Part shown: positions 1 through 43,153 of the stretch, piece by piece
How positions within the stretch are numbered: the first letter of the stretch is position 1
How the letters are laid out: the number at the start of each line of letters is the position of its first letter
Virus record (IMG/VR): IMGVR_UViG_3300045988_016831
Direction: 5' to 3' (one strand)
Source of the DNA: a virus
DNA length: 43,153 nt
Position numbers and translations under genes: made by a program
Notes under the pieces: model-generated
Told to the model about the DNA's origin: nothing
What the model saw: the letters and a program-made list of their open reading frames with translations, nothing else
The model's database searches: none

Positions 1-64
1 AGCTCCACGGTCGGAGAGATGTGGGGCAGCTCCACGGTCAGAAAGATGTATGACAGCTCCACGG
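1..64. repeat. Terminal overlap identical to 43090..43153 (circular closure or terminal redundancy), lying inside the 27-bp tandem array
   Basis: Direct comparison: agctccacggtcggagagatgtggggcagctccacggtcagaaagatgtatgacagctccacgg occurs at both ends. Confidence 0.95.
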
Positions 65-165
65 CAAGGGATTTTAAAAACTATCCAAATATAAAAATCC
101 ACATCCCGAAGGGTGGTAAATTTGAGATGGTTGAGCATGAGGAGAAAAAACCATGCGATTCATAG
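1..165 (+). CDS. C-terminal end of the nonapeptide-repeat protein (continuation of 42397..43153 across the junction)
   Basis: Frame 1 is open from nt 1 (SSTVGEMWG SSTVRKMYD SSTARDFKNYPNIKIHIPKGGKFEMVEHEEKKPCDS) to TAG at 163..165. It is in phase with the ORF leaving the window at 43153 once the 64-nt overlap is removed. Confidence 0.75.
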   Translation, partial: SSTVGEMWGSSTVRKMYDSSTARDFKNYPNIKIHIPKGGKFEMVEHEEKKPCDS

Positions 166-413
166 ACGAAGAGACACTGAAAAAGAGCATAGAAAAGTGG
201 CTGAACCCAGATCCAAACGCAGACAGAATGGTGGATATAGATGACATAGCGGTGTCTGTGATGATGGAGATTGAGGAGCAGCCGACGGCCTATGATGTGG
301 AGAAGGTTGTAAAACAGTTAGACACATACATAACAAAGCTGGTCGGAAGAAATTCTGCACTATATCAGACAGTTATGCAGATTGTGAAAGGCGGTGGAGT
401 AGATGGCAATTAA
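153..413 (+). CDS. Hypothetical protein (86 aa)
   Basis: ORF with GAGGAG upstream of the ATG. Overlaps neighbours in operon style. Confidence 0.6.
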   Translation: MRFIDEETLKKSIEKWLNPDPNADRMVDIDDIAVSVMMEIEEQPTAYDVEKVVKQLDTYITKLVGRNSALYQTVMQIVKGGGVDGN

Positions 414-1032
414 ACCCATATTATTCAACACCGAAATGGTGCGGGCGATTTTGGACGGCCAGAAAACCTGTACCCGGCGGGTGGTAAAAACCAGACGAAA
501 AGACGCTTGTGGGTTCTACGTCACGAAAAGACCGGACGGCTCATTTACCGGGGTATATGAATATGACGAAGATGAGAGAATGTTCGAAAATCAGTTGATT
601 CAGTATAAGCCGGGAGACATCCTTTATGTTAGAGAAACATGGTGCGGACTTCCGGTCAATGAAGCAGGTCATTTTCGGGGACATCCCATCTATTATTACA
701 AGGCAGATGGAGATCTGCGACCTGAAGGTTGGAGAGGCGCTTGGCGACCATCTATCCACATGCCGAAAGAAGCGGCGAGAATCTGGCTGAAGGTTACGGA
801 TGTACGGGTGGAGCGGCTACAGGATATCACATTAGAGCAGATTTACAGAGAAGGCGCGGAAGTAGAGGAACCGTTCGTGCTGAACGGAGAAGAAAAAAGA
901 TATGCTTTTTCAGTATTGTGGAACAGCACCATCAAGAAATCTGACCTTGACCGCTACGGATGGGCTGCGAACCCGTGGGTCTGGGTGATAGAATATGAAC
1001 GGTGCGAAAAGCCGGAGGAGGTAAGATCATGA
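403..1032 (+). CDS. ASCH (PUA-like) domain protein
   Basis: N-terminus MAIKPILFNTEMVRAILDGQKTCTRR matches the ASCH signature common in phage early regions. Confidence 0.6.
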   Translation: MAIKPILFNTEMVRAILDGQKTCTRRVVKTRRKDACGFYVTKRPDGSFTGVYEYDEDERMFENQLIQYKPGDILYVRETWCGLPVNEAGHFRGHPIYYYKADGDLRPEGWRGAWRPSIHMPKEAARIWLKVTDVRVERLQDITLEQIYREGAEVEEPFVLNGEEKRYAFSVLWNSTIKKSDLDRYGWAANPWVWVIEYERCEKPEEVRS

Positions 1033-1457
1033 ACGAAAATGAAGCGATTGAACAGCTCCAGGGCGAATACCTTGCAACGAACGGGACAGAAACTCCGGCG
1101 AGGGTGCGGTATCACAACGAAGCACTGGACACGGCTATAGCGGCGCTGAAAGAGGTACAGGAGTACCACGCGACAGGGCACACGCCGAAGATGGTACGTG
1201 AGTTGAGACGTGGGTATCTGAATGCGCACAAACAGGCTGTGCAGCACGCTACGGAACTGGATGAGTATATTAGGCTTGGTGGGCTGGAAGTGTGCAAGGA
1301 GGCTGTGGAGAAGCAGACAGGTAAAAAGCCTACTTCGGTACTTGGGATTTTTGGCGGAACAGAAAACGAATGCAAGAATTGCGGAAACGATGTGAGGTAT
1401 AGAGACGAATACTGCCGGTGGTGTGGTCAGAAATTAGATTGGAGTGATGGGGAATGA
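1029..1457 (+). CDS. Hypothetical protein with C-terminal zinc ribbon
   Basis: ATG 1029 preceded by GGAGGAGG. C-terminal CKNCG...CRWCG motif. ATGA overlap with the next gene. Confidence 0.6.
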   Translation: MNENEAIEQLQGEYLATNGTETPARVRYHNEALDTAIAALKEVQEYHATGHTPKMVRELRRGYLNAHKQAVQHATELDEYIRLGGLEVCKEAVEKQTGKKPTSVLGIFGGTENECKNCGNDVRYRDEYCRWCGQKLDWSDGE

Positions 1458-1750
1458 GTGAAATGGTGAGATGTATCGACTGCAAGCACCTTATACGTGA
1501 TGGCTGGTGCGAACGGATAGCAGACAGTCCACATGAAGATCTGGATCGACGGTGTGCCTTTTTCCAGACAGTCACCAAGGCCGACCGTATCCGGTGCATG
1601 ACTGATGATGAGCTTGCGGCGCTTCTGTGCGGTATATCTTCGCATCTAGAGGAAGGGCGTTGCGAGCTGTGCATTGCGGCACCGTATTGCAGAGCAGGAC
1701 ACACCGGATTCCTGGACTGGCTGAAGGAGGAAGTCAATGCCAAAGACTAA
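1454..1750 (+). CDS. Cys-rich hypothetical protein (98 aa)
   Basis: ORF coupled by ATGA overlap. Multiple Cys pairs (CIDCKH..., CELCIAAPYC). Confidence 0.55.
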   Translation: MSEMVRCIDCKHLIRDGWCERIADSPHEDLDRRCAFFQTVTKADRIRCMTDDELAALLCGISSHLEEGRCELCIAAPYCRAGHTGFLDWLKEEVNAKD

Positions 1751-1886
1751 AGAAATCTGCCAAGACTGCGGAAAAATATTTATCGGTGGGCCAGATGCTT
1801 TTTTCTGCAAGGAGTGCAGATACCGCAGAGTGGAAGAAGGAAAAATGAGAGGAAGATTGAGACGTGAGCAAAAGTCGAGCAAGTAA
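1737..1886 (+). CDS. Small zinc-ribbon protein (49 aa; below the ORF-track cutoff)
   Basis: ATG 1737 with AGGAGG 8 nt upstream. Translation MPKTKEICQDCGKIFIGGPDAFFCKECRYRRVEEGKMRGRLRREQKSSK carries CxxC...CxxC. Confidence 0.5.
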   Translation: MPKTKEICQDCGKIFIGGPDAFFCKECRYRRVEEGKMRGRLRREQKSSK

Positions 1887-1970
1887 ACAGAACGGCTACT
1901 TTGCCGCCGTGTCAAGGCAGAGAAACGATGTATATAAGACCCAGAGAGGGAGAAAGAGGAGGAAAGGTTG

Positions 1971-2873
1971 ATGCATATAGGGTTACATGACGCGGAAAAA
2001 GACCACATGAAGCATAAGACATTCCCCAATCTGGCACTTATGAAGCTATCAGCATGGCACAAGGAGCGAGGGGATGTTGTGGAATGGTGGAACCCCCTGT
2101 ATCATTATGACAGGGTGTATAGCAGCAAGGTGTTCGATTTCACTCCGGAAAATCCGTACCTGCCAGAAAATGCAATTCGTGGCGGTACTGGGTATAGGGA
2201 TATACCCATAAACAAGACACTTCCGGATGAAGTGGATGATACGAAACCAGATTACAGTATATATCCGGACTGCGATTATGCGATCGGGTATCTTACCCGT
2301 GGATGTGTCAGGAATTGCCGATGGTGTGTGGTGCCAAAGAAAGAGGGGCAGATCAGGCCATACCGACATTGGGAAGAAATTGTTCGGACGGATACGGATA
2401 AGCTGGTGTTAATGGACAATAACATATTGGCCTGTGCTCACGGCCTGTCTGAATTGGATGCACTTGTGGGCTCTGGATATCGCATAGATCTCAACCAGGG
2501 TATGGATGCAAGACTTGTGACTGATGATGTGGCGCATCTGTTAGCAAGGATGAAATGGATACGATATATCCGGTTCTCGTGCGACACCAAAGCACAGATT
2601 GAGCCAGTTTGCAAGACTATAGAATCACTTGGACGATACGGGGTCAAGCCATATCGGGTGTTCATCTATTTGCTGGTCACTCCTGATATACAAGATGCCG
2701 TGAAGAGAGTAGAGGCATTGAAAAAGTATGCAGGAATTAACCTGTATGCGCAGGCGGAGCGGAATGAGCGGCTTGGTATCATACCGAGTGCTGAACAGCT
2801 TGAATTTGCACAGAGATATATATACGGTGGGTCATACCGAAAAATGACATGGGAAGAATATAAGAGACGATAG
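1971..2873 (+). CDS. Radical SAM superfamily protein (unknown substrate)
   Basis: CVRNCRWC (CX3CX2C) at nt 2304..2327, preceded by a Rossmann-like N-region (PNLALMKLSAWHKERGDVV). GAGGAGG 8 nt before ATG 1971. Confidence 0.65.
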   Translation: MHIGLHDAEKDHMKHKTFPNLALMKLSAWHKERGDVVEWWNPLYHYDRVYSSKVFDFTPENPYLPENAIRGGTGYRDIPINKTLPDEVDDTKPDYSIYPDCDYAIGYLTRGCVRNCRWCVVPKKEGQIRPYRHWEEIVRTDTDKLVLMDNNILACAHGLSELDALVGSGYRIDLNQGMDARLVTDDVAHLLARMKWIRYIRFSCDTKAQIEPVCKTIESLGRYGVKPYRVFIYLLVTPDIQDAVKRVEALKKYAGINLYAQAERNERLGIIPSAEQLEFAQRYIYGGSYRKMTWEEYKRR

Positions 2874-2928
2874 AAAGGAGACCAACCTCCGGCCGGGGTA
2901 AGGGTATACCGGGTTTCCAGAAAAAATC

Positions 2929-3774
2929 ATGAAAACAAAATGTGAGATTTACAGAGACTCTATGCAAAACTACAAGAAGTATGGGATTCCGCGGGCACAG
3001 CTTGTCATTGCTGATGTGCCTTACAATGTCGGCTCTAACTTTTACGGAAGCAGTCCTCAATGGTACAACGGCGGTGACAACGCCAATGGCGAAAGCAAGC
3101 TGGCTGGAAAGGCGGCGTTTAATTCGGATTTCAACTTCAACCTGTATGAGTATTTCCATTTCTGCTCCCGAATGCTGCGGAAAGACGACACCAAGAAATC
3201 TATTAGAGGGCGGAGCAGTGACAGCCCGTGCATGATTGTATTCTGCGCCTTTGAGCAGTTGCAGACCTTGATAGCCGCAGCTTCCAAGCATGGATTCGTC
3301 CACTATATACCGCTGGTATTCGTTAAAAACTATAGCCCGCAGGTCTTAAAGGCAAATATGCGGGTGGTAGGAGCCACGGAGTACGCCCTGGTATTCTATC
3401 GGGACAGGCTTCCGAAGTTCAGAAACGGTGCACAGCGGGACGAGAACGGCAAGACAATCCGGGGCACCGGGAAGATGGTGTTTAACTGGTTCTCCTGGGA
3501 GAGGGACGGGAAGGACATCCCGAAGATTCATCCGGCACAGAAGCCCGTTGCAATCCTGAAAAGACTGATCGAGATCTTTACAGATCCGGGTGATGTGGTA
3601 ATTGACCCGTGCTGCGGCTCCGGCTCAACGCTCCGGGCGGCAGCAGAACTTGGGCGCAATGCCTACGGGTTCGAGATTGACCGGACATTCTATGAGCGGG
3701 CGAAAAATGAAATGCTGGTATTCGAGGAGGACGGCCAGATGGAAATTACAGATTTTTTGGAGGATAAGGCATGA
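2929..3774 (+). CDS. Beta-class amino (N6-A or N4-C) DNA methyltransferase
   Basis: Catalytic-type motif IADVPYN near the N-terminus. HPAQKPVAILKRLI and SAM motif DPCCGSGST near the C-terminus (motif IV before motif I). Confidence 0.8.
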   Translation: MKTKCEIYRDSMQNYKKYGIPRAQLVIADVPYNVGSNFYGSSPQWYNGGDNANGESKLAGKAAFNSDFNFNLYEYFHFCSRMLRKDDTKKSIRGRSSDSPCMIVFCAFEQLQTLIAAASKHGFVHYIPLVFVKNYSPQVLKANMRVVGATEYALVFYRDRLPKFRNGAQRDENGKTIRGTGKMVFNWFSWERDGKDIPKIHPAQKPVAILKRLIEIFTDPGDVVIDPCCGSGSTLRAAAELGRNAYGFEIDRTFYERAKNEMLVFEEDGQMEITDFLEDKA

Positions 3775-4058
3775 ACATCTACATCAGCGGCCCCATGCGG
3801 GGCGTAGACAACTACCGTGAGAAATTTGAGCGGGCAAAAAGAATCATCGAAGAAGGCGGACACAAGGTTATCAATCCGGCAGGACTTGACCTGTATGGCC
3901 TTACCAGGGAGCAAATACTCAACGTGGATCTGGTGCTGCTGGACTTGTGTGACACAATCTATATGCTGAAAGGCTGGGAGCAGTCCTGCGGAGCAAACCG
4001 GGAATACGGGTATGCACTTGGCAAGGGGCTGGACATTATGCTTGAGAGGGACGAGTGA
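3771..4058 (+). CDS. DUF4406 / nucleoside 2-deoxyribosyltransferase-like protein
   Basis: MNIYISGPMRG... and ...MLKGWEQSCGANREYGYA match DUF4406 signatures. ATGA overlaps with both flanking MTase genes. Confidence 0.6.
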   Translation: MNIYISGPMRGVDNYREKFERAKRIIEEGGHKVINPAGLDLYGLTREQILNVDLVLLDLCDTIYMLKGWEQSCGANREYGYALGKGLDIMLERDE

Positions 4059-5746
4059 TGATTAACGGAGAGATTATCGTCGATAACTTTGCCGGTGGAG
4101 GCGGAGCGTCTACAGGGATAGAGATTGCGACCGGGTACAGTGTTGATATAGCCATCAACCATGACCCGGAAGCTATCCGGATGCATAAGTCCAACCACCC
4201 AAACACAAAGCATTACTGCGAGGACGTCTGGCAGGTGGATCCGGTCAAGGCCTGTAAAGGGAATCCGGTTGCGCTTGCGTGGTTTTCGCCGGATTGCAAG
4301 CATTTCAGCAAGGCCAAGGGTGGAAAGCCCAAGGACAAGTTCATTCGCGGCCTGGCTTGGGTAGCCTGCCGATGGGCGGGGCTTGTTAGGCCGAGGGTGA
4401 TCATGTTGGAAAATGTGGAAGAGTTCAAGACCTGGGGTCCGCTGAACCGAGGCCATAGACCGATTAAGGCCAAGCAGGGCGTGACATTCCGGCGATTTAT
4501 TCAGCAGTTGGAAGATCTGGGCTATGAGGTACAGTTCCGGGAGCTGGTGGCTGCTGACTATGGAGCGCCAACCATGCGAAAGAGATTCTTCCTGATTGCC
4601 CGGTGTGATGGTAGGCCGATTGTGTGGCCGGAGCCTACACATGGGCCAGTGGACAGCGAAGCGGTCAAGGCCGGACTGCTCAAGCCCTATGTTGGAGCAT
4701 ACACACAGATAGATTTCAACCGGCCTTGCCCGTCAATTTTTGACACGTCGGAAGAAATCAAAGAGAAGTACGGAATCCGGGCGGTCAGACCGCTTGCACC
4801 AAAGACGATGGACAGAATAGCCCGTGGCTTGAAAAAATTTGTGTTGGACAACCCGGAACCGTTTATTGTCCAATGTAATCATGGAGGGGAACGTAAAGCG
4901 GGCGATATCCGGGAACCGCTTCCGACAATTACGGGCAAGCATGGATATGGGATTGCAGTGCCCAAACTGGCCCCGATAATCGATAAGGCTTATGGCGGTA
5001 ATTATGCCGGCAGTGGAAGCAGGGCAGATGAACCTATAGACACCATCACGACGGTAGACCACAATCGGCTGGTGGAAGCGACCCTTGCACCGTGTATCAT
5101 GTGTAACAACGAGAATAATGTCGGGGCGAATGTAGAAAACCCGCTCCCGACTATTACGACAGGGAACCGGAACTATCATTCCGAGACAGCCAAGGACGAG
5201 GTGCGCGGGCAGACTATCACGGATCCGATTATGACGGTGGACTCTTCCAACAGGTACGGACTGGTGACATCATTCCTGAGTAAGTTCTACAAGTCTGGCA
5301 CAGGACAGGACTTGCGGGAGCCGCTACATACCGTGACCACATCCCCGGGACACTTCGGGGAGGTAAGAGCCTTTTTGATTAAATACTACGGGCAAGGCAC
5401 CGGGCAGGATATTAAAGACCCGCTTGATACAGTTACAGCACAGGATCGCTTCGGACTTGTAACGATTGACGGCACAGATTACAAGATAGTGGATATTGGC
5501 CTGCGAATGCTGGAACCGCGAGAGTTATACGGCTGTCAGGGATTTCCGGAAGATTATATCATCGACCACGACTACACAGGAAAATCGTATAGCCGGAGCG
5601 AGCAGGTCAAGCGGTGCGGGAATGCCGTGTGTCCGCCGATTCCTGCGGCGCTGGTGCGGGCTAATCTTCCAGAGCTGTGCGTTGCAAAAAGAACAGGGAA
5701 CATCATGATACGGGAAGAGGACACAGGCCAGTTACGGCTGGCGTAA
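4055..5746 (+). CDS. DNA (cytosine-5)-methyltransferase with expanded variable region
   Basis: Motif I DNFAGGGG, motif IV SPDCKHFS, motif VI MLENV, motif VIII QFRE..ADYGAP, motif IX QGFP, motif X GNAVCPP. About 185 aa between VIII and IX carry six [DE]P[LI]xT[IV]T-type repeats. Confidence 0.9.
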   Translation: MMINGEIIVDNFAGGGGASTGIEIATGYSVDIAINHDPEAIRMHKSNHPNTKHYCEDVWQVDPVKACKGNPVALAWFSPDCKHFSKAKGGKPKDKFIRGLAWVACRWAGLVRPRVIMLENVEEFKTWGPLNRGHRPIKAKQGVTFRRFIQQLEDLGYEVQFRELVAADYGAPTMRKRFFLIARCDGRPIVWPEPTHGPVDSEAVKAGLLKPYVGAYTQIDFNRPCPSIFDTSEEIKEKYGIRAVRPLAPKTMDRIARGLKKFVLDNPEPFIVQCNHGGERKAGDIREPLPTITGKHGYGIAVPKLAPIIDKAYGGNYAGSGSRADEPIDTITTVDHNRLVEATLAPCIMCNNENNVGANVENPLPTITTGNRNYHSETAKDEVRGQTITDPIMTVDSSNRYGLVTSFLSKFYKSGTGQDLREPLHTVTTSPGHFGEVRAFLIKYYGQGTGQDIKDPLDTVTAQDRFGLVTIDGTDYKIVDIGLRMLEPRELYGCQGFPEDYIIDHDYTGKSYSRSEQVKRCGNAVCPPIPAALVRANLPELCVAKRTGNIMIREEDTGQLRLA

Positions 5747-5764
5747 AGTGGGGAGGTGAATCTG

Positions 5765-6004
5765 ATGGAGAGGCTTAAACCGTGCCCATTTTGCGGCGGA
5801 AACTTGGAGTTTGTCCGGGAGGAGCATACAAACAAATATGGAAACCGTGTTGTATCGCAATATTGGCTCCATGATGATACAGACTGCATATTAAACGATA
5901 TCTGTATGCCGTTTACTTTGGGGGCTGGTGACGCAGATATAGAAACCGGATATGGCGGAGAATACGCCGAAAAATGGAACAGGAGGGCAAACGATGACAA
6001 ATAG
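5765..6004 (+). CDS. Lar-family restriction alleviation protein
   Basis: MERLKPCPFCGG...AEKWNRRA matches the Lar family. GGGGAGG upstream of ATG 5765 (the ORF track starts at GTG 5756). Confidence 0.7.
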   Translation: MERLKPCPFCGGNLEFVREEHTNKYGNRVVSQYWLHDDTDCILNDICMPFTLGAGDADIETGYGGEYAEKWNRRANDDK

Positions 6005-6024
6005 AGAAGCGCATAAAGGCGAAC

Positions 6025-6582
6025 TTGCGGAGGGCAATGAATGACCGGGGGGGGTATCTGAACGGATCCGGATACCCTGACCCGACAGCATACAAGGCGA
6101 TAAAAGAAACGGAGGAAAAAGAGATGGAAGCGAGAAGCGGAGAGCTGTGGAGATATGCAGCTGGAACAACTGAACGAGAGGGTGTAGTGGTAGGTACAGA
6201 TGGCTTTGTGGTGACGATTCTGCCACTATCGGACATCTGCTTTTATGGGTCAATCGAGATAACGACAAGCGCCGGGACTAAGTATGTTCAGCCGCTACGG
6301 TTGACCTACACCACCAAGAAAAATCTGCTGGACCACCTGCGAGATGTGCCAGAGGATACGATGCGCGAGATTAAGACCGCCATCAGCGCAGGGCTTGGCC
6401 TTACTGCAGAGCCGAGCAGGATAGCAACCGTGCCGGACGATGAGGCACGGGATGAAGTGGAAAGGCTTAAGACCGAGAATCAGAGGTTACAAAGTGAGCT
6501 AATAGAATCCACAGTCAGAGCAAAAGTCATGACGGAGCAGTACAACACGCTCCTGGAGCGGTTCTGTGATTCGCTGCGGTAG
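6025..6582 (+). CDS. Hypothetical protein with C-terminal coiled coil
   Basis: ORF. Start ambiguous between TTG 6025 and ATG 6037. GSGYPDPTAYKAI motif and a heptad-like C-terminus. Confidence 0.5.
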   Translation: MRRAMNDRGGYLNGSGYPDPTAYKAIKETEEKEMEARSGELWRYAAGTTEREGVVVGTDGFVVTILPLSDICFYGSIEITTSAGTKYVQPLRLTYTTKKNLLDHLRDVPEDTMREIKTAISAGLGLTAEPSRIATVPDDEARDEVERLKTENQRLQSELIESTVRAKVMTEQYNTLLERFCDSLR

Positions 6583-6672
6583 CAAGTTACCAGCAAGTCA
6601 GAAAATCCAGTAAATAAGCCGTAAAACGACTATGAATCAGGTAATGAGTAAGTTGTCAGCAAATTAAAAATC

Positions 6673-6710
6673 GGGCGGTGAAGTCCCCGACCAAAGTTCT
6701 TTCACCGCCC
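6673..6710. other. Stem-loop in the 180-nt gap upstream of the tyrosine recombinase
   Basis: gggcggtgaa (6673..6682) pairs with ttcaccgccc (6701..6710). There is no T-tract on the + side and an A/T run on the - side. Confidence 0.35.
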
Positions 6711-6762
6711 TGCGCTGGGATTATTATACCATGATTCCCCGGCGAACACAAGGAGGAGAGTT

Positions 6763-7791
6763 ATGGTAGTAGTAGACATCCGGGAAAAGGTAATACATGA
6801 GATAGTCGGAGCAATGGCGCCGATGCTGGACGCTGTCAGGCTTAATATGCTTGAGGGAGCGATCCGCGGTGCGCTACGGGGTATGAAACTGGAAGAAGAG
6901 GATACGGCGTTGACTACAGAGTTGGACGGCACGGACTATATGATCCAGTGCTTCTGCGCCAATAAGAAACTGGAGGGCTGCGCCGATGGAACACTGGAGC
7001 GGTACCGGGATACGGCCAAGAAGTTCTTCCAGACTGTGAACAAGGGATACAAGACGGCCACAAAAGACGATATCAAGGCCTATCTGGCTATTCGGTCTCA
7101 ACAGGTGGCAGCCAATACGGTTATCAACGAAAAGAGAAACCTGTCCAGCTTCTTCACATGGCTGCATGAAGAGGGATACATTAACAAGAATCCTATCAAG
7201 GGCATCAAGGTTCGCGCTGAGGACGTGGAACTGATATACTTTACAACCCAGGAAGAAATAGCGATCCGCGATACCTGTTGCAATCTGCGCGACAAGGCAT
7301 TGATAGCGTTTCTGCTTTCAACAGGTGTCCGGGTGGGTGAATTGGCGGCACTGGATAGGTCAGACGTGGATCTGGAATCCAACAGCGTCACATTCCGCGG
7401 GGAGAAGTCCAGAAAAGGCAAGTTTCGCACGGTATATCTGGACGAATATGCAAGGCGGTATCTGCGGGCATATCTCGTGGCAAGGACGGATTTTAACCCC
7501 GCGCTGTTTGTTTCTACCAGGTGTTACGATGGGCAGCCCAGGCGGCTGACAGAAGCAGGTATTGAGAAGATTACAAAGACAGTTACAGAAAGGGCAGGAG
7601 TCACCAAGAAGGGAACTGTACATATTTTCCGCAAGACTTTTGCAACCAGAATGGCAGATCGCGGATGCCCGCTAAACGTGATTCAAGATCTGCTTGGTCA
7701 TGCGGATCTTGGCACAACGATGAAGTGCTATGTGGCAAAAATTCCGGAACGGAACCGGGAAGAGTGGCGGCGGTATGTGTTTGCCGCATAG
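6763..7791 (+). CDS. Tyrosine site-specific recombinase (XerC/D-phage integrase family)
   Basis: STGVRVGEL (Arg), HIFRKTFAT (HxxR) and LLGHADLGTTMKCY (His, Tyr nucleophile). AAGGAGG before the ATG. Confidence 0.85.
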   Translation: MVVVDIREKVIHEIVGAMAPMLDAVRLNMLEGAIRGALRGMKLEEEDTALTTELDGTDYMIQCFCANKKLEGCADGTLERYRDTAKKFFQTVNKGYKTATKDDIKAYLAIRSQQVAANTVINEKRNLSSFFTWLHEEGYINKNPIKGIKVRAEDVELIYFTTQEEIAIRDTCCNLRDKALIAFLLSTGVRVGELAALDRSDVDLESNSVTFRGEKSRKGKFRTVYLDEYARRYLRAYLVARTDFNPALFVSTRCYDGQPRRLTEAGIEKITKTVTERAGVTKKGTVHIFRKTFATRMADRGCPLNVIQDLLGHADLGTTMKCYVAKIPERNREEWRRYVFAA

Positions 7792-7805
7792 AGAGGAGTG
7801 AGAGG

Positions 7806-8105
7806 ATGCGGAACCGTTACAAGAAACTAGAAGATCATGGTGTGTACCCGGAGGATGTTAAGACGCTTCTGGAGCGGTGCAAAAAAGCTACACCAGAGGA
7901 GCGCCACTGGCTACTCCACGCTTGCATTGACGCTTCACCAGAGGGAATGGAGTTTCTGGTATACGAAAGCCTTGCAATGGGGAAGAGCTATGACCAGATA
8001 TCCCGGACAGATTATATTCCGATGAAGTCCGATGACTTCTACGGATACAGACGCAAGGCAATGTCCAAGTTCTATGATTTCCTGCGGATGTATGGCCGGG
8101 TCTGA
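7806..8105 (+). CDS. Small HTH protein, possible sigma-region-4/ArpU-like late regulator
   Basis: ATG 7806 after GAGAGGAG. The sequence ...ESLAMGKSYDQISRTDY...YGYRRKAMSKF resembles region-4-type HTH. Position upstream of the packaging genes fits. Confidence 0.4.
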   Translation: MRNRYKKLEDHGVYPEDVKTLLERCKKATPEERHWLLHACIDASPEGMEFLVYESLAMGKSYDQISRTDYIPMKSDDFYGYRRKAMSKFYDFLRMYGRV

Positions 8106-8163
8106 ACGTGGTGAGGAGAAAAACGTGGGGATATAGGATAATAGAGGAAGATGGAGGAGTAGC

Positions 8164-9294
8164 ATGGATGTTGTGAATCTCAAGATTAAGGACTTGAAGC
8201 CTTACGAGAAGAATCCACGGAAGAACGATGGTGCTGTCGAATATGTGGCGAATAGCATTAAGGAGTTCGGATTCAAGGTTCCTATCGTGGTTGATAAGGA
8301 TAATGTCATTGTGGCCGGACACACACGCTATAAGGCGGCGAAAAAGCTGGGGCTGAAAGAAGTCCCGGCTATCGTTGCAGATGACTTGACAGATGAACAG
8401 GTCAAGGCCTTTCGATTGGCTGATAATAAGGTGGCAGAGCAGGCCGAATGGGATATTGATCTCTTGGGTGAGGAACTTTCTGACATATTGGATATTGACA
8501 TGGAGGACTTCGGCTTTTCTTTTTCAGAGGAAGATGTGGAAGTGGTGGAGGATGCTCCCGTAATAGATCCGAAAAAAGACCCTGTTACGAAACTTGGAGA
8601 TATGTGGAAAATGGGGGGGCATCTTCTACTGTGCGGAGATAGCACCAATATCACTGACGTGGAAAGGCTTATGGGCGGAGAAAAAGCTGACATGGTATTC
8701 ACAGATCCGCCTTACGGGTACGAGTACCAAAGTAATAGCAGAGGAGAGAAATTTGAGGTACTGAAGAACGATGACAAGATCCTCGATTTCTTTCCAAATA
8801 TTCAGATGGTGTGCAATGGTTTTGTATTCATATGCACCACATGGAAAGTACTTGATAAGTGGCTTCCGTTATTCAAAAAATACCATAATCTTACAAATAT
8901 GATTATATGGAGCAAAGGTGGCGGAGGCATTGGCGATCTGGCGCATACATTCGCCACCGATTATGAAGTTATCCTTTGCTCAAATAACGGGAGAGAAATC
9001 ACAGGCAAGCGAATCGGATCTGTATGGGCGATAAAAAAGGATTCTGGCAACAGGTATGTACACCCAACGCAGAAGCCAGTGAAGCTGTCTGAATTTGCGA
9101 TACGGAACACCACTGAAAGGGGGGAAATTGTCCTTGATCTGTTCGGTGGTTCTGGATCTACGTTGATAGCATGCGAGCAGCTTGATAGGCGCTGCAGGAT
9201 GATGGAGTACGACCCTATATACTGTGATGTCATCGTGGAAAGATGGGAACAATTTACAGGAGAAAAAGCGGAGCTTGTCAGCGGGAATGAATAA
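8164..9294 (+). CDS. ParB-like nuclease domain fused to an amino DNA methyltransferase
   Basis: LKPYEKNPRKND...AGHTRYKAAKKLG (ParB N-domain), FTDPPYG, HPTQKPVKL and DLFGGSGST. Confidence 0.85.
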   Translation: MDVVNLKIKDLKPYEKNPRKNDGAVEYVANSIKEFGFKVPIVVDKDNVIVAGHTRYKAAKKLGLKEVPAIVADDLTDEQVKAFRLADNKVAEQAEWDIDLLGEELSDILDIDMEDFGFSFSEEDVEVVEDAPVIDPKKDPVTKLGDMWKMGGHLLLCGDSTNITDVERLMGGEKADMVFTDPPYGYEYQSNSRGEKFEVLKNDDKILDFFPNIQMVCNGFVFICTTWKVLDKWLPLFKKYHNLTNMIIWSKGGGGIGDLAHTFATDYEVILCSNNGREITGKRIGSVWAIKKDSGNRYVHPTQKPVKLSEFAIRNTTERGEIVLDLFGGSGSTLIACEQLDRRCRMMEYDPIYCDVIVERWEQFTGEKAELVSGNE

Positions 9295-9316
9295 GATGGA
9301 GTAGCGAGATGGTAGG

Positions 9317-10864
9317 ATGGCGAACGAAAAAAACTTAGTGCCACAAAGCGAACGAACAAAGAGCGAACAAAGAGAAATTGCAAAAAAAGGCGGAATTAAA
9401 TCTGGTCAGGTTCGCCGTCAGAAAAAGACACTTTCCGACCTTGCAAAAATGATAGCTGACAACCCGGCCCCGGATGCCGCCAGACGAAAGCTGGAACAGA
9501 TAGGCATAGAAGCCGAGGATGCCAGCAACAACGCTGTAATCGTGGCTTCTGTGTACTCTAAGGCCGTCAAGGGCAATATGCAGGCCGTTGAAAAGTGGGA
9601 ACAGCTCGTAGCGGAGACCAAGGAAGATGCCGGGAAGTATGAGCTGCCCGCCCGGGTGCTTGGTAAGGCGTTCGTGGATATCAACAGGCAGATCCGCCCT
9701 AACATGGAATATGTGTTTGAGGGCGGACGTGGCGGTCTGAAATCCTCTTTCGTGTCGTTGAAAATCATAGAGCTGATTAAGAACAACCCGCAGATGCACG
9801 CCTGTATCACTCGTCAGGTGGCCGGAACGCTGAAAGATTCCGTGTACGCTCAGATGAAATGGGCTATCCATGAGCTGGAGCTGGACGAGGAGTTCAACTG
9901 CAAGGTGTCGCCGCTGGAGATTATCTACATCAAGACAGGACAAGTAATCTACTTCCGAGGTCTGGACGATGAAACGAAGCTGAAATCCATCAAGCCGCCA
10001 TTTGGCTATATCGGTATTCTCTGGAAAGAGGAGAAAGACCAGATGAAGGGCGACGCCCAGGAGCGATCGGTTAATCAGTCCGTGCTCCGTGGTGGTAATG
10101 AATCATATGATTTCTCGTCCTATAATCCGCCAAAGAGCAAGAGCAACTGGGTACACCGCATTAAGCTCAAACCGAATCCGAAGCGTGTCATTCATCATTC
10201 CTGTTACACCGAAGCTCCGCCGGAGTGGTTAGGCCAGAAGTTCATTGATGACGCGGAGCACCTGAAAGAGGTCAACCCGGAAGCCTATGAGCATGAATAC
10301 CTGGGCGTAGCGAACGGAGACGGCGGCAATGTGTTCGAGTATATTGAACTCCGAGAGATTACAGACGAAGAGATCGTCCAGATGGACAAGATATACCAGG
10401 GCGTAGACTGGGGCTGGTATCCTGACCGATACGCTTTTGTGCGCGTCTACTATGACCATGCACGGGAGACTCTGTACTTCATTGACGAGATTGGGGAAAA
10501 CAAGAAAGCGAACAGTTACACGGCGGCGAGAATCAAGGAACGCGGATATGATGACTATGCGATTATCTGCGACAGTGCGGAGCCAAAGTCAGTAGCTGAC
10601 TACCGAGACGAGGGACTACCCGCCAGAGGAGCAGAAAAAGGCCCCGGAAGCGTCGAATACTCCATGAAGTGGCTGCAAGGAAAGAAGCTGGTCATGGATC
10701 CACGCCGTACACCGGAAGCCTGCAAAGAGTTCACAGAGTACGAGTATGACCGGGACAAGGATGGAAATGTAATCAGCGGATACCCGGACAAGAACAATCA
10801 CTTCATCGACGCAACACGATACGCAACAGAGCCGATATGGAAGAGAAGGGGAAGCAGCGCATAA
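9317..10864 (+). CDS. terL: Terminase large subunit (PBSX-type) with ~110-aa basic N-terminal extension
   Basis: Walker-A-like GGRGGLKSS, later nuclease-region acidic motifs, and position directly before the portal. The N-terminus KGGIKSGQVRRQKK resembles small-terminase N-termini. Confidence 0.8.
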   Translation: MANEKNLVPQSERTKSEQREIAKKGGIKSGQVRRQKKTLSDLAKMIADNPAPDAARRKLEQIGIEAEDASNNAVIVASVYSKAVKGNMQAVEKWEQLVAETKEDAGKYELPARVLGKAFVDINRQIRPNMEYVFEGGRGGLKSSFVSLKIIELIKNNPQMHACITRQVAGTLKDSVYAQMKWAIHELELDEEFNCKVSPLEIIYIKTGQVIYFRGLDDETKLKSIKPPFGYIGILWKEEKDQMKGDAQERSVNQSVLRGGNESYDFSSYNPPKSKSNWVHRIKLKPNPKRVIHHSCYTEAPPEWLGQKFIDDAEHLKEVNPEAYEHEYLGVANGDGGNVFEYIELREITDEEIVQMDKIYQGVDWGWYPDRYAFVRVYYDHARETLYFIDEIGENKKANSYTAARIKERGYDDYAIICDSAEPKSVADYRDEGLPARGAEKGPGSVEYSMKWLQGKKLVMDPRRTPEACKEFTEYEYDRDKDGNVISGYPDKNNHFIDATRYATEPIWKRRGSSA

Positions 10865-12306
10865 TGGGACTGATATCAACAATTAGAAGGTGGATAAGTA
10901 TGTTATTCAAAAGCCAAGCAGAAAAAGACTTTCAGATTACCGCCCCGGATCTTTCAGAGATGGATGCCGTGGTGAGCACCTGTGCCAACATATACGCGGG
11001 CCGTCCGCTGTGGGTGAACGGGAAAGACGGGGTTAAGACCATCAACTTCGCCAAGTCCTTATGTTCCGAAACAGCCCGGCTCACGACCCTTGCAATCGGT
11101 GTGACCATTGACGGTAGCGCAAGGGCAGAGTGGCTCCAGCAGCAGATTGATAAGTCATATTTCCAGATTCGCCACTGGGTAGAGTATGGATGCGCTTATG
11201 GTACGGTGTACATCAAGCCTAATGGCCAGACCCTGGACGTATTCACACCGGGGGATGTACTTCTGGTTGACTATGATAACTTGGGCGTTAAGGGTATCAT
11301 ATTCAAGGACACATACACCGAGGGCGACGAGCGCTATACACGCCTTGAATATCACAGATTCGTGCCTGTGGATAACGAGGGCTATGAGCCGTACATCATT
11401 ACCAATAAGGCTTACGTATCCCGGAAAGAGGACAGCATCGGCAAACCGATACCACTGGAGAAAACCAGATGGGCCGGGCTGATGGAAGAAACACCGCCGA
11501 TTCTCAAGGGAGACGGTACCAGACTGGACGGCCCCATGTTCGGTATGTTCAGAACCCCGCAGGCCAACAATGTTGATATGAGTGTGCCGACGGGCCTGCC
11601 GATATTCAGAGAAGCCATCGAGGAGCTGAAAGACCTTGACACGGCATACAGCCGGAACGCCGGCGAGATCTTCGACAGCGAAAAGATTATCCTTGCGGAC
11701 GATACTCTGATGATGCCGTCCGGCACGAGTTTTAAGAATACAACGGAAGCCACGAGAGAGCAGACACGAAAAGATATGAAGCTCCCGCACTATGTCAAGA
11801 ATGTATTTGGTAACGGTACGGACTATTTCTATCAGGAAATTAACCCGCAGCTCAATACAGATGTTCGGCTGGCTGGAATTAATGCTCTGCTGTCCCAGAT
11901 TGGATACAAGGCCGGATTCAGCAACGGGTATTTTGTATTCAATGAGAAATCCGGGATGGTGACAGCTACACAGGTAGAAGCAGACGACCGCCGGACGATT
12001 CAGCTTATCAAGGATGTTCGAGATAAACTGGAGGACTGCCTGAATGGTGTAATCTATGCACTCAATGTATTTGCCGACCTGTACGGTCTGGCCCCGGTGG
12101 GTACTTACGAAACAACTTACGACTTCGGTGATATCACGTACAACCGGGAAGAGGATAGGGCCAGATGGTGGCAGTACGTGACACAGGGTAAGGTTCCGGC
12201 CTGGATGTACTTTGTGAAGTTTGAGGGTATGTCCGAAGAGGAAGCGAAAGCAATGGTGGAAGAAGCTCAGCCAAAAGAAGAGCCGGGGCTTTTCGTAGAG
12301 GAGTGA
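10864..12306 (+). CDS. Portal protein (SPP1 gp6-like)
   Basis: About 480 aa. TAATG overlap with terL. Followed by a minor capsid/head morphogenesis gene. Confidence 0.75.
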   Translation: MGLISTIRRWISMLFKSQAEKDFQITAPDLSEMDAVVSTCANIYAGRPLWVNGKDGVKTINFAKSLCSETARLTTLAIGVTIDGSARAEWLQQQIDKSYFQIRHWVEYGCAYGTVYIKPNGQTLDVFTPGDVLLVDYDNLGVKGIIFKDTYTEGDERYTRLEYHRFVPVDNEGYEPYIITNKAYVSRKEDSIGKPIPLEKTRWAGLMEETPPILKGDGTRLDGPMFGMFRTPQANNVDMSVPTGLPIFREAIEELKDLDTAYSRNAGEIFDSEKIILADDTLMMPSGTSFKNTTEATREQTRKDMKLPHYVKNVFGNGTDYFYQEINPQLNTDVRLAGINALLSQIGYKAGFSNGYFVFNEKSGMVTATQVEADDRRTIQLIKDVRDKLEDCLNGVIYALNVFADLYGLAPVGTYETTYDFGDITYNREEDRARWWQYVTQGKVPAWMYFVKFEGMSEEEAKAMVEEAQPKEEPGLFVEE

Positions 12307-12402
12307 TAGGATGACCCACGCAAGCCGAAAGGATGGTGATCCGCACATCTCCCGGCCACTGGGTTAAGTGGTGAGTAATCAGTCAGGAGGGAGTGATACA
12401 AT

Positions 12403-13632
12403 ATGCTTGAACCGGAGTACCTTAGGCGGGTATCAGAGGGCAGTGAGCAGATTGCGTCCTCCCTCCATGATTATATTATCCGGCAGATTATACGCAGAAT
12501 CATGCTCCGCATCGGGAGGGGCGAGGAATACCTGCTCACATCATCGGACGTGTGGCGGATTAAGACCTTGCAGGAATCGGGGTATCTTCTGGAAGATATT
12601 ACCGCGGAGATTGCCAAGTACACCAAGTGGCAGAAGAAGGAGATCAAGGCCGCGATGGAAGAAGCTGGGATTAAGGCCCTGGAAGCAGACAATAAGGTAT
12701 ACCAGGCCGCCGGACTATCCCCGGAACCGCTCACGCAATCCCCGGCGCTTATCCGGCTTATGGAGCGGAATATGCTGGTCACGGTCAACGAATGGACGAA
12801 TTACACTCGAACCACGGCACAGGTGGCACAGGCGCTGTATATTGCTGAATGCGACATTGCTTATAATAAGGTGATGACCGGAGCGGTGAGCTATACGCAG
12901 GCCGTCAGAGAAGCCGTAGACACGATAGTCAAGGACGGCGTGGTAGTCCGGTATCCCACCGGACACAAGGATACCATAGAGACAGCCACGGCCCGTGCGG
13001 TGCGAACCGGCATAGCGCAGGCCACCGGGGATATATGCCTTAAGCGCATGGAAGAAATGGATTGGGATATTGTGCTGGTGTCCGCTCACGTGGGAGCCCG
13101 GACAGGTGACGGCGGGCAGAACCCGGGAAATCATGCGTGGTGGCAAGGCCAGTACTTTTCCAGGACTGGGAAAGATAAGCGCTTCCCGGACTTCAAGGAA
13201 TCCACCGGGTACGGGACTATAGAGGGACTGTGTGGTGTGAATTGCCGCCACAGCTTCGGAAGCGGAACGGGAGAAGCCAAGGATAACCCATACAAGGAGC
13301 TCATGACCGCGGATAACTATAGAGTGGAACAGGCGGAGAAGCGGCAGAGAGAGCTTGAACGCCGTATCCGCAAGACCAAGCGGGCGGTTATGGGATTGCA
13401 GGAAGCTGTAGACGGGTGCAAGGACGAACAGGTTAAGTTCTCCATGCAGCAGGAGCTTGACCGCAAATCTTACCTCTTACAGAGCCAGAATAAGGCGTAT
13501 AACGAGTATTGCAAGGACAACAATCTCCAGCCACTGGCCGACAGGCTTAGAATAGCACAATGGGGCCGGGAGCAGGCCGCGAGAGCGCGGGGAGCTGCAC
13601 GGCGATATGAAAACGCAAAAGGAGCAGATTAA
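12403..13632 (+). CDS. Minor capsid / head morphogenesis protein (Phage_min_cap2 / SPP1 gp7-like)
   Basis: MLEPEYLRRVSEGSEQIASSLHDYIIRQI N-terminus and position after the portal. AGGAGGG before the ATG. Confidence 0.7.
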   Translation: MLEPEYLRRVSEGSEQIASSLHDYIIRQIIRRIMLRIGRGEEYLLTSSDVWRIKTLQESGYLLEDITAEIAKYTKWQKKEIKAAMEEAGIKALEADNKVYQAAGLSPEPLTQSPALIRLMERNMLVTVNEWTNYTRTTAQVAQALYIAECDIAYNKVMTGAVSYTQAVREAVDTIVKDGVVVRYPTGHKDTIETATARAVRTGIAQATGDICLKRMEEMDWDIVLVSAHVGARTGDGGQNPGNHAWWQGQYFSRTGKDKRFPDFKESTGYGTIEGLCGVNCRHSFGSGTGEAKDNPYKELMTADNYRVEQAEKRQRELERRIRKTKRAVMGLQEAVDGCKDEQVKFSMQQELDRKSYLLQSQNKAYNEYCKDNNLQPLADRLRIAQWGREQAARARGAARRYENAKGAD

Positions 13633-13964
13633 TGTACTTATACGAACTGGGAAAAGCATTCATGACTATATGCGTGGGGATTTCTACGGTGGGAGCCGCC
13701 GGGACGATCATCTACAAGGCATACACAGAAGCCAAGAAGCCACAGGAAGACACCAACAAGCGGCTGGACAACATCGAGAAGCGGTTGGACGGCATAGACC
13801 AGAAGCTGACCAATGATTATACCCAGATTAATCAGAACCGGGATGACATGAATCTGCTTATGCGCAGCATGTTCGATCTCATTGAGAACAAGATTACCGG
13901 AAACAATGTAGAGGGGCTAAAAAAAACCAGAGACGATCTGATTCACGCCTTAACAGACAAGTAA
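13632..13964 (+). CDS. Small membrane-anchored coiled-coil protein
   Basis: TAATG coupling. One N-terminal TM segment (AFMTICVGISTVGAAGTIIY) followed by a heptad-like region. Confidence 0.55.
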   Translation: MYLYELGKAFMTICVGISTVGAAGTIIYKAYTEAKKPQEDTNKRLDNIEKRLDGIDQKLTNDYTQINQNRDDMNLLMRSMFDLIENKITGNNVEGLKKTRDDLIHALTDK

Positions 13965-13975
13965 GAGGGATTCGC

Positions 13976-14230
13976 TTGAAAATCTACGATTTTACCGCGC
14001 CGGAGCTGGCCTATTATAAAAAGTTCTGCAATTTCGATTCCAGGGAAGCTGCCCTGTATGATTTACGGGCGAAGAATATTCCTCTAGAAGAGTGCGCGGA
14101 GATACTGGGATACGAGAATATCCGCAAGTTGAGCCTGCGGGTGAATCGAAAGATTGTGAAAATGACAGATACCCGCCGGATGCGGGAATGGATAGATACA
14201 GTATACTGGAAAAGTGAACTGAACAAATAA
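13976..14230 (+). CDS. Hypothetical protein, possible HTH (84 aa, TTG start)
   Basis: ORF followed by a clear terminator. The sequence ...PLEECAEILGYENIRKLSLRVNRK is HTH-like. Confidence 0.4.
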   Translation: MKIYDFTAPELAYYKKFCNFDSREAALYDLRAKNIPLEECAEILGYENIRKLSLRVNRKIVKMTDTRRMREWIDTVYWKSELNK

Positions 14231-14261
14231 GGAACTTTTCAGAGCTTTCCTGGGCATTTAT

Positions 14262-14286
14262 AGAGCCTGTGGACGGCTCTTTTTTT
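14262..14286 (+). terminator. Rho-independent terminator inside the head module
   Basis: agagcc-tgtggac-ggctct hairpin followed by T7. Confidence 0.7.
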
Positions 14287-14408
14287 GTGCGAAAATATAG
14301 GCATGAACAGATATGACCCTTATGCGGATCCAGATCCGCAGGACGAGATCGAGATACCGATAAGGACAGATTACCGTGATATTATCGCGGCAGTGATGGA
14401 GGGCAAGC

Positions 14409-14831
14409 ATGAACGGATATATGCCTTACATGATGAACATGGACGCAATGGCGGCAGAACAGGCGGCCTTGCAGCAGCGAATCCAGCAGATGGAGCAGCA
14501 GAGACAGCAGTATCAACCCCAGCCGCAGGCTCCGGCGCAGAATGTGAACTGGATACAGGTGGCCGGAATTGAGGGGGCCAAGAATCAGATTGTACAGCCA
14601 GGGCAGACTGCGTGGATGATGGACAACAATAGCCCTGTATTCTACGTCAAGTCCGTAGATGGCATGGGCAGTGCCACATTCAAGGCTTTTCGATTTGAGG
14701 AGATTTCCCCGGACTGCATGGCTCCGCAGCCACAGCAGTCCCAGCCGGACTATGTGACCCGCGCTGAATTTGAAGACCTGCTCCGAAAACTGGGAGAACC
14801 TACACTGGAAAAGGAGGATAAGACCTTATGA
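14409..14831 (+). CDS. Hypothetical protein with Met/Gln-rich N-terminus
   Basis: GGAGGG before the ATG. N-terminus MNGYMPYMMNMDAMAAEQAALQQRIQQMEQQRQQYQPQPQAPAQ, then a globular-looking C-terminal half. Confidence 0.6.
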   Translation: MNGYMPYMMNMDAMAAEQAALQQRIQQMEQQRQQYQPQPQAPAQNVNWIQVAGIEGAKNQIVQPGQTAWMMDNNSPVFYVKSVDGMGSATFKAFRFEEISPDCMAPQPQQSQPDYVTRAEFEDLLRKLGEPTLEKEDKTL

Positions 14832-15082
14832 ATCCATTAATGGCAATGATGGGCGGTGGCCGGAACAATCCGATGGGTATGCTCGGGCAGGCTATGGGAA
14901 TGATTAATCAGGTGAGACAGTCCGGGAACCCGCAAGCCATGATGCAGCAGATGGCTGCGCAGAACCCGAACGTAAAAAAGGCTATGGATATGTGCCAAGG
15001 GAAGATCCCTGAACAGGTATTCATGGATATGTGCCGTCAGAACGGCATAGACCCCGGACAAATAACCGGGATGCTGAAATAG
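14828..15082 (+). CDS. Met/Gln/Asn-Pro-rich small protein (84 aa)
   Basis: ATGA coupling and AAGGAGG. Low-complexity NPxxMMQQM-type repeats. Confidence 0.55.
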   Translation: MNPLMAMMGGGRNNPMGMLGQAMGMINQVRQSGNPQAMMQQMAAQNPNVKKAMDMCQGKIPEQVFMDMCRQNGIDPGQITGMLK

Positions 15083-15136
15083 CTATCTCGTCGGTGCGCA
15101 ACGACTTGATAAATATAAGATAAGGAGATAACCAAC

Positions 15137-15823
15137 ATGACAGATGGAATGGGCTTAACAGCGGCTGACGTGGCTGCTGTAACCAGAAACGACAATGATG
15201 GCATGTGGGGCAACGGTGGATGGTGGATCTGGATCATCCTGATTGCGTTCCTCTTCCCGATGATGGGCGGATGGAATCGCAACGGCGTTGAGACAGGCGT
15301 ACAGGACAACTTCATTTCTGATGAATTCGTCAAGCGCGATATCTTCAATACCAACCAGAACGTAAGCAACACAGCTTGTCAGACCCAGAGAGACATTCTG
15401 GAAAATCGGTACACCAATCAGCTAGGATTACAGCAGTTAGGGGCACAGTCCCAGCAGTGCTGCTGTGAGACGCAGAAAGAAATCCTTGAGAATCGCTACG
15501 CTGCTGCTCTGCAGGCGCAGGCCGCACAGGCACAGATTGCATCTTGCTGCTGCGATATTAAGGAGACCATTCTGGCGGATGGTCAGGCGACCAGACAGCT
15601 GATGCAGGAAAATACCATCCAGAGCCTGCGGGATAAGCTGGCAGACCGGGATAGAGACCTTCAGACCGCATACTGGCAGATTTCTCAGGTCAACCAGACC
15701 AAGAATATCGTGGATGCAGTACGTCCGACCCCGATTCCGGCTTTCCTGACTTGCAGCCCGTACTTCGCATATAACAGTGGTTCCTTTTACGGGGGCGGCT
15801 GTTGTAGTGGAAACGTGCTGTGA
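15137..15823 (+). CDS. Membrane-anchored protein with three Cys-cluster repeats
   Basis: AAGGAG before the ATG. TM segment GGWWIWIILIAFLFPMMGGW. Repeats CQTQRDILENRY / CCCETQKEILENRY / CCCDIKETIL and a C-terminal GGGCCSGNVL. Confidence 0.6.
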   Translation: MTDGMGLTAADVAAVTRNDNDGMWGNGGWWIWIILIAFLFPMMGGWNRNGVETGVQDNFISDEFVKRDIFNTNQNVSNTACQTQRDILENRYTNQLGLQQLGAQSQQCCCETQKEILENRYAAALQAQAAQAQIASCCCDIKETILADGQATRQLMQENTIQSLRDKLADRDRDLQTAYWQISQVNQTKNIVDAVRPTPIPAFLTCSPYFAYNSGSFYGGGCCSGNVL

Positions 15824-16032
15824 CCAACCAGGAGCTGACCGTTCTAGATCTTCTTAACCTGTTCGGAGTCTTTCTGCAGGTGCTTAATTACCAGAGCGAC
15901 CTATCGCAGGAAAGCAACGCAGACCTCGCAAGGCACCTGCAGGAGCAGGACAAGAAGTATCTGGATCGGATTCTGGAAAATCAGAACAAAATAATTAGCA
16001 TGTTGGAAGAATCCATATCTACCACAAGGTAG
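15820..16032 (+). CDS. Hypothetical protein (70 aa, GTG start)
   Basis: GTGA coupling with the upstream gene. Followed by a terminator. Confidence 0.45.
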   Translation: MTNQELTVLDLLNLFGVFLQVLNYQSDLSQESNADLARHLQEQDKKYLDRILENQNKIISMLEESISTTR

Positions 16033-16040
16033 TCTTGCGC

Positions 16041-16072
16041 AAGGGGTAGGCGTGGCCTGCCCCTTATTTTTT
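16041..16072 (+). terminator. Rho-independent terminator
   Basis: aaggggtaggc-gtg-gcctgcccctt (11-bp stem with one G-U pair) followed by aTTTTTT. Confidence 0.75.
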
Positions 16073-16088
16073 AAAGAAGGAGAAAAAT

Positions 16089-16517
16089 ATGCTTAATGTA
16101 ATTGCAAAGACGGCACAGACCGTCGATACCAATCAGAACATCATATTCACAGATACGCGCGTCAAATCTCGGCGCTGTGGCTGCCAGAGCGGATGGCTTA
16201 GTCACATCGAGGGAAGCGGCCTGTTCACTATCACCAATCGTGGAAATCAGCCGATGGCGGTGGAACTTCAGTTCAACGCAAATGTGACAGCTGCGGCCGC
16301 TGGAGCAACCACTCTTACGCTTGAGCTGAACGGAGAAGCGATTGGGGGGACAGAGATGGATTATACCGTAGTTACTGCGGATGTGTACCAGAACGTAAGC
16401 GCGGATACGCTTATCCCGGTTCCGGCTGGAACTTCCTTAACTGTATCGGTTGGGAACATTTCAACTGGAGCGGTTCTTGTCAAAGATGCGAACCTTATCA
16501 TTAAGAAGGTAGCTTAG
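16089..16517 (+). CDS. BclA-C / C1q-TNF-like beta-sandwich protein (candidate decoration protein)
   Basis: AAGGAG before the ATG. The pattern ...LTLELNGEAIGGTEM...VSADTLIPVPAGTSLTVSVGN...ANLIIKKV resembles BclA C-terminal-domain proteins of Firmicutes. Confidence 0.4.
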   Translation: MLNVIAKTAQTVDTNQNIIFTDTRVKSRRCGCQSGWLSHIEGSGLFTITNRGNQPMAVELQFNANVTAAAAGATTLTLELNGEAIGGTEMDYTVVTADVYQNVSADTLIPVPAGTSLTVSVGNISTGAVLVKDANLIIKKVA

Positions 16518-16528
16518 GAGGTGATCAC

Positions 16529-17131
16529 ATGATTACCTTCAAGAGCAAGGCAGACGTGCAGACAGTAGAGGATGTATACGCCGAAGTCAATGCGCGGTAT
16601 ATCGCCGCGCTGATGTTCCACGACCAGATGGCGGACTACTTCGACTTTCTCGGTCTGCATGGATATAAGCGGCTCCACGAACATCAGTATTATGAAGAGA
16701 GCCGGGAGCGCCGGAAACTGAATCGGTACTATATCAATCATCATGGGCGACTTATACTTGATAGATTTACAGGAACGGTGAACATGATACCGGACGGTTG
16801 GATTACTGCCAATCGAATCAGTGTAGGTCGCAGCACTAAGCAGAAAGCCGTGGAGGATGGATTCAACGCTTACAGGGAGTGGGAAGCAGAGACAAAAAAG
16901 CTCTATGAGAACTATTCCAAGAAGCTCCGAGACCTCGGGGCGGTTTCTGACGCTGTATTCCTGGAATCTATGGTAGAGGACGTGAGTGAAGAGCTGAAAC
17001 AGCTGGAAAGAATCATCACTGACCTGATATCCGCCGGGTACGATATGGTCTATGTGGTGGAAAGCCAGAAGAAACTGCACGATAAGTATAAGGCAGTAGA
17101 AAAGAGGTGGGATAATGAGCGAACTGATTAG
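16529..17131 (+). CDS. Ferritin-like four-helix-bundle protein (divergent metal ligands)
   Basis: TAGGAGG before the ATG. YIAALMFHDQMADYFDFLGLHGYKRLHEHQYYEESRERRKL and DAVFLESMVEDVSEELKQLERII align by eye with ferritin helices A/B and C/D. Confidence 0.35.
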   Translation: MITFKSKADVQTVEDVYAEVNARYIAALMFHDQMADYFDFLGLHGYKRLHEHQYYEESRERRKLNRYYINHHGRLILDRFTGTVNMIPDGWITANRISVGRSTKQKAVEDGFNAYREWEAETKKLYENYSKKLRDLGAVSDAVFLESMVEDVSEELKQLERIITDLISAGYDMVYVVESQKKLHDKYKAVEKRWDNERTD

Positions 17132-17540
17132 AGTGTTGGAAAAGCAGCTGGAGATTGAAAGTACGGCGGCAAAGAATAAGCTGACCGCGGCGAACCTCGA
17201 CAGCATAGCAAAACTGACCACGGCGATCTGCAATCTGAAATGCATGGAGAATGAAAGCTGGGGCCGGGAGATTGTCGCAGAAGCGACGGAGACGGCAATC
17301 AGTAAGTACTCCAACGGAAAGTATGACCACAATATTGACGCCCTGTATGACGCGTACATCGCGGCAAAAAAGTCATATCAGGAAATCGGAGACCAGGGAC
17401 ACCGGGACAAACTCATGGAATCGGTCGGCCGCCTGATGGTAGAGGTCTACGATATGCTTTCGGCAATGGTCATTGATTCCGACTTTCAGGATGAAAAGGC
17501 CGAAATTATGAAGCGGATCCGGATGCTTGCAGATGGGTAA
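17115..17540 (+). CDS. All-helical hypothetical protein (141 aa)
   Basis: ORF with AGAGGTGG before the ATG. Overlaps the upstream gene by 17 nt. Confidence 0.5.
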   Translation: MSELIRVLEKQLEIESTAAKNKLTAANLDSIAKLTTAICNLKCMENESWGREIVAEATETAISKYSNGKYDHNIDALYDAYIAAKKSYQEIGDQGHRDKLMESVGRLMVEVYDMLSAMVIDSDFQDEKAEIMKRIRMLADG

Positions 17541-17792
17541 AATGTGGTGCCACAACATATATGCCATATGTAGTATGATGGGAGTGTGAAAAGTTATGAC
17601 TTTAAGCCGAAAGGCTTTGCCGATAGTTTCCCTCCTTTCAAGGATATGCGTCCTTAAAAGAAACCAGAAAACAATGTCCACTTACCATTGCTCTGGGAGG
17701 TTGAAAAGCGGATGCAATTTCCGACGCATATCATCGGTTCATCTCGTCGACCGAACACCTCATATCTAATAGGGCGGGCAATACCCGCCCAA

Positions 17793-17865
17793 GCCCCTGT
17801 AGCTCAACTGGTAGAGTAACTCCCCTGTAAGGAGCTGGTTCCGGGTTCGAATCCTGGCGGCGGCT
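17793..17865 (+). tRNA. tRNA-like gene, best read as tRNA-Thr(UGU) with non-canonical C33
   Basis: 73-nt hand-folded cloverleaf. Acceptor gcccctg/cggcggc has 6 of 7 pairs. D arm gctc-aactggta-gagt. Anticodon arm actcc-cctgtaa-ggagc. T arm ccggg-ttcgaat-cctgg. No encoded CCA. Confidence 0.55.
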
Positions 17866-17971
17866 GTTGCAATTCGATAATCTCAGGTGGTGGATTTTGT
17901 CGCAACCACGCGCCCTACGGGCTAAAAGAGATGCAGGGAAGGCGACGCCTGCGGGATTGTTGAATTGCTAT

Positions 17972-18041
17972 CGGAATATATCATCAATGGCAGATGTGGA
18001 GGGTCGCGCCCTCTGTCCTGGTTCGATTCCGGGTGTTCCGA
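17972..18041 (+). ncRNA. Degenerate tRNA-like element (T arm and acceptor intact, aberrant D/anticodon region)
   Basis: Acceptor cggaata/tgttccg, T arm cctgg-ttcgatt-ccggg and a GG-containing D loop. The central region folds as an 8-bp hairpin (gtggaggg/ccctctgt) and the variable region is too short. Confidence 0.35.
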
Positions 18042-18120
18042 TTACCTTGCCAGAGGTTGATCTGGCTCAATCCATTACCGCTGACGGGCGGTTAAAAAGA
18101 AACGTTTAGGAGGATTAAAA

Positions 18121-18768
18121 ATGCAGAACTATGAGCAGATTCTTACGGAGCTTGGTATTGAGATTCCGGAGGACAAAAAAGCAGATCTGAAAAAGAAATT
18201 CGACGAGAACTACCGCACAAAGGCTGATTATGATAAGGCTATCACCAAGAGGGACGAATACAAGACCTCGCTGGATGATGTGCAGAAGCAGCTCGAAGAG
18301 TTCAAGGATGTGGATGTGAATGACCTGAAAACCCAGATCAGCACGCTGACCACACAGCTTGCGGACGAGAAGAAAGCGCATGACGATGACACCCGCAAAG
18401 CGGCACTGGAAAAGACGGTTGACGAGTTTTTCTCTTCTGTGGACGAGAAAGGCGAGAAGGTATACGACTTCCTCAACGATATCACAGCCAACCACTACCG
18501 GGAGGAGCTTGCCAAGGCTCTTGATTCTGATTCCGCAAAAGGAAAATCCATCGCAGATATCTTCAAAGGTATGATTACCGACGCGGACGGAAAGCAGAAA
18601 GCCGGAATTTTCGTGGATAAGCAGCAGGCAGCAGCCCAGCAGAATGCAGCGAAGTTCACTAAACCCGCACAGCAGAGTGGCGCTTCCGGACAGAAGTACA
18701 CTATGTCCCAGCTTATGAAGATGAAGAATGAGAATCCAGATCTGGATATCTCACAGTATATGCAGTAA
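18121..18768 (+). CDS. Scaffolding protein (Phage_GP20-like)
   Basis: Acidic/basic coiled-coil protein immediately upstream of the major capsid gene. N-terminus MQNYEQILTELGIEIPEDKKADLKKKFDENY is typical. Confidence 0.75.
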   Translation: MQNYEQILTELGIEIPEDKKADLKKKFDENYRTKADYDKAITKRDEYKTSLDDVQKQLEEFKDVDVNDLKTQISTLTTQLADEKKAHDDDTRKAALEKTVDEFFSSVDEKGEKVYDFLNDITANHYREELAKALDSDSAKGKSIADIFKGMITDADGKQKAGIFVDKQQAAAQQNAAKFTKPAQQSGASGQKYTMSQLMKMKNENPDLDISQYMQ

Positions 18769-18852
18769 CTGAATAGTAACCGATAGCACATCAGGAGTGC
18801 TACCGCTAACCTACACACCTTTTAACAGTTAATAGGTAGAAAGGATTTTTTT

Positions 18853-20025
18853 ATGGCATTATTTGACCAGAAAAATTTTAACGGCGAGGTTTTTGGGGCC
18901 TATGTTGACCGTGTACCGAACCTCAACAGAAATGAGCTTCTGAAGTCTGGAGCTATTGTCGAGAAGCCCCAGTACGCGACCATGCTGCCGGATCAGACTG
19001 GCGGCAACTATATCACCATCCCGATTAAGGCAAGAATCGGCGGTACCGCTGATAACTATGACGGCTCCACCAACATCAAAGCGGATTCCCGTGAGACTTA
19101 TACACACGGAAGAATCGTTGTGGGCCGTGCTCATGGATGGACAGAGAAGGACTTCTCCTCTGACATCACCGGAGAGGACTTCATGCCCGCAGCGGAGGAA
19201 GTGGCTGAATACTGGGACGACATCGACCAGGCGACACTGCTGTCCGTCCTGAAAGGAATCTTCTCCATGACCGGAACCGAGAATAAAAAGTTCGTGGACG
19301 GCCACACCTACGATGTATCCATGTCTGCAACAGACACCGGATTCAAGGAGACCACTCTGAACAATGCAGTTCAGCAGGCACTTGGCGATAACAAGGGCAA
19401 GTTCAGCCTGGCAATCATGCACTCCAAGATTGCTACTGACCTCGAAAACCTCAAACTGCTGGCGTACATGAAGTATAACGATGGAGAGGGAATCGAGAGA
19501 GACCTGACCTTGGCTACACTGAATGGCCGCGCTGTCCTCATTGATGACAATATGCCGACTACAGCAGTAGCCGCAAAGTATGTCAAGGCAGCACAGACAG
19601 ATCCGGGGTCCTTGAAAGTGGCAACTCCTGGAACTGGAACCGGAGAAGTTCCGAAGTCTTCCGTAACCGGAGATATCGCAGATGCAGCTGATGGCGATTA
19701 TGTCGTACTGCTTCCGGCAGGCACAGCATACACAACCTACGTTCTGGGCGAGGGAGCAATCGAATACACCAACTGCGGTGCAAAGGTTCCCTATGAGATG
19801 GATAGAGATCCGGCAAAGAATGGCGGCGAGGATACCCTGTATTCCAGACAGAGAAAGATCTTCTCTCCCTACGGTATCTCTTTCAAGGCTTCAAGCATCA
19901 TCTCCCCGACAAAGGAGCAGCTTGAGACAGCGGCGAACTGGGAGCTGGCAAACAACAACAGCGGTACTTCCAAGAAGTACTTCCCGGTTAAGGCTATCCC
20001 CATCGCACGTATTATCACCCGGTAA
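18853..20025 (+). CDS. Major capsid protein
   Basis: 390 aa, directly after the scaffold gene and followed by the head-tail connector gene. Confidence 0.75.
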   Translation: MALFDQKNFNGEVFGAYVDRVPNLNRNELLKSGAIVEKPQYATMLPDQTGGNYITIPIKARIGGTADNYDGSTNIKADSRETYTHGRIVVGRAHGWTEKDFSSDITGEDFMPAAEEVAEYWDDIDQATLLSVLKGIFSMTGTENKKFVDGHTYDVSMSATDTGFKETTLNNAVQQALGDNKGKFSLAIMHSKIATDLENLKLLAYMKYNDGEGIERDLTLATLNGRAVLIDDNMPTTAVAAKYVKAAQTDPGSLKVATPGTGTGEVPKSSVTGDIADAADGDYVVLLPAGTAYTTYVLGEGAIEYTNCGAKVPYEMDRDPAKNGGEDTLYSRQRKIFSPYGISFKASSIISPTKEQLETAANWELANNNSGTSKKYFPVKAIPIARIITR

Positions 20026-20039
20026 AGGAGGCTTCCGGC

Positions 20040-20534
20040 ATGGCTTATGCAGATTATGAATTCTACACCGATTCGTTTTACGGCAGCGCTGTGCCGGAAG
20101 ATAACTTTTTACGGCTGGCTGGACGTGCTTCTGACTGGCTGGACACGGCGACTTTTGACCGCCTGGTTGATAGTCTCCCGTCCAGCGAGCGGAGCCAGAA
20201 GAAGATTAAAAAAGCCGTGTGCAGTCTGGTGGAAGTGCTCTATCAGTTCGAACAGGCCAAGAAACAGGCCAGCGCGGCGGCGTCTGGCTCCTCTTCGGTA
20301 GAAGTTGGAACCGGGACGTCCACGGGCATTGTGACTTCGGTATCGTCCGGAAGCGAATCCATATCCTATGCGACGCCACAGCAGGCCGGGGCGTCTGCGA
20401 AAGAGTGGAGCGCAGTATATGCGGCGGCGGGCGACCCGAAGCTGGAAAATAAGCTCATGTTGGACACGGTAAGGCCGTATTTGATGGGAGTAACAACAGA
20501 CGAGGGCGTACCGCTCTTATACGCGGGAGTGTGA
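20040..20534 (+). CDS. Head-tail connector (gp6-like adaptor)
   Basis: MAYADYEFYTDSFYGSAVPEDNFLRLAGRASDWLDTATFDRL is a typical N-terminus for the family. AAAGGAGG before the ATG. Confidence 0.6.
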   Translation: MAYADYEFYTDSFYGSAVPEDNFLRLAGRASDWLDTATFDRLVDSLPSSERSQKKIKKAVCSLVEVLYQFEQAKKQASAAASGSSSVEVGTGTSTGIVTSVSSGSESISYATPQQAGASAKEWSAVYAAAGDPKLENKLMLDTVRPYLMGVTTDEGVPLLYAGV

Positions 20535-20536
20535 TT

Positions 20537-20677
20537 ATGAATCTTCTGAAAAGAGTTTTCTGCGACCATTCCAAGCAGAAGTATATTGGCTCATATCTGG
20601 AGCAAGACGAACGCGGACACAGATGTACGCGGCATATCTGGCAGTGTAAGAACTGCGGGAAAAGAATATGGAGGTAA
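20537..20677 (+). CDS. Small Cys/His-rich protein (46 aa; below the ORF-track cutoff)
   Basis: ATG 20537 lies 2 nt after the upstream stop. Translation MNLLKRVFCDHSKQKYIGSYLEQDERGHRCTRHIWQCKNCGKRIWR. Confidence 0.4.
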   Translation: MNLLKRVFCDHSKQKYIGSYLEQDERGHRCTRHIWQCKNCGKRIWR

Positions 20678-20681
20678 TATC

Positions 20682-21011
20682 ATGGATGCATTATTGACCA
20701 ATATGACTATGGTTCTGGCAGTGATTGGCGCTCTAGCCTTTTGCGTGTCAGTGATTACACAGGTATTCAAGGGCGTTGGCTTCCTGTCGAAGATTCCGAC
20801 AGATGCGCTTGTATTCGTCCTGTCAATCGGTATCACTGTAGCGGCTTTTGTGGCCTATATGCAGTATATCAATATGGTGATTCTGTGGTACATGATTCTG
20901 GCGGCTATTATGGCCGGATTCATCGTGGCGTTTGTGGCCATGTATGGCTGGGAAAAACTGACGGATTTGTGGAAGAGGATGAGCAAGACGGATACTTCCG
21001 GGAAATGGTGA
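20682..21011 (+). CDS. Three-TM membrane protein, holin-like
   Basis: ATG 20682 after GGAGG. The sequence VITQVFKGVGFLSKIPTDALVFVLSIGITVAAFV resembles phiLC3/Hol44-type holins. Confidence 0.4.
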   Translation: MDALLTNMTMVLAVIGALAFCVSVITQVFKGVGFLSKIPTDALVFVLSIGITVAAFVAYMQYINMVILWYMILAAIMAGFIVAFVAMYGWEKLTDLWKRMSKTDTSGKW

Positions 21012-21017
21012 TGGTCT

Positions 21018-21485
21018 ATGTATGACAAGACCATCACTCTATTCAACCGATACGATTCCCAGACCGGAACCGTCTGGTATCCACATATCCTCACAGGCGT
21101 AGACTTGAACACAGACCGCGGAGCGATTCTGAAAAAATATGGCCCAGACAGTACAGACAGTGCCCAGCTCCATGTGCGGTATCATCTTCGTGATGGCACG
21201 AAAATGATTGCCGATAGCGCAGGGAATGAGCTTGAATGGCTCCCGCCGAAAGAATGGGTAAAGCAGACCAATGATGCGCTGGAAAAATCCATCACATTCT
21301 CCCCGGATAGCTTTTTCTGGGAAGGTGTATGGGACGGCGAGACAGTGAATGATGCAGAGTACACAGACAGGCGGTACGATGGCTTCTACGCTTACATGAA
21401 CGCCAAGCATGACAACGTGTTCTTGATCACCAGCTTAGGTGGCCCGTATACAGTCATTCCGCATTTTGAAGTCCTGGGGAAATGA
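21018..21485 (+). CDS. Head-tail joining protein (head-closure-like)
   Basis: Called from position in the connector module. Ends in a ...HFEVLGK motif. Confidence 0.4.
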   Translation: MYDKTITLFNRYDSQTGTVWYPHILTGVDLNTDRGAILKKYGPDSTDSAQLHVRYHLRDGTKMIADSAGNELEWLPPKEWVKQTNDALEKSITFSPDSFFWEGVWDGETVNDAEYTDRRYDGFYAYMNAKHDNVFLITSLGGPYTVIPHFEVLGK

Positions 21486-21486
21486 T

Positions 21487-21984
21487 ATGGCACGAAGCAG
21501 AAAGTTCCACTTCAAAAAGTACAGCATCGTAAAAGGCAATATCAAGGTATCACTGGATATGTCCAGATTTAACACGCAGTACGGCAGAGCGCAGTATCAG
21601 CTCGACGGAAACGTAGGCCAAAGCATGATACCGTTCATGCCTATGAATGCGGGTACTCTTGTCAATATCACCCGCGCCGCCAGTGCGGCAGTGCAAGGCT
21701 CAGGACAGGTATACGCTGCTTTTGGCCCGCAAGGCCGATTCCTCTATGAAGGAAAAGGTATGGTAGGAGTAGAAAGCGGTAGCCCCTGGGCGAAAGAAGG
21801 AGAGAAAAAGGTATTGGTCAGTCAGTATGGCAGAAAGACCAACGCCAAAGAATTCCTGTCTTACAATCATTCAACCCACCCACAGGCACAGGCGGAGTGG
21901 TTTGAACCCGCAAAAGCGAAAGACCTAGACAAGTGGGTTAGAGACGTGAAAGAAACGGCTGGAGGTGGCACATATGGAAAGTAA
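21487..21984 (+). CDS. Head-tail joining protein (Minor_capsid_2 / HK97 gp10-like)
   Basis: QYQLDGNVGQSMIPFMPMNAGTLVN motif. ATG 21487 directly after the upstream stop. Confidence 0.5.
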   Translation: MARSRKFHFKKYSIVKGNIKVSLDMSRFNTQYGRAQYQLDGNVGQSMIPFMPMNAGTLVNITRAASAAVQGSGQVYAAFGPQGRFLYEGKGMVGVESGSPWAKEGEKKVLVSQYGRKTNAKEFLSYNHSTHPQAQAEWFEPAKAKDLDKWVRDVKETAGGGTYGK

Positions 21985-22474
21985 TCCTATCAGGGCGGAC
22001 GTTGGCGGATATGAGATTCTCACAGCGGCAATGCGGGAACTGCTGAACCAGTACCCCGGACTGTACAAGGACGAAACCATCAAATTCGAAGAATTGCAGG
22101 CCGACAGCGGCATTGCATTTTCGGCGGACTCCGGCGCATTGGTATACTCTGAAAAAGAGGACGTGTGCGGCGTGATGCACCAGACCTGTCAGTATCCGTT
22201 CTTTGTGGTCTACCGGACGGCATCAGACAAGGAGCGCCAGAAAATGAGCGTACAGGAGTTCCTTGACAATCTCGGAAAGTGGATATGCCGGGAGCCTGTC
22301 GCCATAGACGGCAAAGAGACGCGCCTGTCTGCGTTCCCGGCCTTGTCCAGCGGGCGGGAGATAAAGCGGATCACCCGCAATAACTCTTACGGCTTGGAAC
22401 CGAAAGAGAGCGGTGTGCAGGACTGGCTCTTGCCTATCACTGTCCAGTACACCAACGAATACGAAAAATGGTAA
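21974..22474 (+). CDS. Tail terminator / Minor_capsid_3-like protein
   Basis: GGAGG 8 nt before ATG 21974. Last gene before the major tail protein. Confidence 0.4.
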   Translation: MESNPIRADVGGYEILTAAMRELLNQYPGLYKDETIKFEELQADSGIAFSADSGALVYSEKEDVCGVMHQTCQYPFFVVYRTASDKERQKMSVQEFLDNLGKWICREPVAIDGKETRLSAFPALSSGREIKRITRNNSYGLEPKESGVQDWLLPITVQYTNEYEKW

Positions 22475-22553
22475 CTGATTACCGACTGCAAAAGAAGAAT
22501 GCAGCCGCTACCCTATGAGCCTTTGAAGAGTTATAGGCAGAAAGGATTTTTTC

Positions 22554-23048
22554 ATGATTGAAAGAAAATATCTTGCTCACTATCTGGATTCTTCTTTCGG
22601 CGCTGTAAGCACGACTTACGTTCGCCTTGGTAAGAACCTGGAAGAGTACAACGAAGAGCTGAACCCGGATGTGGAAGTCACAAAGAATATCCTCGGTGAG
22701 CAGTCCGTGCAGCATTCCGGCTATGAGGTACAGTCCGATGTTGATCCCTTCTACTATGAAGACTACGACGACGCACTGTCAAATAAGATTATGGAGCTGG
22801 CGAACACCCGAGCCACAGGCGATAAGTGCAAGACTACTATGGTTGATGTGCTTCTGAAGCCAGGAACAAACGAGGACGATGCACCTACCGCGGTATGGGC
22901 GTACAGAGAAGATGTGTACGTCATCCCGACCAGTGTAGGCGGCGACACTTCCGGTATTCAGACACCGTTCACCGTGTATAAAGCCGGAAACCGGGTTAAG
23001 GGAACCTGGAATGTGACAGCCAAGACATTCACACCCGCAAGTGAGTAA
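22554..23048 (+). CDS. Major tail protein
   Basis: 164 aa, immediately upstream of the two chaperone ORFs and the tape measure gene. Its leader is almost identical to that of the major capsid gene. Confidence 0.65.
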   Translation: MIERKYLAHYLDSSFGAVSTTYVRLGKNLEEYNEELNPDVEVTKNILGEQSVQHSGYEVQSDVDPFYYEDYDDALSNKIMELANTRATGDKCKTTMVDVLLKPGTNEDDAPTAVWAYREDVYVIPTSVGGDTSGIQTPFTVYKAGNRVKGTWNVTAKTFTPASE

Positions 23049-23059
23049 GGAGGCCACCT

Positions 23060-23461
23060 ATGGCAAGAGAACTGGTTCTCGATACCAGAGAATGGATCGA
23101 GATTAAGGATACCAGAGGTAATGTGACGGGCGGATTCTACTGGAACCCGTCAGACCTCGATGTTGCGAAGCGGTGCGAAAAGGTCGTAGAGGTTTTCGAA
23201 AATCTCCATGTAGACGAGAACGCCGGGGACGATGAACTGTACAAGGTTTCTGACGAAATCAAGAAGCAGTTCGAATATCTACTGAACACCGATGTATCCG
23301 CATTGTTCCAGATCAATCCGCTCTCTCCCAGACCGGACGGAACACTGTATGCAGAGTATCTTCTTGATGTGATTACCACATTCATCGAGACGGAGATGGA
23401 TGTCAGAATCAAGCACACCAGCGCTCGAATCAAGAAGTATACCGGAAAGTACAAAAAATGA
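23060..23461 (+). CDS. Tail assembly chaperone
   Basis: Acidic 133-aa protein between the major tail and tape measure genes. AAGGAGG before the ATG. Confidence 0.55.
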   Translation: MARELVLDTREWIEIKDTRGNVTGGFYWNPSDLDVAKRCEKVVEVFENLHVDENAGDDELYKVSDEIKKQFEYLLNTDVSALFQINPLSPRPDGTLYAEYLLDVITTFIETEMDVRIKHTSARIKKYTGKYKK

Positions 23462-24009
23462 GTGCCTATGACCTGCCTGTAGCTCTGGAGGTTGCAGGCA
23501 AGGAATACGGGATAAGAAGTGATTTCCGGGCGGTCTTGGACATATTGATAGCCATGACTGACCCGGATTTGTCGGATTACGAAAAAGAAGAGGTAATGAT
23601 AGAGATCCTGTATGAGGATGATATACCAGCAAGCGGATATGAGGAAGCCTGTGAAAAGGCCGTGAAGTTCATAGACGCGAATATATCCCCAGACAGTAAG
23701 CCGCGCCATCGGTTGATGGACTGGGAGCAGGACGCGCCGCTCATTATACCCGCGGTCAATAAGATTGCCGGGCAAGAAGTACGGGCGCTCAAATACCTGC
23801 ACTGGTGGACATTTCTCGGATTCTTCATGGAGATTGGTGAGAGCCAGTTTTCACAAATTGTATCTATCCGGCAGAAAAAGGCCAAGCGTGTCAAGCTCGA
23901 AAAATGGGAGAGAGAGTTTGAACGCGAGAATCACTCACTTATCCATCTTAAGGTCAAGGAGACAGAGGATGCAAGGGCAGCACGTGAAAGCATGGAAAAA
24001 TGGCTATAA
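23458..24009 (+). CDS. Gp15-family tail assembly protein
   Basis: MSAYDLPVALEVAGKEYGIRSDFRAVLDILIAM matches the Phage_Gp15 signature. Confidence 0.6.
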   Translation: MSAYDLPVALEVAGKEYGIRSDFRAVLDILIAMTDPDLSDYEKEEVMIEILYEDDIPASGYEEACEKAVKFIDANISPDSKPRHRLMDWEQDAPLIIPAVNKIAGQEVRALKYLHWWTFLGFFMEIGESQFSQIVSIRQKKAKRVKLEKWEREFERENHSLIHLKVKETEDARAARESMEKWL

Positions 24010-24020
24010 GGCGGTGAGCG

Positions 24021-26354
24021 ATGAAAGCAGACGGAAGTGTCATTATTGATACGCAAATCAATGAGGACGGCATCAAGGCCGGTTCTGAAAATATTAATAA
24101 GGCTTTGAAAAATATGGCCGCTTCTACCGCTGACCTGAACGATAAGGCGCGGATCGCCATTGAAAAGCAGATCAACTCCGTATCGAAGATGAACCAGCAG
24201 TATACAGCCCAGTTTCAGAAAGTCGAAGAGCTGCGGCAGAAGATAGAAGAGATGCGGAAAGAAGAAGTTCCTACACAGGAATACTCTGCATTGACCGCAG
24301 AGATTGAGAAACTGGAAAAATCCCTGGATGCTGTGATTGAGAAAGAAATTAAGTTCGTGGAGACCGGCGGCAATACGGAATCCTCCGCATTTAAGCGGAT
24401 GGAATACGATATTGACCAGCTCAACGCAAAGCTGGATACGGCCCGGGCAAAGAAAAAAGCCTTGGAAGATTCCGGCGGTGCATATACTCCGATGATGAAC
24501 ACAGATTCAGGTGCCGCTGCGGTTCAGAGACTTGAGCAGGAAGAGCAGAAGCTGGACAACATGAACAATCAGCTCAATACGTCTTATAAGGCCCTGAATC
24601 AGAAAGTATCTGAATACCGTGAGAAGATGGAAGAGGCCGGGAAAGAAACGGAAAAGACTTCAAAAAAGACGAAGAATGCCACGAAGTCAATTGTTCCGTT
24701 CAGCAAGAGTATCTTAAGCCTCGGAAAGATGGTTAAGCTCATGCTTATCCGTCAGGCGATCCGGGCGATGATTTCCGCAGCCAAAGAGGGCTTGCAGAAC
24801 CTTGCGCAGTATTCGAAGTCGGTCAACAAGGATATGTCCACGCTCATGTCCAGCATGACCCGGCTGAAGAATTCATTCGCTACGGCATTCGCCCCGATAT
24901 TGAGTGTAGTCGCTCCGATACTGTCCAAATTCATTGACATGATTTCGAGAGCCGTAACGGCGGTAGGACAGCTTTTTGCGGCACTGACGGGGAAAAAGAC
25001 GTTCACGAAAGCCGTGGCCGTCCAGCAGGACTATGCAGCGTCTCTGGACAAAACGGCGGACAGTACAGAGGATGCAGAAAAGGCCGCAGAGGGCTATCTA
25101 TCCCCGCTGGATGAAATCAATAAGCTGGAAAAGAAGGACACGGAAAAAGACAAGTCCGGGGCTTCCGGTGGCGTATCCCCGGAGGATATGTTCGCCGAAG
25201 TTCCGATTGATTCCAAATTCCAGGAATGGGCGGCAAAAATCAAAGAAAAATTGCAGCCTATCATTGATGCGATTAAGCGCCTAAAAGAGCCTGCTGTCGC
25301 ACTGCTTAAGAGCCTGGGCGACACCTGCAAATGGCTTTGGGATGTGATTCTTGCTCCGCTGTTCAACTGGCTCCTGTCCTCTGCGATTCCGAAGATTATT
25401 GATATCCTCGGGAAGTTACTGGAGTTGATTAAGGTGATTGTGGACTGGATCAACAAGAATGTTCTTCCAGTCATTGAGCCGATTGTTACAGCACTGCTCA
25501 ATACCTTCATGGGAGTTGTTGACGGAATCCTTGAGGTAATGGATGGACTTCTGGATTTCTTAATCGGTGCATTCACTGGAGACTGGGACAGAGCTTTCTC
25601 CGGGCTTCAAAAAATTGCATCAGGCTTCAAAAAAATTGTCGATTCTGTTTTTCAGGGAGTCCAGGATATCATGGAGACCTTCGACGGATGGATGCAAAAA
25701 ATATTTACAACCGATTGGTCAGAGGCTTTCGGCGTTCTCGGAGAAGTTTTGAACATCTTTTTACGGTCTGCATCAGATATCTGGGAGGGCTTCAAAAAGG
25801 TGATCAACGGTATCATAACTTTCATCAACGGAGCTTTCGCCGGAGACTGGCGGCAGTGCTGGGAAGGAATCAAGGAAATTCTGGCAGGAGTATGGCAGGC
25901 GATTGTAGGAGTTGTGAAAGCTCCCATCAACCTGATTATCGGTCTTGTCAATGCCATGATTGACGCTTGCGCCAAGGGTATCAATGCGGTAATTGGCGCA
26001 TTGAACAAAATCAATGTGAAAGTTCCGAAATGGGTACCGAAGTACGGCGGTAAGAAATTCGGATTCGATATCGAAAAGGTCAGCGCCCCGCATATCCCGT
26101 ACCTTGCGACAGGCGCGGTCATTCCGCCGAACGCTCCATTCATGGCAATGCTGGGCGACCAGCGGAACGGAAATAACCTGGAAATGCCGGAGAACCTTCT
26201 GCGTCGTATCATCCGGGAAGAATCCGGGCAGAAGTCCGGCGGCAGCTATCGGTTTGTCGGCCAGATTAACCGGCGGGTGCTGTTCGATGAATTTATCAGT
26301 GAGGCGAAGATGCGGCAGGCGGCAACTGGCATCAACCCGCTTGAACTGGGTTAG
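24021..26354 (+). CDS. Tape measure protein
   Basis: 777 aa. Coiled-coil N-terminus, hydrophobic Gly/Ala-rich central repeats, and canonical position. Confidence 0.85.
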   Translation: MKADGSVIIDTQINEDGIKAGSENINKALKNMAASTADLNDKARIAIEKQINSVSKMNQQYTAQFQKVEELRQKIEEMRKEEVPTQEYSALTAEIEKLEKSLDAVIEKEIKFVETGGNTESSAFKRMEYDIDQLNAKLDTARAKKKALEDSGGAYTPMMNTDSGAAAVQRLEQEEQKLDNMNNQLNTSYKALNQKVSEYREKMEEAGKETEKTSKKTKNATKSIVPFSKSILSLGKMVKLMLIRQAIRAMISAAKEGLQNLAQYSKSVNKDMSTLMSSMTRLKNSFATAFAPILSVVAPILSKFIDMISRAVTAVGQLFAALTGKKTFTKAVAVQQDYAASLDKTADSTEDAEKAAEGYLSPLDEINKLEKKDTEKDKSGASGGVSPEDMFAEVPIDSKFQEWAAKIKEKLQPIIDAIKRLKEPAVALLKSLGDTCKWLWDVILAPLFNWLLSSAIPKIIDILGKLLELIKVIVDWINKNVLPVIEPIVTALLNTFMGVVDGILEVMDGLLDFLIGAFTGDWDRAFSGLQKIASGFKKIVDSVFQGVQDIMETFDGWMQKIFTTDWSEAFGVLGEVLNIFLRSASDIWEGFKKVINGIITFINGAFAGDWRQCWEGIKEILAGVWQAIVGVVKAPINLIIGLVNAMIDACAKGINAVIGALNKINVKVPKWVPKYGGKKFGFDIEKVSAPHIPYLATGAVIPPNAPFMAMLGDQRNGNNLEMPENLLRRIIREESGQKSGGSYRFVGQINRRVLFDEFISEAKMRQAATGINPLELG

Positions 26355-26362
26355 GAGGGTGT

Positions 26363-26740
26363 ATGCAGGACTGTATTAAAATTAACGGTATAGCGGTAGT
26401 ACAGCCGGACGAAGATGGATACTCCGCAAATCTGGCTACTACATCTACAGACGATTCAGACAGAGATCAGTCACTTGTGATGCACAACACACCAATAGGA
26501 ACTGTGCAAGGATATGAGCTGAAGTGGTCTTATATTAAGGCCAGTGATGCAGCCACCATTCTTCGCGAAATCATCAATAAGTCATCTTTCACTCTTCATT
26601 ACTTCGACATTCTGACGGCATCATGGAGAGACGGGAAATTCTACGCTTCCAACTTCAATGCTCCCTGTAAGACCTTAGAGGGTGGGGTAGAATGTTGGGA
26701 CGAATTATCGTTTAATGTAATTGGGGTGAATCCACGATGA
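26363..26740 (+). CDS. Small tail component (distal-tail-protein position)
   Basis: Follows the tape measure gene and couples by ATGA to the large tail-tip gene. Shorter than a typical Dit. Confidence 0.35.
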   Translation: MQDCIKINGIAVVQPDEDGYSANLATTSTDDSDRDQSLVMHNTPIGTVQGYELKWSYIKASDAATILREIINKSSFTLHYFDILTASWRDGKFYASNFNAPCKTLEGGVECWDELSFNVIGVNPR

Positions 26741-29265
26741 AGAATGTAAGCAACGAATTTATCCAGACGGCGACACAGAGAAAGGACTTCTATGTGTTGG
26801 CTTCTATCAAGTTCGCAGACGGGACGGCAAAAGAGCTGTCCCGTAGCGACTTCTACCTATCCGGTAATAGTTACACCGACGCCGCCGGGAGCAGTTCTTT
26901 TCCGCTTGGCGTGGCCTTGGAAAAGCAGATAGGAATCGCCATAGTCAACGATGCAGACCAATGGTCTGCCTACGACTTCTACGGCGCTGAATTTACAGTG
27001 TACTGCTGTTTGGATCTGAACAGAGGAAAGACAGAAAAGATTCTGCTCGGCGCGTTCACGGTTATTGAGCCGGAATCCTACGGCAGTATCATTGAAGTAA
27101 CCGCGGCAGATGCAATGTACCTGGGCGACACAGCTTACACCACAGCGTTGTCATTCCCCATGACCGCTACGGCGGCACTGCGGGATAGTTGCTCCACCTG
27201 TGGTGTGACGCTCCAGACAACTACATTCGTCAATGGCGATTATGTGATCTCGTCATTCCCGGATGGCATTACTCACCGGACGCTCTGGGGGCTGTGCGCT
27301 ATGCTGGCGGGTGGAAATGCCAGAATGGATGAATATAACCGCCTGAATATCGTAAGCTATGATTTCTCGCTCTTTGACAAGGGCGGACTGGACGGCGGCG
27401 TATTTGACGGCTCCACGCCTTACGCCAGCGGAGACACTGCAGACGGCGGTTCTTTTAATCCCTGGGACACAGGGTATGTGTATGACGCAGGAACCTTTGC
27501 GGATACGCGAGACTATCACGTACTTTTCCGGGAAAAAAATCTGACAGTGGCCACGGATGACGTGGTTATCACGGGAATTCAGACCACGGTAGACGATACA
27601 ACTTACCTGTACGGCGAAGATGGATACGTGCTTACCCTGACCAATCAGCTGATCGAGGGCAACCCGCAGGATGCGCTGAACCGTATCGGGCCTATGATTG
27701 TAGGCGTAAGATTCAGACCTTTTGAGATGGATCATATCGCTTACCCGATGGCGGAGTTTGGTGATGTGTGCTATGTGATTGACCGGAAACAGAATACTTA
27801 CCAGTCCGTGATTACAGATGTGAATTTTACTTTTTTCGGATACACGACCCTCAAATGCTCCGCTGATAGTCCAATGCGGAATAGCAGTAAGTATTATTCC
27901 AAGACCACGGAAGCAGTGGTCAAGGCGCGGCTGAATACCAAAAAGCAGCTCACAGAGTACGACAAGGCTGTCCAGATGCTTACAAGCCTTATCACGCAGT
28001 CATTCGGCGTATTCAAGACCGAAGAGGTGCTGGAAGATGGCTCCACAGTATTCTATCTGCACAATAAGCCTACACTGGCAGAATCGCAAACTATCTGGAA
28101 AATGACCGCCGATGCATTTGCGGTATCTACGGATGGCGGAGAGACTTGGAACGCTGGTATGGATTCTTCCGGGAATGCTGTGGTCAACGTACTGTCAGCT
28201 ATCGGCATACAGGCTGATTGGCTTCGAGTGACAGATTTGCAGGCCATCGGGGCCACGATTGGCGGATGGAAGATAGATAGCGGTGAGATTGTAAAAAGTA
28301 TTGACTTGTATTCGGACATGTCGGAAGAAGGCTTAAAAAGTGTAGCGGACTCAACAACGGTACAATTTTTATGCTGGATTCGAAGCCCTATTGATAGAAA
28401 CACAGTAGTATTTGCTATTGCATCCAGAACAAAAGCAAACTATCTCGCTGGAAACGATACGGTACGATTAATTTTTTCTGTAACAGCCGCTGGAATTGTA
28501 ACAACTAATACTTTTAACAGCTCAAATGCAAATATAACTGGCGGTAGCATATCAATAAGCTCATCCAGTAGTAGCTCGAGCCTTATAAATTTAACTTCTG
28601 GGTCAAAAAGAACCAGAGTTTTTCCGGGAATGCTTACAATAGACAATTCATCGTACGGTGGAACTATCAGTATATTTGCTCCAAGCTCATATAACGGAGA
28701 TGCAGTTGTGAGCGTGAGTGACGGATCTGGAAATATTAATTTTTACGCAAGCAAGAGCAGCTTTTCATACAGAGGACCTCTTGCAACATTTACAGTTCCG
28801 AATGTTATATTCAGTGGAGGATTTGTCGCATCTGGAACAAAATCAAGGGCAATTAATACAGAAGATTTTGGGAAAATTCTTCAATACTGTTACGAAACAC
28901 CAACCCCAATGTTTGGTGATATCGGCACGGGCCAGACGGACGAATCAGGCAAGTGCTACATCTACTTCGACCCGGTATTTCAGGAAACCGTATCCGCCGA
29001 TTACACCTATTGCGTATTCCTTCAGAAAGAGGGCAAGGGCGATATCTGGGTATCAGAAAAAACCGCCGATTACTTCCTTGTGGAGGGTACGCCGAACCTG
29101 TCCTTCTCGTGGGAAGCCAAGGTGAAACAGCGGGACTACGAATACCTCCGGCTTGACCCACTCGACCGCTCACAGGATGAACAGGACACTGATTATGAGG
29201 GACTGGCTACGGCCTACCTCGCCAACTATGAAAAGGAGATATTAGATTATGAAGAAACTGACTAG
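26737..29265 (+). CDS. Tail tip / tail-associated (prophage endopeptidase-tail-like) protein
   Basis: 842 aa at the canonical Tal position. Contains a Ser-rich AT-rich insert at about 28370..28905. Confidence 0.6.
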   Translation: MKNVSNEFIQTATQRKDFYVLASIKFADGTAKELSRSDFYLSGNSYTDAAGSSSFPLGVALEKQIGIAIVNDADQWSAYDFYGAEFTVYCCLDLNRGKTEKILLGAFTVIEPESYGSIIEVTAADAMYLGDTAYTTALSFPMTATAALRDSCSTCGVTLQTTTFVNGDYVISSFPDGITHRTLWGLCAMLAGGNARMDEYNRLNIVSYDFSLFDKGGLDGGVFDGSTPYASGDTADGGSFNPWDTGYVYDAGTFADTRDYHVLFREKNLTVATDDVVITGIQTTVDDTTYLYGEDGYVLTLTNQLIEGNPQDALNRIGPMIVGVRFRPFEMDHIAYPMAEFGDVCYVIDRKQNTYQSVITDVNFTFFGYTTLKCSADSPMRNSSKYYSKTTEAVVKARLNTKKQLTEYDKAVQMLTSLITQSFGVFKTEEVLEDGSTVFYLHNKPTLAESQTIWKMTADAFAVSTDGGETWNAGMDSSGNAVVNVLSAIGIQADWLRVTDLQAIGATIGGWKIDSGEIVKSIDLYSDMSEEGLKSVADSTTVQFLCWIRSPIDRNTVVFAIASRTKANYLAGNDTVRLIFSVTAAGIVTTNTFNSSNANITGGSISISSSSSSSSLINLTSGSKRTRVFPGMLTIDNSSYGGTISIFAPSSYNGDAVVSVSDGSGNINFYASKSSFSYRGPLATFTVPNVIFSGGFVASGTKSRAINTEDFGKILQYCYETPTPMFGDIGTGQTDESGKCYIYFDPVFQETVSADYTYCVFLQKEGKGDIWVSEKTADYFLVEGTPNLSFSWEAKVKQRDYEYLRLDPLDRSQDEQDTDYEGLATAYLANYEKEILDYEETD

Positions 29266-29446
29266 CTTCACTCATCACGTTACCGCAGAAGGAGACCGTA
29301 TCTCCTACACTTATTCAGAGATTGACAGCACCGGAAAACTGGTGAACCAGAACGTCCGGGAGAACTTCATCATTGTGGATCCGGCCTTGCAGGCTCACGT
29401 AGATGCAATCCGGGCTTATATTGAGCAGAATAGAATGGAGGCATAG
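29249..29446 (+). CDS. Hypothetical small tail-module protein (65 aa)
   Basis: ORF overlapping the upstream gene by 17 nt. Confidence 0.45.
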   Translation: MKKLTSFTHHVTAEGDRISYTYSEIDSTGKLVNQNVRENFIIVDPALQAHVDAIRAYIEQNRMEA

Positions 29447-29447
29447 T

Positions 29448-30905
29448 ATGGCGATTCAGAGCAGGCGTGGAGCTTATGGGGATTTCGATCCGGATAAGAT
29501 GCTTCCGGGAGAGTGGGCGTCAGTGCTGAAAGATGATCCCAAGGCACAGGACGGCAAGGCGGTCTATATGTGTTTTTCCGCTGGAGATGTCAAAAGAATG
29601 GCGACCTACGAGGATATGAAAAACAATATCCAGGAAGCCACGGCAGAGATCATTAAACAGGCAAAAGAGGAAGTCACAGAGGACACAAAGGCCGCAAAAG
29701 AATCCGCAGCGCAGGCAGAGTCATCGGCAAAGACAGCGGAAGAAAAGGCGAGTGCTGCTGAGAAATCAGCTTCAAATGCCGAAAAATCCGCTGAAGCTTC
29801 AAGAACTGCGCTGGAAAGTGCAAACAAAAACTTTTCTGATCAGTATACAAAAAAAACGTACAAAAAGGGCGAAACCTGCATTCAGAACAATGTGCTGTAC
29901 GAGGCCAATGCAGATATCGATACGGAAGAGGACTGGAACGCAACTCACTGGACGGAGACCTCTGTGGAGAAGATCCGGGCAAAAATGCGCCAGGAGCTTG
30001 ACACGGTAAATACGAAGATAGCCAACATTACCCCGGACGATACCGTCGTAGATGGTAAGCCGTGGACTTCCAAGCACATCGTGGATATGCTCTGCCCGCC
30101 CCTGATAGTATCCGGGAATCCGGTACAGTGCTATCCGGTGGCATGGTATCCGCTGGGAGTGACGGCATCATGGGAGCCTACGCAGGAGGGCACTGGAGAT
30201 CCGTCGCCGGATAATATCAGGCCGATTAAGGGACGGGATAGCGTGACGGTGGAGCGGTGTGGGGAGAATATTCTAAACCCAAAGGCATACAATTCTACAA
30301 CTACAAATGGAATTACTTTCACAGTAAATGACGACAAAAGTGTCCATATTACAGGCACCTCAACAGGAAGAGCAGTTTTTAAATTATACTCTTATCAGTA
30401 TAAAATGTCACTTCCGGACGGAAAATATACTTTCTCCACCATAGCAAATATTCCAAGTGGCGTAGGCGTACTTATTGGATGTTATTATAAAAGCGAGCTT
30501 TCAGTTGTATATAAAAAGAATTTAATAGTGCTAAGTTCTGGCAAGAGTTCGTCAACAGCTTCCCTTAGTGGAGTAGAGTGGCTTGACGGGTACATAGAAG
30601 TCTTATCTGGTAACACAGTCGATATAACATTATATCCAATGCTTGTCCCCGGCTCCACCCCGCCTACCACTTACACGCCCTACACAGGGCAAACCAATAC
30701 CCTCACCCTGCCTGAAACCGTTTATGGCGGTGAGGTGGACGCGGTGAGTGGAGAGGGGCAGGACGTGTGGAAGCTTATTACGCTGAACGGAACAGAAACA
30801 TGGGAAAGCAACAGCAACAATGATAGAATGTTCTTTGAAACAAATGTAGCTGAGAAATATACTGATTTGCCGATAAGTGGAAGTAATATTGATGCTGCCA
30901 AGTAA
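29448..30905 (+). CDS. Tail fibre / receptor-binding protein, N-terminal and central part (ends at an in-frame TAA)
   Basis: MAIQSRRGAYGDFDPDKMLPGEWA is a fibre/HylP-type N-terminus, followed by an Ala/Glu/Lys coiled coil and then beta-rich modules. Confidence 0.7.
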   Translation: MAIQSRRGAYGDFDPDKMLPGEWASVLKDDPKAQDGKAVYMCFSAGDVKRMATYEDMKNNIQEATAEIIKQAKEEVTEDTKAAKESAAQAESSAKTAEEKASAAEKSASNAEKSAEASRTALESANKNFSDQYTKKTYKKGETCIQNNVLYEANADIDTEEDWNATHWTETSVEKIRAKMRQELDTVNTKIANITPDDTVVDGKPWTSKHIVDMLCPPLIVSGNPVQCYPVAWYPLGVTASWEPTQEGTGDPSPDNIRPIKGRDSVTVERCGENILNPKAYNSTTTNGITFTVNDDKSVHITGTSTGRAVFKLYSYQYKMSLPDGKYTFSTIANIPSGVGVLIGCYYKSELSVVYKKNLIVLSSGKSSSTASLSGVEWLDGYIEVLSGNTVDITLYPMLVPGSTPPTTYTPYTGQTNTLTLPETVYGGEVDAVSGEGQDVWKLITLNGTETWESNSNNDRMFFETNVAEKYTDLPISGSNIDAAK

Positions 30906-30911
30906 GCACAG

Positions 30912-31247
30912 ATGTGCTCTCATTTGACGGTGGGAAATCCATATTCATACGATGTTGACAACTGTTTCTGGGTGTATTATACACTCGAGAATGAAACAGC
31001 AAGGCTTAGAATTAGAAGCACCACAAATTGGACAACAAGTGATGAATTAAAATCCTACCTCGCCAATCAATATGCCGCCGGAACCCCTGTCCAGTTTGCT
31101 TATAAACTTAATGCACCCACATCATTTTCAGCAACAGGGAGTGCACCTGTCAAAGCCCTATCCGGCGTCAACACAGTACTGACAGATGCGGACAGCGTAG
31201 AGGTCACAGGGCGGGAAGATCTGATTCATGCGATAACCGGACAGTAA
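30912..31247 (+). CDS. Fibre C-terminal segment, same frame as 29448..30905 and with no SD of its own
   Basis: Both ORFs share one frame, separated only by TAA 30903..30905 plus two codons. Sequence LKSYLANQYAAGTPVQFAYKLNAP. Confidence 0.5.
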   Translation: MCSHLTVGNPYSYDVDNCFWVYYTLENETARLRIRSTTNWTTSDELKSYLANQYAAGTPVQFAYKLNAPTSFSATGSAPVKALSGVNTVLTDADSVEVTGREDLIHAITGQ

Positions 31248-31309
31248 GATATATTTGCATTTACAACACTACACGTAACTCGTAAATCCACCTAAGAAAG
31301 GAGAAAATC

Positions 31310-32095
31310 ATGGCAATCATGGTATCTTCCGCACGCTCGGACGAGCGTGGCAAATACTCCGGCGGAAAGCCGGGAGACCAGAAACAGAATTCAAAGACCA
31401 ATGACACCCGGGGCGAGGTGAGTATGCAGGCAATGTATACCCACCGGAAAGGGTGGTATATCCTGCGCCCGAAAAAGGTATCACACGCTGACGCAATCGC
31501 AGAGCTGGGCATTAAGGCGGCAAACAATCCAAACATTGGCTACAGTCAGTCGGACAAGCTGGGCGTGGTTAAGCATGGCATTAGCACCAAGGTCAAGACC
31601 AATGCGGACTGCAGTTCCCTGGTGCGGCAGGCGGTAAAAGAAGCGACCGGGAAAGACCCGGGCAACTTTACCACAGCCAACGAGGCCAAGGTATTGGTCG
31701 CCACGGGACTGTTTACAAAGATTACTTATGTAAACCAGTCAAAGACCCCGGTCTATAATGGTGATATCCTTGTCACCAAGACCAAGGGGCATACCGTCAT
31801 CGTGGTATCCGGCAAACCCCGCCCACGTGCCACAGTCGGCAATCCGTACCCGGTGCCGACCAGAACCATTAAGCGGACAAGACCCTTAATGAAAGGCGAT
31901 GATGTCGGCTGGGTGCAGTATCACCTTGTCCGACTTGGATGCATGGCTGAGAAGAACGAGAACGGCGAGAGCAATATTGATAAGAAGTTTGGAGATATTT
32001 CTGAGGCTGGCGTGTATGAGGCACAGAAACGGTACGGCGTGCACCAGGACGGTATTGTGGACGCTGCTATGGTTGATATTTTGAGATGGAATTGA
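31310..32095 (+). CDS. Endolysin: Cys/His peptidase-like N-domain plus PG_binding_1 C-domain
   Basis: NADCSSLVRQ (Cys) and TKGHTVIVVSG (His). C-terminus MKGDDVGWVQYHLVRLG...KKFGDISEAGVYEAQKRYGVHQDGIVD is a peptidoglycan-binding repeat. Confidence 0.7.
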   Translation: MAIMVSSARSDERGKYSGGKPGDQKQNSKTNDTRGEVSMQAMYTHRKGWYILRPKKVSHADAIAELGIKAANNPNIGYSQSDKLGVVKHGISTKVKTNADCSSLVRQAVKEATGKDPGNFTTANEAKVLVATGLFTKITYVNQSKTPVYNGDILVTKTKGHTVIVVSGKPRPRATVGNPYPVPTRTIKRTRPLMKGDDVGWVQYHLVRLGCMAEKNENGESNIDKKFGDISEAGVYEAQKRYGVHQDGIVDAAMVDILRWN

Positions 32096-32098
32096 GAG

Positions 32099-32126
32099 AT
32101 CCCCGGAGCAATCCGGGGATTTTTTT
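32099..32126 (+). terminator. Rho-independent terminator ending the late operon
   Basis: atccccgga-gcaa-tccggggat followed by a T run. Confidence 0.85.
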
Positions 32127-32146
32127 AATTTATTTTAAAATAATGC

Positions 32147-32175
32147 TTGACTATTTGTACAAATAGTGATATACT
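32147..32175 (+). promoter_or_regulatory. Sigma-70/SigA-type promoter with an embedded palindrome
   Basis: TTGACT, 17 nt, TATACT. The spacer contains the perfect palindrome ATTTGTACAAAT. Confidence 0.65.
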
Positions 32176-32205
32176 TAAATCATCAAAGGAACGGAGGATA
32201 TAGAA

Positions 32206-32631
32206 ATGAAACATTATATCGTAGATGACAATGGAATGCAGTGGAGTTTTGAATCAAAAGAAAAAGCAGAAAAAAAGGCCGAAGAACTTGGAACCGAAGT
32301 AAGAGAAAAAACGGCGTGGAGATACTACGCTCCATACTACACTTGCGGAACCTCTGACTACAGGGAAATCACAGGAAAAAATCTGTGTGAAGCTATCGAG
32401 AAGAATTTTGATAAAATTATCAAAGATTTCAGCCTTGGAAGCGCTGCGGGATTGAAATTGAAATCCGCAAAGATTATCCCAAATGGGGACAGCGCAAAAC
32501 TGGAGATTGTATATCGCCCGCTTGGAAAATTTGGGGTTGATGACAAGCCGGAAAAATCTAAGACAGTAGAGATCGAATGGGTAGCTGAGGGAGATCTGGA
32601 AGAGGAATACAATTTCCCAATTGAGAAATAG
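32206..32631 (+). CDS. Orphan protein (141 aa) in an AT-rich moron cassette
   Basis: GGAGG before the ATG. No motif recognised. Visibly lower GC than the flanking late genes. Confidence 0.6.
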   Translation: MKHYIVDDNGMQWSFESKEKAEKKAEELGTEVREKTAWRYYAPYYTCGTSDYREITGKNLCEAIEKNFDKIIKDFSLGSAAGLKLKSAKIIPNGDSAKLEIVYRPLGKFGVDDKPEKSKTVEIEWVAEGDLEEEYNFPIEK

Positions 32632-32639
32632 GTGAATAA

Positions 32640-32822
32640 ATGATAAAAAAAATTACAGTTTGTAAATCTGGCGGGACGGCCAGCAAGAACGCCTTAATCT
32701 ACAGGTTGACCGTCCCGGCGGAGATGATAAAAGCCCTTGGTGTTACCCCCGAGGACAGGAGCATAGAGCTGGATATGGTGGACGATACGCTCACAATTAG
32801 AAAAGTCAAGGAGGAAAAGTAA
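32640..32822 (+). CDS. AbrB/SpoVT/MazE-type DNA-binding protein (60 aa)
   Basis: YRLTVPAEMIKALGVTPEDRSIELDMVDDTLTIRKV fits the swapped-hairpin AbrB-type motif. Confidence 0.55.
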   Translation: MIKKITVCKSGGTASKNALIYRLTVPAEMIKALGVTPEDRSIELDMVDDTLTIRKVKEEK

Positions 32823-32830
32823 GCAGAAAA

Positions 32831-32861
32831 CCCGTCCGGTTAATTCCGGGCGGGATTTTTT
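32831..32861 (+). terminator. Rho-independent terminator of the moron cassette
   Basis: cccgtccgg-ttaatt-ccgggcggg followed by aTTTTTT. Confidence 0.8.
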
Positions 32862-32886
32862 GTGTTAAAAATGGGGGTAAATAAAT

Positions 32887-32930
32887 ATATATCATCGTGG
32901 TTTTGTTTCATATAAACCATGATGATATAT
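32887..32930. repeat. 15-bp inverted repeat next to the integrase 3' end (attP candidate and/or int terminator)
   Basis: atatatcatcgtggt (32887..32901) versus accatgatgatatat (32916..32930), one mismatch, 14-nt AT-rich centre. Confidence 0.4.
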
Positions 32931-32947
32931 GTATTTTTGGTAAAAAA

Positions 32948-34495
32948 TTAAATCCTCAATTTTACTGACATTCTAAACGGTACATGACTCTTCGCTTCTT
33001 CGTGCGTCCTTGAATATTCGATTCGTTCTATTACAGTTTTCAGAAAAGCGTTCTTTTCTTTGGCAGACAGCGAAGTGCTTTCTATGGCCTTAATCGCATC
33101 GGAAAGCATGGCAATCTTTTTTTGAAGATGTTCCCTCTGTGGTTTCTCGCTCCGCAACTGTTCCAGAGCTTTTTCAGCATTCCCTTTGCTTTCCGTATTT
33201 TTCAGATTCAACTTGTCGAAGATCTCCTTCGGCATTTCTCCATCCGCATACTTTTCCCATAGATGTAACTCTTTCAGTTCTAGCGTTTGCACCTGCTTCT
33301 CAAGCATCTGGATCTGGGCTTCTTTTTCTCGACCATCGCTTTCTTCTTCGAGCTCTATCTTGCAATCCTCAATAGAGCAGAGCAAGGATGATACTAATGC
33401 CTGCGAATATTCGGAAAATAGGCAAGAAGCAGCTTCGCAATTTGTAAGACCAGAACATACAAGTCGAGGATTATATTTGAACTTTCCATTCCGGAGCCCC
33501 GTGTGGTACATCATGGCTCTTCCGCAGATACCGCAATACGCAATTCCAGCAACAGGGTTGACCTGCTCATAGCTATCACGCTTCCGACTCCGGTTTTTGA
33601 GCAGCTCTTGGACGTGAACAAAAACATCATGGTCTATCATCCGCGGGTGCCGCGCTGGGAAAAGCTCATAGTCTTTTGAGCGCGGCCTGGATTTGACAAC
33701 TTCCCCGTCTTTCACGCGTGAGACATCGCCACGCCTTTTCCAGGCAATCATCTGGTCGTAGTGGTCATTCTTGGCAATATCGAGGAGCATCTGAACCGTC
33801 CAGGGCTTCCCGGCTGGTGAATTTGCTCCCATAGCCTTTAATTCTTTTGCCACAGTATATGGCAGCACGCCTGCGTTAAGTCGGTCGAAGATATACCGGA
33901 CTGTTGGCGCATCGGGGCCGAAATCCAGTGTAGGCCGCTTCCTCTTCCCATCCTGCACAGTTACACGGACAAAACCGAACGGCGGCTTTGAAGCGATATA
34001 CCATCCATCCTTGACAGACTGATATTTTCCACGGGCAAGAATTTTTTTCGTATATTCCAGATATTCATTTCCTCTCTTAAGTTCCCTCTCAAAGAAATCC
34101 CGGTCGTAGTCATCCTCAATATCATATATCTTTTGAGGTGTGATCACCTTGGTATGGGTATACCGCAGTATCTTAATCAGTCGCCCAGCGTCCTCTAGGT
34201 CTCCTCTGGATAATCGCTGAACCTCTACCACCAGCACGCCCTTAATACCAGGTGATTCCACCTGACGGAGAACCTTGCAGAATTCCGGGCGATCTGCTAT
34301 GGTCTCGCCGGATACGACCTCCCGATAAAAGTTCTTTGCCGGGATATCGTGGACAAGGTTCCGGCCTATCCACTCCCGGATAATCTCTTCGTGCTTTTGA
34401 AGCACATCCTCTACCGATAAATATGGGTCATCGGATCTGGATTTTCGGAGATAGACAAGGATCTCCTCTGGTTTGAATTCGTAAGATTGATACAC
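32948..34495 (-). CDS. int: Large serine recombinase (integrase)
   Basis: The resolvase-type N-domain motif VYLRKSRSD carries the catalytic Ser. Recombinase domain, zinc ribbon CGICGRAM...C, and C-terminal coiled coil. GTG start with AAGGAGG upstream. Confidence 0.9.
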   Translation of the reverse strand: MYQSYEFKPEEILVYLRKSRSDDPYLSVEDVLQKHEEIIREWIGRNLVHDIPAKNFYREVVSGETIADRPEFCKVLRQVESPGIKGVLVVEVQRLSRGDLEDAGRLIKILRYTHTKVITPQKIYDIEDDYDRDFFERELKRGNEYLEYTKKILARGKYQSVKDGWYIASKPPFGFVRVTVQDGKRKRPTLDFGPDAPTVRYIFDRLNAGVLPYTVAKELKAMGANSPAGKPWTVQMLLDIAKNDHYDQMIAWKRRGDVSRVKDGEVVKSRPRSKDYELFPARHPRMIDHDVFVHVQELLKNRSRKRDSYEQVNPVAGIAYCGICGRAMMYHTGLRNGKFKYNPRLVCSGLTNCEAASCLFSEYSQALVSSLLCSIEDCKIELEEESDGREKEAQIQMLEKQVQTLELKELHLWEKYADGEMPKEIFDKLNLKNTESKGNAEKALEQLRSEKPQREHLQKKIAMLSDAIKAIESTSLSAKEKNAFLKTVIERIEYSRTHEEAKSHVPFRMSVKLRI

Positions 34496-34576
34496 TGTAC
34501 ATTCCTCCTTGATATTTTTATTCCAGAATGATACAATGCAAGTGTAGTAGGTGCATTGTGATTAATTCCGGTGTGC

Positions 34577-34610
34577 AAAAAGTCCAGGCGTTGAAGCACC
34601 TGGACTTTTT
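34577..34610 (-). terminator. Bidirectional-looking terminator between the TM2 gene and int
   Basis: aaaaa-gtccagg-cgttgaagca-cctggac-ttttt, directly after the stop of 34611..34976. Confidence 0.7.
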
Positions 34611-34976
34611 CTATACGTAATATGGATCCGGCTTCAGTAGTATCAGAATCAGGTCTACTATGATTCCTACACCGCAAAGCCCGAGGGTAAGCAGATATAT
34701 GATTGCTGTGAATATCTTCCCCTCATAGAAGCGATGTGCGCCCATCCATCCGAGAAACAGGCACAAAAAGAAAGATACCCATTTCCTTTTCATCTTTCCA
34801 GCCACAACTACCGTATTCGATGCGGATGCACTGGCCGCAGCGGAGTTATTGATAATGATATTGTCGGGCTTGGAGGACTTTAATTCCTCCACCTGCTTAC
34901 CACACTTCGGGCAGATAACGCAATCAGCGTCAATGACTTCTCCACAGTGCTTACAATACTTTGTTTCCACTATCAC
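34611..34976 (-). CDS. Zinc-ribbon plus TM2-domain membrane protein
   Basis: CKHCG...CPKCG at the N-terminus. FFLCLFLGWMGAHRFYEGKIFTAIIYLLTLGLCGVG is a TM2-domain signature. Confidence 0.7.
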   Translation of the reverse strand: MIVETKYCKHCGEVIDADCVICPKCGKQVEELKSSKPDNIIINNSAAASASASNTVVVAGKMKRKWVSFFLCLFLGWMGAHRFYEGKIFTAIIYLLTLGLCGVGIIVDLILILLKPDPYYV

Positions 34977-34978
34977 AC

Positions 34979-35563
34979 CTACTTTCCTGTTATGTAGCTG
35001 TCCACGCCATCGCAGGCCGATTTCCGGCCATTCTCAACCACCTTGGACAGCGATTCAATATCAGGCATAATCTCACCCTCATTGACCAGCTCACCACGAG
35101 CGGATTCCATCAAAAAGTTGTCATACACGGTCTGAGCCACGTTCACCCTTGACCGCATAGAGCAGTGATTATCCGCTACAATCATGTTAAGCTGTTCACG
35201 CCACGATGATCCAGTATTGCCGAAGATGCAGAAGTAAGCCCGCCGGATATCCGTGTCGGTGAAATAGGTATCAACGTAGTGATGTATCTGCTCTCTCATG
35301 GATGCAATATTGCCATCTGTGCTGTGTGATATTGTGCCTGGATTATTATACTCTACTAAGTAACGCCCCAAATTCAGCCCAAGGACTTCAAACCATCGTT
35401 CCAAGGTGCGGTACCCCGGTTCCCCGATTCCAGCTTCCCAATTCTGAATGGTATTTATTGACTTCCCCAAGGCCTGTGCCATGTACTTACGGGACTTTCC
35501 CGCGTCTGCGCGGGATTTCTCGAGCATTAGCCCGAAAGCCCTTGCTCTGTCTGCTTCCATCAT
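34979..35563 (-). CDS. XRE-family HTH regulator with ~120-aa unknown C-domain
   Basis: GKSRKYMAQALGKSINTIQNWEAGIGEP is an XRE-type HTH. No S24 peptidase motifs seen. Confidence 0.7.
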   Translation of the reverse strand: MMEADRARAFGLMLEKSRADAGKSRKYMAQALGKSINTIQNWEAGIGEPGYRTLERWFEVLGLNLGRYLVEYNNPGTISHSTDGNIASMREQIHHYVDTYFTDTDIRRAYFCIFGNTGSSWREQLNMIVADNHCSMRSRVNVAQTVYDNFLMESARGELVNEGEIMPDIESLSKVVENGRKSACDGVDSYITGK

Positions 35564-35619
35564 ATAAGTTCATTGTTCCCCTCTCTAACCAAAAAACTGA
35601 TGTTTTTGTTGAAAAAATC

Positions 35620-35637
35620 AACCAAAAAATTTTGGTT
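35620..35637. promoter_or_regulatory. Inverted repeat AACCAAAA-aa-TTTTGGTT (operator candidate)
   Basis: 8-bp arms. A third AACCAAAAAA copy sits about 30 nt upstream at 35588..35597. Confidence 0.35.
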
Positions 35638-35719
35638 ATAAAAAATTAAAAATTCACCAACTACATTTTTTAGACTTATTGTATAATCAATTCAAAAGTT
35701 ATTGGTAAATCTTGTATCT

Positions 35720-35748
35720 ATATTAAAACAATACGATGAGTTTTTCAA
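35720..35748 (-). promoter_or_regulatory. Candidate promoter for the 35563..34611 operon
   Basis: On the - strand: TTGAAA, 17 nt, TAATAT. Confidence 0.4.
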
Positions 35749-35795
35749 GTAAAAAATGTAAAATCGACACAAATAGACATTACATTTTTGAATAG

Positions 35796-35824
35796 TTGAC
35801 AAGCACAAACATACGTTCTATAAT
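35796..35824 (+). promoter_or_regulatory. Perfect-consensus promoter (TTGACA, 17 nt, TATAAT)
   Basis: Read directly from the sequence. About 30 nt upstream of the small ORF at 35857. Confidence 0.65.
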
Positions 35825-35856
35825 TTAAGCCAAGGAACGGCGAGAGGGGGATCTGC

Positions 35857-36006
35857 ATGGGCGACAAAGAACGAATGGAGCAGTACAGGAAAGAGATTCT
35901 GGAGATGGTGGAGAAGATCAATAGTGAAAAAATAATGAATCTCGTATATTGGTATGTCAAAAGGGGATATAATGAAGAAAGGGCGGGGAAAAATCCCACG
36001 CCCTAA
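35857..36006 (+). CDS. Small helical protein (49 aa; below the ORF-track cutoff), convergent with the CI-like repressor
   Basis: GAGAGGGGGA before the ATG. Translation MGDKERMEQYRKEILEMVEKINSEKIMNLVYWYVKRGYNEERAGKNPTP. Confidence 0.45.
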   Translation: MGDKERMEQYRKEILEMVEKINSEKIMNLVYWYVKRGYNEERAGKNPTP

Positions 36007-36009
36007 CAC

Positions 36010-36378
36010 CTAAAAGACGAACTTCTCAAAAAAATCACACAGCAAATCCTTTTTATCGGGCGGCAGCTGGTCGTATTCAAGAATTATTTTTTTGAAGCGA
36101 TCATCTGTCAGCCCGATTTTCATTACAGCGTCAGAATATTCTGCATCAACATCCCGGCTGATTTTTTCATCAGTAAGATCCGTCAATCCTATACGGAAGT
36201 AATCGGCCAAAGCTCTCAACTTTCCAGTACCCGGCATTGACTTACCAGTACACCACATGTTAAAAGTTGATGTGTTTACGCCGAGGCCATCGGCGATTTC
36301 TTTTTGCTGCTTCTGACTATTCGCAATGTACCTACAAAGATTTTTCGAGAATATCTTTTTCTGTTCATCGTTTGTCAT
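36010..36378 (-). CDS. CI-like XRE-family repressor
   Basis: ATG (complement of 36376..36378) after AAGGAGG. HTH KQQKEIADGLGVNTSTFNMWCTGKSMP. Divergent from the cro-like gene. Confidence 0.75.
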   Translation of the reverse strand: MTNDEQKKIFSKNLCRYIANSQKQQKEIADGLGVNTSTFNMWCTGKSMPGTGKLRALADYFRIGLTDLTDEKISRDVDAEYSDAVMKIGLTDDRFKKIILEYDQLPPDKKDLLCDFFEKFVF

Positions 36379-36402
36379 GGTGTTTTCCTCCTTACATATT
36401 GA

Positions 36403-36431
36403 ATTGTACACTATTTAAGAAAATAATTCAA
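36403..36431 (-). promoter_or_regulatory. Candidate repressor-maintenance promoter
   Basis: On the - strand: TTGAAT, 17 nt, TACAAT. The -10 overlaps an ATTGAATT operator half-site. Confidence 0.5.
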
Positions 36432-36461
36432 TAGTAAATTCAAAATAATTGAATTTTAGTG

Positions 36462-36490
36462 TTGACAATTCAATGAGATTGAATTATAAT
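36462..36490 (+). promoter_or_regulatory. Early lytic promoter, perfect consensus (TTGACA, 17 nt, TATAAT)
   Basis: Read directly from the sequence. The spacer is occupied by the operator palindrome. Confidence 0.7.
36467..36485. promoter_or_regulatory. Operator palindrome AATTCAAT-gag-ATTGAATT
   Basis: Perfect 8-bp arms. Further copies of the same 8-mer at 36398, 36425 and 36448, and a variant at 36437. Confidence 0.6.
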
Positions 36491-36522
36491 AAAATCATCC
36501 TAAAGGAAAGGAGGTTCGGCTG

Positions 36523-36726
36523 ATGCCCAAGATTTCACTTGAAGCGGTCAGAGTAAATGCAAAATGTACCCAGAAAGAATGGGCGGATTTGCTGGGAGTA
36601 TCCAACAAAACCGTTGTGAACTGGGAAAAAGGGAATACAGAGCCGACGCTCTCACAGCTTCGGAAAATGAGTGAGCTGTCAGGGATCCCTATGGACTTTA
36701 TTTTTGTGCCTGATAAATTCAATTAA
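36523..36726 (+). CDS. Cro-like XRE-family HTH protein
   Basis: CTQKEWADLLGVSNKTVVNWEKGNTEP. AAAGGAGG before the ATG. Confidence 0.75.
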   Translation: MPKISLEAVRVNAKCTQKEWADLLGVSNKTVVNWEKGNTEPTLSQLRKMSELSGIPMDFIFVPDKFN

Positions 36727-36752
36727 ATTGAATCAAAGAAAGGAGGAATTGC

Positions 36753-37322
36753 ATGAAACGTAAGGTATACGTCATGGACTGCGGTGATTTCATAAAAATC
36801 GGCGTATCTAGTGACCCGGTACGAAGAGCAAAGCAGATTCCATACTCTGTTCTTCGATTCACAGAAAGCCCGGAACTTTACAGCAAGGATGCTTTTGCAT
36901 TAGAGGGGAATCTTCACTGGATTTTCCAGAACGAAAGAAAAGACGATGTATCCGGGCGTGAATACTTCAATGTTCCTTTTGAACTTGCGGAGCAGGTTCT
37001 TACACAACAGCTTGAAGCGATGGAGCCGAAGAAAAAGACGAAATTCCGGTTCTTCAAGGGAAAGGATAGAGAAAGCCTTGTCATAAAAGTAATATCGCTT
37101 CTCAAATATGCGGATGACTTCGACCTGGGGTATATGCTCGGTGCATTAGAAGCGAAGAGAGATAAGACGCAGGATATTGAACAGAAAGAAGATTTCTTCT
37201 GGAATGGAATTGATTCAATGGGAGCCTTGAATGAAAGCGACTTTATGATGGCGCTTTCTTACATAACCGCCTTGCGGGACAAGGAGATCGCCGATTCCTG
37301 CCAGAAAGATGCAGGGCAGTGA
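36753..37322 (+). CDS. T5orf172 (GIY-YIG-like, MUG113) domain protein
   Basis: VYVMDCGDFIKIGVSSDPVRRAKQI...LEGNLHWIFQNERK...REYFNV fits the T5orf172 pattern. Confidence 0.6.
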   Translation: MKRKVYVMDCGDFIKIGVSSDPVRRAKQIPYSVLRFTESPELYSKDAFALEGNLHWIFQNERKDDVSGREYFNVPFELAEQVLTQQLEAMEPKKKTKFRFFKGKDRESLVIKVISLLKYADDFDLGYMLGALEAKRDKTQDIEQKEDFFWNGIDSMGALNESDFMMALSYITALRDKEIADSCQKDAGQ

Positions 37323-37367
37323 AGAAATAGCGGCAAAGGTAGATTTAAGTGGGAAGAGGTGAGTTAA

Positions 37368-37523
37368 TTGGCATTTTTAGCCGGATTCTTTGGCGGTGCG
37401 CTGTTCGGTACAACAGCACTGATGGTATTTGCCGTCTGCTATGCGGATAAGGTAGATCAGTGTGAGGACTGCGAATTGCGGAAAGAGAAAGAAGAAAAAG
37501 AAAGTGCTCCAGCGGGAGATTAG
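37368..37523 (+). CDS. Small membrane protein (51 aa, TTG start)
   Basis: AGAGGTGAG upstream of the start. Hydrophobic AFLAGFFGGALFGTTALMVFAV followed by an acidic/basic tail. Confidence 0.3.
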   Translation: MAFLAGFFGGALFGTTALMVFAVCYADKVDQCEDCELRKEKEEKESAPAGD

Positions 37524-37625
37524 GCCCTCCCACCAGAGCGAGTAACCACATTGAACAGACCAATGCGGATACAGGATCAGCATACCACTTTTCTCCTGTA
37601 TCGGCAAGAGTACAGGAGGAATTTT

Positions 37626-37790
37626 ATGGGAGAAAATGAGAAATCGACAAAGTTAGACACGCTGGCTGCGGAAATCATCGAGCAGCAGCGGGAAGATTAT
37701 AGAAAGGAGCGCAGAATCCTGTTCACAATCTGGCTGATAACCTTCGCGGCCTTGGTCGTGAGCAACGGGATCTGGATGTGGAAAGCATGA
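37626..37790 (+). CDS. Small membrane protein (54 aa)
   Basis: AGGAGG before ATG 37626. C-terminal TM segment LFTIWLITFAALVVSNGIWMW. Confidence 0.45.
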   Translation: MGENEKSTKLDTLAAEIIEQQREDYRKERRILFTIWLITFAALVVSNGIWMWKA

Positions 37791-37933
37791 CTACACAAAC
37801 CTTCGTGTATGAAAAATGCATCGTAACCGTTGAACACCCGGAGCTTACAGCCGAAGAGCGGGAGCGCCGGATGGGACTTATCAAAAAGGAAGCGGCCAGA
37901 TTGTTGATGGCGCTGTACAAGGAAGAAAAATGA
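37787..37933 (+). CDS. Hypothetical small protein (48 aa)
   Basis: ATGA overlaps on both sides link it to its neighbours. Confidence 0.4.
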   Translation: MTTQTFVYEKCIVTVEHPELTAEERERRMGLIKKEAARLLMALYKEEK

Positions 37934-38283
37934 CCATTGAAGCAATGGAGCTTCTCCGGCATGGCATAATTGCCCGGGCCTGCATGGACTATGATACAGC
38001 GATTCGGTACCTGGCAAGGGCGCCGGAGAAGCAGACAGAAGGCAGAACAATCCAGCAGGAAGCCGTCAAGGCGGAGTGCGAGCGGTTTTTCTATAGTAAC
38101 TGGTTCCGGGTCTTGTGTGAGCTAGACGGAGAGACGGTCATGCGGGGCGTGGCCAGAAATGGTTACTGCGGAAATAACTTCACCGCAAACTCACACATTG
38201 GCCGGAAGATTCAAGGCAATAAGCGCCGGGAGCGGCGCAGAAAGGAAATGGAGGAGCATGAGAAACGAAAGAAGCATTTGTGA
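37930..38283 (+). CDS. Hypothetical protein with a highly basic C-terminus
   Basis: ORF. The C-terminus is KRRERRRKEMEEHEKRKK. Confidence 0.5.
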   Translation: MTIEAMELLRHGIIARACMDYDTAIRYLARAPEKQTEGRTIQQEAVKAECERFFYSNWFRVLCELDGETVMRGVARNGYCGNNFTANSHIGRKIQGNKRRERRRKEMEEHEKRKKHL

Positions 38284-38453
38284 ATTCAAAGCATTTCTTC
38301 GTGCGCTTATCCCCATGATGGTGATGGGATGCGGGATGTATGCATGGGCGCTGCTGTTGTGGGTGGTGGCCGGATGAAAGCGAACACAATAGGCATTATA
38401 GCAGGAATTATAGCGGTGGCGCTGGTGCTGCTGCATTGATGGAGGAAAGAACG

Positions 38454-38705
38454 ATGGAGGACAACGATCTGGTAGTACAGGCCGACAGATACCATGCGCT
38501 CTGCGCTATGGAAGGCCGGGTGAATGCACTGGTTGACTTGATTCGCGCCAAGAAAGAGCTGACCACGGATGATGTGCTTATCATCCTGGGATATGAGCCG
38601 GAAGAAAAAATAGGCATGCGTGGGTCAGTAATTACCGCCGAAGATCTGATGGACGCAGAGATGCGAGAAAGAAGGAAGTATGCTGGAGAACCGGATGCTG
38701 ATTGA
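38454..38705 (+). CDS. Hypothetical protein (83 aa)
   Basis: GGAGGAAAG 8 nt before ATG 38454. Confidence 0.5.
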   Translation: MEDNDLVVQADRYHALCAMEGRVNALVDLIRAKKELTTDDVLIILGYEPEEKIGMRGSVITAEDLMDAEMRERRKYAGEPDAD

Positions 38706-38785
38706 TTCCGAGTGGAATGAGCGAGAGTACGGCGTACTACTGCCGAGAAAGCGGGACAAATGGGAAGAGGAGGAAAACGAGGAGT

Positions 38786-39424
38786 ATGAGCGAGAACAAG
38801 AATCTGACGATATATGAAGCGGTCAGGACAGTTCCGGGCAATGCCCAGAGAGAGATTAAGGCCGGACGCTTAAAAGGAAAGACCGATATTAACCCTATGT
38901 GGCGAATCAAGGTACTGACTGAACAGTTCGGGCCGTGCGGGGTTGGCTGGTATTATGAGACAACTCGGAAATGGATTGGAGAATCTGAAAAGGAAGCCGC
39001 TGCTTTTGTCGATATCAAACTCTATATCAAGGTTAATGGCGAGTGGTCAAAGCCTATCGAAGGAACTGGCGGAAGTATGTTCAGATCGTCAGAAAGCAAA
39101 GGGATCTACACTTCCGACGAATGCTATAAGATGGCGACCACTGACGCAATATCAGTAGCCTGCAAACAGCTTGGCATTGGAGCCGACATATACTGGGGCG
39201 CGGATTCCACGAAGTACACGGCGCAGGCGGAGCCACCACTGTCACAGGATGGAGACAAGCCTGCATCGCAGGCAATGATCAAGACCATCGAGAGTATCTG
39301 CAAAAAGCACGGAACCACGCCGGAGGATATCTGCAAGGGCTTTGGAGTGCAGTGGAAAGGAATCACGAACACTCTGGCCGGGCAGATGCTGGCATATCTG
39401 AAGCAGACCTATAAGGACGAATGA
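38786..39424 (+). CDS. Rad52/Sak-type single-strand annealing protein
   Basis: GGAGG before ATG 38786. The sequence ...KMATTDAISVACKQLGIGADIYWG resembles the conserved K.A.TDA.KR....G.G..LY of Rad52-like annealases. Confidence 0.55.
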   Translation: MSENKNLTIYEAVRTVPGNAQREIKAGRLKGKTDINPMWRIKVLTEQFGPCGVGWYYETTRKWIGESEKEAAAFVDIKLYIKVNGEWSKPIEGTGGSMFRSSESKGIYTSDECYKMATTDAISVACKQLGIGADIYWGADSTKYTAQAEPPLSQDGDKPASQAMIKTIESICKKHGTTPEDICKGFGVQWKGITNTLAGQMLAYLKQTYKDE

Positions 39425-39425
39425 T

Positions 39426-39986
39426 ATGAAAGTAACAGGATTCCTCGTAGACCTCTTCCTGGACTGGAAGAGTAGAAAAACCAGAGTGACTTTTGAGGTT
39501 GGCGCAAGGCCGGAGGACTTGGAGAAACTTAAAGAGAAAAAGCTGACGGTTGAGATTAAGCAATACCGGGAAAAGCGGTCACTGGATGCCAATGCTTACT
39601 ATTGGCAGCTCCTTACACAGCTTGCAGATGCGCTGAATATCTCCAAGCCAGCGGCCCACAACCGGATGCTCCGGCAGTACGGGCAACTGATGATTATTGA
39701 CGGGCAGGCCGTTTATACAGTCCTCCCGGATACCGAGGAAGCGGAAAAGGCCATCAATGCCGCCGAGACTTACCACCTGAAGCCTACATCACAGGTCAAG
39801 GATGGCAAGGGCGGGAAGATGTACCGCACGTACATGATGCTTCGCGGCTCCAGCGACTACGACACGAAAGAAATGAGTGTGTTAATCAATGGCCTGGTTG
39901 AGGAATGCAAGGAGCAGGGTATTGAGACCCTACCGCCGGATGAATTAAGGAGGATGATAGAAGATGCAGAGCATCATACAGGATGA
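39426..39986 (+). CDS. NinB/Orf-like recombination mediator (tentative)
   Basis: KRSLDANAYYWQLLTQLA resembles the NinB RS..QN..W motif. Adjacent to the annealase. Confidence 0.4.
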   Translation: MKVTGFLVDLFLDWKSRKTRVTFEVGARPEDLEKLKEKKLTVEIKQYREKRSLDANAYYWQLLTQLADALNISKPAAHNRMLRQYGQLMIIDGQAVYTVLPDTEEAEKAINAAETYHLKPTSQVKDGKGGKMYRTYMMLRGSSDYDTKEMSVLINGLVEECKEQGIETLPPDELRRMIEDAEHHTG

Positions 39987-40284
39987 TTCGACCTACTGCT
40001 TTCTTGACGGGAAAAACGGGCATGGAGATCCACTTGAGAAGCATCATGTTTTCTTCGGCGTACCGAATAGGCAACACTCGGAAGAAGATGGACTTACGGT
40101 ATGGCTGTGCGGGGATAATTGCCATAGGAACGGTAAGAAGTCAGCTCACCGCTGCAATGAAACGAACCGATATCTTAAGCGGAAAGCGCAGACAGCGTGG
40201 GAGTTGAAGCGGCAGCAGTCCGGAATGACACCGGAGGAAGCCCGGAAAGCGTTCATTGCCCGGTACGGAAAGAGCGAGTTATAA
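39964..40284 (+). CDS. Cys/His-rich (HNH-like) hypothetical protein
   Basis: CFLDG...LEKHHVFFGVPNRQHSEEDGLTVWLCGDNCH. Confidence 0.4.
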   Translation: MQSIIQDDSTYCFLDGKNGHGDPLEKHHVFFGVPNRQHSEEDGLTVWLCGDNCHRNGKKSAHRCNETNRYLKRKAQTAWELKRQQSGMTPEEARKAFIARYGKSEL

Positions 40285-40402
40285 GAGCCTATGCGTCCAG
40301 ACATACTTGGGCAGCAATAATATATCACACAATGTAAGCCAATGATTTTACCTCCTGCCACGATTGGCAGGCCCGCCCTTCGGGGCGGGAGAAAGGAGAA
40401 AC

Positions 40403-40804
40403 ATGAACAGCAGGGAGAAAGGAAAAAAAGGCGAGCGAGAACTCGCCGGAATCCTTAAGGCTCACGGCTACAAAGCCCGCCGGGGTCAGCAGTACTGCGG
40501 GACAAGTGGCGAGGCTGATGTAATCGGTATCCCTGGCGTACACATAGAGTGCAAGAGAGTAGAAAAGCTAAACATCTACACAGCAATGGCGCAGGCCGTC
40601 CGGGACGCAAGACAGGGGGAAATCCCCACAGTGTTCCACCGCAAAAACCGGGAGGAATGGCTTGTGACTATGAGATTGGAGGATTACCTGGAAGAGAGGA
40701 GGGCAATCGATGAAACAGCAGGACATAGAAGCCCGGTTATTATTCCGACAGATCGGGATAGGCCGGGAGCGGGCGATAAAGAGGCCGGAGAACCGGAGCC
40801 TTGA
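40403..40804 (+). CDS. PD-(D/E)xK Holliday-junction-resolvase-like nuclease
   Basis: GERELAGILKAHGY...GEADVIGIPGVHIECK carries the D...ExK motif. AAAGGAG before ATG 40403. The 3' end overlaps the next gene by 95 nt. Confidence 0.55.
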   Translation: MNSREKGKKGERELAGILKAHGYKARRGQQYCGTSGEADVIGIPGVHIECKRVEKLNIYTAMAQAVRDARQGEIPTVFHRKNREEWLVTMRLEDYLEERRAIDETAGHRSPVIIPTDRDRPGAGDKEAGEPEP

Positions 40805-41078
40805 CCGTAAACTCCGCAGGCTGATAGCCGAGGCCAACGCGCAGGGCTGTCTCATTATCAACGTGGGGAGCGGAATATATATCCCAAGGCTTGACGTACC
40901 GGAAGAGGACAGCGAGCTGCGGGAGTATATCGCAAAAGAGACCAGCAGAGGCGTGGAGACACTGAAAAAGGCAAGGGCTATGAATAAGGCCTACCAGCGA
41001 TTAAAGGCCGTATATCAAGGCCAGATAAGCATGGAGGACTACGTGGACGAGTGGAGGATGTGGCAGAATGAGGGATAG
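40710..41078 (+). CDS. Hypothetical protein (122 aa)
   Basis: GAGAGGAGGG before the ATG. Confidence 0.5.
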   Translation: MKQQDIEARLLFRQIGIGRERAIKRPENRSLDRKLRRLIAEANAQGCLIINVGSGIYIPRLDVPEEDSELREYIAKETSRGVETLKKARAMNKAYQRLKAVYQGQISMEDYVDEWRMWQNEG

Positions 41079-41796
41079 CTTTGTGCTGTATACCGAGTAT
41101 ATGGCTCAAATAGAACTCCTAAACATGGAGCAACGGGGCGAACTGCTTACCGCAATCATGAATCATGCGCTTGGCAGAGCGTCACCGGAGTTGGACGCCG
41201 TCACATCAATGGCCTTTAGCTTTATCAGATCCAGAATGGACAGAGACGGCGAAAAGTACGAAAAGACAGTGGAAGCACGAAAAGAAGCCGGTAAGATGGG
41301 CGGTAGGCCTAAAGCAAATGGTTTTTCGGAAAAGCAAACGAAAGCAAAAAAAGCAAATGGTTTTTCGGAAAAGCAAACGAAAGCAAAAAAACCTGTATAT
41401 GATCCTGATAGTGATTGTGATAATGATAAAAATAATATGTCGCCGCCCACAAGTGGGGGCCGCCCTGCATACCAGTATGCGGAGATTATTGATTATCTGA
41501 ATCAAAAAGCCGGGACACGGTACAAACACTCGTCCGAGGATACACGTAAGCATATACGGGCACGTGTCAATGATGGCTATACCCTTGATGACTTTAAGGC
41601 CGTGATTGACCGCAAGGTTGAGGAATGGAAGGGCACGGAGTGGGAAAAGTTTTTGAGACCGTCCACCCTGTTCGGGAGCAAATTCGAAAGCTATTTAAAC
41701 CAGAAAGAGGAGCCAAAAGGAAAAAAGACGGCCTTTAGCAACTTTCCGGAAAGAGATTATGACAAGAGCTTGATGGATAGCCTTGTCGGAAGGTGA
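41068..41796 (+). CDS. Replisome organiser-like protein with a conserved phage C-terminus (Phg_2220_C type)
   Basis: IIDYLNQKAGTRYKHSSEDTRKHIRARVNDGYTLDDFKAVIDRKV..W......FLRPSTLFGSKFESYLNQ. Confidence 0.65.
   Translation: MRDSFVLYTEYMAQIELLNMEQRGELLTAIMNHALGRASPELDAVTSMAFSFIRSRMDRDGEKYEKTVEARKEAGKMGGRPKANGFSEKQTKAKKANGFSEKQTKAKKPVYDPDSDCDNDKNNMSPPTSGGRPAYQYAEIIDYLNQKAGTRYKHSSEDTRKHIRARVNDGYTLDDFKAVIDRKVEEWKGTEWEKFLRPSTLFGSKFESYLNQKEEPKGKKTAFSNFPERDYDKSLMDSLVGR
41314..41391 (+). repeat. Perfect 39-bp tandem duplication inside the replisome-organiser gene
   Basis: gcaaatggtttttcggaaaagcaaacgaaagcaaaaaaa occurs twice, encoding ANGFSEKQTKAKK twice. Confidence 0.95.
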
Positions 41797-41802
41797 GGGA
41801 AA

Positions 41803-42045
41803 ATGACAGAGCAGAAAAAGCAGGAGATCCGGCGGCTGGAAAAGCTGCATGGGGTCAAGGTTGGGGAGCGCGTAAAGCTCCGCATACAGAGTACACTGCG
41901 GGACGAGGAGGTAGACAGTGACGGAGTGCATGAGATTCGCGGCAAGGTCTACCAGGTGTATGAGCGGTTTGTGGTTATCAAGACCAGTTTCGGGACGCAC
42001 CCGAGTTACTTCTGGAGCGATTTTGAAAAATGGAGGGTAGGCTGA
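41803..42045 (+). CDS. Hypothetical protein (80 aa)
   Basis: ORF preceded by GGTGAGGGAAA. Confidence 0.5.
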   Translation: MTEQKKQEIRRLEKLHGVKVGERVKLRIQSTLRDEEVDSDGVHEIRGKVYQVYERFVVIKTSFGTHPSYFWSDFEKWRVG

Positions 42046-42404
42046 TGATTACAGAGGCGGAAAAACTGGAGATTCTGGACGAGCTGGAGAAACGTCTGGA
42101 CGGTCGGCTGAAAAAGATACCGGAGCGAGAGGTGTCCGGAAGGATCCTGAAAGCACCACGGGAAAAATGGTTTAGTGACACTGATGGGTATTGTGGTACA
42201 TCGCTGATGGGCGAGGCATTCGGCTCCGGCCCGATAGCATGGGAAGCGTGGGAAGCCATCAGAAAGCTGACTTGTGCAGTGTGCGGCGTGAGAAAAGTGC
42301 GAGAGCTTAAGACTGTCGAGGAATCCCCGGTAGTTGCAGAAAAGATATGCCAGTATATCTATGACCTGGCGATAGAGTTTAAGGAGGGAAAAGATCATGT
42401 GTAG
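42045..42404 (+). CDS. Hypothetical protein (119 aa)
   Basis: TGATG overlap with the upstream gene. Confidence 0.5.
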   Translation: MITEAEKLEILDELEKRLDGRLKKIPEREVSGRILKAPREKWFSDTDGYCGTSLMGEAFGSGPIAWEAWEAIRKLTCAVCGVRKVRELKTVEESPVVAEKICQYIYDLAIEFKEGKDHV

Positions 42405-43153
42405 ATTTAAAAGTGGGATTATATTCAAAAGCCGGTGCGTGGTAGCTCCTGGAGAAAATGACAGTCACAGCGATTTATTGCGTGAGCTGAACGTTGAAGA
42501 CACTTATACCAACGCGTCAAGGGTATTTGTACGGGCCGAGCTTGTCTCGAAAAATGGTGAATGGTGGACAGACCCGGACGGCTGGGAGTACGTGGTAGAT
42601 CAGGACGTGACGCCGGACTGGTACGATACAGATCCGGGCAAATATGAAGAGGAGTTCCGACAGTCGGTAAAAGCATGGTGGAGTGAACACGTACTTGTAG
42701 ACAAAAAGATTGACGAGCTGTCCGGCGGATACTACAGGTTAAAGCGGTGCGAGGTCAAGAAACTGCTGAATGGTGTTAAAGTATATCTTAACAGCTCCAC
42801 GGTCGGAGAGATGTATGACAGCTCCACGGTCGGAGAGATGTGTGGCAGCTCCACGGTCGGAGAGATGTGGGGCAGCTCCACGGTCGGAGAGATGTGGGGC
42901 AGCTCCACGGTCGGAAAGATGTATGACAGCTCCACGGTCGGAAAGATGTGGGGCAGCTCCACGGTCGGAAAGATGTATGACAGCTCCACGGTCAGAAAGA
43001 TGTATGACAGCTCCACGGTCGGAGAGATGTGGGGCAGCTCCACGGTCAGAAAGATGTATGACAGCTCCACGGTCGGAAAGATGTATGGAAGCTCCACGGT
43101 CGGAGAGATGTGGGGCAGCTCCACGGTCAGAAAGATGTATGACAGCTCCACGG
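42397..43153 (+). CDS. Nonapeptide-repeat protein, N-terminal part (open at the window end; completed by 1..165)
   Basis: AAGGAGGG 8 nt before ATG 42397. There is no stop before the window end, so it is absent from the ORF track. A 132-aa unique domain is followed by SSTV[GR][EK]M[YWC][DG] units. Confidence 0.75.
   Translation, partial: MCRFKSGIIFKSRCVVAPGENDSHSDLLRELNVEDTYTNASRVFVRAELVSKNGEWWTDPDGWEYVVDQDVTPDWYDTDPGKYEEEFRQSVKAWWSEHVLVDKKIDELSGGYYRLKRCEVKKLLNGVKVYLNSSTVGEMYDSSTVGEMCGSSTVGEMWGSSTVGEMWGSSTVGKMYDSSTVGKMWGSSTVGKMYDSSTVRKMYDSSTVGEMWGSSTVRKMYDSSTVGKMYGSSTVGEMWGSSTVRKMYDSST
42793..43153 (+). repeat. 27-bp tandem repeat array (13 full units plus a partial one; the last 2.4 units duplicate nt 1..64)
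   Basis: Units start at 42793 and every 27 nt after. 21 of 27 columns are invariant; variation is limited to columns 13, 16, 23, 24, 26 and 27. Confidence 0.95.

Follow-up and report, generated by a model that had tools for sequence, protein, structure and literature searches.

The window (the whole 43,153-nt stretch of viral DNA that was analysed) comes from a temperate gut siphovirus of ~43 kb that most resembles phages and prophages of Lachnospiraceae. Its early genes encode an exonuclease, NinB, RusA and a DnaD-like protein, and the late genes start at the downstream boundary of the region described here, with the large terminase subunit (TerL, 9317..10864). All genes given below, like that of TerL, lie on the + strand. 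Positions 403-6004 form a tightly packed block in which every gene that the earlier note listed for it was present. Start and stop codons overlap at 403-413, 1029-1032, 1454-1457, 1737-1750, 3771-3774 (ATGA) and 4055-4058 (GTGA); intergenic gaps flank the radical SAM (rSAM) gene (81 nt on the 5' side, 55 nt on the 3' side) and the Lar-like gene (9 nt and 20 nt, respectively). In the segment 1-9400, promoter-like and terminator-like sites were not more frequent than in shuffled sequence.

The block is preceded by a gene for an 86-aa protein (phrog_20593, 153..413), which also precedes the ASCH-like gene in relatives. The ASCH-like protein (209 aa, phrog_874, 403..1032) scored below the cut-off of the Pfam ASCH profile (16.6 bits against 21.2, E=0.013), and its structural model was of low confidence (pLDDT 63); the top fold matches were YqfB, PH0355 and other ASCH structures, and an identical protein in nr carries the name 'ASCH domain protein'. 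The three small Cys-rich proteins are a 142-aa protein with a C-terminal zinc ribbon (phrog_10714, 1029..1457; Zn_ribbon and DZR matches below threshold), a 98-aa protein with nine Cys and no family match (1454..1750) and a 49-aa zinc-ribbon protein with four Cys (CxxC...CxxC, 1737..1886).

The rSAM gene (1971..2873) encodes a member of phrog_9298 (E=8e-74). The motif CVRNCRWC is present and provides the cluster cysteines (C113, C117 and C120, counted from 1968); ATG 1971 is the likely start, given that the alignments with homologues begin at residue 2. The Pfam radical SAM profile (PF04055) scored 18.5 bits, below its cut-off of 29.5, and 41 of 64 members of the phrog_9298 family match this profile. 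The AlphaFold model (pLDDT 96.5) shows a partial TIM barrel, and the PDB structures that match it best are radical SAM enzymes; the predicted architecture is a B12-binding-like N-terminal half-domain followed by a (beta/alpha)6 core. The identification as a radical SAM protein is one of the weaker ones in the block, as are those of the Lar-like, ASCH-like and small Cys-rich proteins. No specific NCBIfam family was matched.

Three DNA methyltransferases (MTases) are encoded, all with strong domain matches. The first (N6MT, 2929..3774) matched N6_N4_Mtase (PF01555, E=5e-28) and PADLOC MTase_II; it was assigned to the beta class because, in the translation, DVPY precedes DPCCGSGS, the former close to the N-terminus and the latter close to the C-terminus. 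No endonuclease partner was identified among the neighbouring genes, so that this enzyme is classed as an orphan. The second, a 563-aa C5 cytosine MTase (C5MT, 4055..5746; C5 DNA_methylase E=6e-26), contains motifs I, IV, VI, VIII, IX and X and six tandem ~33-aa repeats resembling target-recognition domains (TRDs), which suggest that it may be multispecific. The third (8164..9294) had been described as a ParB fusion, and profile searches confirmed both domains, ParB_N and N6_N4_Mtase. The Lar-like zinc-ribbon protein (5756..6004) is a borderline family match (PF14354, 27.9 bits with the cut-off at 28.6; TIGR03655, 26.4 with the cut-off at 39.6) and is a putative restriction-alleviation factor. 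An MTase-rich accessory region with a Lar-like gene, just upstream of the packaging genes, fits the anti-restriction role already proposed for these genes. The same interval contains genes for a 185-aa protein conserved in the relatives L179 and L164 (6025..6582) and for a tyrosine recombinase (6763..7791; PF00589, E=9e-30), which lies outside any modification function.

Between N6MT and C5MT lies a 95-aa DUF4406 protein (3771..4058; PF14359, E=7e-24), which resembles nucleoside 2-deoxyribosyltransferases. It also matched phrog_355 and, slightly below the cut-off (28.2 bits against 28.8, E=2e-6), PF05014; no relative with a solved structure was found by sequence. The motif GWxxSxGAxxE is invariant in the DUF4406 alignment, including its Glu, which we take to be the counterpart of the catalytic Glu in the deoxyribosyltransferase/DNPH1 fold.

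Close relatives were compared by blastn and tblastn. Genes were gained and lost one by one between phages with flanks 80-95% identical, and the breakpoints coincided with gene borders. The nearest relative (L179, rSAM 93% identical) shares 1865-4049, i.e. rSAM, N6MT and DUF4406, and is devoid of 4050-6023 (C5MT and Lar) and of 6579-7756 (tyrosine recombinase). L164 has 1865-1965 and 2872-4065; therefore, exactly the rSAM ORF is absent and N6MT-DUF4406 is retained. L162 and L165 (TerL about 90-92% identical, DUF4406 78-95% identical) have 1865-1965 in common with this phage and then DUF4406, with a different MTase (L162) or small ORFs (L165) in between; rSAM, N6MT and C5MT are absent from both. 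Roseburia phage Jekyll carries ASCH-like, Lar and C5MT genes and has neither rSAM nor DUF4406. The conserved 100-nt junction (1865..1965), which ends at its 3' side with the ribosome-binding site AGAGGAGGAAAGG, is a mosaic breakpoint, because it is 87-93% identical in relatives with a different downstream cassette; no RNA structure was detected in this junction (z=-0.2). The rSAM gene behaves as a single-gene cassette.

The rSAM family is large (>7,578 clusters at 90% identity; 1,446 representatives at 50% identity, E<=1e-10) and is found in phages of Bacillota, Bacteroides and Marinitoga and in Methanomassiliicoccales viruses. An MTase was detected within one gene of rSAM at 23 of 156 rSAM loci, within three genes at 45 and within five genes at 56. 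DUF4406 was found within six genes of rSAM at 8/156 loci. Reciprocally, among 80 diverse DUF4406 loci, an MTase was adjacent in 10 and rSAM was within six genes in none. The MTase counts are lower bounds, since the profiles used were derived from these loci and could overlook further MTase classes; the counts are also not independent events, since many loci are related. The conservation of the radical SAM-MTase-DUF4406-MTase order in other phages had been suggested as a check; in these loci, rSAM and DUF4406 were almost never found together. Annotated rSAM neighbours were inspected in six phage and virus lineages independent of one another, within the annotated stretch: an MTase directly adjoins rSAM in one (an Oscillospiraceae phage) and is found at a distance of two genes in LoVEphage and of six in BKO1-TP3, and no annotated MTase was seen in the stretches of phiCT453B, archaeal virus vir215 and Marinitoga camini virus 1. 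Replication/recombination modules house the rSAM homologues of C. tetani, Bacteroides, Marinitoga and archaeal viruses, and in most cases no MTase is adjacent.

With a probability of roughly 70%, 403-9294 is a hypervariable accessory segment of independently recombining single-gene cassettes, whose MTases serve ordinary protective methylation. It would be a string of cassettes, flanked by the replication/recombination genes on one side and the terminase on the other, and not an operon for a single pathway. The three orphan MTases (beta-class N6/N4, multi-TRD-repeat C5 and ParB-fused N6/N4) most probably use SAM to methylate phage DNA soon after its replication, and DNA so methylated would most likely escape cutting by host restriction enzymes; a further effect, through the Lar-like protein, may be a weakening of type I restriction. 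rSAM and DUF4406 would be autonomous accessory genes, each independent of the other and of the MTases and, if active, each using a substrate found in any host. Either of them may carry out unusual chemistry by itself; as a working guess, the rSAM protein modifies or repairs nucleic acid alone, because its gene occurs in DNA-metabolism modules across phyla. Three observations run counter to the cassette reading: the ATGA and GTGA overlaps of N6MT, DUF4406 and C5MT suggest translational coupling in this genome; MTases occupy about 10% of the gene slots at rSAM +1/+2, roughly twice their share at +3 to +8 (about 5%); and several Lachnospiraceae phages have DUF4406 immediately after an N6/N4 MTase even with DUF4406 copies of only 42-45% identity, so that a loose functional affinity is possible.

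It is possible, although unlikely, that rSAM alone is the novelty, i.e. a new stand-alone enzyme in viruses of anaerobes whose role would be DNA or RNA modification or repair without involvement of the adjacent MTases, the rest of the island being ordinary. The very large family and its wide phage and archaeal-virus spread, its position within or directly 3' of replication/recombination modules in annotated phage records, its median pI of 8.6 and its cassette behaviour, which suggests self-sufficiency, all point this way, as do its nearest PDB sequence relatives, the RNA/protein-modifying methylthiotransferases RimO and MiaB (cluster loop only). However, such a substrate would be assigned from genomic context only, the protein has no auxiliary-cluster cysteine, TRAM domain or other nucleic-acid-binding domain, and the structures that match it best do so weakly, at TM 0.43, and act on a nucleoside antibiotic intermediate (BlsE) or a peptide (SuiB); a small-molecule or anti-defence role would fit equally well. 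phrog_9298, highly abundant, confidently folded and without a close structural relative, is the remaining lead.

A partnership between DUF4406 and amino-MTases, with rSAM unrelated (for example, hydrolysis of methylated or modified dNMPs from degraded DNA), is improbable. An N6/N4 MTase immediately precedes DUF4406 in L162/L163, L164, L166, L172, L176 and L179, and the same order is found in L173 with ~270 nt in between. These pairs include different MTases, and the order is kept with DUF4406 copies only 42-45% identical; the ATGA overlap in this phage agrees with a partnership. However, an adjoining MTase was detectable in few of the diverse loci (the 10/80 above), many DUF4406 genes lie among unrelated small genes, and the positive cases are mostly related Lachnospiraceae phages.

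Also improbable is the proposal of the earlier note, unsupported here, that rSAM, DUF4406 and ASCH work with the MTases in a single new base- or nucleotide-pool hypermodification pathway (e.g. rSAM elaborating a methylated base, DUF4406 exchanging or hydrolysing nucleosides): the genes are co-directional, tightly packed and partly overlapping, the nearest relative keeps rSAM-N6MT-DUF4406 in unchanged order and the DUF4406 Glu is invariant, but the components part freely between close relatives, rSAM and DUF4406 rarely co-occur and do not travel together, rSAM homologues in other phyla are without these partners, neither protein matches any PADLOC defence family, rSAM has no specific NCBIfam match, and the phage genome has no hydroxymethylase, DpdA/TGT, QueC/D/E, DNA polymerase, thymidylate-synthase-like, kinase, transglycosylase, deazapurine or nucleotide-metabolism gene.

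Radical SAM enzymes are used in phage thymidine hypermodification (PMC5889632, PMC8989533), and QueE acts with DpdA in phage 7-deazaguanine DNA modification (bioRxiv 10.1101/2023.04.13.536721). The present phage likewise encodes rSAM near DNA-modifying genes; unlike those phages, it is devoid of the hydroxymethylase, kinase and DpdA/QueC/QueD genes, and QueE-like proteins are only remote fold matches of rSAM. Like MiaB, RimO and COG1032 enzymes, rSAM has an N-terminal flavodoxin-like domain followed by a CX3CX2C radical SAM core; RimO and MiaB are its best PDB sequence matches (similarity confined to the cluster loop, E about 2e-3), and its BFVD fold matches include methylthiotransferase and 'COG1032 Fe-S oxidoreductase' proteins. 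Unlike MiaB and RimO, it is only 300 aa long, without conserved auxiliary-cluster cysteines or a TRAM domain, and TM-scores to PDB structures were 0.43 or below. DUF4406 resembles the nucleoside 2-deoxyribosyltransferase/DNPH1 (Rcl) fold in its PF05014 match and the invariant Glu of SxGAxxE; it differs in its length of only 95 aa and in having no sequence relative of solved structure.

Temperate phages carry orphan DNA MTase clusters; examples are the Bacillus phages SPR, phi3T and rho11s with their multispecific C5 MTases, and temperate phages in which a ParB-MTase fusion precedes the terminase genes. Here too, several MTases without an identified cognate endonuclease lie in the early-to-late transition region, and the ParB_N-N6_N4_Mtase fusion adjoins TerL; C5MT has tandem TRD-like repeats, a putative likeness to the SPR, phi3T and rho11s enzymes, and may be multispecific, as its six repeats suggest. 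As in the lambda nin region and comparable mosaic accessory regions of lambdoid and Firmicutes siphoviruses, the segment lies between replication (DnaD-like, NinB, RusA) and packaging genes, and small cassettes are exchanged at gene borders via conserved junctions; unlike in those regions, the gene content is dominated by MTases and includes an rSAM gene.

The genes of this viral genome, a whole contig of 43,153 bp, lie almost entirely on the + strand. The late genes extend from the terminase large subunit gene (9317-10864, +) to about 32.6 kb and are followed by a serine integrase gene on the - strand (32948-34495), where the neighbouring - strand genes are presumably the lysogeny module. Early genes (exonuclease, NinB/Orf protein, RusA resolvase and DnaD-like replication initiator) are found on the + strand from about 36.7 kb, and this early block runs over the contig ends into 1-9294; the region studied here therefore closes the early block and lies directly before the packaging genes. 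Beyond the early genes, the remaining genome consists of genes for structure, lysis and lysogeny. Within the structural-gene block (17643-17960, +), three neighbouring stretches matched Rfam models with scores over the gathering cut-off: a RAGATH-21 RNA (17643-17732, +), a tRNA (17793-17865, +) and a skipping-rope RNA (17877-17960, +). The genome carries two recombinases: the serine integrase on the - strand and, in the + strand block, a tyrosine recombinase (6763-7791, +), upstream of a small 99-aa protein, a ParB-methyltransferase fusion (8164-9294, +) and the terminase.

All the genes listed in the earlier note were found at the coordinates given there; those between 403 and 6004 form a tightly packed block, with overlaps at 403-413, 1029-1032, 1454-1457, 1737-1750, 3771-3774 (ATGA) and 4055-4058 (GTGA). 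Promoter-like and terminator-like sites were not more frequent than in shuffled sequence, and none beyond chance was found around the radical SAM gene (1971-2873, +). No riboswitch or structured RNA was found upstream of this gene, for which ATG 1971 is the most likely start codon.

The identities of the methyltransferases (MTases) were clear. The product of 2929-3774 (+) matched PF01555 with 98.9 bits (N6_N4_Mtase, E=5e-28), with the motif order of the beta class (motif IV, DVPY, near residue 30; motif I, DPCCGSGS, near residue 228). The product of 4055-5746 (+) matched PF00145 with 92 bits (E=6e-26) and contained all of the C5 motifs I, IV (PC), VI (ENV), VIII, IX and X, with FAGGGG at 12, PDC at 79, ENV at 119, TMRKR at 173, RELYGCQGFP at 489 and GNAV at 522. 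Six tandem repeats of about 33 aa, of the form [DE]P[LIM]xT[IV]T, were identified between motifs VIII and IX of this C5 MTase. Roseburia phage Jekyll is the closest isolated phage, with a DNA-level match limited to the C5 MTase gene; its homologue likewise has six repeats, of which units 2 and 4 differ from those of the window, and this suggests that target-recognition modules are shuffled. The Jekyll MTase carries no DUF4406 part, as judged by translation and tblastn, and an apparent DUF4406-C5 MTase fusion in this phage was rejected on that ground. At 8164-9294, both ParB_N and N6_N4_Mtase domains were identified. No endonuclease partner was identified for any of the three MTases.

The identities of the Lar-like, ASCH-like and small zinc-ribbon/Cys-rich proteins are weaker but acceptable. 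The Lar-like protein (5756-6004, +) scored below both cut-offs (PF14354, 27.9 bits vs 28.6; TIGR03655, 26.4 vs 39.6), and its membership of the Lar family is borderline; the label "Lar-like" is reasonable in view of its CPFCGG zinc ribbon and C-terminal WNRR. The ASCH-like protein (403-1032, +) scored 16.6 bits with PF04266 (cut-off 21.2, E=0.013). The first ten PDB fold matches of its low-confidence model (pLDDT 63) were ASCH or ASCH-like, with YqfB, PH0355, 3s9x and ZmASCH among them, and an identical protein is on record as "MAG TPA: ASCH domain protein [Caudoviricetes sp.]". A sequence search of solved structures returned nothing useful for the ASCH-like protein, and NCBIfam and PADLOC gave zero matches for it, for the DUF4406 protein and for the small proteins. 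Exact-sequence look-ups in one collection retrieved neither the ASCH-like nor the radical SAM protein of the window.

The radical SAM protein scored 18.5 bits with PF04055, under the gathering threshold of 29.5. The assignment is sound despite this score, on the following observations: the cluster motif CX3CX2C (CVRNCRWC) has C113, C117 and C120 invariant among 64 homologues; the protein matches phrog_9298 at 8e-74; PF04055 is matched at E<=0.01 by 41 of the 64 family members (best E-value 9e-8); the AlphaFold model (pLDDT 96.5) combines a (beta/alpha)6 core with an N-terminal flavodoxin/B12-binding-like half-domain; and the top PDB matches of the model, BlsE and SuiB, both belong to the radical SAM enzymes (probability 1.0, TM only 0.43). 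No close structural relative was found, and a single-sequence search of solved structures gave nothing useful. The protein had no specific NCBIfam family (TIGR04013 only, sub-threshold) and no PADLOC match.

The family already has a catalogue entry, phrog_9298, under the name "radical SAM domain protein", and no paper characterising the family was found in literature searches. Its members are abundant: clustering at 90% identity gives more than 7,578 clusters, and 1,446 representatives remain at 50% identity (E<=1e-10). The closest homologues come from genomes of Lachnospiraceae and other Clostridia, and homologous prophage regions are present in the cultured strains Faecalicatena contorta 2789STDY5834876, Enterocloster citroniae DSM 19261 and Petralouisia muris NM01_1-7b. 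In a Faecalicatena contorta prophage (L012; the same contig is also L089), two diverged paralogues lie nearly in tandem (4631-5419 and 6001-6903), with 36% and 72% identity to the protein of the window. Long homologues with ParB_N, ABC transporter or SPP1_Dit domains, such as the 812-aa representative P0122 (an apparent radical SAM, ParB_N and HTH fusion), were considered as clues to function and discarded, the partners being mutually inconsistent; these long forms look like read-through or assembly artefacts.

The DUF4406 protein (3771-4058, +) matched PF14359 with 84.6 bits (cut-off 22, E=7e-24). Its GWxxSxGAxxE motif contains an invariant Glu, which we equate with the catalytic residue of the deoxyribosyltransferase/DNPH1 fold; this correspondence points to chemistry on N-glycosidic bonds. 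A sequence search of solved structures gave nothing useful for DUF4406, and literature searches found no paper characterising it.

The nearest relative (L179, radical SAM protein 93% identical) shares 1865-4049 with the window, i.e. the radical SAM, N6/N4 MTase and DUF4406 genes, and is without 4050-6023 (C5 MTase and Lar-like genes) and 6579-7756 (tyrosine recombinase). A second relative (L164) has 1865-1965 and 2872-4065 in common with the window and is missing the radical SAM ORF only. Two others (L162 and L165), with terminases about 90-92% and DUF4406 78-95% identical to those of the window, retain the 100-nt junction 1865-1965 and DUF4406, with a different MTase (L162) or small ORFs (L165) in between. 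In Jekyll, the ASCH-like, Lar and C5 MTase genes are present, and the radical SAM and DUF4406 genes are both missing. The differences between close relatives are thus whole-gene insertions or deletions with breakpoints at gene borders. Four relatives with differing downstream cassettes share the stretch 1865-1965 at 87-93% identity. Its last part is the ribosome-binding site that precedes the radical SAM start codon, and the stretch resembles a junction at which cassettes recombine; no significant RNA structure was found in it.

Co-occurrence was assessed in 156 radical SAM loci, drawn from 80 IMG/VR contigs and 80 genome contigs, mostly of Clostridia. A detectable MTase was adjacent to the radical SAM gene in 23 of these loci; the number rose to 45 at a distance of up to three genes and to 56 at up to five. 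These counts are lower bounds, as the profiles may miss some MTase classes. The commonest neighbours were a Rep_ORF2/G2P-like protein upstream (49 loci) and RecU downstream (about 45). In 17/156 loci, the radical SAM gene adjoins a gene (for example 6867-8057 of locus L071) whose PAPS-reductase-like product has a PP-loop (SGGKDS) and, at its C-terminus, a cluster of Cys; the radical SAM gene of the window has no such neighbour. Co-occurrence was also rare for DUF4406, which lay within six genes of the radical SAM gene in 8/156 loci and, reciprocally, none of 80 diverse DUF4406 loci had a radical SAM gene within six genes (an MTase was adjacent in 10 of the 80, likewise a lower bound).

The phrog_9298 family reaches phages of Bacillota, Bacteroides and Marinitoga as well as archaeal viruses, at 26-50% identity. 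Where the neighbours are annotated, homologues in these independent lineages lie among or beside replication/recombination and small early genes. No annotated MTase was found near the gene in Clostridium tetani phage phiCT453B (L182), Methanomassiliicoccales virus vir215 (L183) or Marinitoga camini virus 1 (L185); an MTase is two genes away in the Bacteroides LoVEphage (L181) and six away in Bacteroides phage BKO1-TP3. Among the independent lineages compared, an MTase adjoins the radical SAM gene only in one Oscillospiraceae phage.

Weak signals of some linkage were seen: the ATGA/GTGA overlaps that connect the N6/N4 MTase, DUF4406 and C5 MTase genes of the window, MTases about twice as frequent at positions +1/+2 of the radical SAM gene as further downstream, and the position of DUF4406 after an N6/N4 MTase in several phages of Lachnospiraceae, some with DUF4406 identity as low as 42-45%; these signals are confounded, since the loci are related and both gene types inhabit the same variable region. 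The earlier note had read 403-6004 as a modification and anti-restriction island and had suggested chemistry beyond simple methylation. The anti-restriction part of this reading is supported, and the integrated new pathway is not: the whole-gene indels in relatives, the rare co-occurrence and the contexts in independent lineages speak against one system. A pathway is further disfavoured because polymerase, hydroxymethylase, kinase, transglycosylase and deazapurine-synthesis genes, such as are required in known pre-replicative and hypermodification pathways (PMC5889632, PMC8989533), were not found in the genome.

The accessory segment is most likely a mosaic in which cassettes recombine at conserved junctions, 1865-1965 being a candidate for one of them. 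Protection of phage DNA by orphan MTases is established, and the three MTases of the window most plausibly carry out SAM-dependent protective methylation after replication. A role against type I restriction is possible for the Lar-like protein, and the radical SAM and DUF4406 proteins would act autonomously. The only hints of a nucleic-acid substrate for the radical SAM protein are its recurrent placement in DNA-metabolism modules and the mildly basic median pI of its family (8.6). We consider it unlikely, at roughly one chance in eight, that phrog_9298 is a self-sufficient enzyme of viruses of anaerobes that makes or erases a so far undescribed modification of nucleic acid without the neighbouring MTases. 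The region is an ordinary mosaic anti-restriction/accessory region of a gut temperate phage, not to be listed as a new modification pathway. The single-gene radical SAM cassette belongs to a family that is among the more abundant of those gut-phage enzyme families that are uncharacterised, with a high-confidence fold and a range that takes in phages of several bacterial phyla and one archaeal virus group; identifying its substrate would close a genuine gap in what is known of phages that infect anaerobes.

Several known systems can be set beside these genes. Thymidine hypermodification involves a dUMP hydroxymethylase, a 5-hmdU DNA kinase and, in most cases, a DNA polymerase of the phage, a set that differs from the gene content of this genome. 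7-Deazaguanine DNA modification (QueE with DpdA) relies on a DpdA/TGT-like transglycosylase encoded together with QueC/QueD/FolE; the annotated early genes of this genome include none of these, and its unassigned ORFs are all too small for them. Methylthiotransferases (MiaB/RimO/MtaB) carry three N-terminal auxiliary-cluster Cys and a C-terminal TRAM domain; in contrast, no Cys outside CX3CX2C was conserved among the 64 homologues of the radical SAM protein, and neither TRAM nor UPF0004 was matched in the protein or its family. The sequence pattern and model resemble a truncated B12-binding-like domain, with no PF02310 match and 16 bits vs 251 for TIGR04013, and the protein may not share the defining features of the class B (cobalamin-dependent) radical SAM methylases. 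In the multispecific phage C5 MTases, tandem target-recognition domains each have their own specificity; the six repeats of the C5 MTase would fit several such domains, possibly with several specificities. As a whole, the island conforms to a pattern already known from temperate phages, that of accessory regions rich in MTases.

Follow-up and report, generated by a model that had tools for sequence, protein, structure and literature searches.

The locus examined here raises the question of why nine genes separate the minor-capsid gene from the scaffold gene in a phage head module, and whether they belong to the machinery that builds the head. It lies in a viral stretch of 43,153 nucleotides (IMG/VR record IMGVR_UViG_3300045988_016831), all of which is called the window, where nine plus-strand ORFs (o1 to o9) fill a 3.9-kb block (Table 1). 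A previous reading of the sequence alone had placed the ORFs at exactly these positions, as a single island of orphan genes interrupting a module that is contiguous in relatives. The window also encodes a serine integrase and CI-type repressors and has as relatives a Coprococcus comes prophage and Marvinbryantia and Clostridiales MAGs; the genome is that of a temperate Lachnospiraceae siphophage (gut prophage) with an SPP1-like head module. We give a probability of roughly 55% to the stretch being a composite accessory region within the head module and not part of the head-building machinery.

Table 1. Features of the block, its boundaries and the adjoining RNA genes (window positions)
Feature	Position	Strand	Evidence or remark
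Minor capsid protein (SPP1 gp7 / Phage_min_cap2 type), left boundary	12403..13632	+	PF06152, E 7e-73; phrog_581
o1, 110 aa	13632..13964	+	ORF; start overlaps minor-capsid stop codon
o2, 84 aa	13976..14230	+	ORF; HTH family profile
Upstream motif ACTTTTCAGAGCTTTC	14234..14249	+	Candidate operator/activator site
T1, intrinsic terminator	14262..14286	+	Hairpin 14262-14280, then T6
Extended -10-like box TGCGAAAAT	14288..14296	+	Directly 3' of T1 T run; read by eye
o3, 140 aa	14409..14831	+	ORF; phrog_21718
o4, 84 aa	14828..15082	+	ORF; 4-nt overlap with o3 stop
o5, 228 aa	15137..15823	+	ORF; central protein of cassette
o6, 70 aa	15820..16032	+	ORF; 4-nt overlap with o5 stop
T2, terminator or attenuator	16041..16072	+	Hairpin 16041-16065, 11 bp, 7 GC, then T run
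o7, 142 aa	16089..16517	+	ORF; BclA_C-like; phrog_20016
o8, 200 aa	16529..17131	+	ORF; ferritin-like profile; phrog_17879
o9, 141 aa	17115..17540	+	ORF; overlaps o8 end
RAGATH-21 RNA	17643..17732	+	Rfam RF03097, 77.3 bits (gathering score 70.3)
tRNA-Thr (UGU)	17792..17866	+	ARAGORN and Rfam agree
Skipping-rope RNA	17877..17960	+	Rfam RF02924, 50.8 bits (gathering score 36.7)
tRNA-like element, tRNA-Ala(CGC)	17972..18041	+	ARAGORN only
Head scaffolding protein (Phage_scaffold), right boundary	18121..18768	+	PF06810, E 1.5e-11

An old insertion in the head module

The head module is shared with Blautia phage Montmirail, with amino acid identities of 57% for terL, 56% for the portal, 56% for the minor capsid (minor head) protein and 48% for the scaffold. 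In Montmirail the portal gene is followed by the minor head gene and, 135 nt further on, by the scaffold gene, and none of o1 to o9 had a match in this phage. Since minor head and scaffold adjoin there with none of the nine genes between them, the block is an insertion relative to this phage, in agreement with the contiguity assumed earlier. The OMM12 virome yielded DNA of several induced prophages, Montmirail among them, and this close relative builds capsids without the cassette. In the comparison of related phages for presence or absence, proposed with the first reading, the block is absent from Montmirail and the nine-gene order is identical in 86 of 86 related loci.

All nine ORFs are coding, with median dN/dS values of 0.06-0.24 (0.11 for o1) against 15 relatives, a comparison in which synonymous sites are near saturation. 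The dN of o5 (0.115) is the lowest of the region and that of o7 is 0.119, versus 0.228 for the portal and 0.235 for the minor capsid protein. Each of the 86 clade loci contains o1, and the island is retained in a clade where the major capsid protein is of two types (~25% versus ~80% identity to that of the window). The block is thus under purifying selection, old and selectively maintained. Its G+C (0.48-0.52) does not differ from that of the flanks, unlike in many classical morons, and this was counted against a moron-like reading. The block is neither recent nor orphan: the o5 family alone comprises 2,820 clusters at 50% identity, which, along with the fixed gene order and the recurrence of the core elsewhere (see below), overturns the description as orphan genes.

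Four parts and their products

Rather than one island, the block is a composite of four parts, namely (i) o1-o2, the last genes of the portal/minor-capsid operon, (ii) a hot spot for cargo in the o2-o3 gap, (iii) on its 3' side, the o3-o9 cassette, and (iv) a small RNA/tRNA gene slot just upstream of the scaffold gene. Across the 86 clade loci the o2-o3 gap ranges from -10 nt (overlap) to 2,263 nt and its cargo varies, with a Tad2-like gene in one relative. In six of the 86 loci a minus-strand gene of ~258 aa, a candidate HNH/AP2-like endonuclease, sits between o4 and o5, and at all other junctions the genes overlap or follow closely on one another.

Pfam, NCBIfam, PADLOC and PHROGs returned only sub-threshold or "unknown function" matches, so that, as the sequence-only reading had it, the set corresponds to no recognised system. 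The product types which that reading had named were recovered: a TM/coiled-coil protein (o1), an HTH-like protein (o2), two Met/Gln-rich proteins (o3, o4), a putative membrane protein with CCC clusters (o5), a BclA-C/C1q-like beta-sandwich (o7) and a ferritin-like bundle (o8), as well as the RNA-gene region. Hydrophobic or secretion signals among the nine proteins were found only in o1, o5 and, as a borderline case, o6. The single segment of o1 (residues 9-27) precedes a coiled-coil-like C-terminal part, and its Pfam and PHROGs matches are all sub-threshold (XhlA, 0.008; an Rz-like spanin phrog, 0.012). The o2 family profile matches FliA region 4 (4e-6), GerE (3e-5), NarL and SigF; o2 is predicted to be a stand-alone HTH protein of sigma-70 region 4 / LuxR-GerE type that would bind DNA, and is a candidate regulator of the cassette.

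In the cassette core, o3 (15% Gln; PHROG match at E 1.5e-16; 497 homologues) has a small beta domain (residues ~45-98), nearly invariant within the clade, between a Gln-rich N-terminal helix and a C-terminal helix; its AF2 model is of low confidence (pLDDT 56), and a fold search gave no match. No hydrophobic segment was found in o4 (19% Met, 13% Gln). In o5, an acidic N-tail leads into a Gly/Trp-rich hydrophobic segment (27-45) and then a ~135-residue helical rod that contains CCC motifs; the conserved motif RPxPxPAY..SPY comes next, and a Gly/Tyr/Cys tail completes the protein. Among its 10 cysteines, which include two CCC triplets, C110, C139 and C222 are nearly invariant. This family has no Pfam model, and searches of Pfam and PDB with o5 gave no match. 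Its AF2 model is of low confidence and a positive-inside bias is absent; both points weigh against a firm membrane topology and were counted against the envelope reading given below. A hydrophobic N-terminal helix and a charged C-terminal helix make up o6.

Downstream, the BclA_C match of o7 (3.5e-6) is below the Pfam gathering score, six of nine family members match, and its profile hits the F-BclA C-terminal head (PDB 9H38, E 4.5e-4); o7 is thus a predicted stand-alone beta-sandwich protein of BclA_C / C1q-TNF type. No signal peptide was found in it. The o8 profile matches ferritins over the full length (E ~4e-4 to 1e-3), with E19, E57, E60, E119 and E155 aligned to ferroxidase-centre ligands, and a ferritin-like helical bundle is predicted; in contrast to ferritins, the ferroxidase His is replaced by Glu and the Tyr is lost. 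For o9 neither Pfam families nor solved structures in PDB were matched and a relation to DUF7841 was undetectable; DUF7841 proteins occupy this slot in other cassettes.

In the RNA slot, RAGATH-21 lies at the same place in four of seven relatives, and no match of the Rfam tRNA model to the tRNA-like element was obtained even at E <= 1. RAGATH-21 and the skipping-rope motif (PMC5737381) are described motifs without assigned function.

A putative regulatory frame

The upstream motif occurs once within the window, reads GATACTTTT..GAKACTTT in relatives and adjoins o3 regardless of the size of the o2-o3 cargo. T1 has the stem AGAGCC/GGCTCT and a 7-nt loop; a hairpin and T run stand at its position in most clade members, with differing stem sequences, and also in distant cassettes. 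The -10-like box is TGCCATAAT, TGCGATAAT or TGCAAAAAT in relatives, and the distant locus L093 has the identical TGCGAAAATATAGG. A consensus promoter scan did not call the box because a -35 box is absent, which was counted against the reading given below; we regard it as a putative promoter. T2 separates o3-o6 from o7-o9, as a terminator or attenuator. Its hairpin is visible at the o6/o7 junction in 82 of 82 clade loci with o6 (53 passing a filter of dG <= -8 plus T4) and is kept in 31 distinct sequences, with compensatory changes in two pairs. Most of the distant cassettes examined have an equivalent hairpin after o5 or o6, about half of these with a T run. Both terminators proposed earlier, at 14262 and 16041, were found by our scan, which as a whole was not enriched (10 sites versus 7.4 +/- 3.0 expected); the real support for them is conservation.

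A mobile cassette core

Distant Bacillota phages also carry the o3-o4-o5 core, elsewhere in their genomes. It is usually flanked by an o2-like HTH gene on the 5' side (L083, L092, L096, L098, L100, L101, L103, L110) and, on the 3' side, by genes for a small beta-rich protein and for one or two helical ones. Homologues of o4 adjoin o5 in L082, L083, L092, L094, L096-L099, L102 and L103, and those of o6 occur in L082 (1e-11), L083 (4e-22) and L100. The cassette is in the early region of Clostridium phage HMD-PC1 and Dulem virus 39, between putative tape-measure and baseplate genes in L098 and L103 (judged from ORF sizes and order), next to ORFs resembling lysis genes in L100 and L101, 3' of putative tail-fibre genes in L096 and at prophage ends, adjoining host genes, in L092 and L110. 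Distant cassettes share the flanks, with a hairpin-T run and -10-like box upstream of o3 and a hairpin after o5/o6. The core is therefore a mobile unit with which the flanking signals travel, and most of the block is one copy of a widespread phage gene cassette, apparently separately transcribed. The o5 family extends to viruses assigned to Methanomassiliicoccales and to crAss-like phages; in cr125_1 (L105), the sole crAss-like locus examined, the o5 gene is tightly packed without flanking hairpins, so the moron frame is not universal.

What the cassette may do

With slightly better than even odds, the best reading, drawn from sequence features, is a moron-like accessory cassette that would act at the cell envelope and not as head parts. 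With a terminator and -10-like box ahead of them and a conserved terminator behind, o3-o6 may form their own transcription unit, insulated from the late operon like a moron, so that expression in the lysogen or on a schedule of their own would be possible. Among the alternatives raised earlier, the suggestion of a lysogenic-conversion cassette in the late operon fits best for o3-o6. Through the upstream motif, o2 may control the cassette, and T2 would hold expression of o7-o9 and the capsid genes at a level different from that of o3-o6. The o5 protein would be an abundant product, anchored in the cytoplasmic membrane or attached to it through its hydrophobic segment and oligomerising through the helical rod and conserved cysteines, with o3 and o4 as probable partners and the trimer-type beta-sandwich o7, the ferritin-like o8 and o9 as lower-abundance accessories. 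Against this reading, if the o5 rod is extracellular, a link to the cytoplasmic o7-o9 is not evident.

For o7-o9, a role in the late operon fits as well. The block genes share the orientation of that operon and a mere 16 nt separate T2 from the o7 start codon, and because of this o7-o9 must be read through from upstream. The view that the o3-o9 products decorate the capsid or are internal head proteins, also raised from the sequence alone, is weaker, given the early, lysis-adjacent, tail-module and prophage-end positions of the cassette, the occurrence of o5 in sipho-like, sheathed-tail and crAss-like phages and the absence of the cassette from Montmirail.

Very strong sequence conservation is unusual in superinfection-exclusion proteins, and that of the cassette was counted against such a reading. 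The most likely role of the cassette, at low certainty, is an envelope-level function that would benefit the phage or the lysogen. It might, for example, keep out the DNA of incoming phages or alter the membrane in some other way, as single-gene morons such as HK97 gp15 do.

Genomic context and coding status of the nine-gene block

The window genome is that of a temperate siphophage of ~43 kb, carrying a serine integrase gene, an endolysin gene and genes for CI-type HTH repressors. Its late genes begin with the terminase gene, followed by the portal and minor capsid genes, and nine ORFs (o1-o9) fill the space between the latter and a non-coding stretch that precedes the scaffold gene. All nine are coding, with median dN/dS values of 0.06-0.24 against 15 relatives and with synonymous sites near saturation, and are thus under purifying selection. 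The positions given for these ORFs in the sequence-only reading were confirmed. The same applies to its two terminators, T1 upstream of o3 and T2 between o6 and o7, which were both found by a terminator scan and are plain in the sequence, and to its RNA-gene region, since a RAGATH-21 motif, a tRNA-Thr(UGU) and a skipping-rope motif were located in the non-coding stretch.

In agreement with the statement that the set is not a known system, no match at curated thresholds was obtained for o1-o9 in Pfam, NCBIfam, PHROGs or PADLOC, and the PHROGs matched were only of "unknown function". A megablast search of GenBank phages with the region returned only 40-nt matches, located in the RNA region, blastn returned one unannotated 7-kb faecal contig, and no literature on the matched PHROG numbers or on DUF7841 was found.

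Two genes outside the block are also recorded in the table. The one just 5' of the terminase gene looks, from its sequence, like a fusion of a ParB-like N-terminal domain with a DNA methyltransferase. The other, among the head-completion and head-tail joining genes, encodes a protein of 141 aa that has several hydrophobic segments and lacks a Pfam match; this gene may be another accessory membrane gene within the late operon.

Coordinates of the features discussed, in the window and in related loci
Feature	Sequence	Coordinates	Strand	Remark
ParB-like/DNA methyltransferase fusion (putative)	Window	8164-9294		Just 5' of terminase
Terminase	Window	9317-10864		Late gene, first in order
Portal	Window	10837-12306		Late gene after terminase
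Portal/minor capsid gap	Window	12307-12402		Empty; cargo hot spot in relatives
Minor capsid protein	Window	12403-13632		Phage_min_cap2 type, E 7e-73
o1-o9	Window	13632-17540	+	Nine ORFs 3' of minor capsid gene
T1	Window	14262-14286		Hairpin upstream of o3
-10-like box	Window	14288-14296		After T1
Small ORF (candidate)	Window	14303-14408		Frame continues to 14572
o4-o5 junction	Window	15083-15136		Equivalent of insertion site of ~258-aa gene
T2	Window	16041-16072		Hairpin between o6 and o7
Non-coding stretch	Window			580 nt, between o9 and scaffold gene
RAGATH-21	Window	17643-17732		77 bits
Skipping-rope	Window	17877-17960		51 bits
Possible tRNA-like element	Window	17972-18041		"tRNA-Ala(CGC)"
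Scaffold	Window	18121-18768		PF06810
Major capsid	Window	18853-20025		SPP1 gp13-like
141-aa membrane protein (predicted)	Window	20586-21011		
Endolysin	Window	31310-32095		
Serine integrase	Window	32948-34495	-	
tRNA-Met	L084	8943-9018		o2-o3 cargo
Tad2-like gene	L086	8182-8727		o2-o3 cargo
o5-family neighbourhood	L105 (crAss-like phage cr125_1)	3864-6448		
o5-family neighbourhood	L106 (Bacteroides phage C3_41T2LP)	4563-7332		

Insertion, age and conservation of the block

Montmirail, a Blautia phage found in the OMM12 virome as an induced prophage, encodes TerL, portal, minor head and scaffold proteins with 57%, 56%, 56% and 48% identity to those of the window, respectively. Its minor-head and scaffold genes are only 135 nt apart, and no match for any of the nine genes was found in it. 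The block is thus an insertion relative to Montmirail, interrupting otherwise adjacent head genes as the sequence-only reading had proposed, and a closely related head module is encoded without these genes in a phage whose DNA reaches the virome.

The insertion is not recent. Relatives of o7 are encoded on 168 IMG/VR contigs, and in all 86 analysable loci (hereafter the clade) the nine genes keep one order and lie between the minor capsid gene and the scaffold gene, so the initial description of the block as a set of orphan genes does not hold. The least diverged proteins of the region are o5 (dN 0.115) and o7 (dN 0.119), compared with 0.228 for the portal and 0.235 for the minor capsid protein, and the G+C content of the block (0.48-0.52) shows no difference from that of its flanks (0.49-0.56). 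The major capsid protein of the clade is of two types, with either ~25% or ~80% identity to that of the window, and the island is kept in members with either one. The clade hosts are Lachnospiraceae, represented by a prophage of Coprococcus comes MSK.16.63 and by Marvinbryantia and Clostridiales MAGs. In Dulem virus 35, from lemur gut, a variant of the island is present at the same site, with all genes annotated as "hypothetical protein". As a separate observation, homology is retained across the scaffold gene, the island and the genes on either side while the major capsid type differs, which points to a modular exchange of the capsid gene alone.

Composite architecture, cargo hot spots and RNA-gene slot

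Junction lengths across the 86 loci indicate that the block is composite rather than a single unit. The start of o1 overlaps the minor-capsid stop codon, o2 follows within ~11 nt, and 4-nt overlaps join o3 to o4, o5 to o6 and o8 to o9. Variable length is seen at two junctions, o2-o3 and o4-o5. The former ranges from overlapping to 2,263 nt and holds varied cargo, including small HTH/RHH-type proteins, "GGRGG" proteins, a second o2-like gene, a tRNA-Met in L084 and a Tad2-like gene (PF11195, anti-Thoeris family) in L086. The latter contains a minus-strand gene of ~258 aa in six of the 86 loci (L043, L075-L077 and L079 among them). This gene, which splits the otherwise tight core formed by o3, o4 and o5, resembles, judging from its sequence, an HNH/AP2-type homing endonuclease gene. 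A second hot spot in the relatives is the gap between the portal and minor capsid genes, which reaches 4.2 kb; judging from the ORF sequences, its cargo resembles Ig-like repeat, tail-fibre-like, lysozyme-like, tyrosine integrase-like and small multi-pass membrane proteins.

The gap between o9 and the scaffold gene measures at least 248 nt in all loci and is a slot for RNA genes. In the window, the tRNA-Thr(UGU), situated just upstream of the scaffold gene, is flanked by RAGATH-21 and skipping-rope, two described RNA motifs that are functionally unexplained. RAGATH-21 recurs at this slot in four of seven relatives, the GP20-b motif is found there in two (L062 and L090), and the tRNAs vary in identity across relatives (Thr, Asp, Met, Tyr, Ser, Ile). 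A fourth element in the window was called as a tRNA by ARAGORN only, with nothing at E ≤ 1 for the Rfam tRNA model, and thus may be a degenerate tRNA-like element. A T-arm-like remnant, GGTTCGATTCC, was seen in the minor-head/scaffold gap of Montmirail.

Properties of the encoded proteins

Among the products, the sequence-only reading had listed a TM/coiled-coil protein, an HTH-like protein, two Met/Gln-rich low-complexity proteins, a membrane protein with CCC clusters, a BclA-C/C1q-like beta-sandwich and a ferritin-like bundle, and the results below for o1, o2, o3 (Gln-rich helix), o4, o5, o7 and o8 are in line with this list. Other than hydrophobic segments in o1, o5 and o6, o1-o9 showed no secretion signals or signal peptides. 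o1 has one hydrophobic segment and a coiled-coil-like part, with sub-threshold matches only. For o2, the window protein alone had no Pfam match, but its profile matches FliA region 4 (4e-6), VpsT (1.4e-5), GerE (3.2e-5) and NarL (4e-5), and the o2-like protein of the related locus L110 matches the Pfam families Sigma70_r4 and Sigma70_ECF. At the fold level, o2 is therefore assigned to the HTH proteins of the sigma-70 region 4 or LuxR-GerE type.

The core proteins have few recognisable features. o3 is composed of a Gln-rich helix, a small beta domain almost invariant in the clade and a C-terminal helix; its AlphaFold2 model has a pLDDT of 56, and a Foldseek search of this model against the PDB gave nothing at E ≤ 0.3. 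o4 is small, with 19% Met and 13% Gln. o5 consists of an acidic N-tail, a Gly/Trp-rich hydrophobic segment (27-45), ~135 helical residues and a C-terminal part with an RPxPxPAY..SPY motif and a Gly/Tyr/Cys tail. It contains two CCC triplets, and C110, C139 and C222 are nearly invariant. There is no Pfam model and no solved relative of o5, and PDB profile searches gave either nothing or non-significant matches to HA2 and maquette proteins. The AlphaFold2 prediction for o5, based on a 66-sequence alignment, gave no more than one hydrophobic helix, some long helices and disorder in the tail, with a pLDDT of 52 and a pTM of 0.17, and was left out of the fold search. No bias was detected in a positive-inside analysis of 366 members of the o5 family. 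In the Bacteroidota and archaeal-virus forms of o5, a GIDPxxL-like motif precedes the hydrophobic segment. Whether o4 might represent an N-terminal domain separated from o5 was considered and kept as a lead only, given that the o4 HMM has no match in these forms.

Among the remaining proteins, o6 has a short hydrophobic helix and a charged helix. o7 scored 27.4 bits against Pfam BclA_C (E 3.5e-6), below the curated cut-off of 38, and this model was matched, also below threshold, by six of nine o7 family members. The o7 profile aligned near full length (residues 6-141 versus 13-144, E 4.5e-4) with PDB 9H38, the C-terminal head of the F-BclA tip fibrillum of Bacillus thuringiensis endospore appendages, and a BclA_C/C1q-like fold is thus predicted for it. 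Likewise, a ferritin-like fold is predicted for o8: its profile matches several ferritins (1z4a, 6txj and others) with E values of 4e-4 to 1e-3 over positions 13-176 versus 8-153, while the single sequence stays below threshold for Pfam Ferritin (E 0.21). Compared with the ferroxidase ligand set of Glu, Glu-x-x-His, Glu and Glu/Gln, residues E19, E57, E60, E119 and E155 of o8 align with ligand positions, with the His replaced by Glu and the Tyr missing. Neither family nor profile searches with o9 found a Pfam or PDB match, and its membership in DUF7841 (PF25223) was supported neither by Pfam nor by hhalign (probability 0.6%).

The cassette outside head modules and the spread of the o5 family

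Distant homologues of o3, o4, o5, o6 and either o7 or o8 co-occur elsewhere, outside head modules; that is, the cassette (o3-o9) is mobile. In the Clostridium perfringens phage HMD-PC1, it is found among early genes, between the anti-repressor and Gam/recombinase genes, with matches to o5 (38% identity, 2e-35), o6 (1e-11) and o8 (9e-11). In Dulem virus 39, it follows the replication and integrase genes (o5 4e-34, o6 4e-22, o7 1e-19). Judging from ORF sizes and order, it lies between apparent tape-measure and baseplate genes in L098 and L103; further positions are after putative tail-fibre genes (L096), beside ORFs resembling holin and endolysin genes (L100 and L101) and at prophage ends abutting host genes (L110 and L092, the latter a Phascolarctobacterium contig). 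Upstream of these distant cassettes there is usually a small HTH gene of the o2 type. The slot after o5 is taken by an o7-type protein or by an unrelated Cys-containing beta-rich protein; hhalign detected no relation between o7 and this alternative family, and a PDB profile search with the latter gave no match. The helical slot, occupied by o8 and o9 in the window, often holds a DUF7841 protein in other cassettes.

A profile search (E ≤ 1e-3) with o5 retrieved 2,820 clusters at 50% identity, 1,345 of them with E ≤ 1e-10, so this protein in particular is no orphan. Its family is present in many crAss-like phages, in the cultured Bacteroides phage C3_41T2LP, in phage csAssE-Sib and in viruses assigned to Methanomassiliicoccales. 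Homologues in crAss-like phages carry the labels "spike protein/glycoprotein" or "outer capsid protein/viral fiber", for which coiled-coil similarity appears to be the sole basis. In Bacteroidota-associated phages, the neighbours of the o5-family gene are a DUF7841 protein, a beta-rich protein and, by eye, an o3-like protein, which the o3 profile does not detect. The neighbourhoods in phages cr125_1 and C3_41T2LP are listed in the table; the DUF7841 protein of cr125_1 is annotated as "RNA polymerase sigma factor/ubiquitin-like protein". This spread of the o5 family speaks against any function that depends on a single envelope type or on sporulation, as well as against a fixed place in one kind of virion.

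Conserved signals flanking o3-o6

T1 has the sequence AGAGCC-TGTGGAC-GGCTCT followed by T6, and T2 has an 11-bp stem with seven GC pairs followed by ATTTTTT. Since the terminator scan overall showed no enrichment (10 sites versus 7.4 ± 3.0 in shuffles), the weight rests on conservation. Upstream of o3, the clade loci keep the same order whatever the size of the cargo: a motif, usually a hairpin with a T run, and a TGnNAWAAT box. The motif reads GATACTTTT..GAKACTTT in the clade and ACTTTTCAGAGCTTTC in the window, where it is unique. The same arrangement of hairpin, T run and TG(T/C)GC(A/G)AWAAT recurs in distant cassettes, and in L093 TGCGAAAATATAGG is identical to that of the window.

At the other end, a GC-rich hairpin directly follows o5 or o6 and lies ahead of the next gene's ribosome-binding site. 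All 82 clade loci with o6 show it (53 pass a filter of dG ≤ -8 plus T4), and across the 31 distinct sequences that retain it, two of its pairs have compensatory changes from GC to AU. An equivalent hairpin after o5 or o6 was seen in most distant cassettes examined, about half of these with a T run. Both flanking hairpins are thus conserved. The TGnNAWAAT box, which in the window follows T1 without a -35 box and was not called by the consensus scan, may be the promoter of o3-o6. A sigma-K-type -10 box (CATAnnnTA) was also considered; it fits some relatives and not the majority, and was rejected as unsupported.

Between the -10-like box and o3, the window has a small ORF, MNRYDPYADPDPQDEIEIPIRTDYRDIIAAVMEGKHE..., which is restricted to its closest subclade, has almost no leader and enters the o3 start in another frame. 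By eye, most differences from L004, L006 and L088 leave the amino acids encoded in this frame unchanged, so the ORF may well be a genuine short gene.

Interpretation of the cassette and competing explanations

Insulated upstream, equipped with a -10-like box and terminated downstream, the predicted layout is that of a moron, in which T2 separates o3-o6 from o7-o9 and the capsid genes. We infer that o3-o6 would be transcribed as a unit of their own, possibly in the lysogen, controlled by o2 and the upstream motif, and that T2 would set a high ratio of o3-o6 to o7-o9. The protein o5 could form a membrane-attached, oligomeric and cysteine-cross-linked rod, with o3 and o4 as partners, and the unit would most likely act on the cell envelope to the benefit of the phage or the lysogen. 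The best-known precedent for morons inside structural operons is superinfection exclusion (HK97 gp15). A bolder, minority reading, to which we assign a probability of about 0.3, is that o3, o4 and o5, together with beta-rich and helical partners and a small HTH regulator, make up a hitherto unrecognised multi-protein phage system. It would be exchanged horizontally among gut viruses of Bacillota and Bacteroidota, including crAss-like phages, and among viruses assigned to Methanomassiliicoccales, and would build a cysteine-cross-linked, membrane-attached rod assembly with an activity of no described class. One possibility for the activity of such an assembly is a generic membrane-level barrier or a fusion-like device, suited to any envelope type.

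The location of the block suggests a different role, already raised in the sequence-only reading, namely that the proteins are virion accessories (head decoration, internal or ejected proteins) added to an SPP1-like head, with o7 as a trimeric decoration and o5 as an ejected membrane-inserting protein. The block is within the head module, co-oriented and tightly packed, its conservation equals or exceeds that of the capsid proteins, and secretion signals are limited to the hydrophobic segments of o1, o5 and o6, a kind of segment that is frequent in ejection proteins. Folds of the C1q/BclA_C type are typically trimeric, and the single o7 sequence weakly matches the phage "decorating protein" chains 8frs_f and 9b40_K (E 0.05-0.09); these matches, however, are non-significant and disappear with the family profile. 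Montmirail has the same head module without all nine genes, the island is kept with either capsid protein type, the cassette elsewhere lies among early and recombination, lysis-adjacent or tail genes and at prophage ends, and the o5 family extends across unrelated particle types, crAss-like and Methanomassiliicoccales-assigned viruses included. In addition, head parts made in stoichiometric amounts would hardly be expected to come with a terminator/promoter frame. A virion role for the cassette is therefore doubtful.

The architecture of o5, with its hydrophobic segment, a putative long coiled coil and cysteines that may form disulfides, would also fit a membrane device for lysis or fusion, in which o5 would resemble an i-spanin or a class I fusion subunit and aid phage exit. 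In cr125_1 the cassette adjoins annotated holin/endolysin genes, in L110 an endolysin-family gene and in L100, L101 and L092 lysis-like ORFs, although lysis-adjacent positions are also classical moron positions, and the lysis genes of the window (30.9-32.1 kb) are 14 kb away. Depositors have named crAss-like homologues "spike protein/glycoprotein", and there are many weak profile matches to influenza HA2 (E 0.018-0.3), but none of these is significant. Lachnospiraceae are expected to be monoderm, and no spanin would be needed. Moreover, no lipoprotein partner is embedded in o5, with no canonical lipobox in any of 120 alternative frames (two each from 60 distinct o5 genes), nor was a lipobox found in the neighbours o4 and o6. 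Taken together, we regard a lysis or fusion device as unlikely.

The best solved match of o7, the endospore-appendage tip protein F-BclA, and the match of o2 to GerE raise the question of lysogenic conversion of the spore surface, with a GerE-like regulator driving coat- or exosporium-like proteins whose BclA_C-like, Cys-/Gln-/Tyr-rich and ferritin-like members would assemble in the mother-cell cytoplasm of spore-forming hosts. The near absence of secretion signals (other than the segments in o1, o5 and o6), the biased composition of the products, the Tyr/Gly/Arg-rich stretches in some partner proteins of other cassettes, and the spore formers among the lineages with Bacillota versions (Lachnospiraceae and C. 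perfringens phages) are in line with it. We downgraded this explanation to a very improbable one because the core family is found in crAss-like and Bacteroides phages and in archaea-assigned viruses; o5 and its beta-rich and DUF7841 partners thus occur in phages of non-sporulating hosts, a Phascolarctobacterium prophage included. Further, no coat family was matched at threshold, and the -10-like box fits the housekeeping type at least as well as the sigma-K type.

Finally, the cassette could be a system for defence or counter-defence that resides in a hot spot of the phage genome. This would suit a mobile and apparently separately transcribed multi-gene unit next to o2-o3 cargo such as the Tad2-like gene of L086 and HTH/RHH-type genes, but it is just as improbable: the conserved cassette is distinct from this variable cargo, PADLOC was negative, with no hit of o1-o9 to known defence systems better than E 0.011 or over a meaningful length, no enzyme or nucleotide-binding family was matched in Pfam, NCBIfam or PADLOC, and only the ferritin-like metal site of o8 comes into question as a catalytic centre.

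Comparison with known systems

Late operons that harbour accessory DNA with signals of its own are familiar as a kind; as a specific unit, the cassette matches nothing described. With the morons of lambdoid and HK97-like phages, the block shares that it is extra DNA between genes adjacent in a relative and lies within the late structural operon of a temperate phage; the predicted cassette is likewise bracketed by a promoter-like box and an intrinsic terminator (T2, with its counterparts in the clade loci and in most distant cassettes) and encodes a protein with a membrane-type hydrophobic segment. A moron of this kind, the superinfection-exclusion gene gp15 of HK97, is reportedly located in the tail-gene region, going by the accounts of Juhala and Hendrix from 2000 and Cumby from 2012. 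Unlike these morons, the cassette is a conserved unit of five to seven genes plus an HTH gene instead of a single gene, it is fixed in the whole clade, and members of its core family are present in crAss-like phages and archaea-assigned viruses; the base-composition shift of morons is also absent, the block having the G+C content of its flanks.

The same gap of an SPP1-type head module holds extra small genes in SPP1 itself, in which gene 7 and gene 11 (scaffold) are separated by genes 8-10, small ORFs without a known role. The likeness lies in position, and the island is far larger and has its own transcription signals and RNA genes.

Single components may be compared with known families as well. 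C1q-like C-terminal heads are found in BclA and F-BclA of the Bacillus exosporium and endospore appendages (PF18573; PDB 9H38; PMC12357932). In contrast to these, o7 is a phage-encoded, stand-alone protein of 142 aa without a collagen-like stalk, exosporium leader or N-terminal docking motif, all its Pfam scores are below the gathering cut-off, and its slot in other cassettes can hold the unrelated beta-rich protein. o8 resembles ferritins in its full-length alignment and in having carboxylates at most ferroxidase-centre positions, and departs from them in the His-to-Glu change at the site, the absent conserved Tyr and a 30-residue insertion. The N-terminal hydrophobic segment, long helical rod, conserved cysteines and Pro-rich C-terminal motif of o5 recall the i-spanin of the lambda Rz type; however, PHROGs and Pfam scans revealed no sequence similarity to spanin families, o5 has no o-spanin partner, its gene is outside the lysis cassette of this phage, and the host is expected to be monoderm.

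Significance

If the proposed reading is right, a very common block of "hypothetical protein" genes in gut phages forms a single, coherent unit that is mobile and brings its own transcription signals. Its core family comprises thousands of clusters without a Pfam model and is labelled inconsistently in public records; among the cassette genes inspected, the labels were "hypothetical protein", "spike protein/glycoprotein" and "outer capsid protein/viral fiber". Tractable material exists in Coprococcus comes MSK.16.63, which has a related prophage, and in cultured C. perfringens phages and the Bacteroides phage C3_41T2LP, which have cassettes. The two cargo hot spots and the RNA-gene slot of the clade are places in which to seek new counter-defence genes and the function of the RAGATH-21 and skipping-rope RNAs. 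The case also shows that location within a head module does not by itself point to a head function.

What the first reader, a model, noticed from the sequence alone, without database searches (positions are those of the whole stretch)
32128..32861. Self-contained AT-rich moron: palindrome-bearing consensus promoter, orphan 141-aa protein plus AbrB-type protein, terminators on both sides
The cassette lies between the late-operon terminator (32099..32126) and its own terminator (32831..32861). It starts with a near-consensus promoter (TTGACT, 17 nt, TATACT) whose spacer holds the perfect palindrome ATTTGTACAAAT. An unrecognisable 141-aa protein follows, and 8 nt later a 60-aa AbrB/MazE-type DNA binder. 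The lysis-to-integrase position is the classic location for prophage-expressed accessory genes. The architecture (autoregulated promoter, effector first, small AbrB-fold partner second) resembles a reversed-order toxin-antitoxin or abortive-infection/defence pair with a novel effector.
Basis: partly seen in the sequence, partly recalled or inferred. Interest (0 to 1): 0.65.

Follow-up and report, generated by a model that had tools for sequence, protein, structure and literature searches.

The report
Anti-CRISPR-type cassette with AbrB-fold regulator
The cassette is real, but it is probably not a toxin-antitoxin pair: it is one version of a swappable phage gene cassette that carries a known anti-CRISPR gene in sister phages, so the 141-aa protein is a candidate new anti-defence protein and the small AbrB-like protein its probable self-repressor.

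Summary
The palindrome is in fact 18 bp (32150..32167). It runs from the -35 hexamer to the TG of an extended -10.

I compared 29 distinct related cassettes from gut-phage contigs. The promoter, palindrome, 5'UTR, 60-aa AbrB-like gene and terminator are constant. The genes around the AbrB-like gene are swapped. The first slot holds the 141-aa gene, an AcrIC5 anti-CRISPR homolog (Pfam 79 bits; PDB 7YHR E 1.6e-8), four other unrelated genes, or nothing.

The window's promoter segment is 100% identical to that of AcrIC5 carriers. One AcrIC5 carrier (L047) shares a 97% identical integrase.

The palindrome has three variants, each keeping dyad symmetry. Each variant occurs only with its own AbrB allele class, while neighbouring regulators stay 95-98% identical.

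The AbrB-like protein has no antitoxin tail and no fixed partner. The 141-aa family (about 24 clusters) has no conserved catalytic motif, no family hit and no PDB fold match.

Best reading: an acr-aca-type anti-defence operon with a non-HTH (AbrB-fold) autorepressor and a new candidate anti-defence cargo. No function was tested. The toxin-antitoxin reading is poorly supported.

The parts
32094..32131 (+). Intrinsic terminator that closes the late (lysis) operon after the endolysin gene. It forms the 5' boundary of the cassette.
   Evidence: Terminator scan: 14-bp stem, 4-nt loop, T-run. The same element precedes the cassette in L001, L002, L016 and L018.
32147..32175 (+). Sigma-70-type promoter: -35 TTGACT (32147..32152), 17-nt spacer, TG extended -10 (32167..32168), -10 TATACT (32170..32175).
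   Evidence: 10 of 12 matches, TG present. Conserved in 29 distinct cassettes in front of different first genes. The segment 32096..32205 is 100% identical over 104-105 nt to seven AcrIC5-carrying loci.
32150..32167 (.). 18-bp perfect palindrome ACTATTTGTACAAATAGT, the putative operator of the AbrB-like protein. It overlaps the end of the -35, the whole spacer and the T of the TG motif.
   Evidence: Only perfect palindrome of 16 bp or more in the window. Unique in the window at up to 3 mismatches. Three natural variants (TTTGTACAAA, TTCGTACGAA, TTGGTACCAA) keep dyad symmetry, and each occurs only with its own AbrB allele class.
32176..32205 (+). Conserved 5'UTR with RBS GGAGG (32193..32197). 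The start codon of whichever gene occupies the first slot lies at the same offset (position 60 from the start of the -35) in nearly all cassettes.
   Evidence: No significant RNA structure (z = 0.41).
32206..32631 (+). 141-aa cargo protein (pI 5.1): a candidate new anti-defence or anti-CRISPR protein. It is the only cargo of this cassette.
   Evidence: No Pfam, PHROG, PADLOC or NCBIfam hit. A small family of about 24 clusters at 50% identity. Only M1 and G82 are invariant. AF2 pLDDT 83, pTM 0.70. No PDB fold match, TM 0.35 or less. dN/dS 0.06-0.10. It occupies the slot that holds AcrIC5 in sister cassettes. No other cargo homolog exists elsewhere in the window.
32640..32822 (+). 60-aa AbrB/MazE/SpoVT-like (swapped-hairpin) DNA-binding protein. 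It is the constant gene of the cassette and its putative autorepressor (Aca-like). The RBS AGGTGA at 32630..32635 overlaps the stop codon of the 141-aa gene.
   Evidence: PF04014 18.3 bits, below the 24.7 cut-off. phrog_2329 E 7.8e-12. hhalign E 7e-5 against MazE and 4e-4 against AbrB-N. Predicted beta-beta-alpha-beta-beta topology. The Foldseek list is made up mostly of MazE, AbrB, C68, C56, SpoVT and VapB, but with E of 0.27 or worse. Present wherever the contig reaches that far. Three allele classes match the three operator variants.
32831..32861 (+). Intrinsic terminator that closes the cassette. It shields the convergent integrase gene from read-through.
   Evidence: 9-bp stem, 8 GC pairs, T-run. 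The same terminator closes the relatives' cassettes whatever their content.

Best explanation
The region is one allele of a modular accessory cassette built like an anti-CRISPR (acr-aca) operon, carried by a lineage of temperate gut Clostridia phages.

Proposed mechanism. A near-consensus host-type promoter fires as soon as the phage DNA enters a cell, with no need for phage factors. It transcribes the cargo (here the 141-aa protein) and then the 60-aa AbrB-fold protein. That protein dimerises, binds the 18-bp palindrome across the -35/-10 spacer, and shuts its own operon down to a low steady level. Terminators on both sides insulate the unit. The cargo is most probably a stoichiometric inhibitor of a host defence system. 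Type I-C CRISPR-Cas is the leading candidate, because the same slot holds AcrIC5 in nearly identical phages.

Shown here:
- the anatomy of the cassette;
- constancy of the promoter, operator, AbrB-like gene and terminator against swapped cargo;
- allelic replacement of the 141-aa gene by AcrIC5;
- matching of operator variants to AbrB allele classes.

Inferred, not tested:
- DNA binding and repression by the 60-aa protein (my estimate about 0.8);
- an anti-defence role for the 141-aa protein (about 0.5-0.55);
- type I-C CRISPR-Cas as its target (about 0.3).
For: 1. Modularity. Twenty-nine distinct cassettes share the promoter, operator and 5'UTR. The AbrB-like gene and the terminator are also present wherever the contig extends that far. 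The first slot holds the 141-aa gene (11 cassettes), an AcrIC5 homolog (11-12), a 124-aa gene followed by a 119- or 103-aa gene, a 109-aa gene, a 79-aa gene, or nothing (L044). The slot after the AbrB-like gene is also variable or empty.

2. The 67-aa alternative cargo is AcrIC5. It scores 79 bits on PF22147 against a cut-off of 27 (E 2.8e-22) and matches PDB 7YHR 'Anti-CRISPR protein Type I-C5' at E 1.6e-8. AcrIC5 is an experimentally validated type I-C inhibitor with orthologues in Firmicutes (PMC7913775).

3. Allelism. Window 32096..32205 is 100% identical to seven AcrIC5-carrying loci. L047 carries AcrIC5, a Zn-ribbon/AP2 gene and the AbrB-like gene, has the same terminator, and has an integrase 97.4% identical to the window's.

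4. Operator. All three variants keep dyad symmetry. L008 and L019 are identical over the promoter and 5'UTR stretch compared (about 70 nt) except for one symmetric T>C / A>G pair. Between these two loci only the AbrB-like protein has diverged (76.7% identity). The CI-like repressor, the 196-aa HTH protein, the 124-aa cargo and the 96-aa protein are 95-99% identical. No cassette mixes an operator variant with the wrong AbrB class among 25 informative cassettes.

5. The variable residues of the AbrB-like protein (6-8, 10, 18-20) flank the invariant K9 and R22. R22 aligns with R15 of AbrB.

6. Independent hint. A homolog of the 141-aa protein with 34% identity (L023) lies beside a phage-borne Cas8c (Csd1) N-terminal fragment (E 7.5e-12) and 2 kb from an AcrIC5-like gene (25 bits against a cut-off of 27). 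Another homolog (L056) lies in an array of small genes that includes DarA_C.

7. Most cargo proteins are small and acidic (pI 4.3-5.6), as many Acr proteins are.

8. The design matches published acr-aca operons: a strong promoter, an inverted repeat in the promoter, and a regulator gene at the operon's 3' end (PMC6765145, PMC9410906, PMC13551039).
Against: - No function was tested. The case for the 141-aa protein is guilt by association only.
- The window's own cassette contains no known Acr.
- The slot also holds DNA-binding-looking cargo (Zn-ribbon/AP2), so not all cargo need be anti-defence.
- The locus between lysis genes and integrase is also the classic position for prophage-expressed genes that benefit the host.
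- The AbrB assignment is below Pfam's threshold. The monomer model is weak (pLDDT 64) and the Foldseek E-values are not significant.
- Only three operator classes exist, so the covariation rests on two evolutionary events.
- A homolog with 55% identity (L052) is followed by a weak HicB-like gene, which keeps a toxin-antitoxin flavour alive.
- The host and its CRISPR type are unknown. The only genome-collection hit is a Clostridiales MAG contig of phage size.
Confidence: 0.55

Rival explanations
1. One reading: a reversed-order type II toxin-antitoxin or abortive-infection pair. The 141-aa protein would be a new toxin or effector, and the AbrB-fold protein its antitoxin and autorepressor.
For: - The 60-aa protein has an AbrB/MazE-like fold.
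- The promoter carries a palindrome, as toxin-antitoxin promoters do.
- The two genes are tightly spaced, 8 nt apart.
- A homolog of the 141-aa protein with 55% identity is followed by a weak HicB-like gene (L052).
- Distant relatives of the 60-aa protein in C. difficile phages are annotated 'putative PemI'.
Against: - The AbrB-like gene keeps its promoter and operator while the upstream gene is swapped for at least five unrelated genes, including an anti-CRISPR, or is absent.
- The 60-aa protein has no C-terminal toxin-binding tail. It aligns to MazE residues 15-50 and then ends.
- The 141-aa family has no toxin, defence or enzyme family hit and no conserved catalytic residues.
- Other family members (L023, L050, L056) have no AbrB-like neighbour.
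- The window's AbrB allele and promoter are closer to those of AcrIC5 cassettes (93-95% and 100%) than to those of other 141-aa cassettes (84-91% and 91-95%). There is no pairwise co-adaptation.
Confidence: 0.07
2. A lysogenic-conversion moron. The cargo, including the 141-aa protein, would be expressed from the prophage for the benefit of the lysogen (superinfection exclusion, defence or another host-fitness trait). The AbrB-like protein would only hold expression at a steady level. AcrIC5 in sister cassettes would serve mainly to protect the prophage from self-targeting.
For: - The position between lysis genes and integrase, the cassette's own host-type promoter and the terminators on both sides are hallmarks of morons.
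- Negative autoregulation suits steady prophage expression.
- The cargo is heterogeneous and includes DNA-binding-type proteins.
- GC content is lower than in the flanks.
Against: - No cargo protein hits any PADLOC defence model. Only the window's two proteins were scanned there.
- The only cargo of known function is a counter-defence protein.
- The 141-aa protein is predicted to be soluble and acidic. The ORF translation shows no signal peptide or membrane segment, unlike many exclusion proteins.
- The 141-aa family also occurs in long arrays of small early-type genes without lysogeny context (L050, L056).
Confidence: 0.2
3. The 141-aa protein serves the phage's own life cycle, for example as a recombination directionality factor or cofactor for the adjacent serine integrase, or as a lysis or lysogeny modulator. 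It would not act in phage-host conflict.
For: - The gene is adjacent to the integrase and to a 25-nt imperfect inverted repeat that looks like attP.
- A fold match in the viral library (TMq 0.53, E 7e-5) is to a 316-aa protein annotated as carrying an HTH domain.
Against: - Sister phages with the same serine integrase (L047 at 97%, L012 at 86%) lack the 141-aa gene entirely. It therefore cannot be an essential partner of the integrase.
- The same gene occurs in phages with a tyrosine integrase or with none next to it (L030, L034 and L001-L003).
Confidence: 0.05

Closest known systems
acr-aca operons (anti-CRISPR genes with an Aca autorepressor such as Aca1, Aca2 or Aca10, and the ribbon-helix-helix Aca14)
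   Same: A strong promoter with an inverted repeat inside it. One or more small, fast-swapping cargo genes come first, and a small conserved DNA-binding gene comes last on the same strand. One regulator family is paired with many unrelated cargo genes. AcrIC5 is present in sister cassettes (PMC6765145, PMC9410906, PMC13551039).
   Different: The regulator is neither HTH (Aca1-12) nor RHH (Aca14). It has an AbrB/MazE-type swapped-hairpin fold. I found no paper in the searched library that describes such an Aca, and HTH-restricted tools such as AcaFinder would miss it. The window's own cargo is not a known Acr. Cargo also sits downstream of the regulator in many relatives.
MazE / AbrB / SpoVT superfamily (Pfam PF04014); type II antitoxins MazE, PemI and AbrB-type VapB
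   Same: Predicted beta-beta-alpha-beta-beta swapped-hairpin topology. Sequence similarity over the core (33% to MazE residues 15-50, 29% to AbrB-N). A palindromic operator in its own promoter.
   Different: Only 60 aa, with no C-terminal toxin-binding or oligomerisation domain. A 12-residue Gly-rich loop between beta1 and beta2. No cognate toxin. The Pfam score is below the gathering threshold.
AcrIC5 loci, e.g. the acrIC5-racrIC1 operon of a Bifidobacterium pseudocatenulatum prophage (PMC10651486) and the aca1-linked acrIC5 of Pseudomonas (PMC7913775)
   Same: Sister cassettes carry a true AcrIC5 homolog as the first gene behind the same promoter. Some relatives also have, just upstream, a promoter-to-terminator small-RNA unit containing a sequence that resembles a type I-C repeat.
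   Different: The window has neither AcrIC5 nor that RNA unit. The resemblance of the repeat-like unit to type I-C repeats is from memory, and the unit has no Rfam CRISPR-DR match.

Membership tests
acr-aca operon (functional class) | Contains a gene homologous to a validated anti-CRISPR | tested here: not met
   Not met for the window: the 141-aa protein hits no Acr family, and no AcrIC5 homolog exists anywhere in the window. Met in allelic cassettes with the same promoter and regulator (AcrIC5: 79 bits on Pfam, PDB 7YHR at E 1.6e-8).
acr-aca operon (functional class) | A small DNA-binding regulator gene on the same strand in the same operon, conserved while the cargo varies | tested here: met
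   The 60-aa AbrB-like gene is present wherever the contig extends that far, and the first slot has at least six different states.
acr-aca operon (functional class) | An inverted-repeat operator within the operon promoter | tested here: met
   An 18-bp perfect palindrome spans the -35/-10 spacer. Its symmetric variants track the regulator allele.
acr-aca operon (functional class) | The regulator represses the operon promoter; the cargo inhibits CRISPR-Cas | not testable with these tools
   Needs EMSA, reporter and phage-rescue assays.
Known Aca families Aca1-Aca14 | An HTH domain (Aca1-12) or RHH domain (Aca14) homologous to a named family | tested here: not met
   Pfam, NCBIfam and PHROGs give only MazE_antitoxin (below threshold) and phrog_2329. 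There is no HTH or RHH hit.
AbrB/MazE/SpoVT (Pfam PF04014) | A score at or above the Pfam gathering threshold | tested here: not met
   18.3 bits against 24.7. Several homologs with 70-77% identity carry a precomputed PF04014 hit.
AbrB/MazE/SpoVT (Pfam PF04014) | Swapped-hairpin beta-beta-alpha-beta-beta core, with profile similarity to solved members | tested here: inconclusive
   The topology is predicted, but the monomer model has pLDDT 64. Foldseek hits are mostly superfamily members but with E of 0.27 or worse.
Type II toxin-antitoxin system (MazEF-like or reversed order) | A fixed, co-inherited toxin partner | tested here: not met
   The AbrB-like gene occurs with 141-aa, AcrIC5, 124+119, 124+103, 109 or 79-aa genes upstream, or with none. 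Downstream it has a 96-, 83- or 80-aa gene, or none.
Type II toxin-antitoxin system (MazEF-like or reversed order) | The antitoxin carries a toxin-neutralising extension beyond the DNA-binding domain | tested here: not met
   The protein ends at residue 60. The alignment to MazE stops at MazE residue 50 of 82.
Type II toxin-antitoxin system (MazEF-like or reversed order) | The toxin belongs to a known toxin fold or family, or shows conserved catalytic residues | tested here: not met
   No Pfam, NCBIfam, PADLOC or PHROG hit. Only M1 and G82 are invariant. No PDB fold match.
Type II toxin-antitoxin system (MazEF-like or reversed order) | The toxin arrests growth and the antitoxin relieves it | not testable with these tools
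   Needs expression experiments.
Known anti-phage defence systems (PADLOC-DB v2) | A hit to any defence-system protein model | tested here: not met
   Zero families for both proteins at E up to 10.

The most novel reading that the evidence does not exclude
The 60-aa protein founds a new AbrB-fold class of anti-CRISPR-associated repressor, which HTH-based search tools cannot see. It comes with three naturally orthogonal operator/regulator pairs. Used as bait, it would mark the 141-aa protein as a new anti-CRISPR (possibly type I-C) or anti-defence family. It would also mark at least six further small proteins (124, 119, 103, 109, 79 and 96 aa) in gut Clostridia phages as candidates.
Probability: 0.45. 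Interest if true: 0.8.

Novelty: new variant of a known kind. Interest (0 to 1): 0.64.

Why it matters
Anti-CRISPR and other anti-defence genes are mostly found by association with their conserved regulators. Nearly all known regulators are helix-turn-helix proteins. The first ribbon-helix-helix one was reported only in September 2026 (PMC13551039).

An AbrB-fold regulator tied to AcrIC5 would add a third fold class. It would also open a set of uncharacterised candidate inhibitors from phages of human-gut Clostridia, where few anti-defence proteins are known.

The three operator/regulator variants differ by one symmetric base pair and a few residues. They offer a compact natural system for studying, or engineering, DNA-recognition specificity in the swapped-hairpin fold.

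A practical point follows for annotation. A small AbrB/MazE-like gene in a phage should not be annotated as an antitoxin by default.

Tried and rejected
- Known-family searches of the 141-aa protein (Pfam, PHROGs, PADLOC, NCBIfam) found nothing.
- tblastn of the 141-aa protein against 50,697 phage records found no match.
- An IMG/VR scan with the 141-aa protein found no relative.
- A profile search of PDB sequences gave only chance-level hits.
- Foldseek against the PDB gave a best TM of 0.35, to GFP-like barrels, which is not meaningful.
- Foldseek against BFVD gave one moderate hit to a 316-aa 'HTH domain protein'. I could not retrieve it to check.
- I looked for further copies of the operator in the window, to see whether the AbrB-like protein or the phage repressor controls other promoters. 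There are none at up to 3 mismatches. This also argues against the CI-like repressor as the protein that binds the palindrome.
- I looked for a structured 5'UTR of the kind bound by Aca2. There is none (z = 0.41).
- I tested whether the small-RNA-like unit upstream of relatives' cassettes is a CRISPR repeat mimic. It has no Rfam CRISPR-DR hit and the unit is absent from the window. It remains an open lead.
- I considered the 96-aa gene downstream of the AbrB-like gene in relatives as the 'real' toxin partner. I rejected this as unlikely: it is very acidic (pI 4.4), has no family or PDB hit, and is absent from the window and several relatives.
- Distant AbrB-like homologs in isolated phages (C. 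scindens phage phiCs5676-1, Blautia phage Montmirail) sit among early or replication genes, not in such a cassette. The protein family is therefore broader than the Aca-like role.
Full report
OBSERVATION

The elements described are all present.
- A terminator at 32094..32125 closes the endolysin operon.
- The promoter is TTGACT, 17 nt, TATACT (32147..32175), with a TG extended -10.
- An RBS (GGAGG, 32193..32197) precedes a 141-aa ORF (32206..32631).
- Eight nucleotides later comes a 60-aa ORF (32640..32822).
- A GC-rich terminator follows at 32831..32854.

Upstream lies an endolysin (ELLD + PG_binding_1). Downstream, on the opposite strand, lies a large serine integrase.

The palindrome is longer than reported. 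It is 18 bp, ACTATTTGTACAAATAGT (32150..32167), running from the last three bases of the -35 to the T of the TG motif. It is the only perfect palindrome of 16 bp or more in the window, where 0.65 are expected.

A promoter-like match on its own is not above chance (8 found against 6.1 expected). The weight comes from conservation, described below.

The cassette has 40.9% GC against 49.1% for the window. Both ORFs are under strong purifying selection (dN/dS 0.04-0.13), so both are real genes.

THE TWO PROTEINS

The 141-aa protein has no hit in Pfam, PHROGs, PADLOC or NCBIfam. Only three close clusters turned up in the word-indexed search of 5.8 billion proteins. An exhaustive HMMER pass over 1.84 billion representatives found 24 relatives, all about 105-156 aa.

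Their alignment has only M1 and G82 invariant, with W38, G57, L60 and A63 nearly so. There is no catalytic-looking motif.

AlphaFold2 with that alignment gives a fairly confident alpha+beta model with long hairpins (pLDDT 83.4, pTM 0.70). The model has no meaningful match in the PDB (best TM 0.35). It has one moderate match in the viral library, to a 316-aa protein annotated as HTH-containing.

The 60-aa protein scores below threshold on MazE_antitoxin/PF04014 (18.3 bits against 24.7) and clearly on phrog_2329. Profile alignment to E. coli MazE gives E 7e-5 over MazE residues 15-50.

The monomer model shows the beta-beta-alpha-beta-beta swapped-hairpin order but is weak (pLDDT 64). Its Foldseek list is made up mostly of MazE, AbrB, C68, C56, SpoVT and VapB, at non-significant E-values.

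I accept 'AbrB-type' as probable, not proven. The protein ends where MazE's toxin-binding tail begins.

COMPARATIVE ANATOMY: THE KEY RESULT

I collected relatives in three ways:
- contigs that encode homologs of the two proteins;
- scans of IMG/VR, metagenome and GTDB contigs for the promoter pattern;
- local re-analysis of all of them.

This gave 29 distinct cassettes. In all of them the promoter, palindrome and 5'UTR are conserved. Where the contig extends far enough, the AbrB-like gene and the closing terminator are there too. The rest varies.

The first slot starts at the same offset from the -35 in nearly all cassettes. It holds one of:
- the 141-aa gene (11 cassettes, including the window);
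- a 67-aa gene (11-12 cassettes), usually followed by a Zn-ribbon or Zn-ribbon/AP2 protein;
- a 124-aa gene followed by a 119- or 103-aa gene;
- a 109-aa gene;
- a 79-aa gene;
- nothing at all (L044, where the promoter leads straight into the AbrB-like gene).

The slot after the AbrB-like gene holds a very acidic 96-aa protein (most cassettes), an 83-aa gene, an 80-aa gene, a separate small operon, or nothing (the window, L047, L027, L031, L034).

The 67-aa occupant of the first slot is an AcrIC5 anti-CRISPR. It scores 79 bits on Pfam PF22147 against a cut-off of 27 (E 2.8e-22). It matches the solved AcrIC5 structure 7YHR over its full length (E 1.6e-8). AcrIC5 is an experimentally validated inhibitor of type I-C CRISPR-Cas with orthologues in Firmicutes and Actinobacteria (PMC7913775). 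It was independently shown to be active in a gut Bifidobacterium prophage locus (PMC10651486).

The window's segment 32096..32205 is 100% identical to seven AcrIC5-carrying loci. L047, a phage-sized contig binned with a Clostridiales MAG, has the same terminator and a 97.4% identical integrase. It carries AcrIC5 plus a Zn-ribbon/AP2 gene where the window has the 141-aa gene.

The window has no AcrIC5 or other cargo homolog elsewhere. The 141-aa gene is therefore an allelic alternative to an anti-CRISPR in an otherwise near-identical phage.

THE OPERATOR AND ITS REGULATOR

The palindrome has three variants: TTTGTACAAA, TTCGTACGAA and TTGGTACCAA. Each differs from the others by a symmetric pair of substitutions.

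The AbrB-like proteins fall into three discrete classes:
- KITVCKS..NALIY
- KIIINKP..NAVMY
- KLIVTKQ..NAVTY

Every one of the 25 informative cassettes pairs an operator variant with the same protein class.

L008 and L019 amount to a natural swap experiment. Their promoter and 5'UTR are identical except for the symmetric T>C / A>G pair. Their 124-aa cargo (99%), 96-aa protein (98%), CI-like repressor (98%) and second HTH protein (95%) are nearly identical. Only the AbrB-like protein has diverged (77%).

The operator occurs nowhere else in the window, so it is not a site for the phage's main repressor. The variable residues flank the invariant K9 and R22 on the first hairpin. From my knowledge of AbrB, that hairpin is the part that contacts DNA.

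I infer that a dimer of the 60-aa protein binds the palindrome and blocks RNA polymerase. This is an inference from covariation. It is not a measurement, and it rests on two substitution events.

WHY IT IS NOT A TOXIN-ANTITOXIN PAIR

- The AbrB-like gene has no fixed partner.
- It lacks an antitoxin tail.
- One of its 'partners' is an anti-CRISPR.
- The 141-aa family shows no toxin features.
- Distant family members sit without any AbrB-like neighbour (L023, L050, L056).
- The window's AbrB allele and promoter are closer to those of AcrIC5 cassettes than to those of other 141-aa cassettes. This is the opposite of what co-adapted pairs would show.

One observation keeps the idea from being dismissed outright. 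A homolog with 55% identity at a prophage end (L052) is followed by a weak HicB-like gene.

WHAT THE 141-AA PROTEIN MAY DO

The direct evidence is its position in an Acr slot. There are two independent hints.
- A homolog with 34% identity (L023) lies next to a phage-borne N-terminal fragment of Cas8c (Csd1, E 7.5e-12) and 2 kb from an AcrIC5-like gene just under threshold, amid small HTH genes.
- Another homolog (L056) lies in an array of small genes that includes DarA_C.

Phage-borne cas fragments as counter-defence genes have been noted near Aca-regulated operons (PMC13551039).

Most cargo proteins of these cassettes are small and acidic.

I therefore favour a stoichiometric inhibitor of a host defence system, with type I-C CRISPR-Cas the leading candidate. 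I put the anti-defence role at only about 0.5-0.55. A gene expressed from the prophage for the lysogen's benefit remains a serious rival.

COMPARISON WITH WHAT IS KNOWN

The architecture works like an acr-aca operon:
- a strong promoter;
- an inverted repeat inside it;
- swappable cargo;
- a conserved small autorepressor at the 3' end (PMC6765145, PMC9410906).

It is not a member of any named Aca family. Aca1-12 are HTH proteins (AcaFinder). Aca14, the first RHH Aca, was published in September 2026. That paper does not mention AbrB, SpoVT or MazE, and full-text searches for AbrB together with anti-CRISPR found nothing relevant. HTH-restricted pipelines would miss this locus.

I classify it as a new variant of a known kind.

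LIMITS

- No experiment was done.
- The host is unknown beyond 'Clostridiales' and weak similarity to Roseburia, Blautia and C. scindens phages.
- The AbrB fold assignment is sub-threshold.
- The covariation rests on three classes.
- The wider 60-aa family (phrog_2329) also occurs among early or replication genes in isolated phages. The Aca-like role is therefore defined by context, not by the family.

Noticed in passing
window 32879..32938: An imperfect inverted repeat between the cassette terminator and the stop codon of the serine integrase. The arms are 25 nt, 84% complementary, with 10 nt between them: AAATAAATATATATCATCGTGGTTT / AAACCATGATGATATATGTATTTTT. It is conserved with small changes in L047. 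It is a candidate attP core for the large serine recombinase.
   Followed up: partly
window 17643..18041: A cluster of RNA genes inside the structural-gene region: RAGATH-21 RNA (17643..17732, 77 bits), tRNA-Thr(TGT) (17792..17866), skipping-rope RNA (17877..17960, 51 bits) and tRNA-Ala(CGC) (17972..18041).
   Followed up: no
window 1..50 and 43104..43153: The first 50 bases of the window recur elsewhere in it, and so do the last 50. This is consistent with a terminal assembly overlap, so the window is probably a complete, circularly closed phage genome of about 43.1 kb rather than an excerpt of a chromosome. I did not locate the second copies.
   Followed up: partly
L008 3990..4150; also L012-L015, L019, L033, L038, L046 (absent from the window): In relatives, between the endolysin and the cassette, there is a self-contained unit: a TTGACT-17-TATAAT promoter, about 130 nt, and a strong terminator (fold z = -4.1). 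It contains GTCGCCATTACCC(G/T)GCTAAGGGCGTTGAGTTGAAAT. From memory this resembles a type I-C CRISPR repeat (GTCGC...ATTGAAAT), so it may be an RNA anti-CRISPR (Racr-like solitary repeat). It has no Rfam CRISPR-DR match.
   Followed up: partly
L023 4219..4929 and 1517..1684: Next to a homolog of the 141-aa protein with 34% identity, a phage contig encodes a 236-aa protein matching only the N-terminal third of Cas8c/Csd1 (E 7.5e-12). It also encodes a 55-aa AcrIC5-like protein (25 bits against a cut-off of 27), among several small HTH_26 genes. The Cas8c fragment may be a cas-derived counter-defence gene.
   Followed up: partly
L008 5185..5475 and most relatives (absent from the window): A highly conserved, very acidic 96-aa protein (pI 4.4) starts 1-2 nt after the stop codon of the AbrB-like gene in most cassettes. 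It has no Pfam, PHROG or PDB hit. It is another candidate anti-defence protein. It has been lost from, or was never gained by, the window's cassette.
   Followed up: partly
L024 about 12530..13280: In some relatives a second small unit follows the AbrB-like gene: two promoters that each carry the repeated motif ATAAGGCACAAAA, driving a 64-aa and a 51-aa gene. The first protein looked RHH-like to me by eye, but Pfam gave no such hit. The unit is preceded by a copy of the same terminator that follows the endolysin in the window, which points to mosaic recombination.
   Followed up: no
window 32130..32143 and 32667..32722: A 14-bp AT-only palindrome, TTATTTTAAAATAA, lies just upstream of the -35 and may be UP-element-like. 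A 16-nt inverted repeat (81% complementary, 24 nt apart) lies inside the AbrB-like coding sequence. The significance of both is unknown.
   Followed up: no

Follow-up and report, generated by a model that had tools for sequence, protein, structure and literature searches.

In a 43,153-nt stretch of viral DNA (IMG/VR record IMGVR_UViG_3300045988_016831; the whole stretch is referred to here as the window), a gene that spans the junction between the contig ends encodes a conserved N-terminal module, the N-module, followed by an array of nine-residue units that differ from one another almost exclusively at four residues. The region is a genuine protein-coding gene, and the phage that carries it is a temperate Clostridia phage of the gut. 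By sequence comparison, the protein belongs to a large, uncharacterised family found in Clostridia phages and prophages; cultured carriers of such prophages are Clostridium porci WCA-389-WT-23D1, with two copies, and Anaerotaenia torta DSM 100431. The explanation that best accounts for the evidence as a whole, and which we hold with moderate confidence, is that the constant N-module bears a hypervariable solenoid that serves as a binding surface, and that the protein takes part in an intracellular arms race.

The junction-spanning gene and its repeat array

An ATG at 42397 opens a reading frame that, as read directly from the sequence, runs past the window end. Positions 1..64 repeat the last 64 bases (43090..43153) letter for letter; once this overlap is collapsed, an 858-nt ORF of 285 aa is obtained, and if it is left uncollapsed the frame is broken. 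The product has a size of 32 kDa, and the 3′ end of the gene overlaps the next ORF, which starts at 153. A junction-spanning gene of about 285 aa, from 42397 to position 165, had been proposed in the first-pass annotation and is reproduced here. The gene is absent from the ORF listing because it extends beyond the window end. A reverse-strand ORF of 139 aa (42732..43151) was rejected as a by-product of the stop-free repeat, and it has no conserved flanks. Positions of all features are collected in Table 1.

Table 1. Features of the repeat gene and of the contig junction (window coordinates)
Feature	Position	Strand	Remarks
Shine-Dalgarno-like AAGGAGG	42381..42387	+	9 nt 5′ of the start codon; direct sequence reading
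N-module, residues 1 to about 97	42397..42687	+	AF2 pLDDT 96.4; conserved; no fold match
Degenerate N-terminal cap coils of the predicted solenoid, residues about 98-132	42688..42792	+	DSSP strands
13 units of 27 bp, SSTV[GR][EK]M[YWC][DG]	42793..43143	+	Unit = 5-residue strand + 4-residue turn
Terminal 64 bases	43090..43153	.	Identical to 1..64 and to 43009..43072; assembly closure point within the array
Copy of 43090..43153	1..64	.	Must be collapsed for the gene to read through
Remainder of degenerate 14th unit and conserved C-terminal cap (..ARDFKNYPNIKIHIPKGGKFEMVEHEEKKPCDS)	65..165	+	TAG 163-165; tail kept in relatives

The unique part ahead of the array is 132 aa long, and the 13 full units are followed by a degenerate 14th, SSTARDFKN. 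Tandem Repeats Finder reports the array at a period of 27 (13.4 copies, score 530) and at a period of 81 (score 626). Among the units of the window, 6 of the 27 nucleotide columns vary. Non-synonymous departures from the array consensus are found at codon 5 in 3 units and at codons 6, 8 and 9 in 6 units each, codons 1-4 and 7 show no differences at all, and the sole synonymous departure is GGA for GGC in unit 11. These counts recapture the earlier description of a 132-aa unique domain followed by 13 units, with 21 of 27 columns invariant, no synonymous change in the S-S-T-V and M codons, and all differences but one non-synonymous and confined to four codons. Its further suggestion that the array is very recent gains support insofar as the array is young or homogenised. 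For the window alone, the minimal number of events is 5 non-synonymous to 1 synonymous, a ratio that is not significant by itself. Finally, the net charge of the array is only −2, on which ground a DNA mimic, or anti-restriction by charge, was rejected.

Family-wide diversification, predicted structure and DGR-linked relatives

Of 8000 scored candidates, 744 are homologues at E <= 1e-3, and the N-domain matches 704 clusters at 50% identity; the family was not described in the literature that we searched. In 57 distinct arrays, 526 variant codons are non-synonymous versus 48 synonymous, where 21.8% are expected to be synonymous (binomial p = 1e-17, a value that overstates the evidence because the arrays are phylogenetically non-independent). 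The differences between units lie mainly in codons 6, 8, 5 and 9, with omega-like ratios of 20.7, 11.7, 5.7 and 3.4, respectively; the ratios at scaffold codons are 0.5 (codon 2) and 1.0 (codon 4). Furthermore, scaffold codons are uniform inside an array and synonymously different between arrays. The consensus codon for Val4, for instance, is GTC, GTA, GTG or GTT depending on the array, with a single codon inside each. Substitutions from G to A (114) and from A to G (92) occur in similar numbers. The pattern fits concerted evolution together with diversifying selection, with selection acting on the protein rather than on the DNA.

AlphaFold2 (AF2) models the full protein with high confidence (pLDDT 93.9, pTM 0.84): a small module at the N-terminus leads into a beta-solenoid, with one DSSP strand for each nine-residue unit. 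The cap coils ahead of the array carry strands at residues 99-101, 104-108, 112-116, 119-123 and 128-132, with a spacing of 7-9 residues. The scaffold of the unit consists of a small residue at position 2, Val/Ile at position 4 and Met/Ile at position 7, and positions 5, 6, 8 and 9 are hypervariable. The model bears out the solenoid-type repeat that the first-pass annotation had put forward, and the beta-solenoid with an 18-residue turn that it had suggested looking for is seen in part: a solenoid is indeed modelled and an 18-residue super-period is favoured in the older, degenerate arrays of relatives, but young arrays show no two-unit periodicity. In young arrays the variable residues are unordered, with an identity of about 0.58 at every lag, as would be the case if the variable positions were mixed combinatorially, which had also been suggested.

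Residues C2, S6, K11, H24, D35, W63, D68-Q69-D70, P73 and W75 of the N-module are invariant among 40 diverse members. They include a polar cluster with the N-terminal Cys2, His24 and Asp35/68/70, and a catalytic or metal-binding role of the module may be envisaged. Foldseek gave nothing significant for the full model against the PDB (best E 0.06, mostly weak beta-helix matches), a best E of 0.8 for the N-module against the PDB, and only uncharacterised homologue fragments for the full model against BFVD. In PDB sequence-profile searches, the full alignment matched solely a LIM-domain protein, a repeat-driven match, and the N-module matched nothing below E = 0.2. Pfam, PHROGs and NCBIfam scans of the full protein returned nothing, a Pfam scan at E <= 10 returned three unrelated chance matches only, and a Pfam scan of 40 N-modules returned no match. 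Likewise, family members were unmatched when PADLOC was run on P0003 (a relative of 87% identity), other relatives and the neighbouring ORFs of the window. The peak 19-residue Kyte-Doolittle hydropathy is just 0.57, lower than a signal peptide or a membrane segment would require, and the product is most likely cytoplasmic.

In 23 related loci, an N-module of 48-62% identity is fused to DUF6273, and is followed by Avd, TR and RT. The RT matches RVT_1 (51.5 bits) and phrog_1423 (1e-106), the Avd matches phrog_3206 (5e-19), and of the 373 VR/TR mismatches, 315 are at adenines of the TR. In published work, DUF6273 is a C-lectin-like domain targeted by DGRs (PMC10743442; bioRxiv 10.1101/2024.10.15.618418), and in the 23 loci it is a bona fide DGR target as well. 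A DGR in the window itself was rejected, since tblastn with the RT of locus L137 and the Avd of locus L128 found neither gene there; Tandem Repeats Finder returned tandem arrays only. It should be noted that neither the family-wide diversifying pattern nor the link to DGR targets was part of the first-pass annotation.

Given that these sister elements join the same head to a retroelement-hypermutated domain, the repeats are probably a rapidly evolving binding surface, and a role in phage-host or phage-phage conflict is probable. Under the mechanism that we propose, duplication, deletion and recombination of whole units would drive the evolution of the array; this turnover would keep synonymous sites uniform through concerted evolution and would shift the length of the rod in 9-aa steps, and selection would maintain and reshuffle the amino-acid diversity at positions 5, 6, 8 and 9. 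The rod would then be a fast-evolving ligand-binding surface on a constant N-module, in the role that, in the sister proteins, falls to the DGR-mutagenised C-lectin-like domain found in its place. The setting would be an intracellular arms race, in which the protein may act in counter-defence or exclusion.

A bolder version, which we put forward tentatively, is that the N-module is the effector part of a family of intracellular 'targeting' proteins in Clostridia phages and mobile elements, with two interchangeable diversity devices, namely the DGR C-lectin-like domain and a retroelement-free cassette of nine-residue solenoid units in which recombination would reshuffle both the four hypervariable positions and the unit number; in its extreme form, the array would read a periodic ligand unit by unit, as TALEs do. 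The N-module would in that case possibly be an enzyme that uses its N-terminal cysteine, and the array would offer another way, independent of the first, to achieve recognition that can be programmed or can adapt rapidly. If true, gut phages would diversify one kind of protein in at least two ways, by DGR and by a tandem-repeat cassette that needs no dedicated enzyme, and the family would add a new class of candidate proteins for phage-host or phage-phage conflict, with functions in anti-defence or exclusion. It spans hundreds of unannotated clusters, is covered by neither Pfam nor PHROGs, and neither of its two parts has a solved fold. A nine-residue beta-solenoid unit with four naturally randomised positions would also resemble a natural library scaffold for protein engineering.

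The modelled solenoid is regular, its length changes in unit steps, and it has no known partner or ligand; together with the lack of positional order along young arrays, this would suit a structural rod, spacer or self-assembling scaffold for which length or polymerisation matters, and in which unit differences are tolerated or set the folding register and so prevent mis-stacking. Under neutral tolerance, however, synonymous changes per site should equal or outnumber non-synonymous ones, unlike the omega-like values of 12-21 observed at codons 8 and 6. Moreover, what the N-module is joined to in the 23 DGR-linked loci is a domain that binds and not a rod, and the Pfam models for bactofilin, hexapeptide and pentapeptide repeats are unmatched. 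We thus consider a purely structural role unlikely.

The location of the gene bears on where a binding surface would act. In the window, the gene follows recombination and replication genes and precedes a cluster of radical SAM and DNA methyltransferase genes; in both Dulem virus 35 and the P0079 prophage, the cro-like region immediately precedes it, close to where the early operon begins. The earlier assignment to the early phage genes is therefore upheld, as an early or middle operon by its neighbour genes. Among the DGR-type loci, L128 (the only one scanned with PHROGs) has sigma-factor-like, polymerase-like and transposase genes as its neighbours, with no tail genes. All of these positions argue against a virion-associated receptor-binding or host-adhesion protein coded outside the tail module, as does the lack of a signal peptide or membrane segment; at 32 kDa and with no recognisable tail-attachment domain, the protein is also unlike known receptor-binding proteins. 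Nevertheless, most phage DGR targets (Mtd, tentaclins) are of the virion-associated kind, the sister proteins are DUF6273 DGR targets whose domains have been read as receptor-binding (PMC10743442; bioRxiv 10.1101/2024.10.15.618418), and beta-helices are common in tailspikes, with tailspike-like folds among the weak Foldseek matches. On balance, we regard a virion protein as quite unlikely. As for other neighbours and fusions, neighbourhood clustering of 110 loci gave no conserved partner gene for the solenoid type. A distant relative, P0151, carries a C-terminal ArdA fusion (54.8 bits; a single contig at 3.4x coverage), and a Pfam scan of the window protein found no ArdA domain (PF07275).

Copy number and the assembly break

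The closing 64-mer is present three times in the window (at 1, 43009 and 43090). Units 11-13 hence form an 81-bp loop that an assembly could run through arbitrarily often, and the window's count of 13 units is provisional. The first-pass annotation had warned that the true copy number is uncertain as the assembly break lies in the array; this was right, and the threefold 64-mer sharpens it. A comparison with related phages, which it had also suggested, shows that the unit number differs: alleles with 8, 9, 10 and 13 units are identical in their N and C protein parts, and inside clusters of 90% identity the lengths differ in steps of 9 aa. In 63 complete relatives of the nine-aa type, the array ranges from 3 to 27 units with unique unit orders, and all 63 are in frame and retain a C-terminal tail of 29 aa or more.

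These differences come mostly from short-read assemblies, which can collapse arrays, and part of the apparent copy-number variation may reflect such collapse. What separates P0356 from the window is precisely the ambiguous 81-bp loop, the assembly breaks off within the gene at 50 of 160 related loci, and an exact-sequence look-up found the P0079 sequence identical on 11 contigs, such that some lineages are stable. These observations would agree with a real array, fixed in each individual phage, that assemblers collapse or loop in different ways. Set against this, the same discrete lengths are seen again and again on independent contigs (at least 15 contigs each for the 289-aa and 262-aa forms, and 3 for the 226-aa form), P0001 and P0355 lack internal units relative to P0356 in a manner that is not a simple loop of the same kind, and the range of 3 to 27 units with unique orders extends over the whole family. 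That copy-number variability is an artefact altogether is very unlikely. The array does break short-read assemblies, with half of the gene at either contig end, and it yields the terminal direct repeat by which such contigs are judged circular and complete; for this reason, neither the copy number nor the 'completeness' of phages in this group can be relied on.

That the 27-bp array acts as DNA (origin iterons, a packaging site or a protein-binding array), with the ORF incidental, has its place just 3′ of the replication-initiator gene and a 12-nt invariant core, AGCTCCACGGTC, in its favour, but it is extremely improbable and, in its iteron form, effectively refuted by the codon-position analysis, since synonymous sites are avoided even in the variable segments (66 non-synonymous to 3 synonymous events at codon 5; 123 to 1 at codon 6), the 'core' varies synonymously between arrays with the peptide conserved, all relatives are in frame with conserved N and C protein parts, and arrays of 8-aa and 7-aa units, whose DNA sequence is unrelated, show the same architecture.

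Comparison with known repeat and diversification systems

In the window and across the family, variation is limited to a few residues per near-identical unit, as in hypervariable repeat proteins. With TALE repeats and their RVDs, bacterial LRR arrays (PMC10392669) and lamprey VLRs, the phage protein shares a conserved scaffold with few hypervariable residues, changes in unit number by recombination or slippage, diverged terminal caps and a solenoid shape. In contrast, its units are nine residues long and form a predicted beta-solenoid, whereas theirs have 20-34 residues and are alpha or alpha/beta; the protein is a cytoplasmic early phage protein, and there is no sequence or fold relationship. 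The DUF6273 DGR targets (Mtd-like, tentaclins; PMC10743442) likewise combine a constant part with a diversified binding part, and the N-module is shared with the sister proteins. The window, however, has no C-lectin-like domain, no RT or Avd by tblastn and no TR among its tandem repeats, and unlike adenine-directed mutagenic retrohoming, its diversity would stem from the reshuffling of units, with substitutions that do not arise from one base only.

The first-pass annotation had also raised the possibility of a copy-number-variable contingency locus. The array does resemble such loci in being a tandem DNA repeat within a gene, with a unit number that differs between close relatives, and this part of the proposal stands. 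Contingency loci undergo phase or size variation driven by simple-sequence repeats; the 27-bp unit, in contrast, is a multiple of three and preserves the frame, and therefore on/off switching does not occur.

Among short-repeat folds, pentapeptide-repeat proteins (Qnr/MfpA) and hexapeptide left-handed beta-helix (LbH) proteins are also cytoplasmic beta-solenoids, and they appear among the weak Foldseek matches (E >= 0.17, TM <= 0.26 for Qnr, MfpA and LbH enzymes). The pentapeptide repeat, A[D/N]LXX, has a period of 5 and the hexapeptide repeat, [LIV]-G-X4, a period of 6, unlike the period of 9 seen here, and neither Pfam model is matched. RTX nonapeptides have the consensus GGxGxDxUx with a Gly/Asp-rich calcium-binding turn. 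The phage protein has no GGxGxD turn and matches none of the Pfam repeat models, HemolysinCabind among them, it is not secreted, and the Foldseek match to the RTX structure 9p0c is at chance level (E = 4). Nevertheless, like the RTX beta-roll it is built from a nine-residue repeat with one short strand per unit, and an 18-residue, two-strand coil as in an RTX-type roll is plausible.

The repeat gene across the contig junction

The last 64 bases of the window are identical to its first 64. An ORF with AAGGAGG nine nucleotides before its ATG begins before the upstream ORF has reached its stop codon and runs past the window's end; when the 64-bp overlap is collapsed, it resumes at position 65 and reaches a TAG after 858 nt (285 aa), and when the overlap is left uncollapsed its reading frame is broken. 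The product consists of 132 unique residues, 13 units of 27 bp (SSTV[GR][EK]M[YWC][DG]), a degenerate 14th unit and a 33-aa tail, reproducing every detail of the first-pass annotation, which had proposed a junction-spanning ORF of about 285 aa with a 132-aa unique part and 13 units.

Tandem Repeats Finder reports a period of 27 (13.4 copies) and a period-81 super-repeat. Six of the 27 columns vary, and the differences are confined to codons 5, 6, 8 and 9, one of them being synonymous, as had been described; for the window array alone, the minimal mutational events (5 non-synonymous versus 1 synonymous) are not significant. Since the closing 64-mer is present three times, the 81-bp loop of units 11-13 can be traversed any number of times. 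Hence, the count of 13 reflects just one of the paths an assembler could take, and the earlier caution that a break inside the array leaves the true copy number uncertain was well placed. In this phage group, circular or complete calls from the terminal direct repeat rest on the array. A 139-aa minus-strand ORF (VELSYIFLTVELPHISPT...) also crosses the array; it is there only because that frame of the repeat is free of stop codons, and its flanks are not conserved.

The family and its predicted fold

The repeat gene is genuine, and the family to which it belongs is large and unannotated. Of 8000 candidates scored in a word-indexed search, 744 were homologues at E ≤ 1e-3, and an exhaustive phmmer search with the N-domain matched 704 clusters at 50% identity. 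The N-domain search proposed as a check thus brought homologues in quantity and no match to a known family: the window protein has none in Pfam, PHROGs or NCBIfam, P0003 (a relative 87% identical to it) has none in PADLOC, no description of the family was found in the literature, and every source naming a homologue calls it hypothetical. Common to all relatives are an N part (MC[RQG]FKSGII...), a variable number of 9-aa units and a tail (..ARDFKNYPNIKIHIPKGGKFEMV...). Homologues come from Clostridia phages and prophages (among them those of Clostridium porci, Anaerotaenia torta, Lacrimispora, Hungatella, Roseburia and Oscillospiraceae), and Dulem virus 35, a GenBank phage, has one as well. The frame is kept through the array in all 63 complete nine-aa-type genes recovered, each with a tail of at least 29 aa, and unit number differs among them from 3 to 27. 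The proposed translation in this frame is therefore upheld, and the gene is not a classical on/off contingency locus; contingency switching, a possibility raised at first pass, stays hypothetical.

Two cultured carriers, C. porci WCA-389-WT-23D1 (two homologue copies on two contigs, L091 and L093) and A. torta DSM 100431 (L090), are usable for experiments. The conserved N-module (roughly residues 1-97) precedes other arrays too: 8-residue units in P0197, P0205, P0236 and P0267 (e.g. GNSTVTAY, LYNNSSAV) and 7-residue units in P0224 (GGTAYIY), arrays whose variable positions are their own and whose C-cap differs (..TKTIYQSGDWKLV).

AlphaFold2 models the whole window protein with a pLDDT of 93.9 and a pTM of 0.84 (56-sequence alignment), predicting an alpha/beta N-module and, from residue 99, one 5-residue strand per 7-9 residues; in the perfect units, positions 3-7 form the strand and positions 8, 9, 1 and 2 the turn. 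This spacing suggests a rod whose homogenised core is capped at both ends by degenerate units, an arrangement seen in other repeat proteins. The model agrees with the solenoid-type repeat proposed at first pass, one strand per 9-residue unit, and the 18-residue turn proposed with it is compatible with the 18-residue super-period commonest in the older, degenerate arrays of distant relatives, which would fit two units per coil. A Foldseek search of the whole model against the PDB gave nothing significant (best E = 0.06); the weak matches are mostly beta-helices (pectate lyases, LbH acyltransferases, Qnr/MfpA, CAP C-domain, RTX). By the defining features of those classes, the window protein is not an RTX, pentapeptide or hexapeptide repeat. 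Neither a signal peptide nor a membrane segment was found in it.

Modelled alone, the N-module reaches a pLDDT of 96.4; it has no match in a structural search (best E = 0.8) or in profile searches against PDB sequences and Pfam. Across 40 diverse N-modules, C2 (immediately after Met1), S6, K11, H24, D35, W63, D68-Q69-D70, P73 and W75 are invariant, which looks like a putative active site or metal site. Two distant family members lack both C2 and H24.

Variation in unit number and unit sequence

The proposed variability in unit number is borne out by four proteins with identical N parts and tails, which have 8 (P0355), 9 (P0001), 10 (P0356) and 13 (window) units. The ambiguous 81-bp loop accounts exactly for the difference between P0356 and the window; P0355 and P0001 differ by internal units. 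Member lengths in 90%-identity clusters step by 9 aa, and one cluster contains 289-, 262- and 226-aa forms, each found on several to many independent contigs, a recurrence that argues for real alleles. Against hyper-instability, the homologue P0079 has exactly the same sequence on 11 contigs from an exact-sequence look-up, one of them a 2.78-Mb NCBI contig. Short-read assemblies are clearly unreliable at the array: 50 of 160 related loci break off within the homologous gene, and several phages have its halves at opposite contig ends.

Variant codons were counted within each of 57 distinct arrays from viral and genomic loci, yielding 526 non-synonymous and 48 synonymous. The synonymous share is 8.4%, versus 21.8% expected from random single-base changes (binomial p = 1e-17, optimistic because the arrays are related). 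The excess is position-specific, with omega-like ratios of 20.7 at codon 6, 11.7 at codon 8, 5.7 at codon 5, 3.4 at codon 9, 3.1 at codon 1, 2.2 at codon 3, 1.0 at codon 4 and 0.5 at codon 2. The consensus codon of the scaffold valine is GTC in 22 arrays, GTA in 12, GTG in 12 and GTT in 7, and is uniform inside each array. Thus, the peptide scaffold is conserved across lineages through synonymous change, and within a lineage the units are held identical at silent sites, consistent with a recently homogenised array (at first pass, one recently expanded or contracting). Together, these patterns point to concerted evolution through duplication, deletion and recombination of units, combined with selection favouring diverse amino acids at a few unit positions. 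The same codon-level and silent-site results exclude a function at the DNA level alone (iterons, for instance). Young arrays show no order of variable residues along their length, in keeping with the combinatorial mixing noted earlier.

The repeat gene is not itself a target of a DGR, the retroelement that hypermutates its target protein. Transitions dominate the substitutions, with similar rates in the two directions (114 G-to-A, 92 A-to-G), and neither a reverse transcriptase (RT) nor the accessory protein Avd was found in the window; hence no DGR acts on the gene.

The N-module on DGR targets and the genomic setting

Neighbouring ORFs were clustered for 110 complete loci. In about two dozen, the N-module is followed by a DUF6273-like domain instead of repeats, and directly downstream lie an Avd gene (phrog_3206, E = 5e-19), a template repeat (TR) and a reverse transcriptase (RVT_1 at 51.5 bits; phrog_1423 at 1e-106). 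DUF6273 is described as a C-lectin-like DGR target domain with the variable repeat (VR) at its C-terminus (PMC10743442; bioRxiv 10.1101/2024.10.15.618418). Here, the gene's 3' end and an intergenic copy form a classical VR/TR pair, whose mismatches fall at TR adenines in 315 of 373 cases over 23 loci. The DGR-type N-modules share 48-62% identity with the window's, on a par with many solenoid-type relatives, and in a neighbour-joining tree (no bootstrap support computed) they form one clade, sister to the window's and nested among solenoid types.

A constant N-module is thus coupled to either a hypermutated domain or a hypervariable repeat rod, which is the strongest argument that the rod may be a diversified recognition module. 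In inferred function, the window protein comes closest to DGR variable proteins and to hypervariable tandem-repeat binders, for example TALE repeats and the LRR arrays of bacteria covered in PMC10392669; it belongs to neither group. What is new is the family-wide signature of diversifying selection and the N-module that the family has in common with DGR targets.

The window is a temperate phage, and the repeat gene lies in the rightward early operon region after the DnaD-like initiator, an early phage gene as first annotated. In Dulem virus 35 and the P0079 prophage, the gene is near the early-operon start, just after cro-like genes. PHROGs was run on one DGR-type locus, L128: its neighbours are sigma-factor-like, polymerase-like and transposase genes, and the flanking genes gave no tail-protein match. 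The distant 656-aa homologue P0151, whose N-module lacks C2 and H24, joins a degenerate 9-aa solenoid to a C-terminal ArdA antirestriction domain in one ORF, on a single 4-kb contig at 3.4x coverage where a true fusion and a sequencing error are both possible. Taken together, this favours an intracellular product of early infection and gives a weak hint of involvement in counter-defence or exclusion.

Features of the window and of related loci
Feature	Position	Strand or remark
Serine integrase	32948-34495	-
Repressor	34979-35563	-
Rightward early operon		exonuclease, NinB, RusA-like resolvase, DnaD-like initiator
DnaD-like initiator ORF	41068-41796	then two small unknown genes, repeat gene, two more unknown genes
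39-bp tandem duplication	41311-41391	in DnaD-like ORF
ORF upstream of repeat gene	42030-42404	124 aa
Repeat gene	42397-43153, 65-165	TAG at 163-165
Minus-strand ORF	42732-43151	through array
Closing 64-mer	1-64, 43009-43072, 43090-43153	three copies
DNA-modification island	1968-5746	just downstream of repeat gene; radical SAM protein (phrog_9298) first, late genes after
DNA methyltransferase	2929-3774	DNA-modification island
Nucleoside 2-deoxyribosyltransferase-like ORF	3771-4058	DNA-modification island
DNA methyltransferase	4055-5746	DNA-modification island; 563 aa
Complete DGR cassettes (target, Avd, TR, RT)	L067-L088, L123-L144	Lachnospiraceae elements; target with window protein's N-module
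DGR example L084	VR 4671-4759, TR 5264-5352	
DGR example L128	6001-8533	
P0151	L163:794-2764	

The ORF overlapping the repeat-gene start (ATGTGTAG) has weak DpdC hits as its sole PADLOC matches (E = 0.002-0.005), probably noise. The duplication in the DnaD-like ORF is perfect, has 2.1 copies and gives an in-frame repeat of ANGFSEKQTKAKK.
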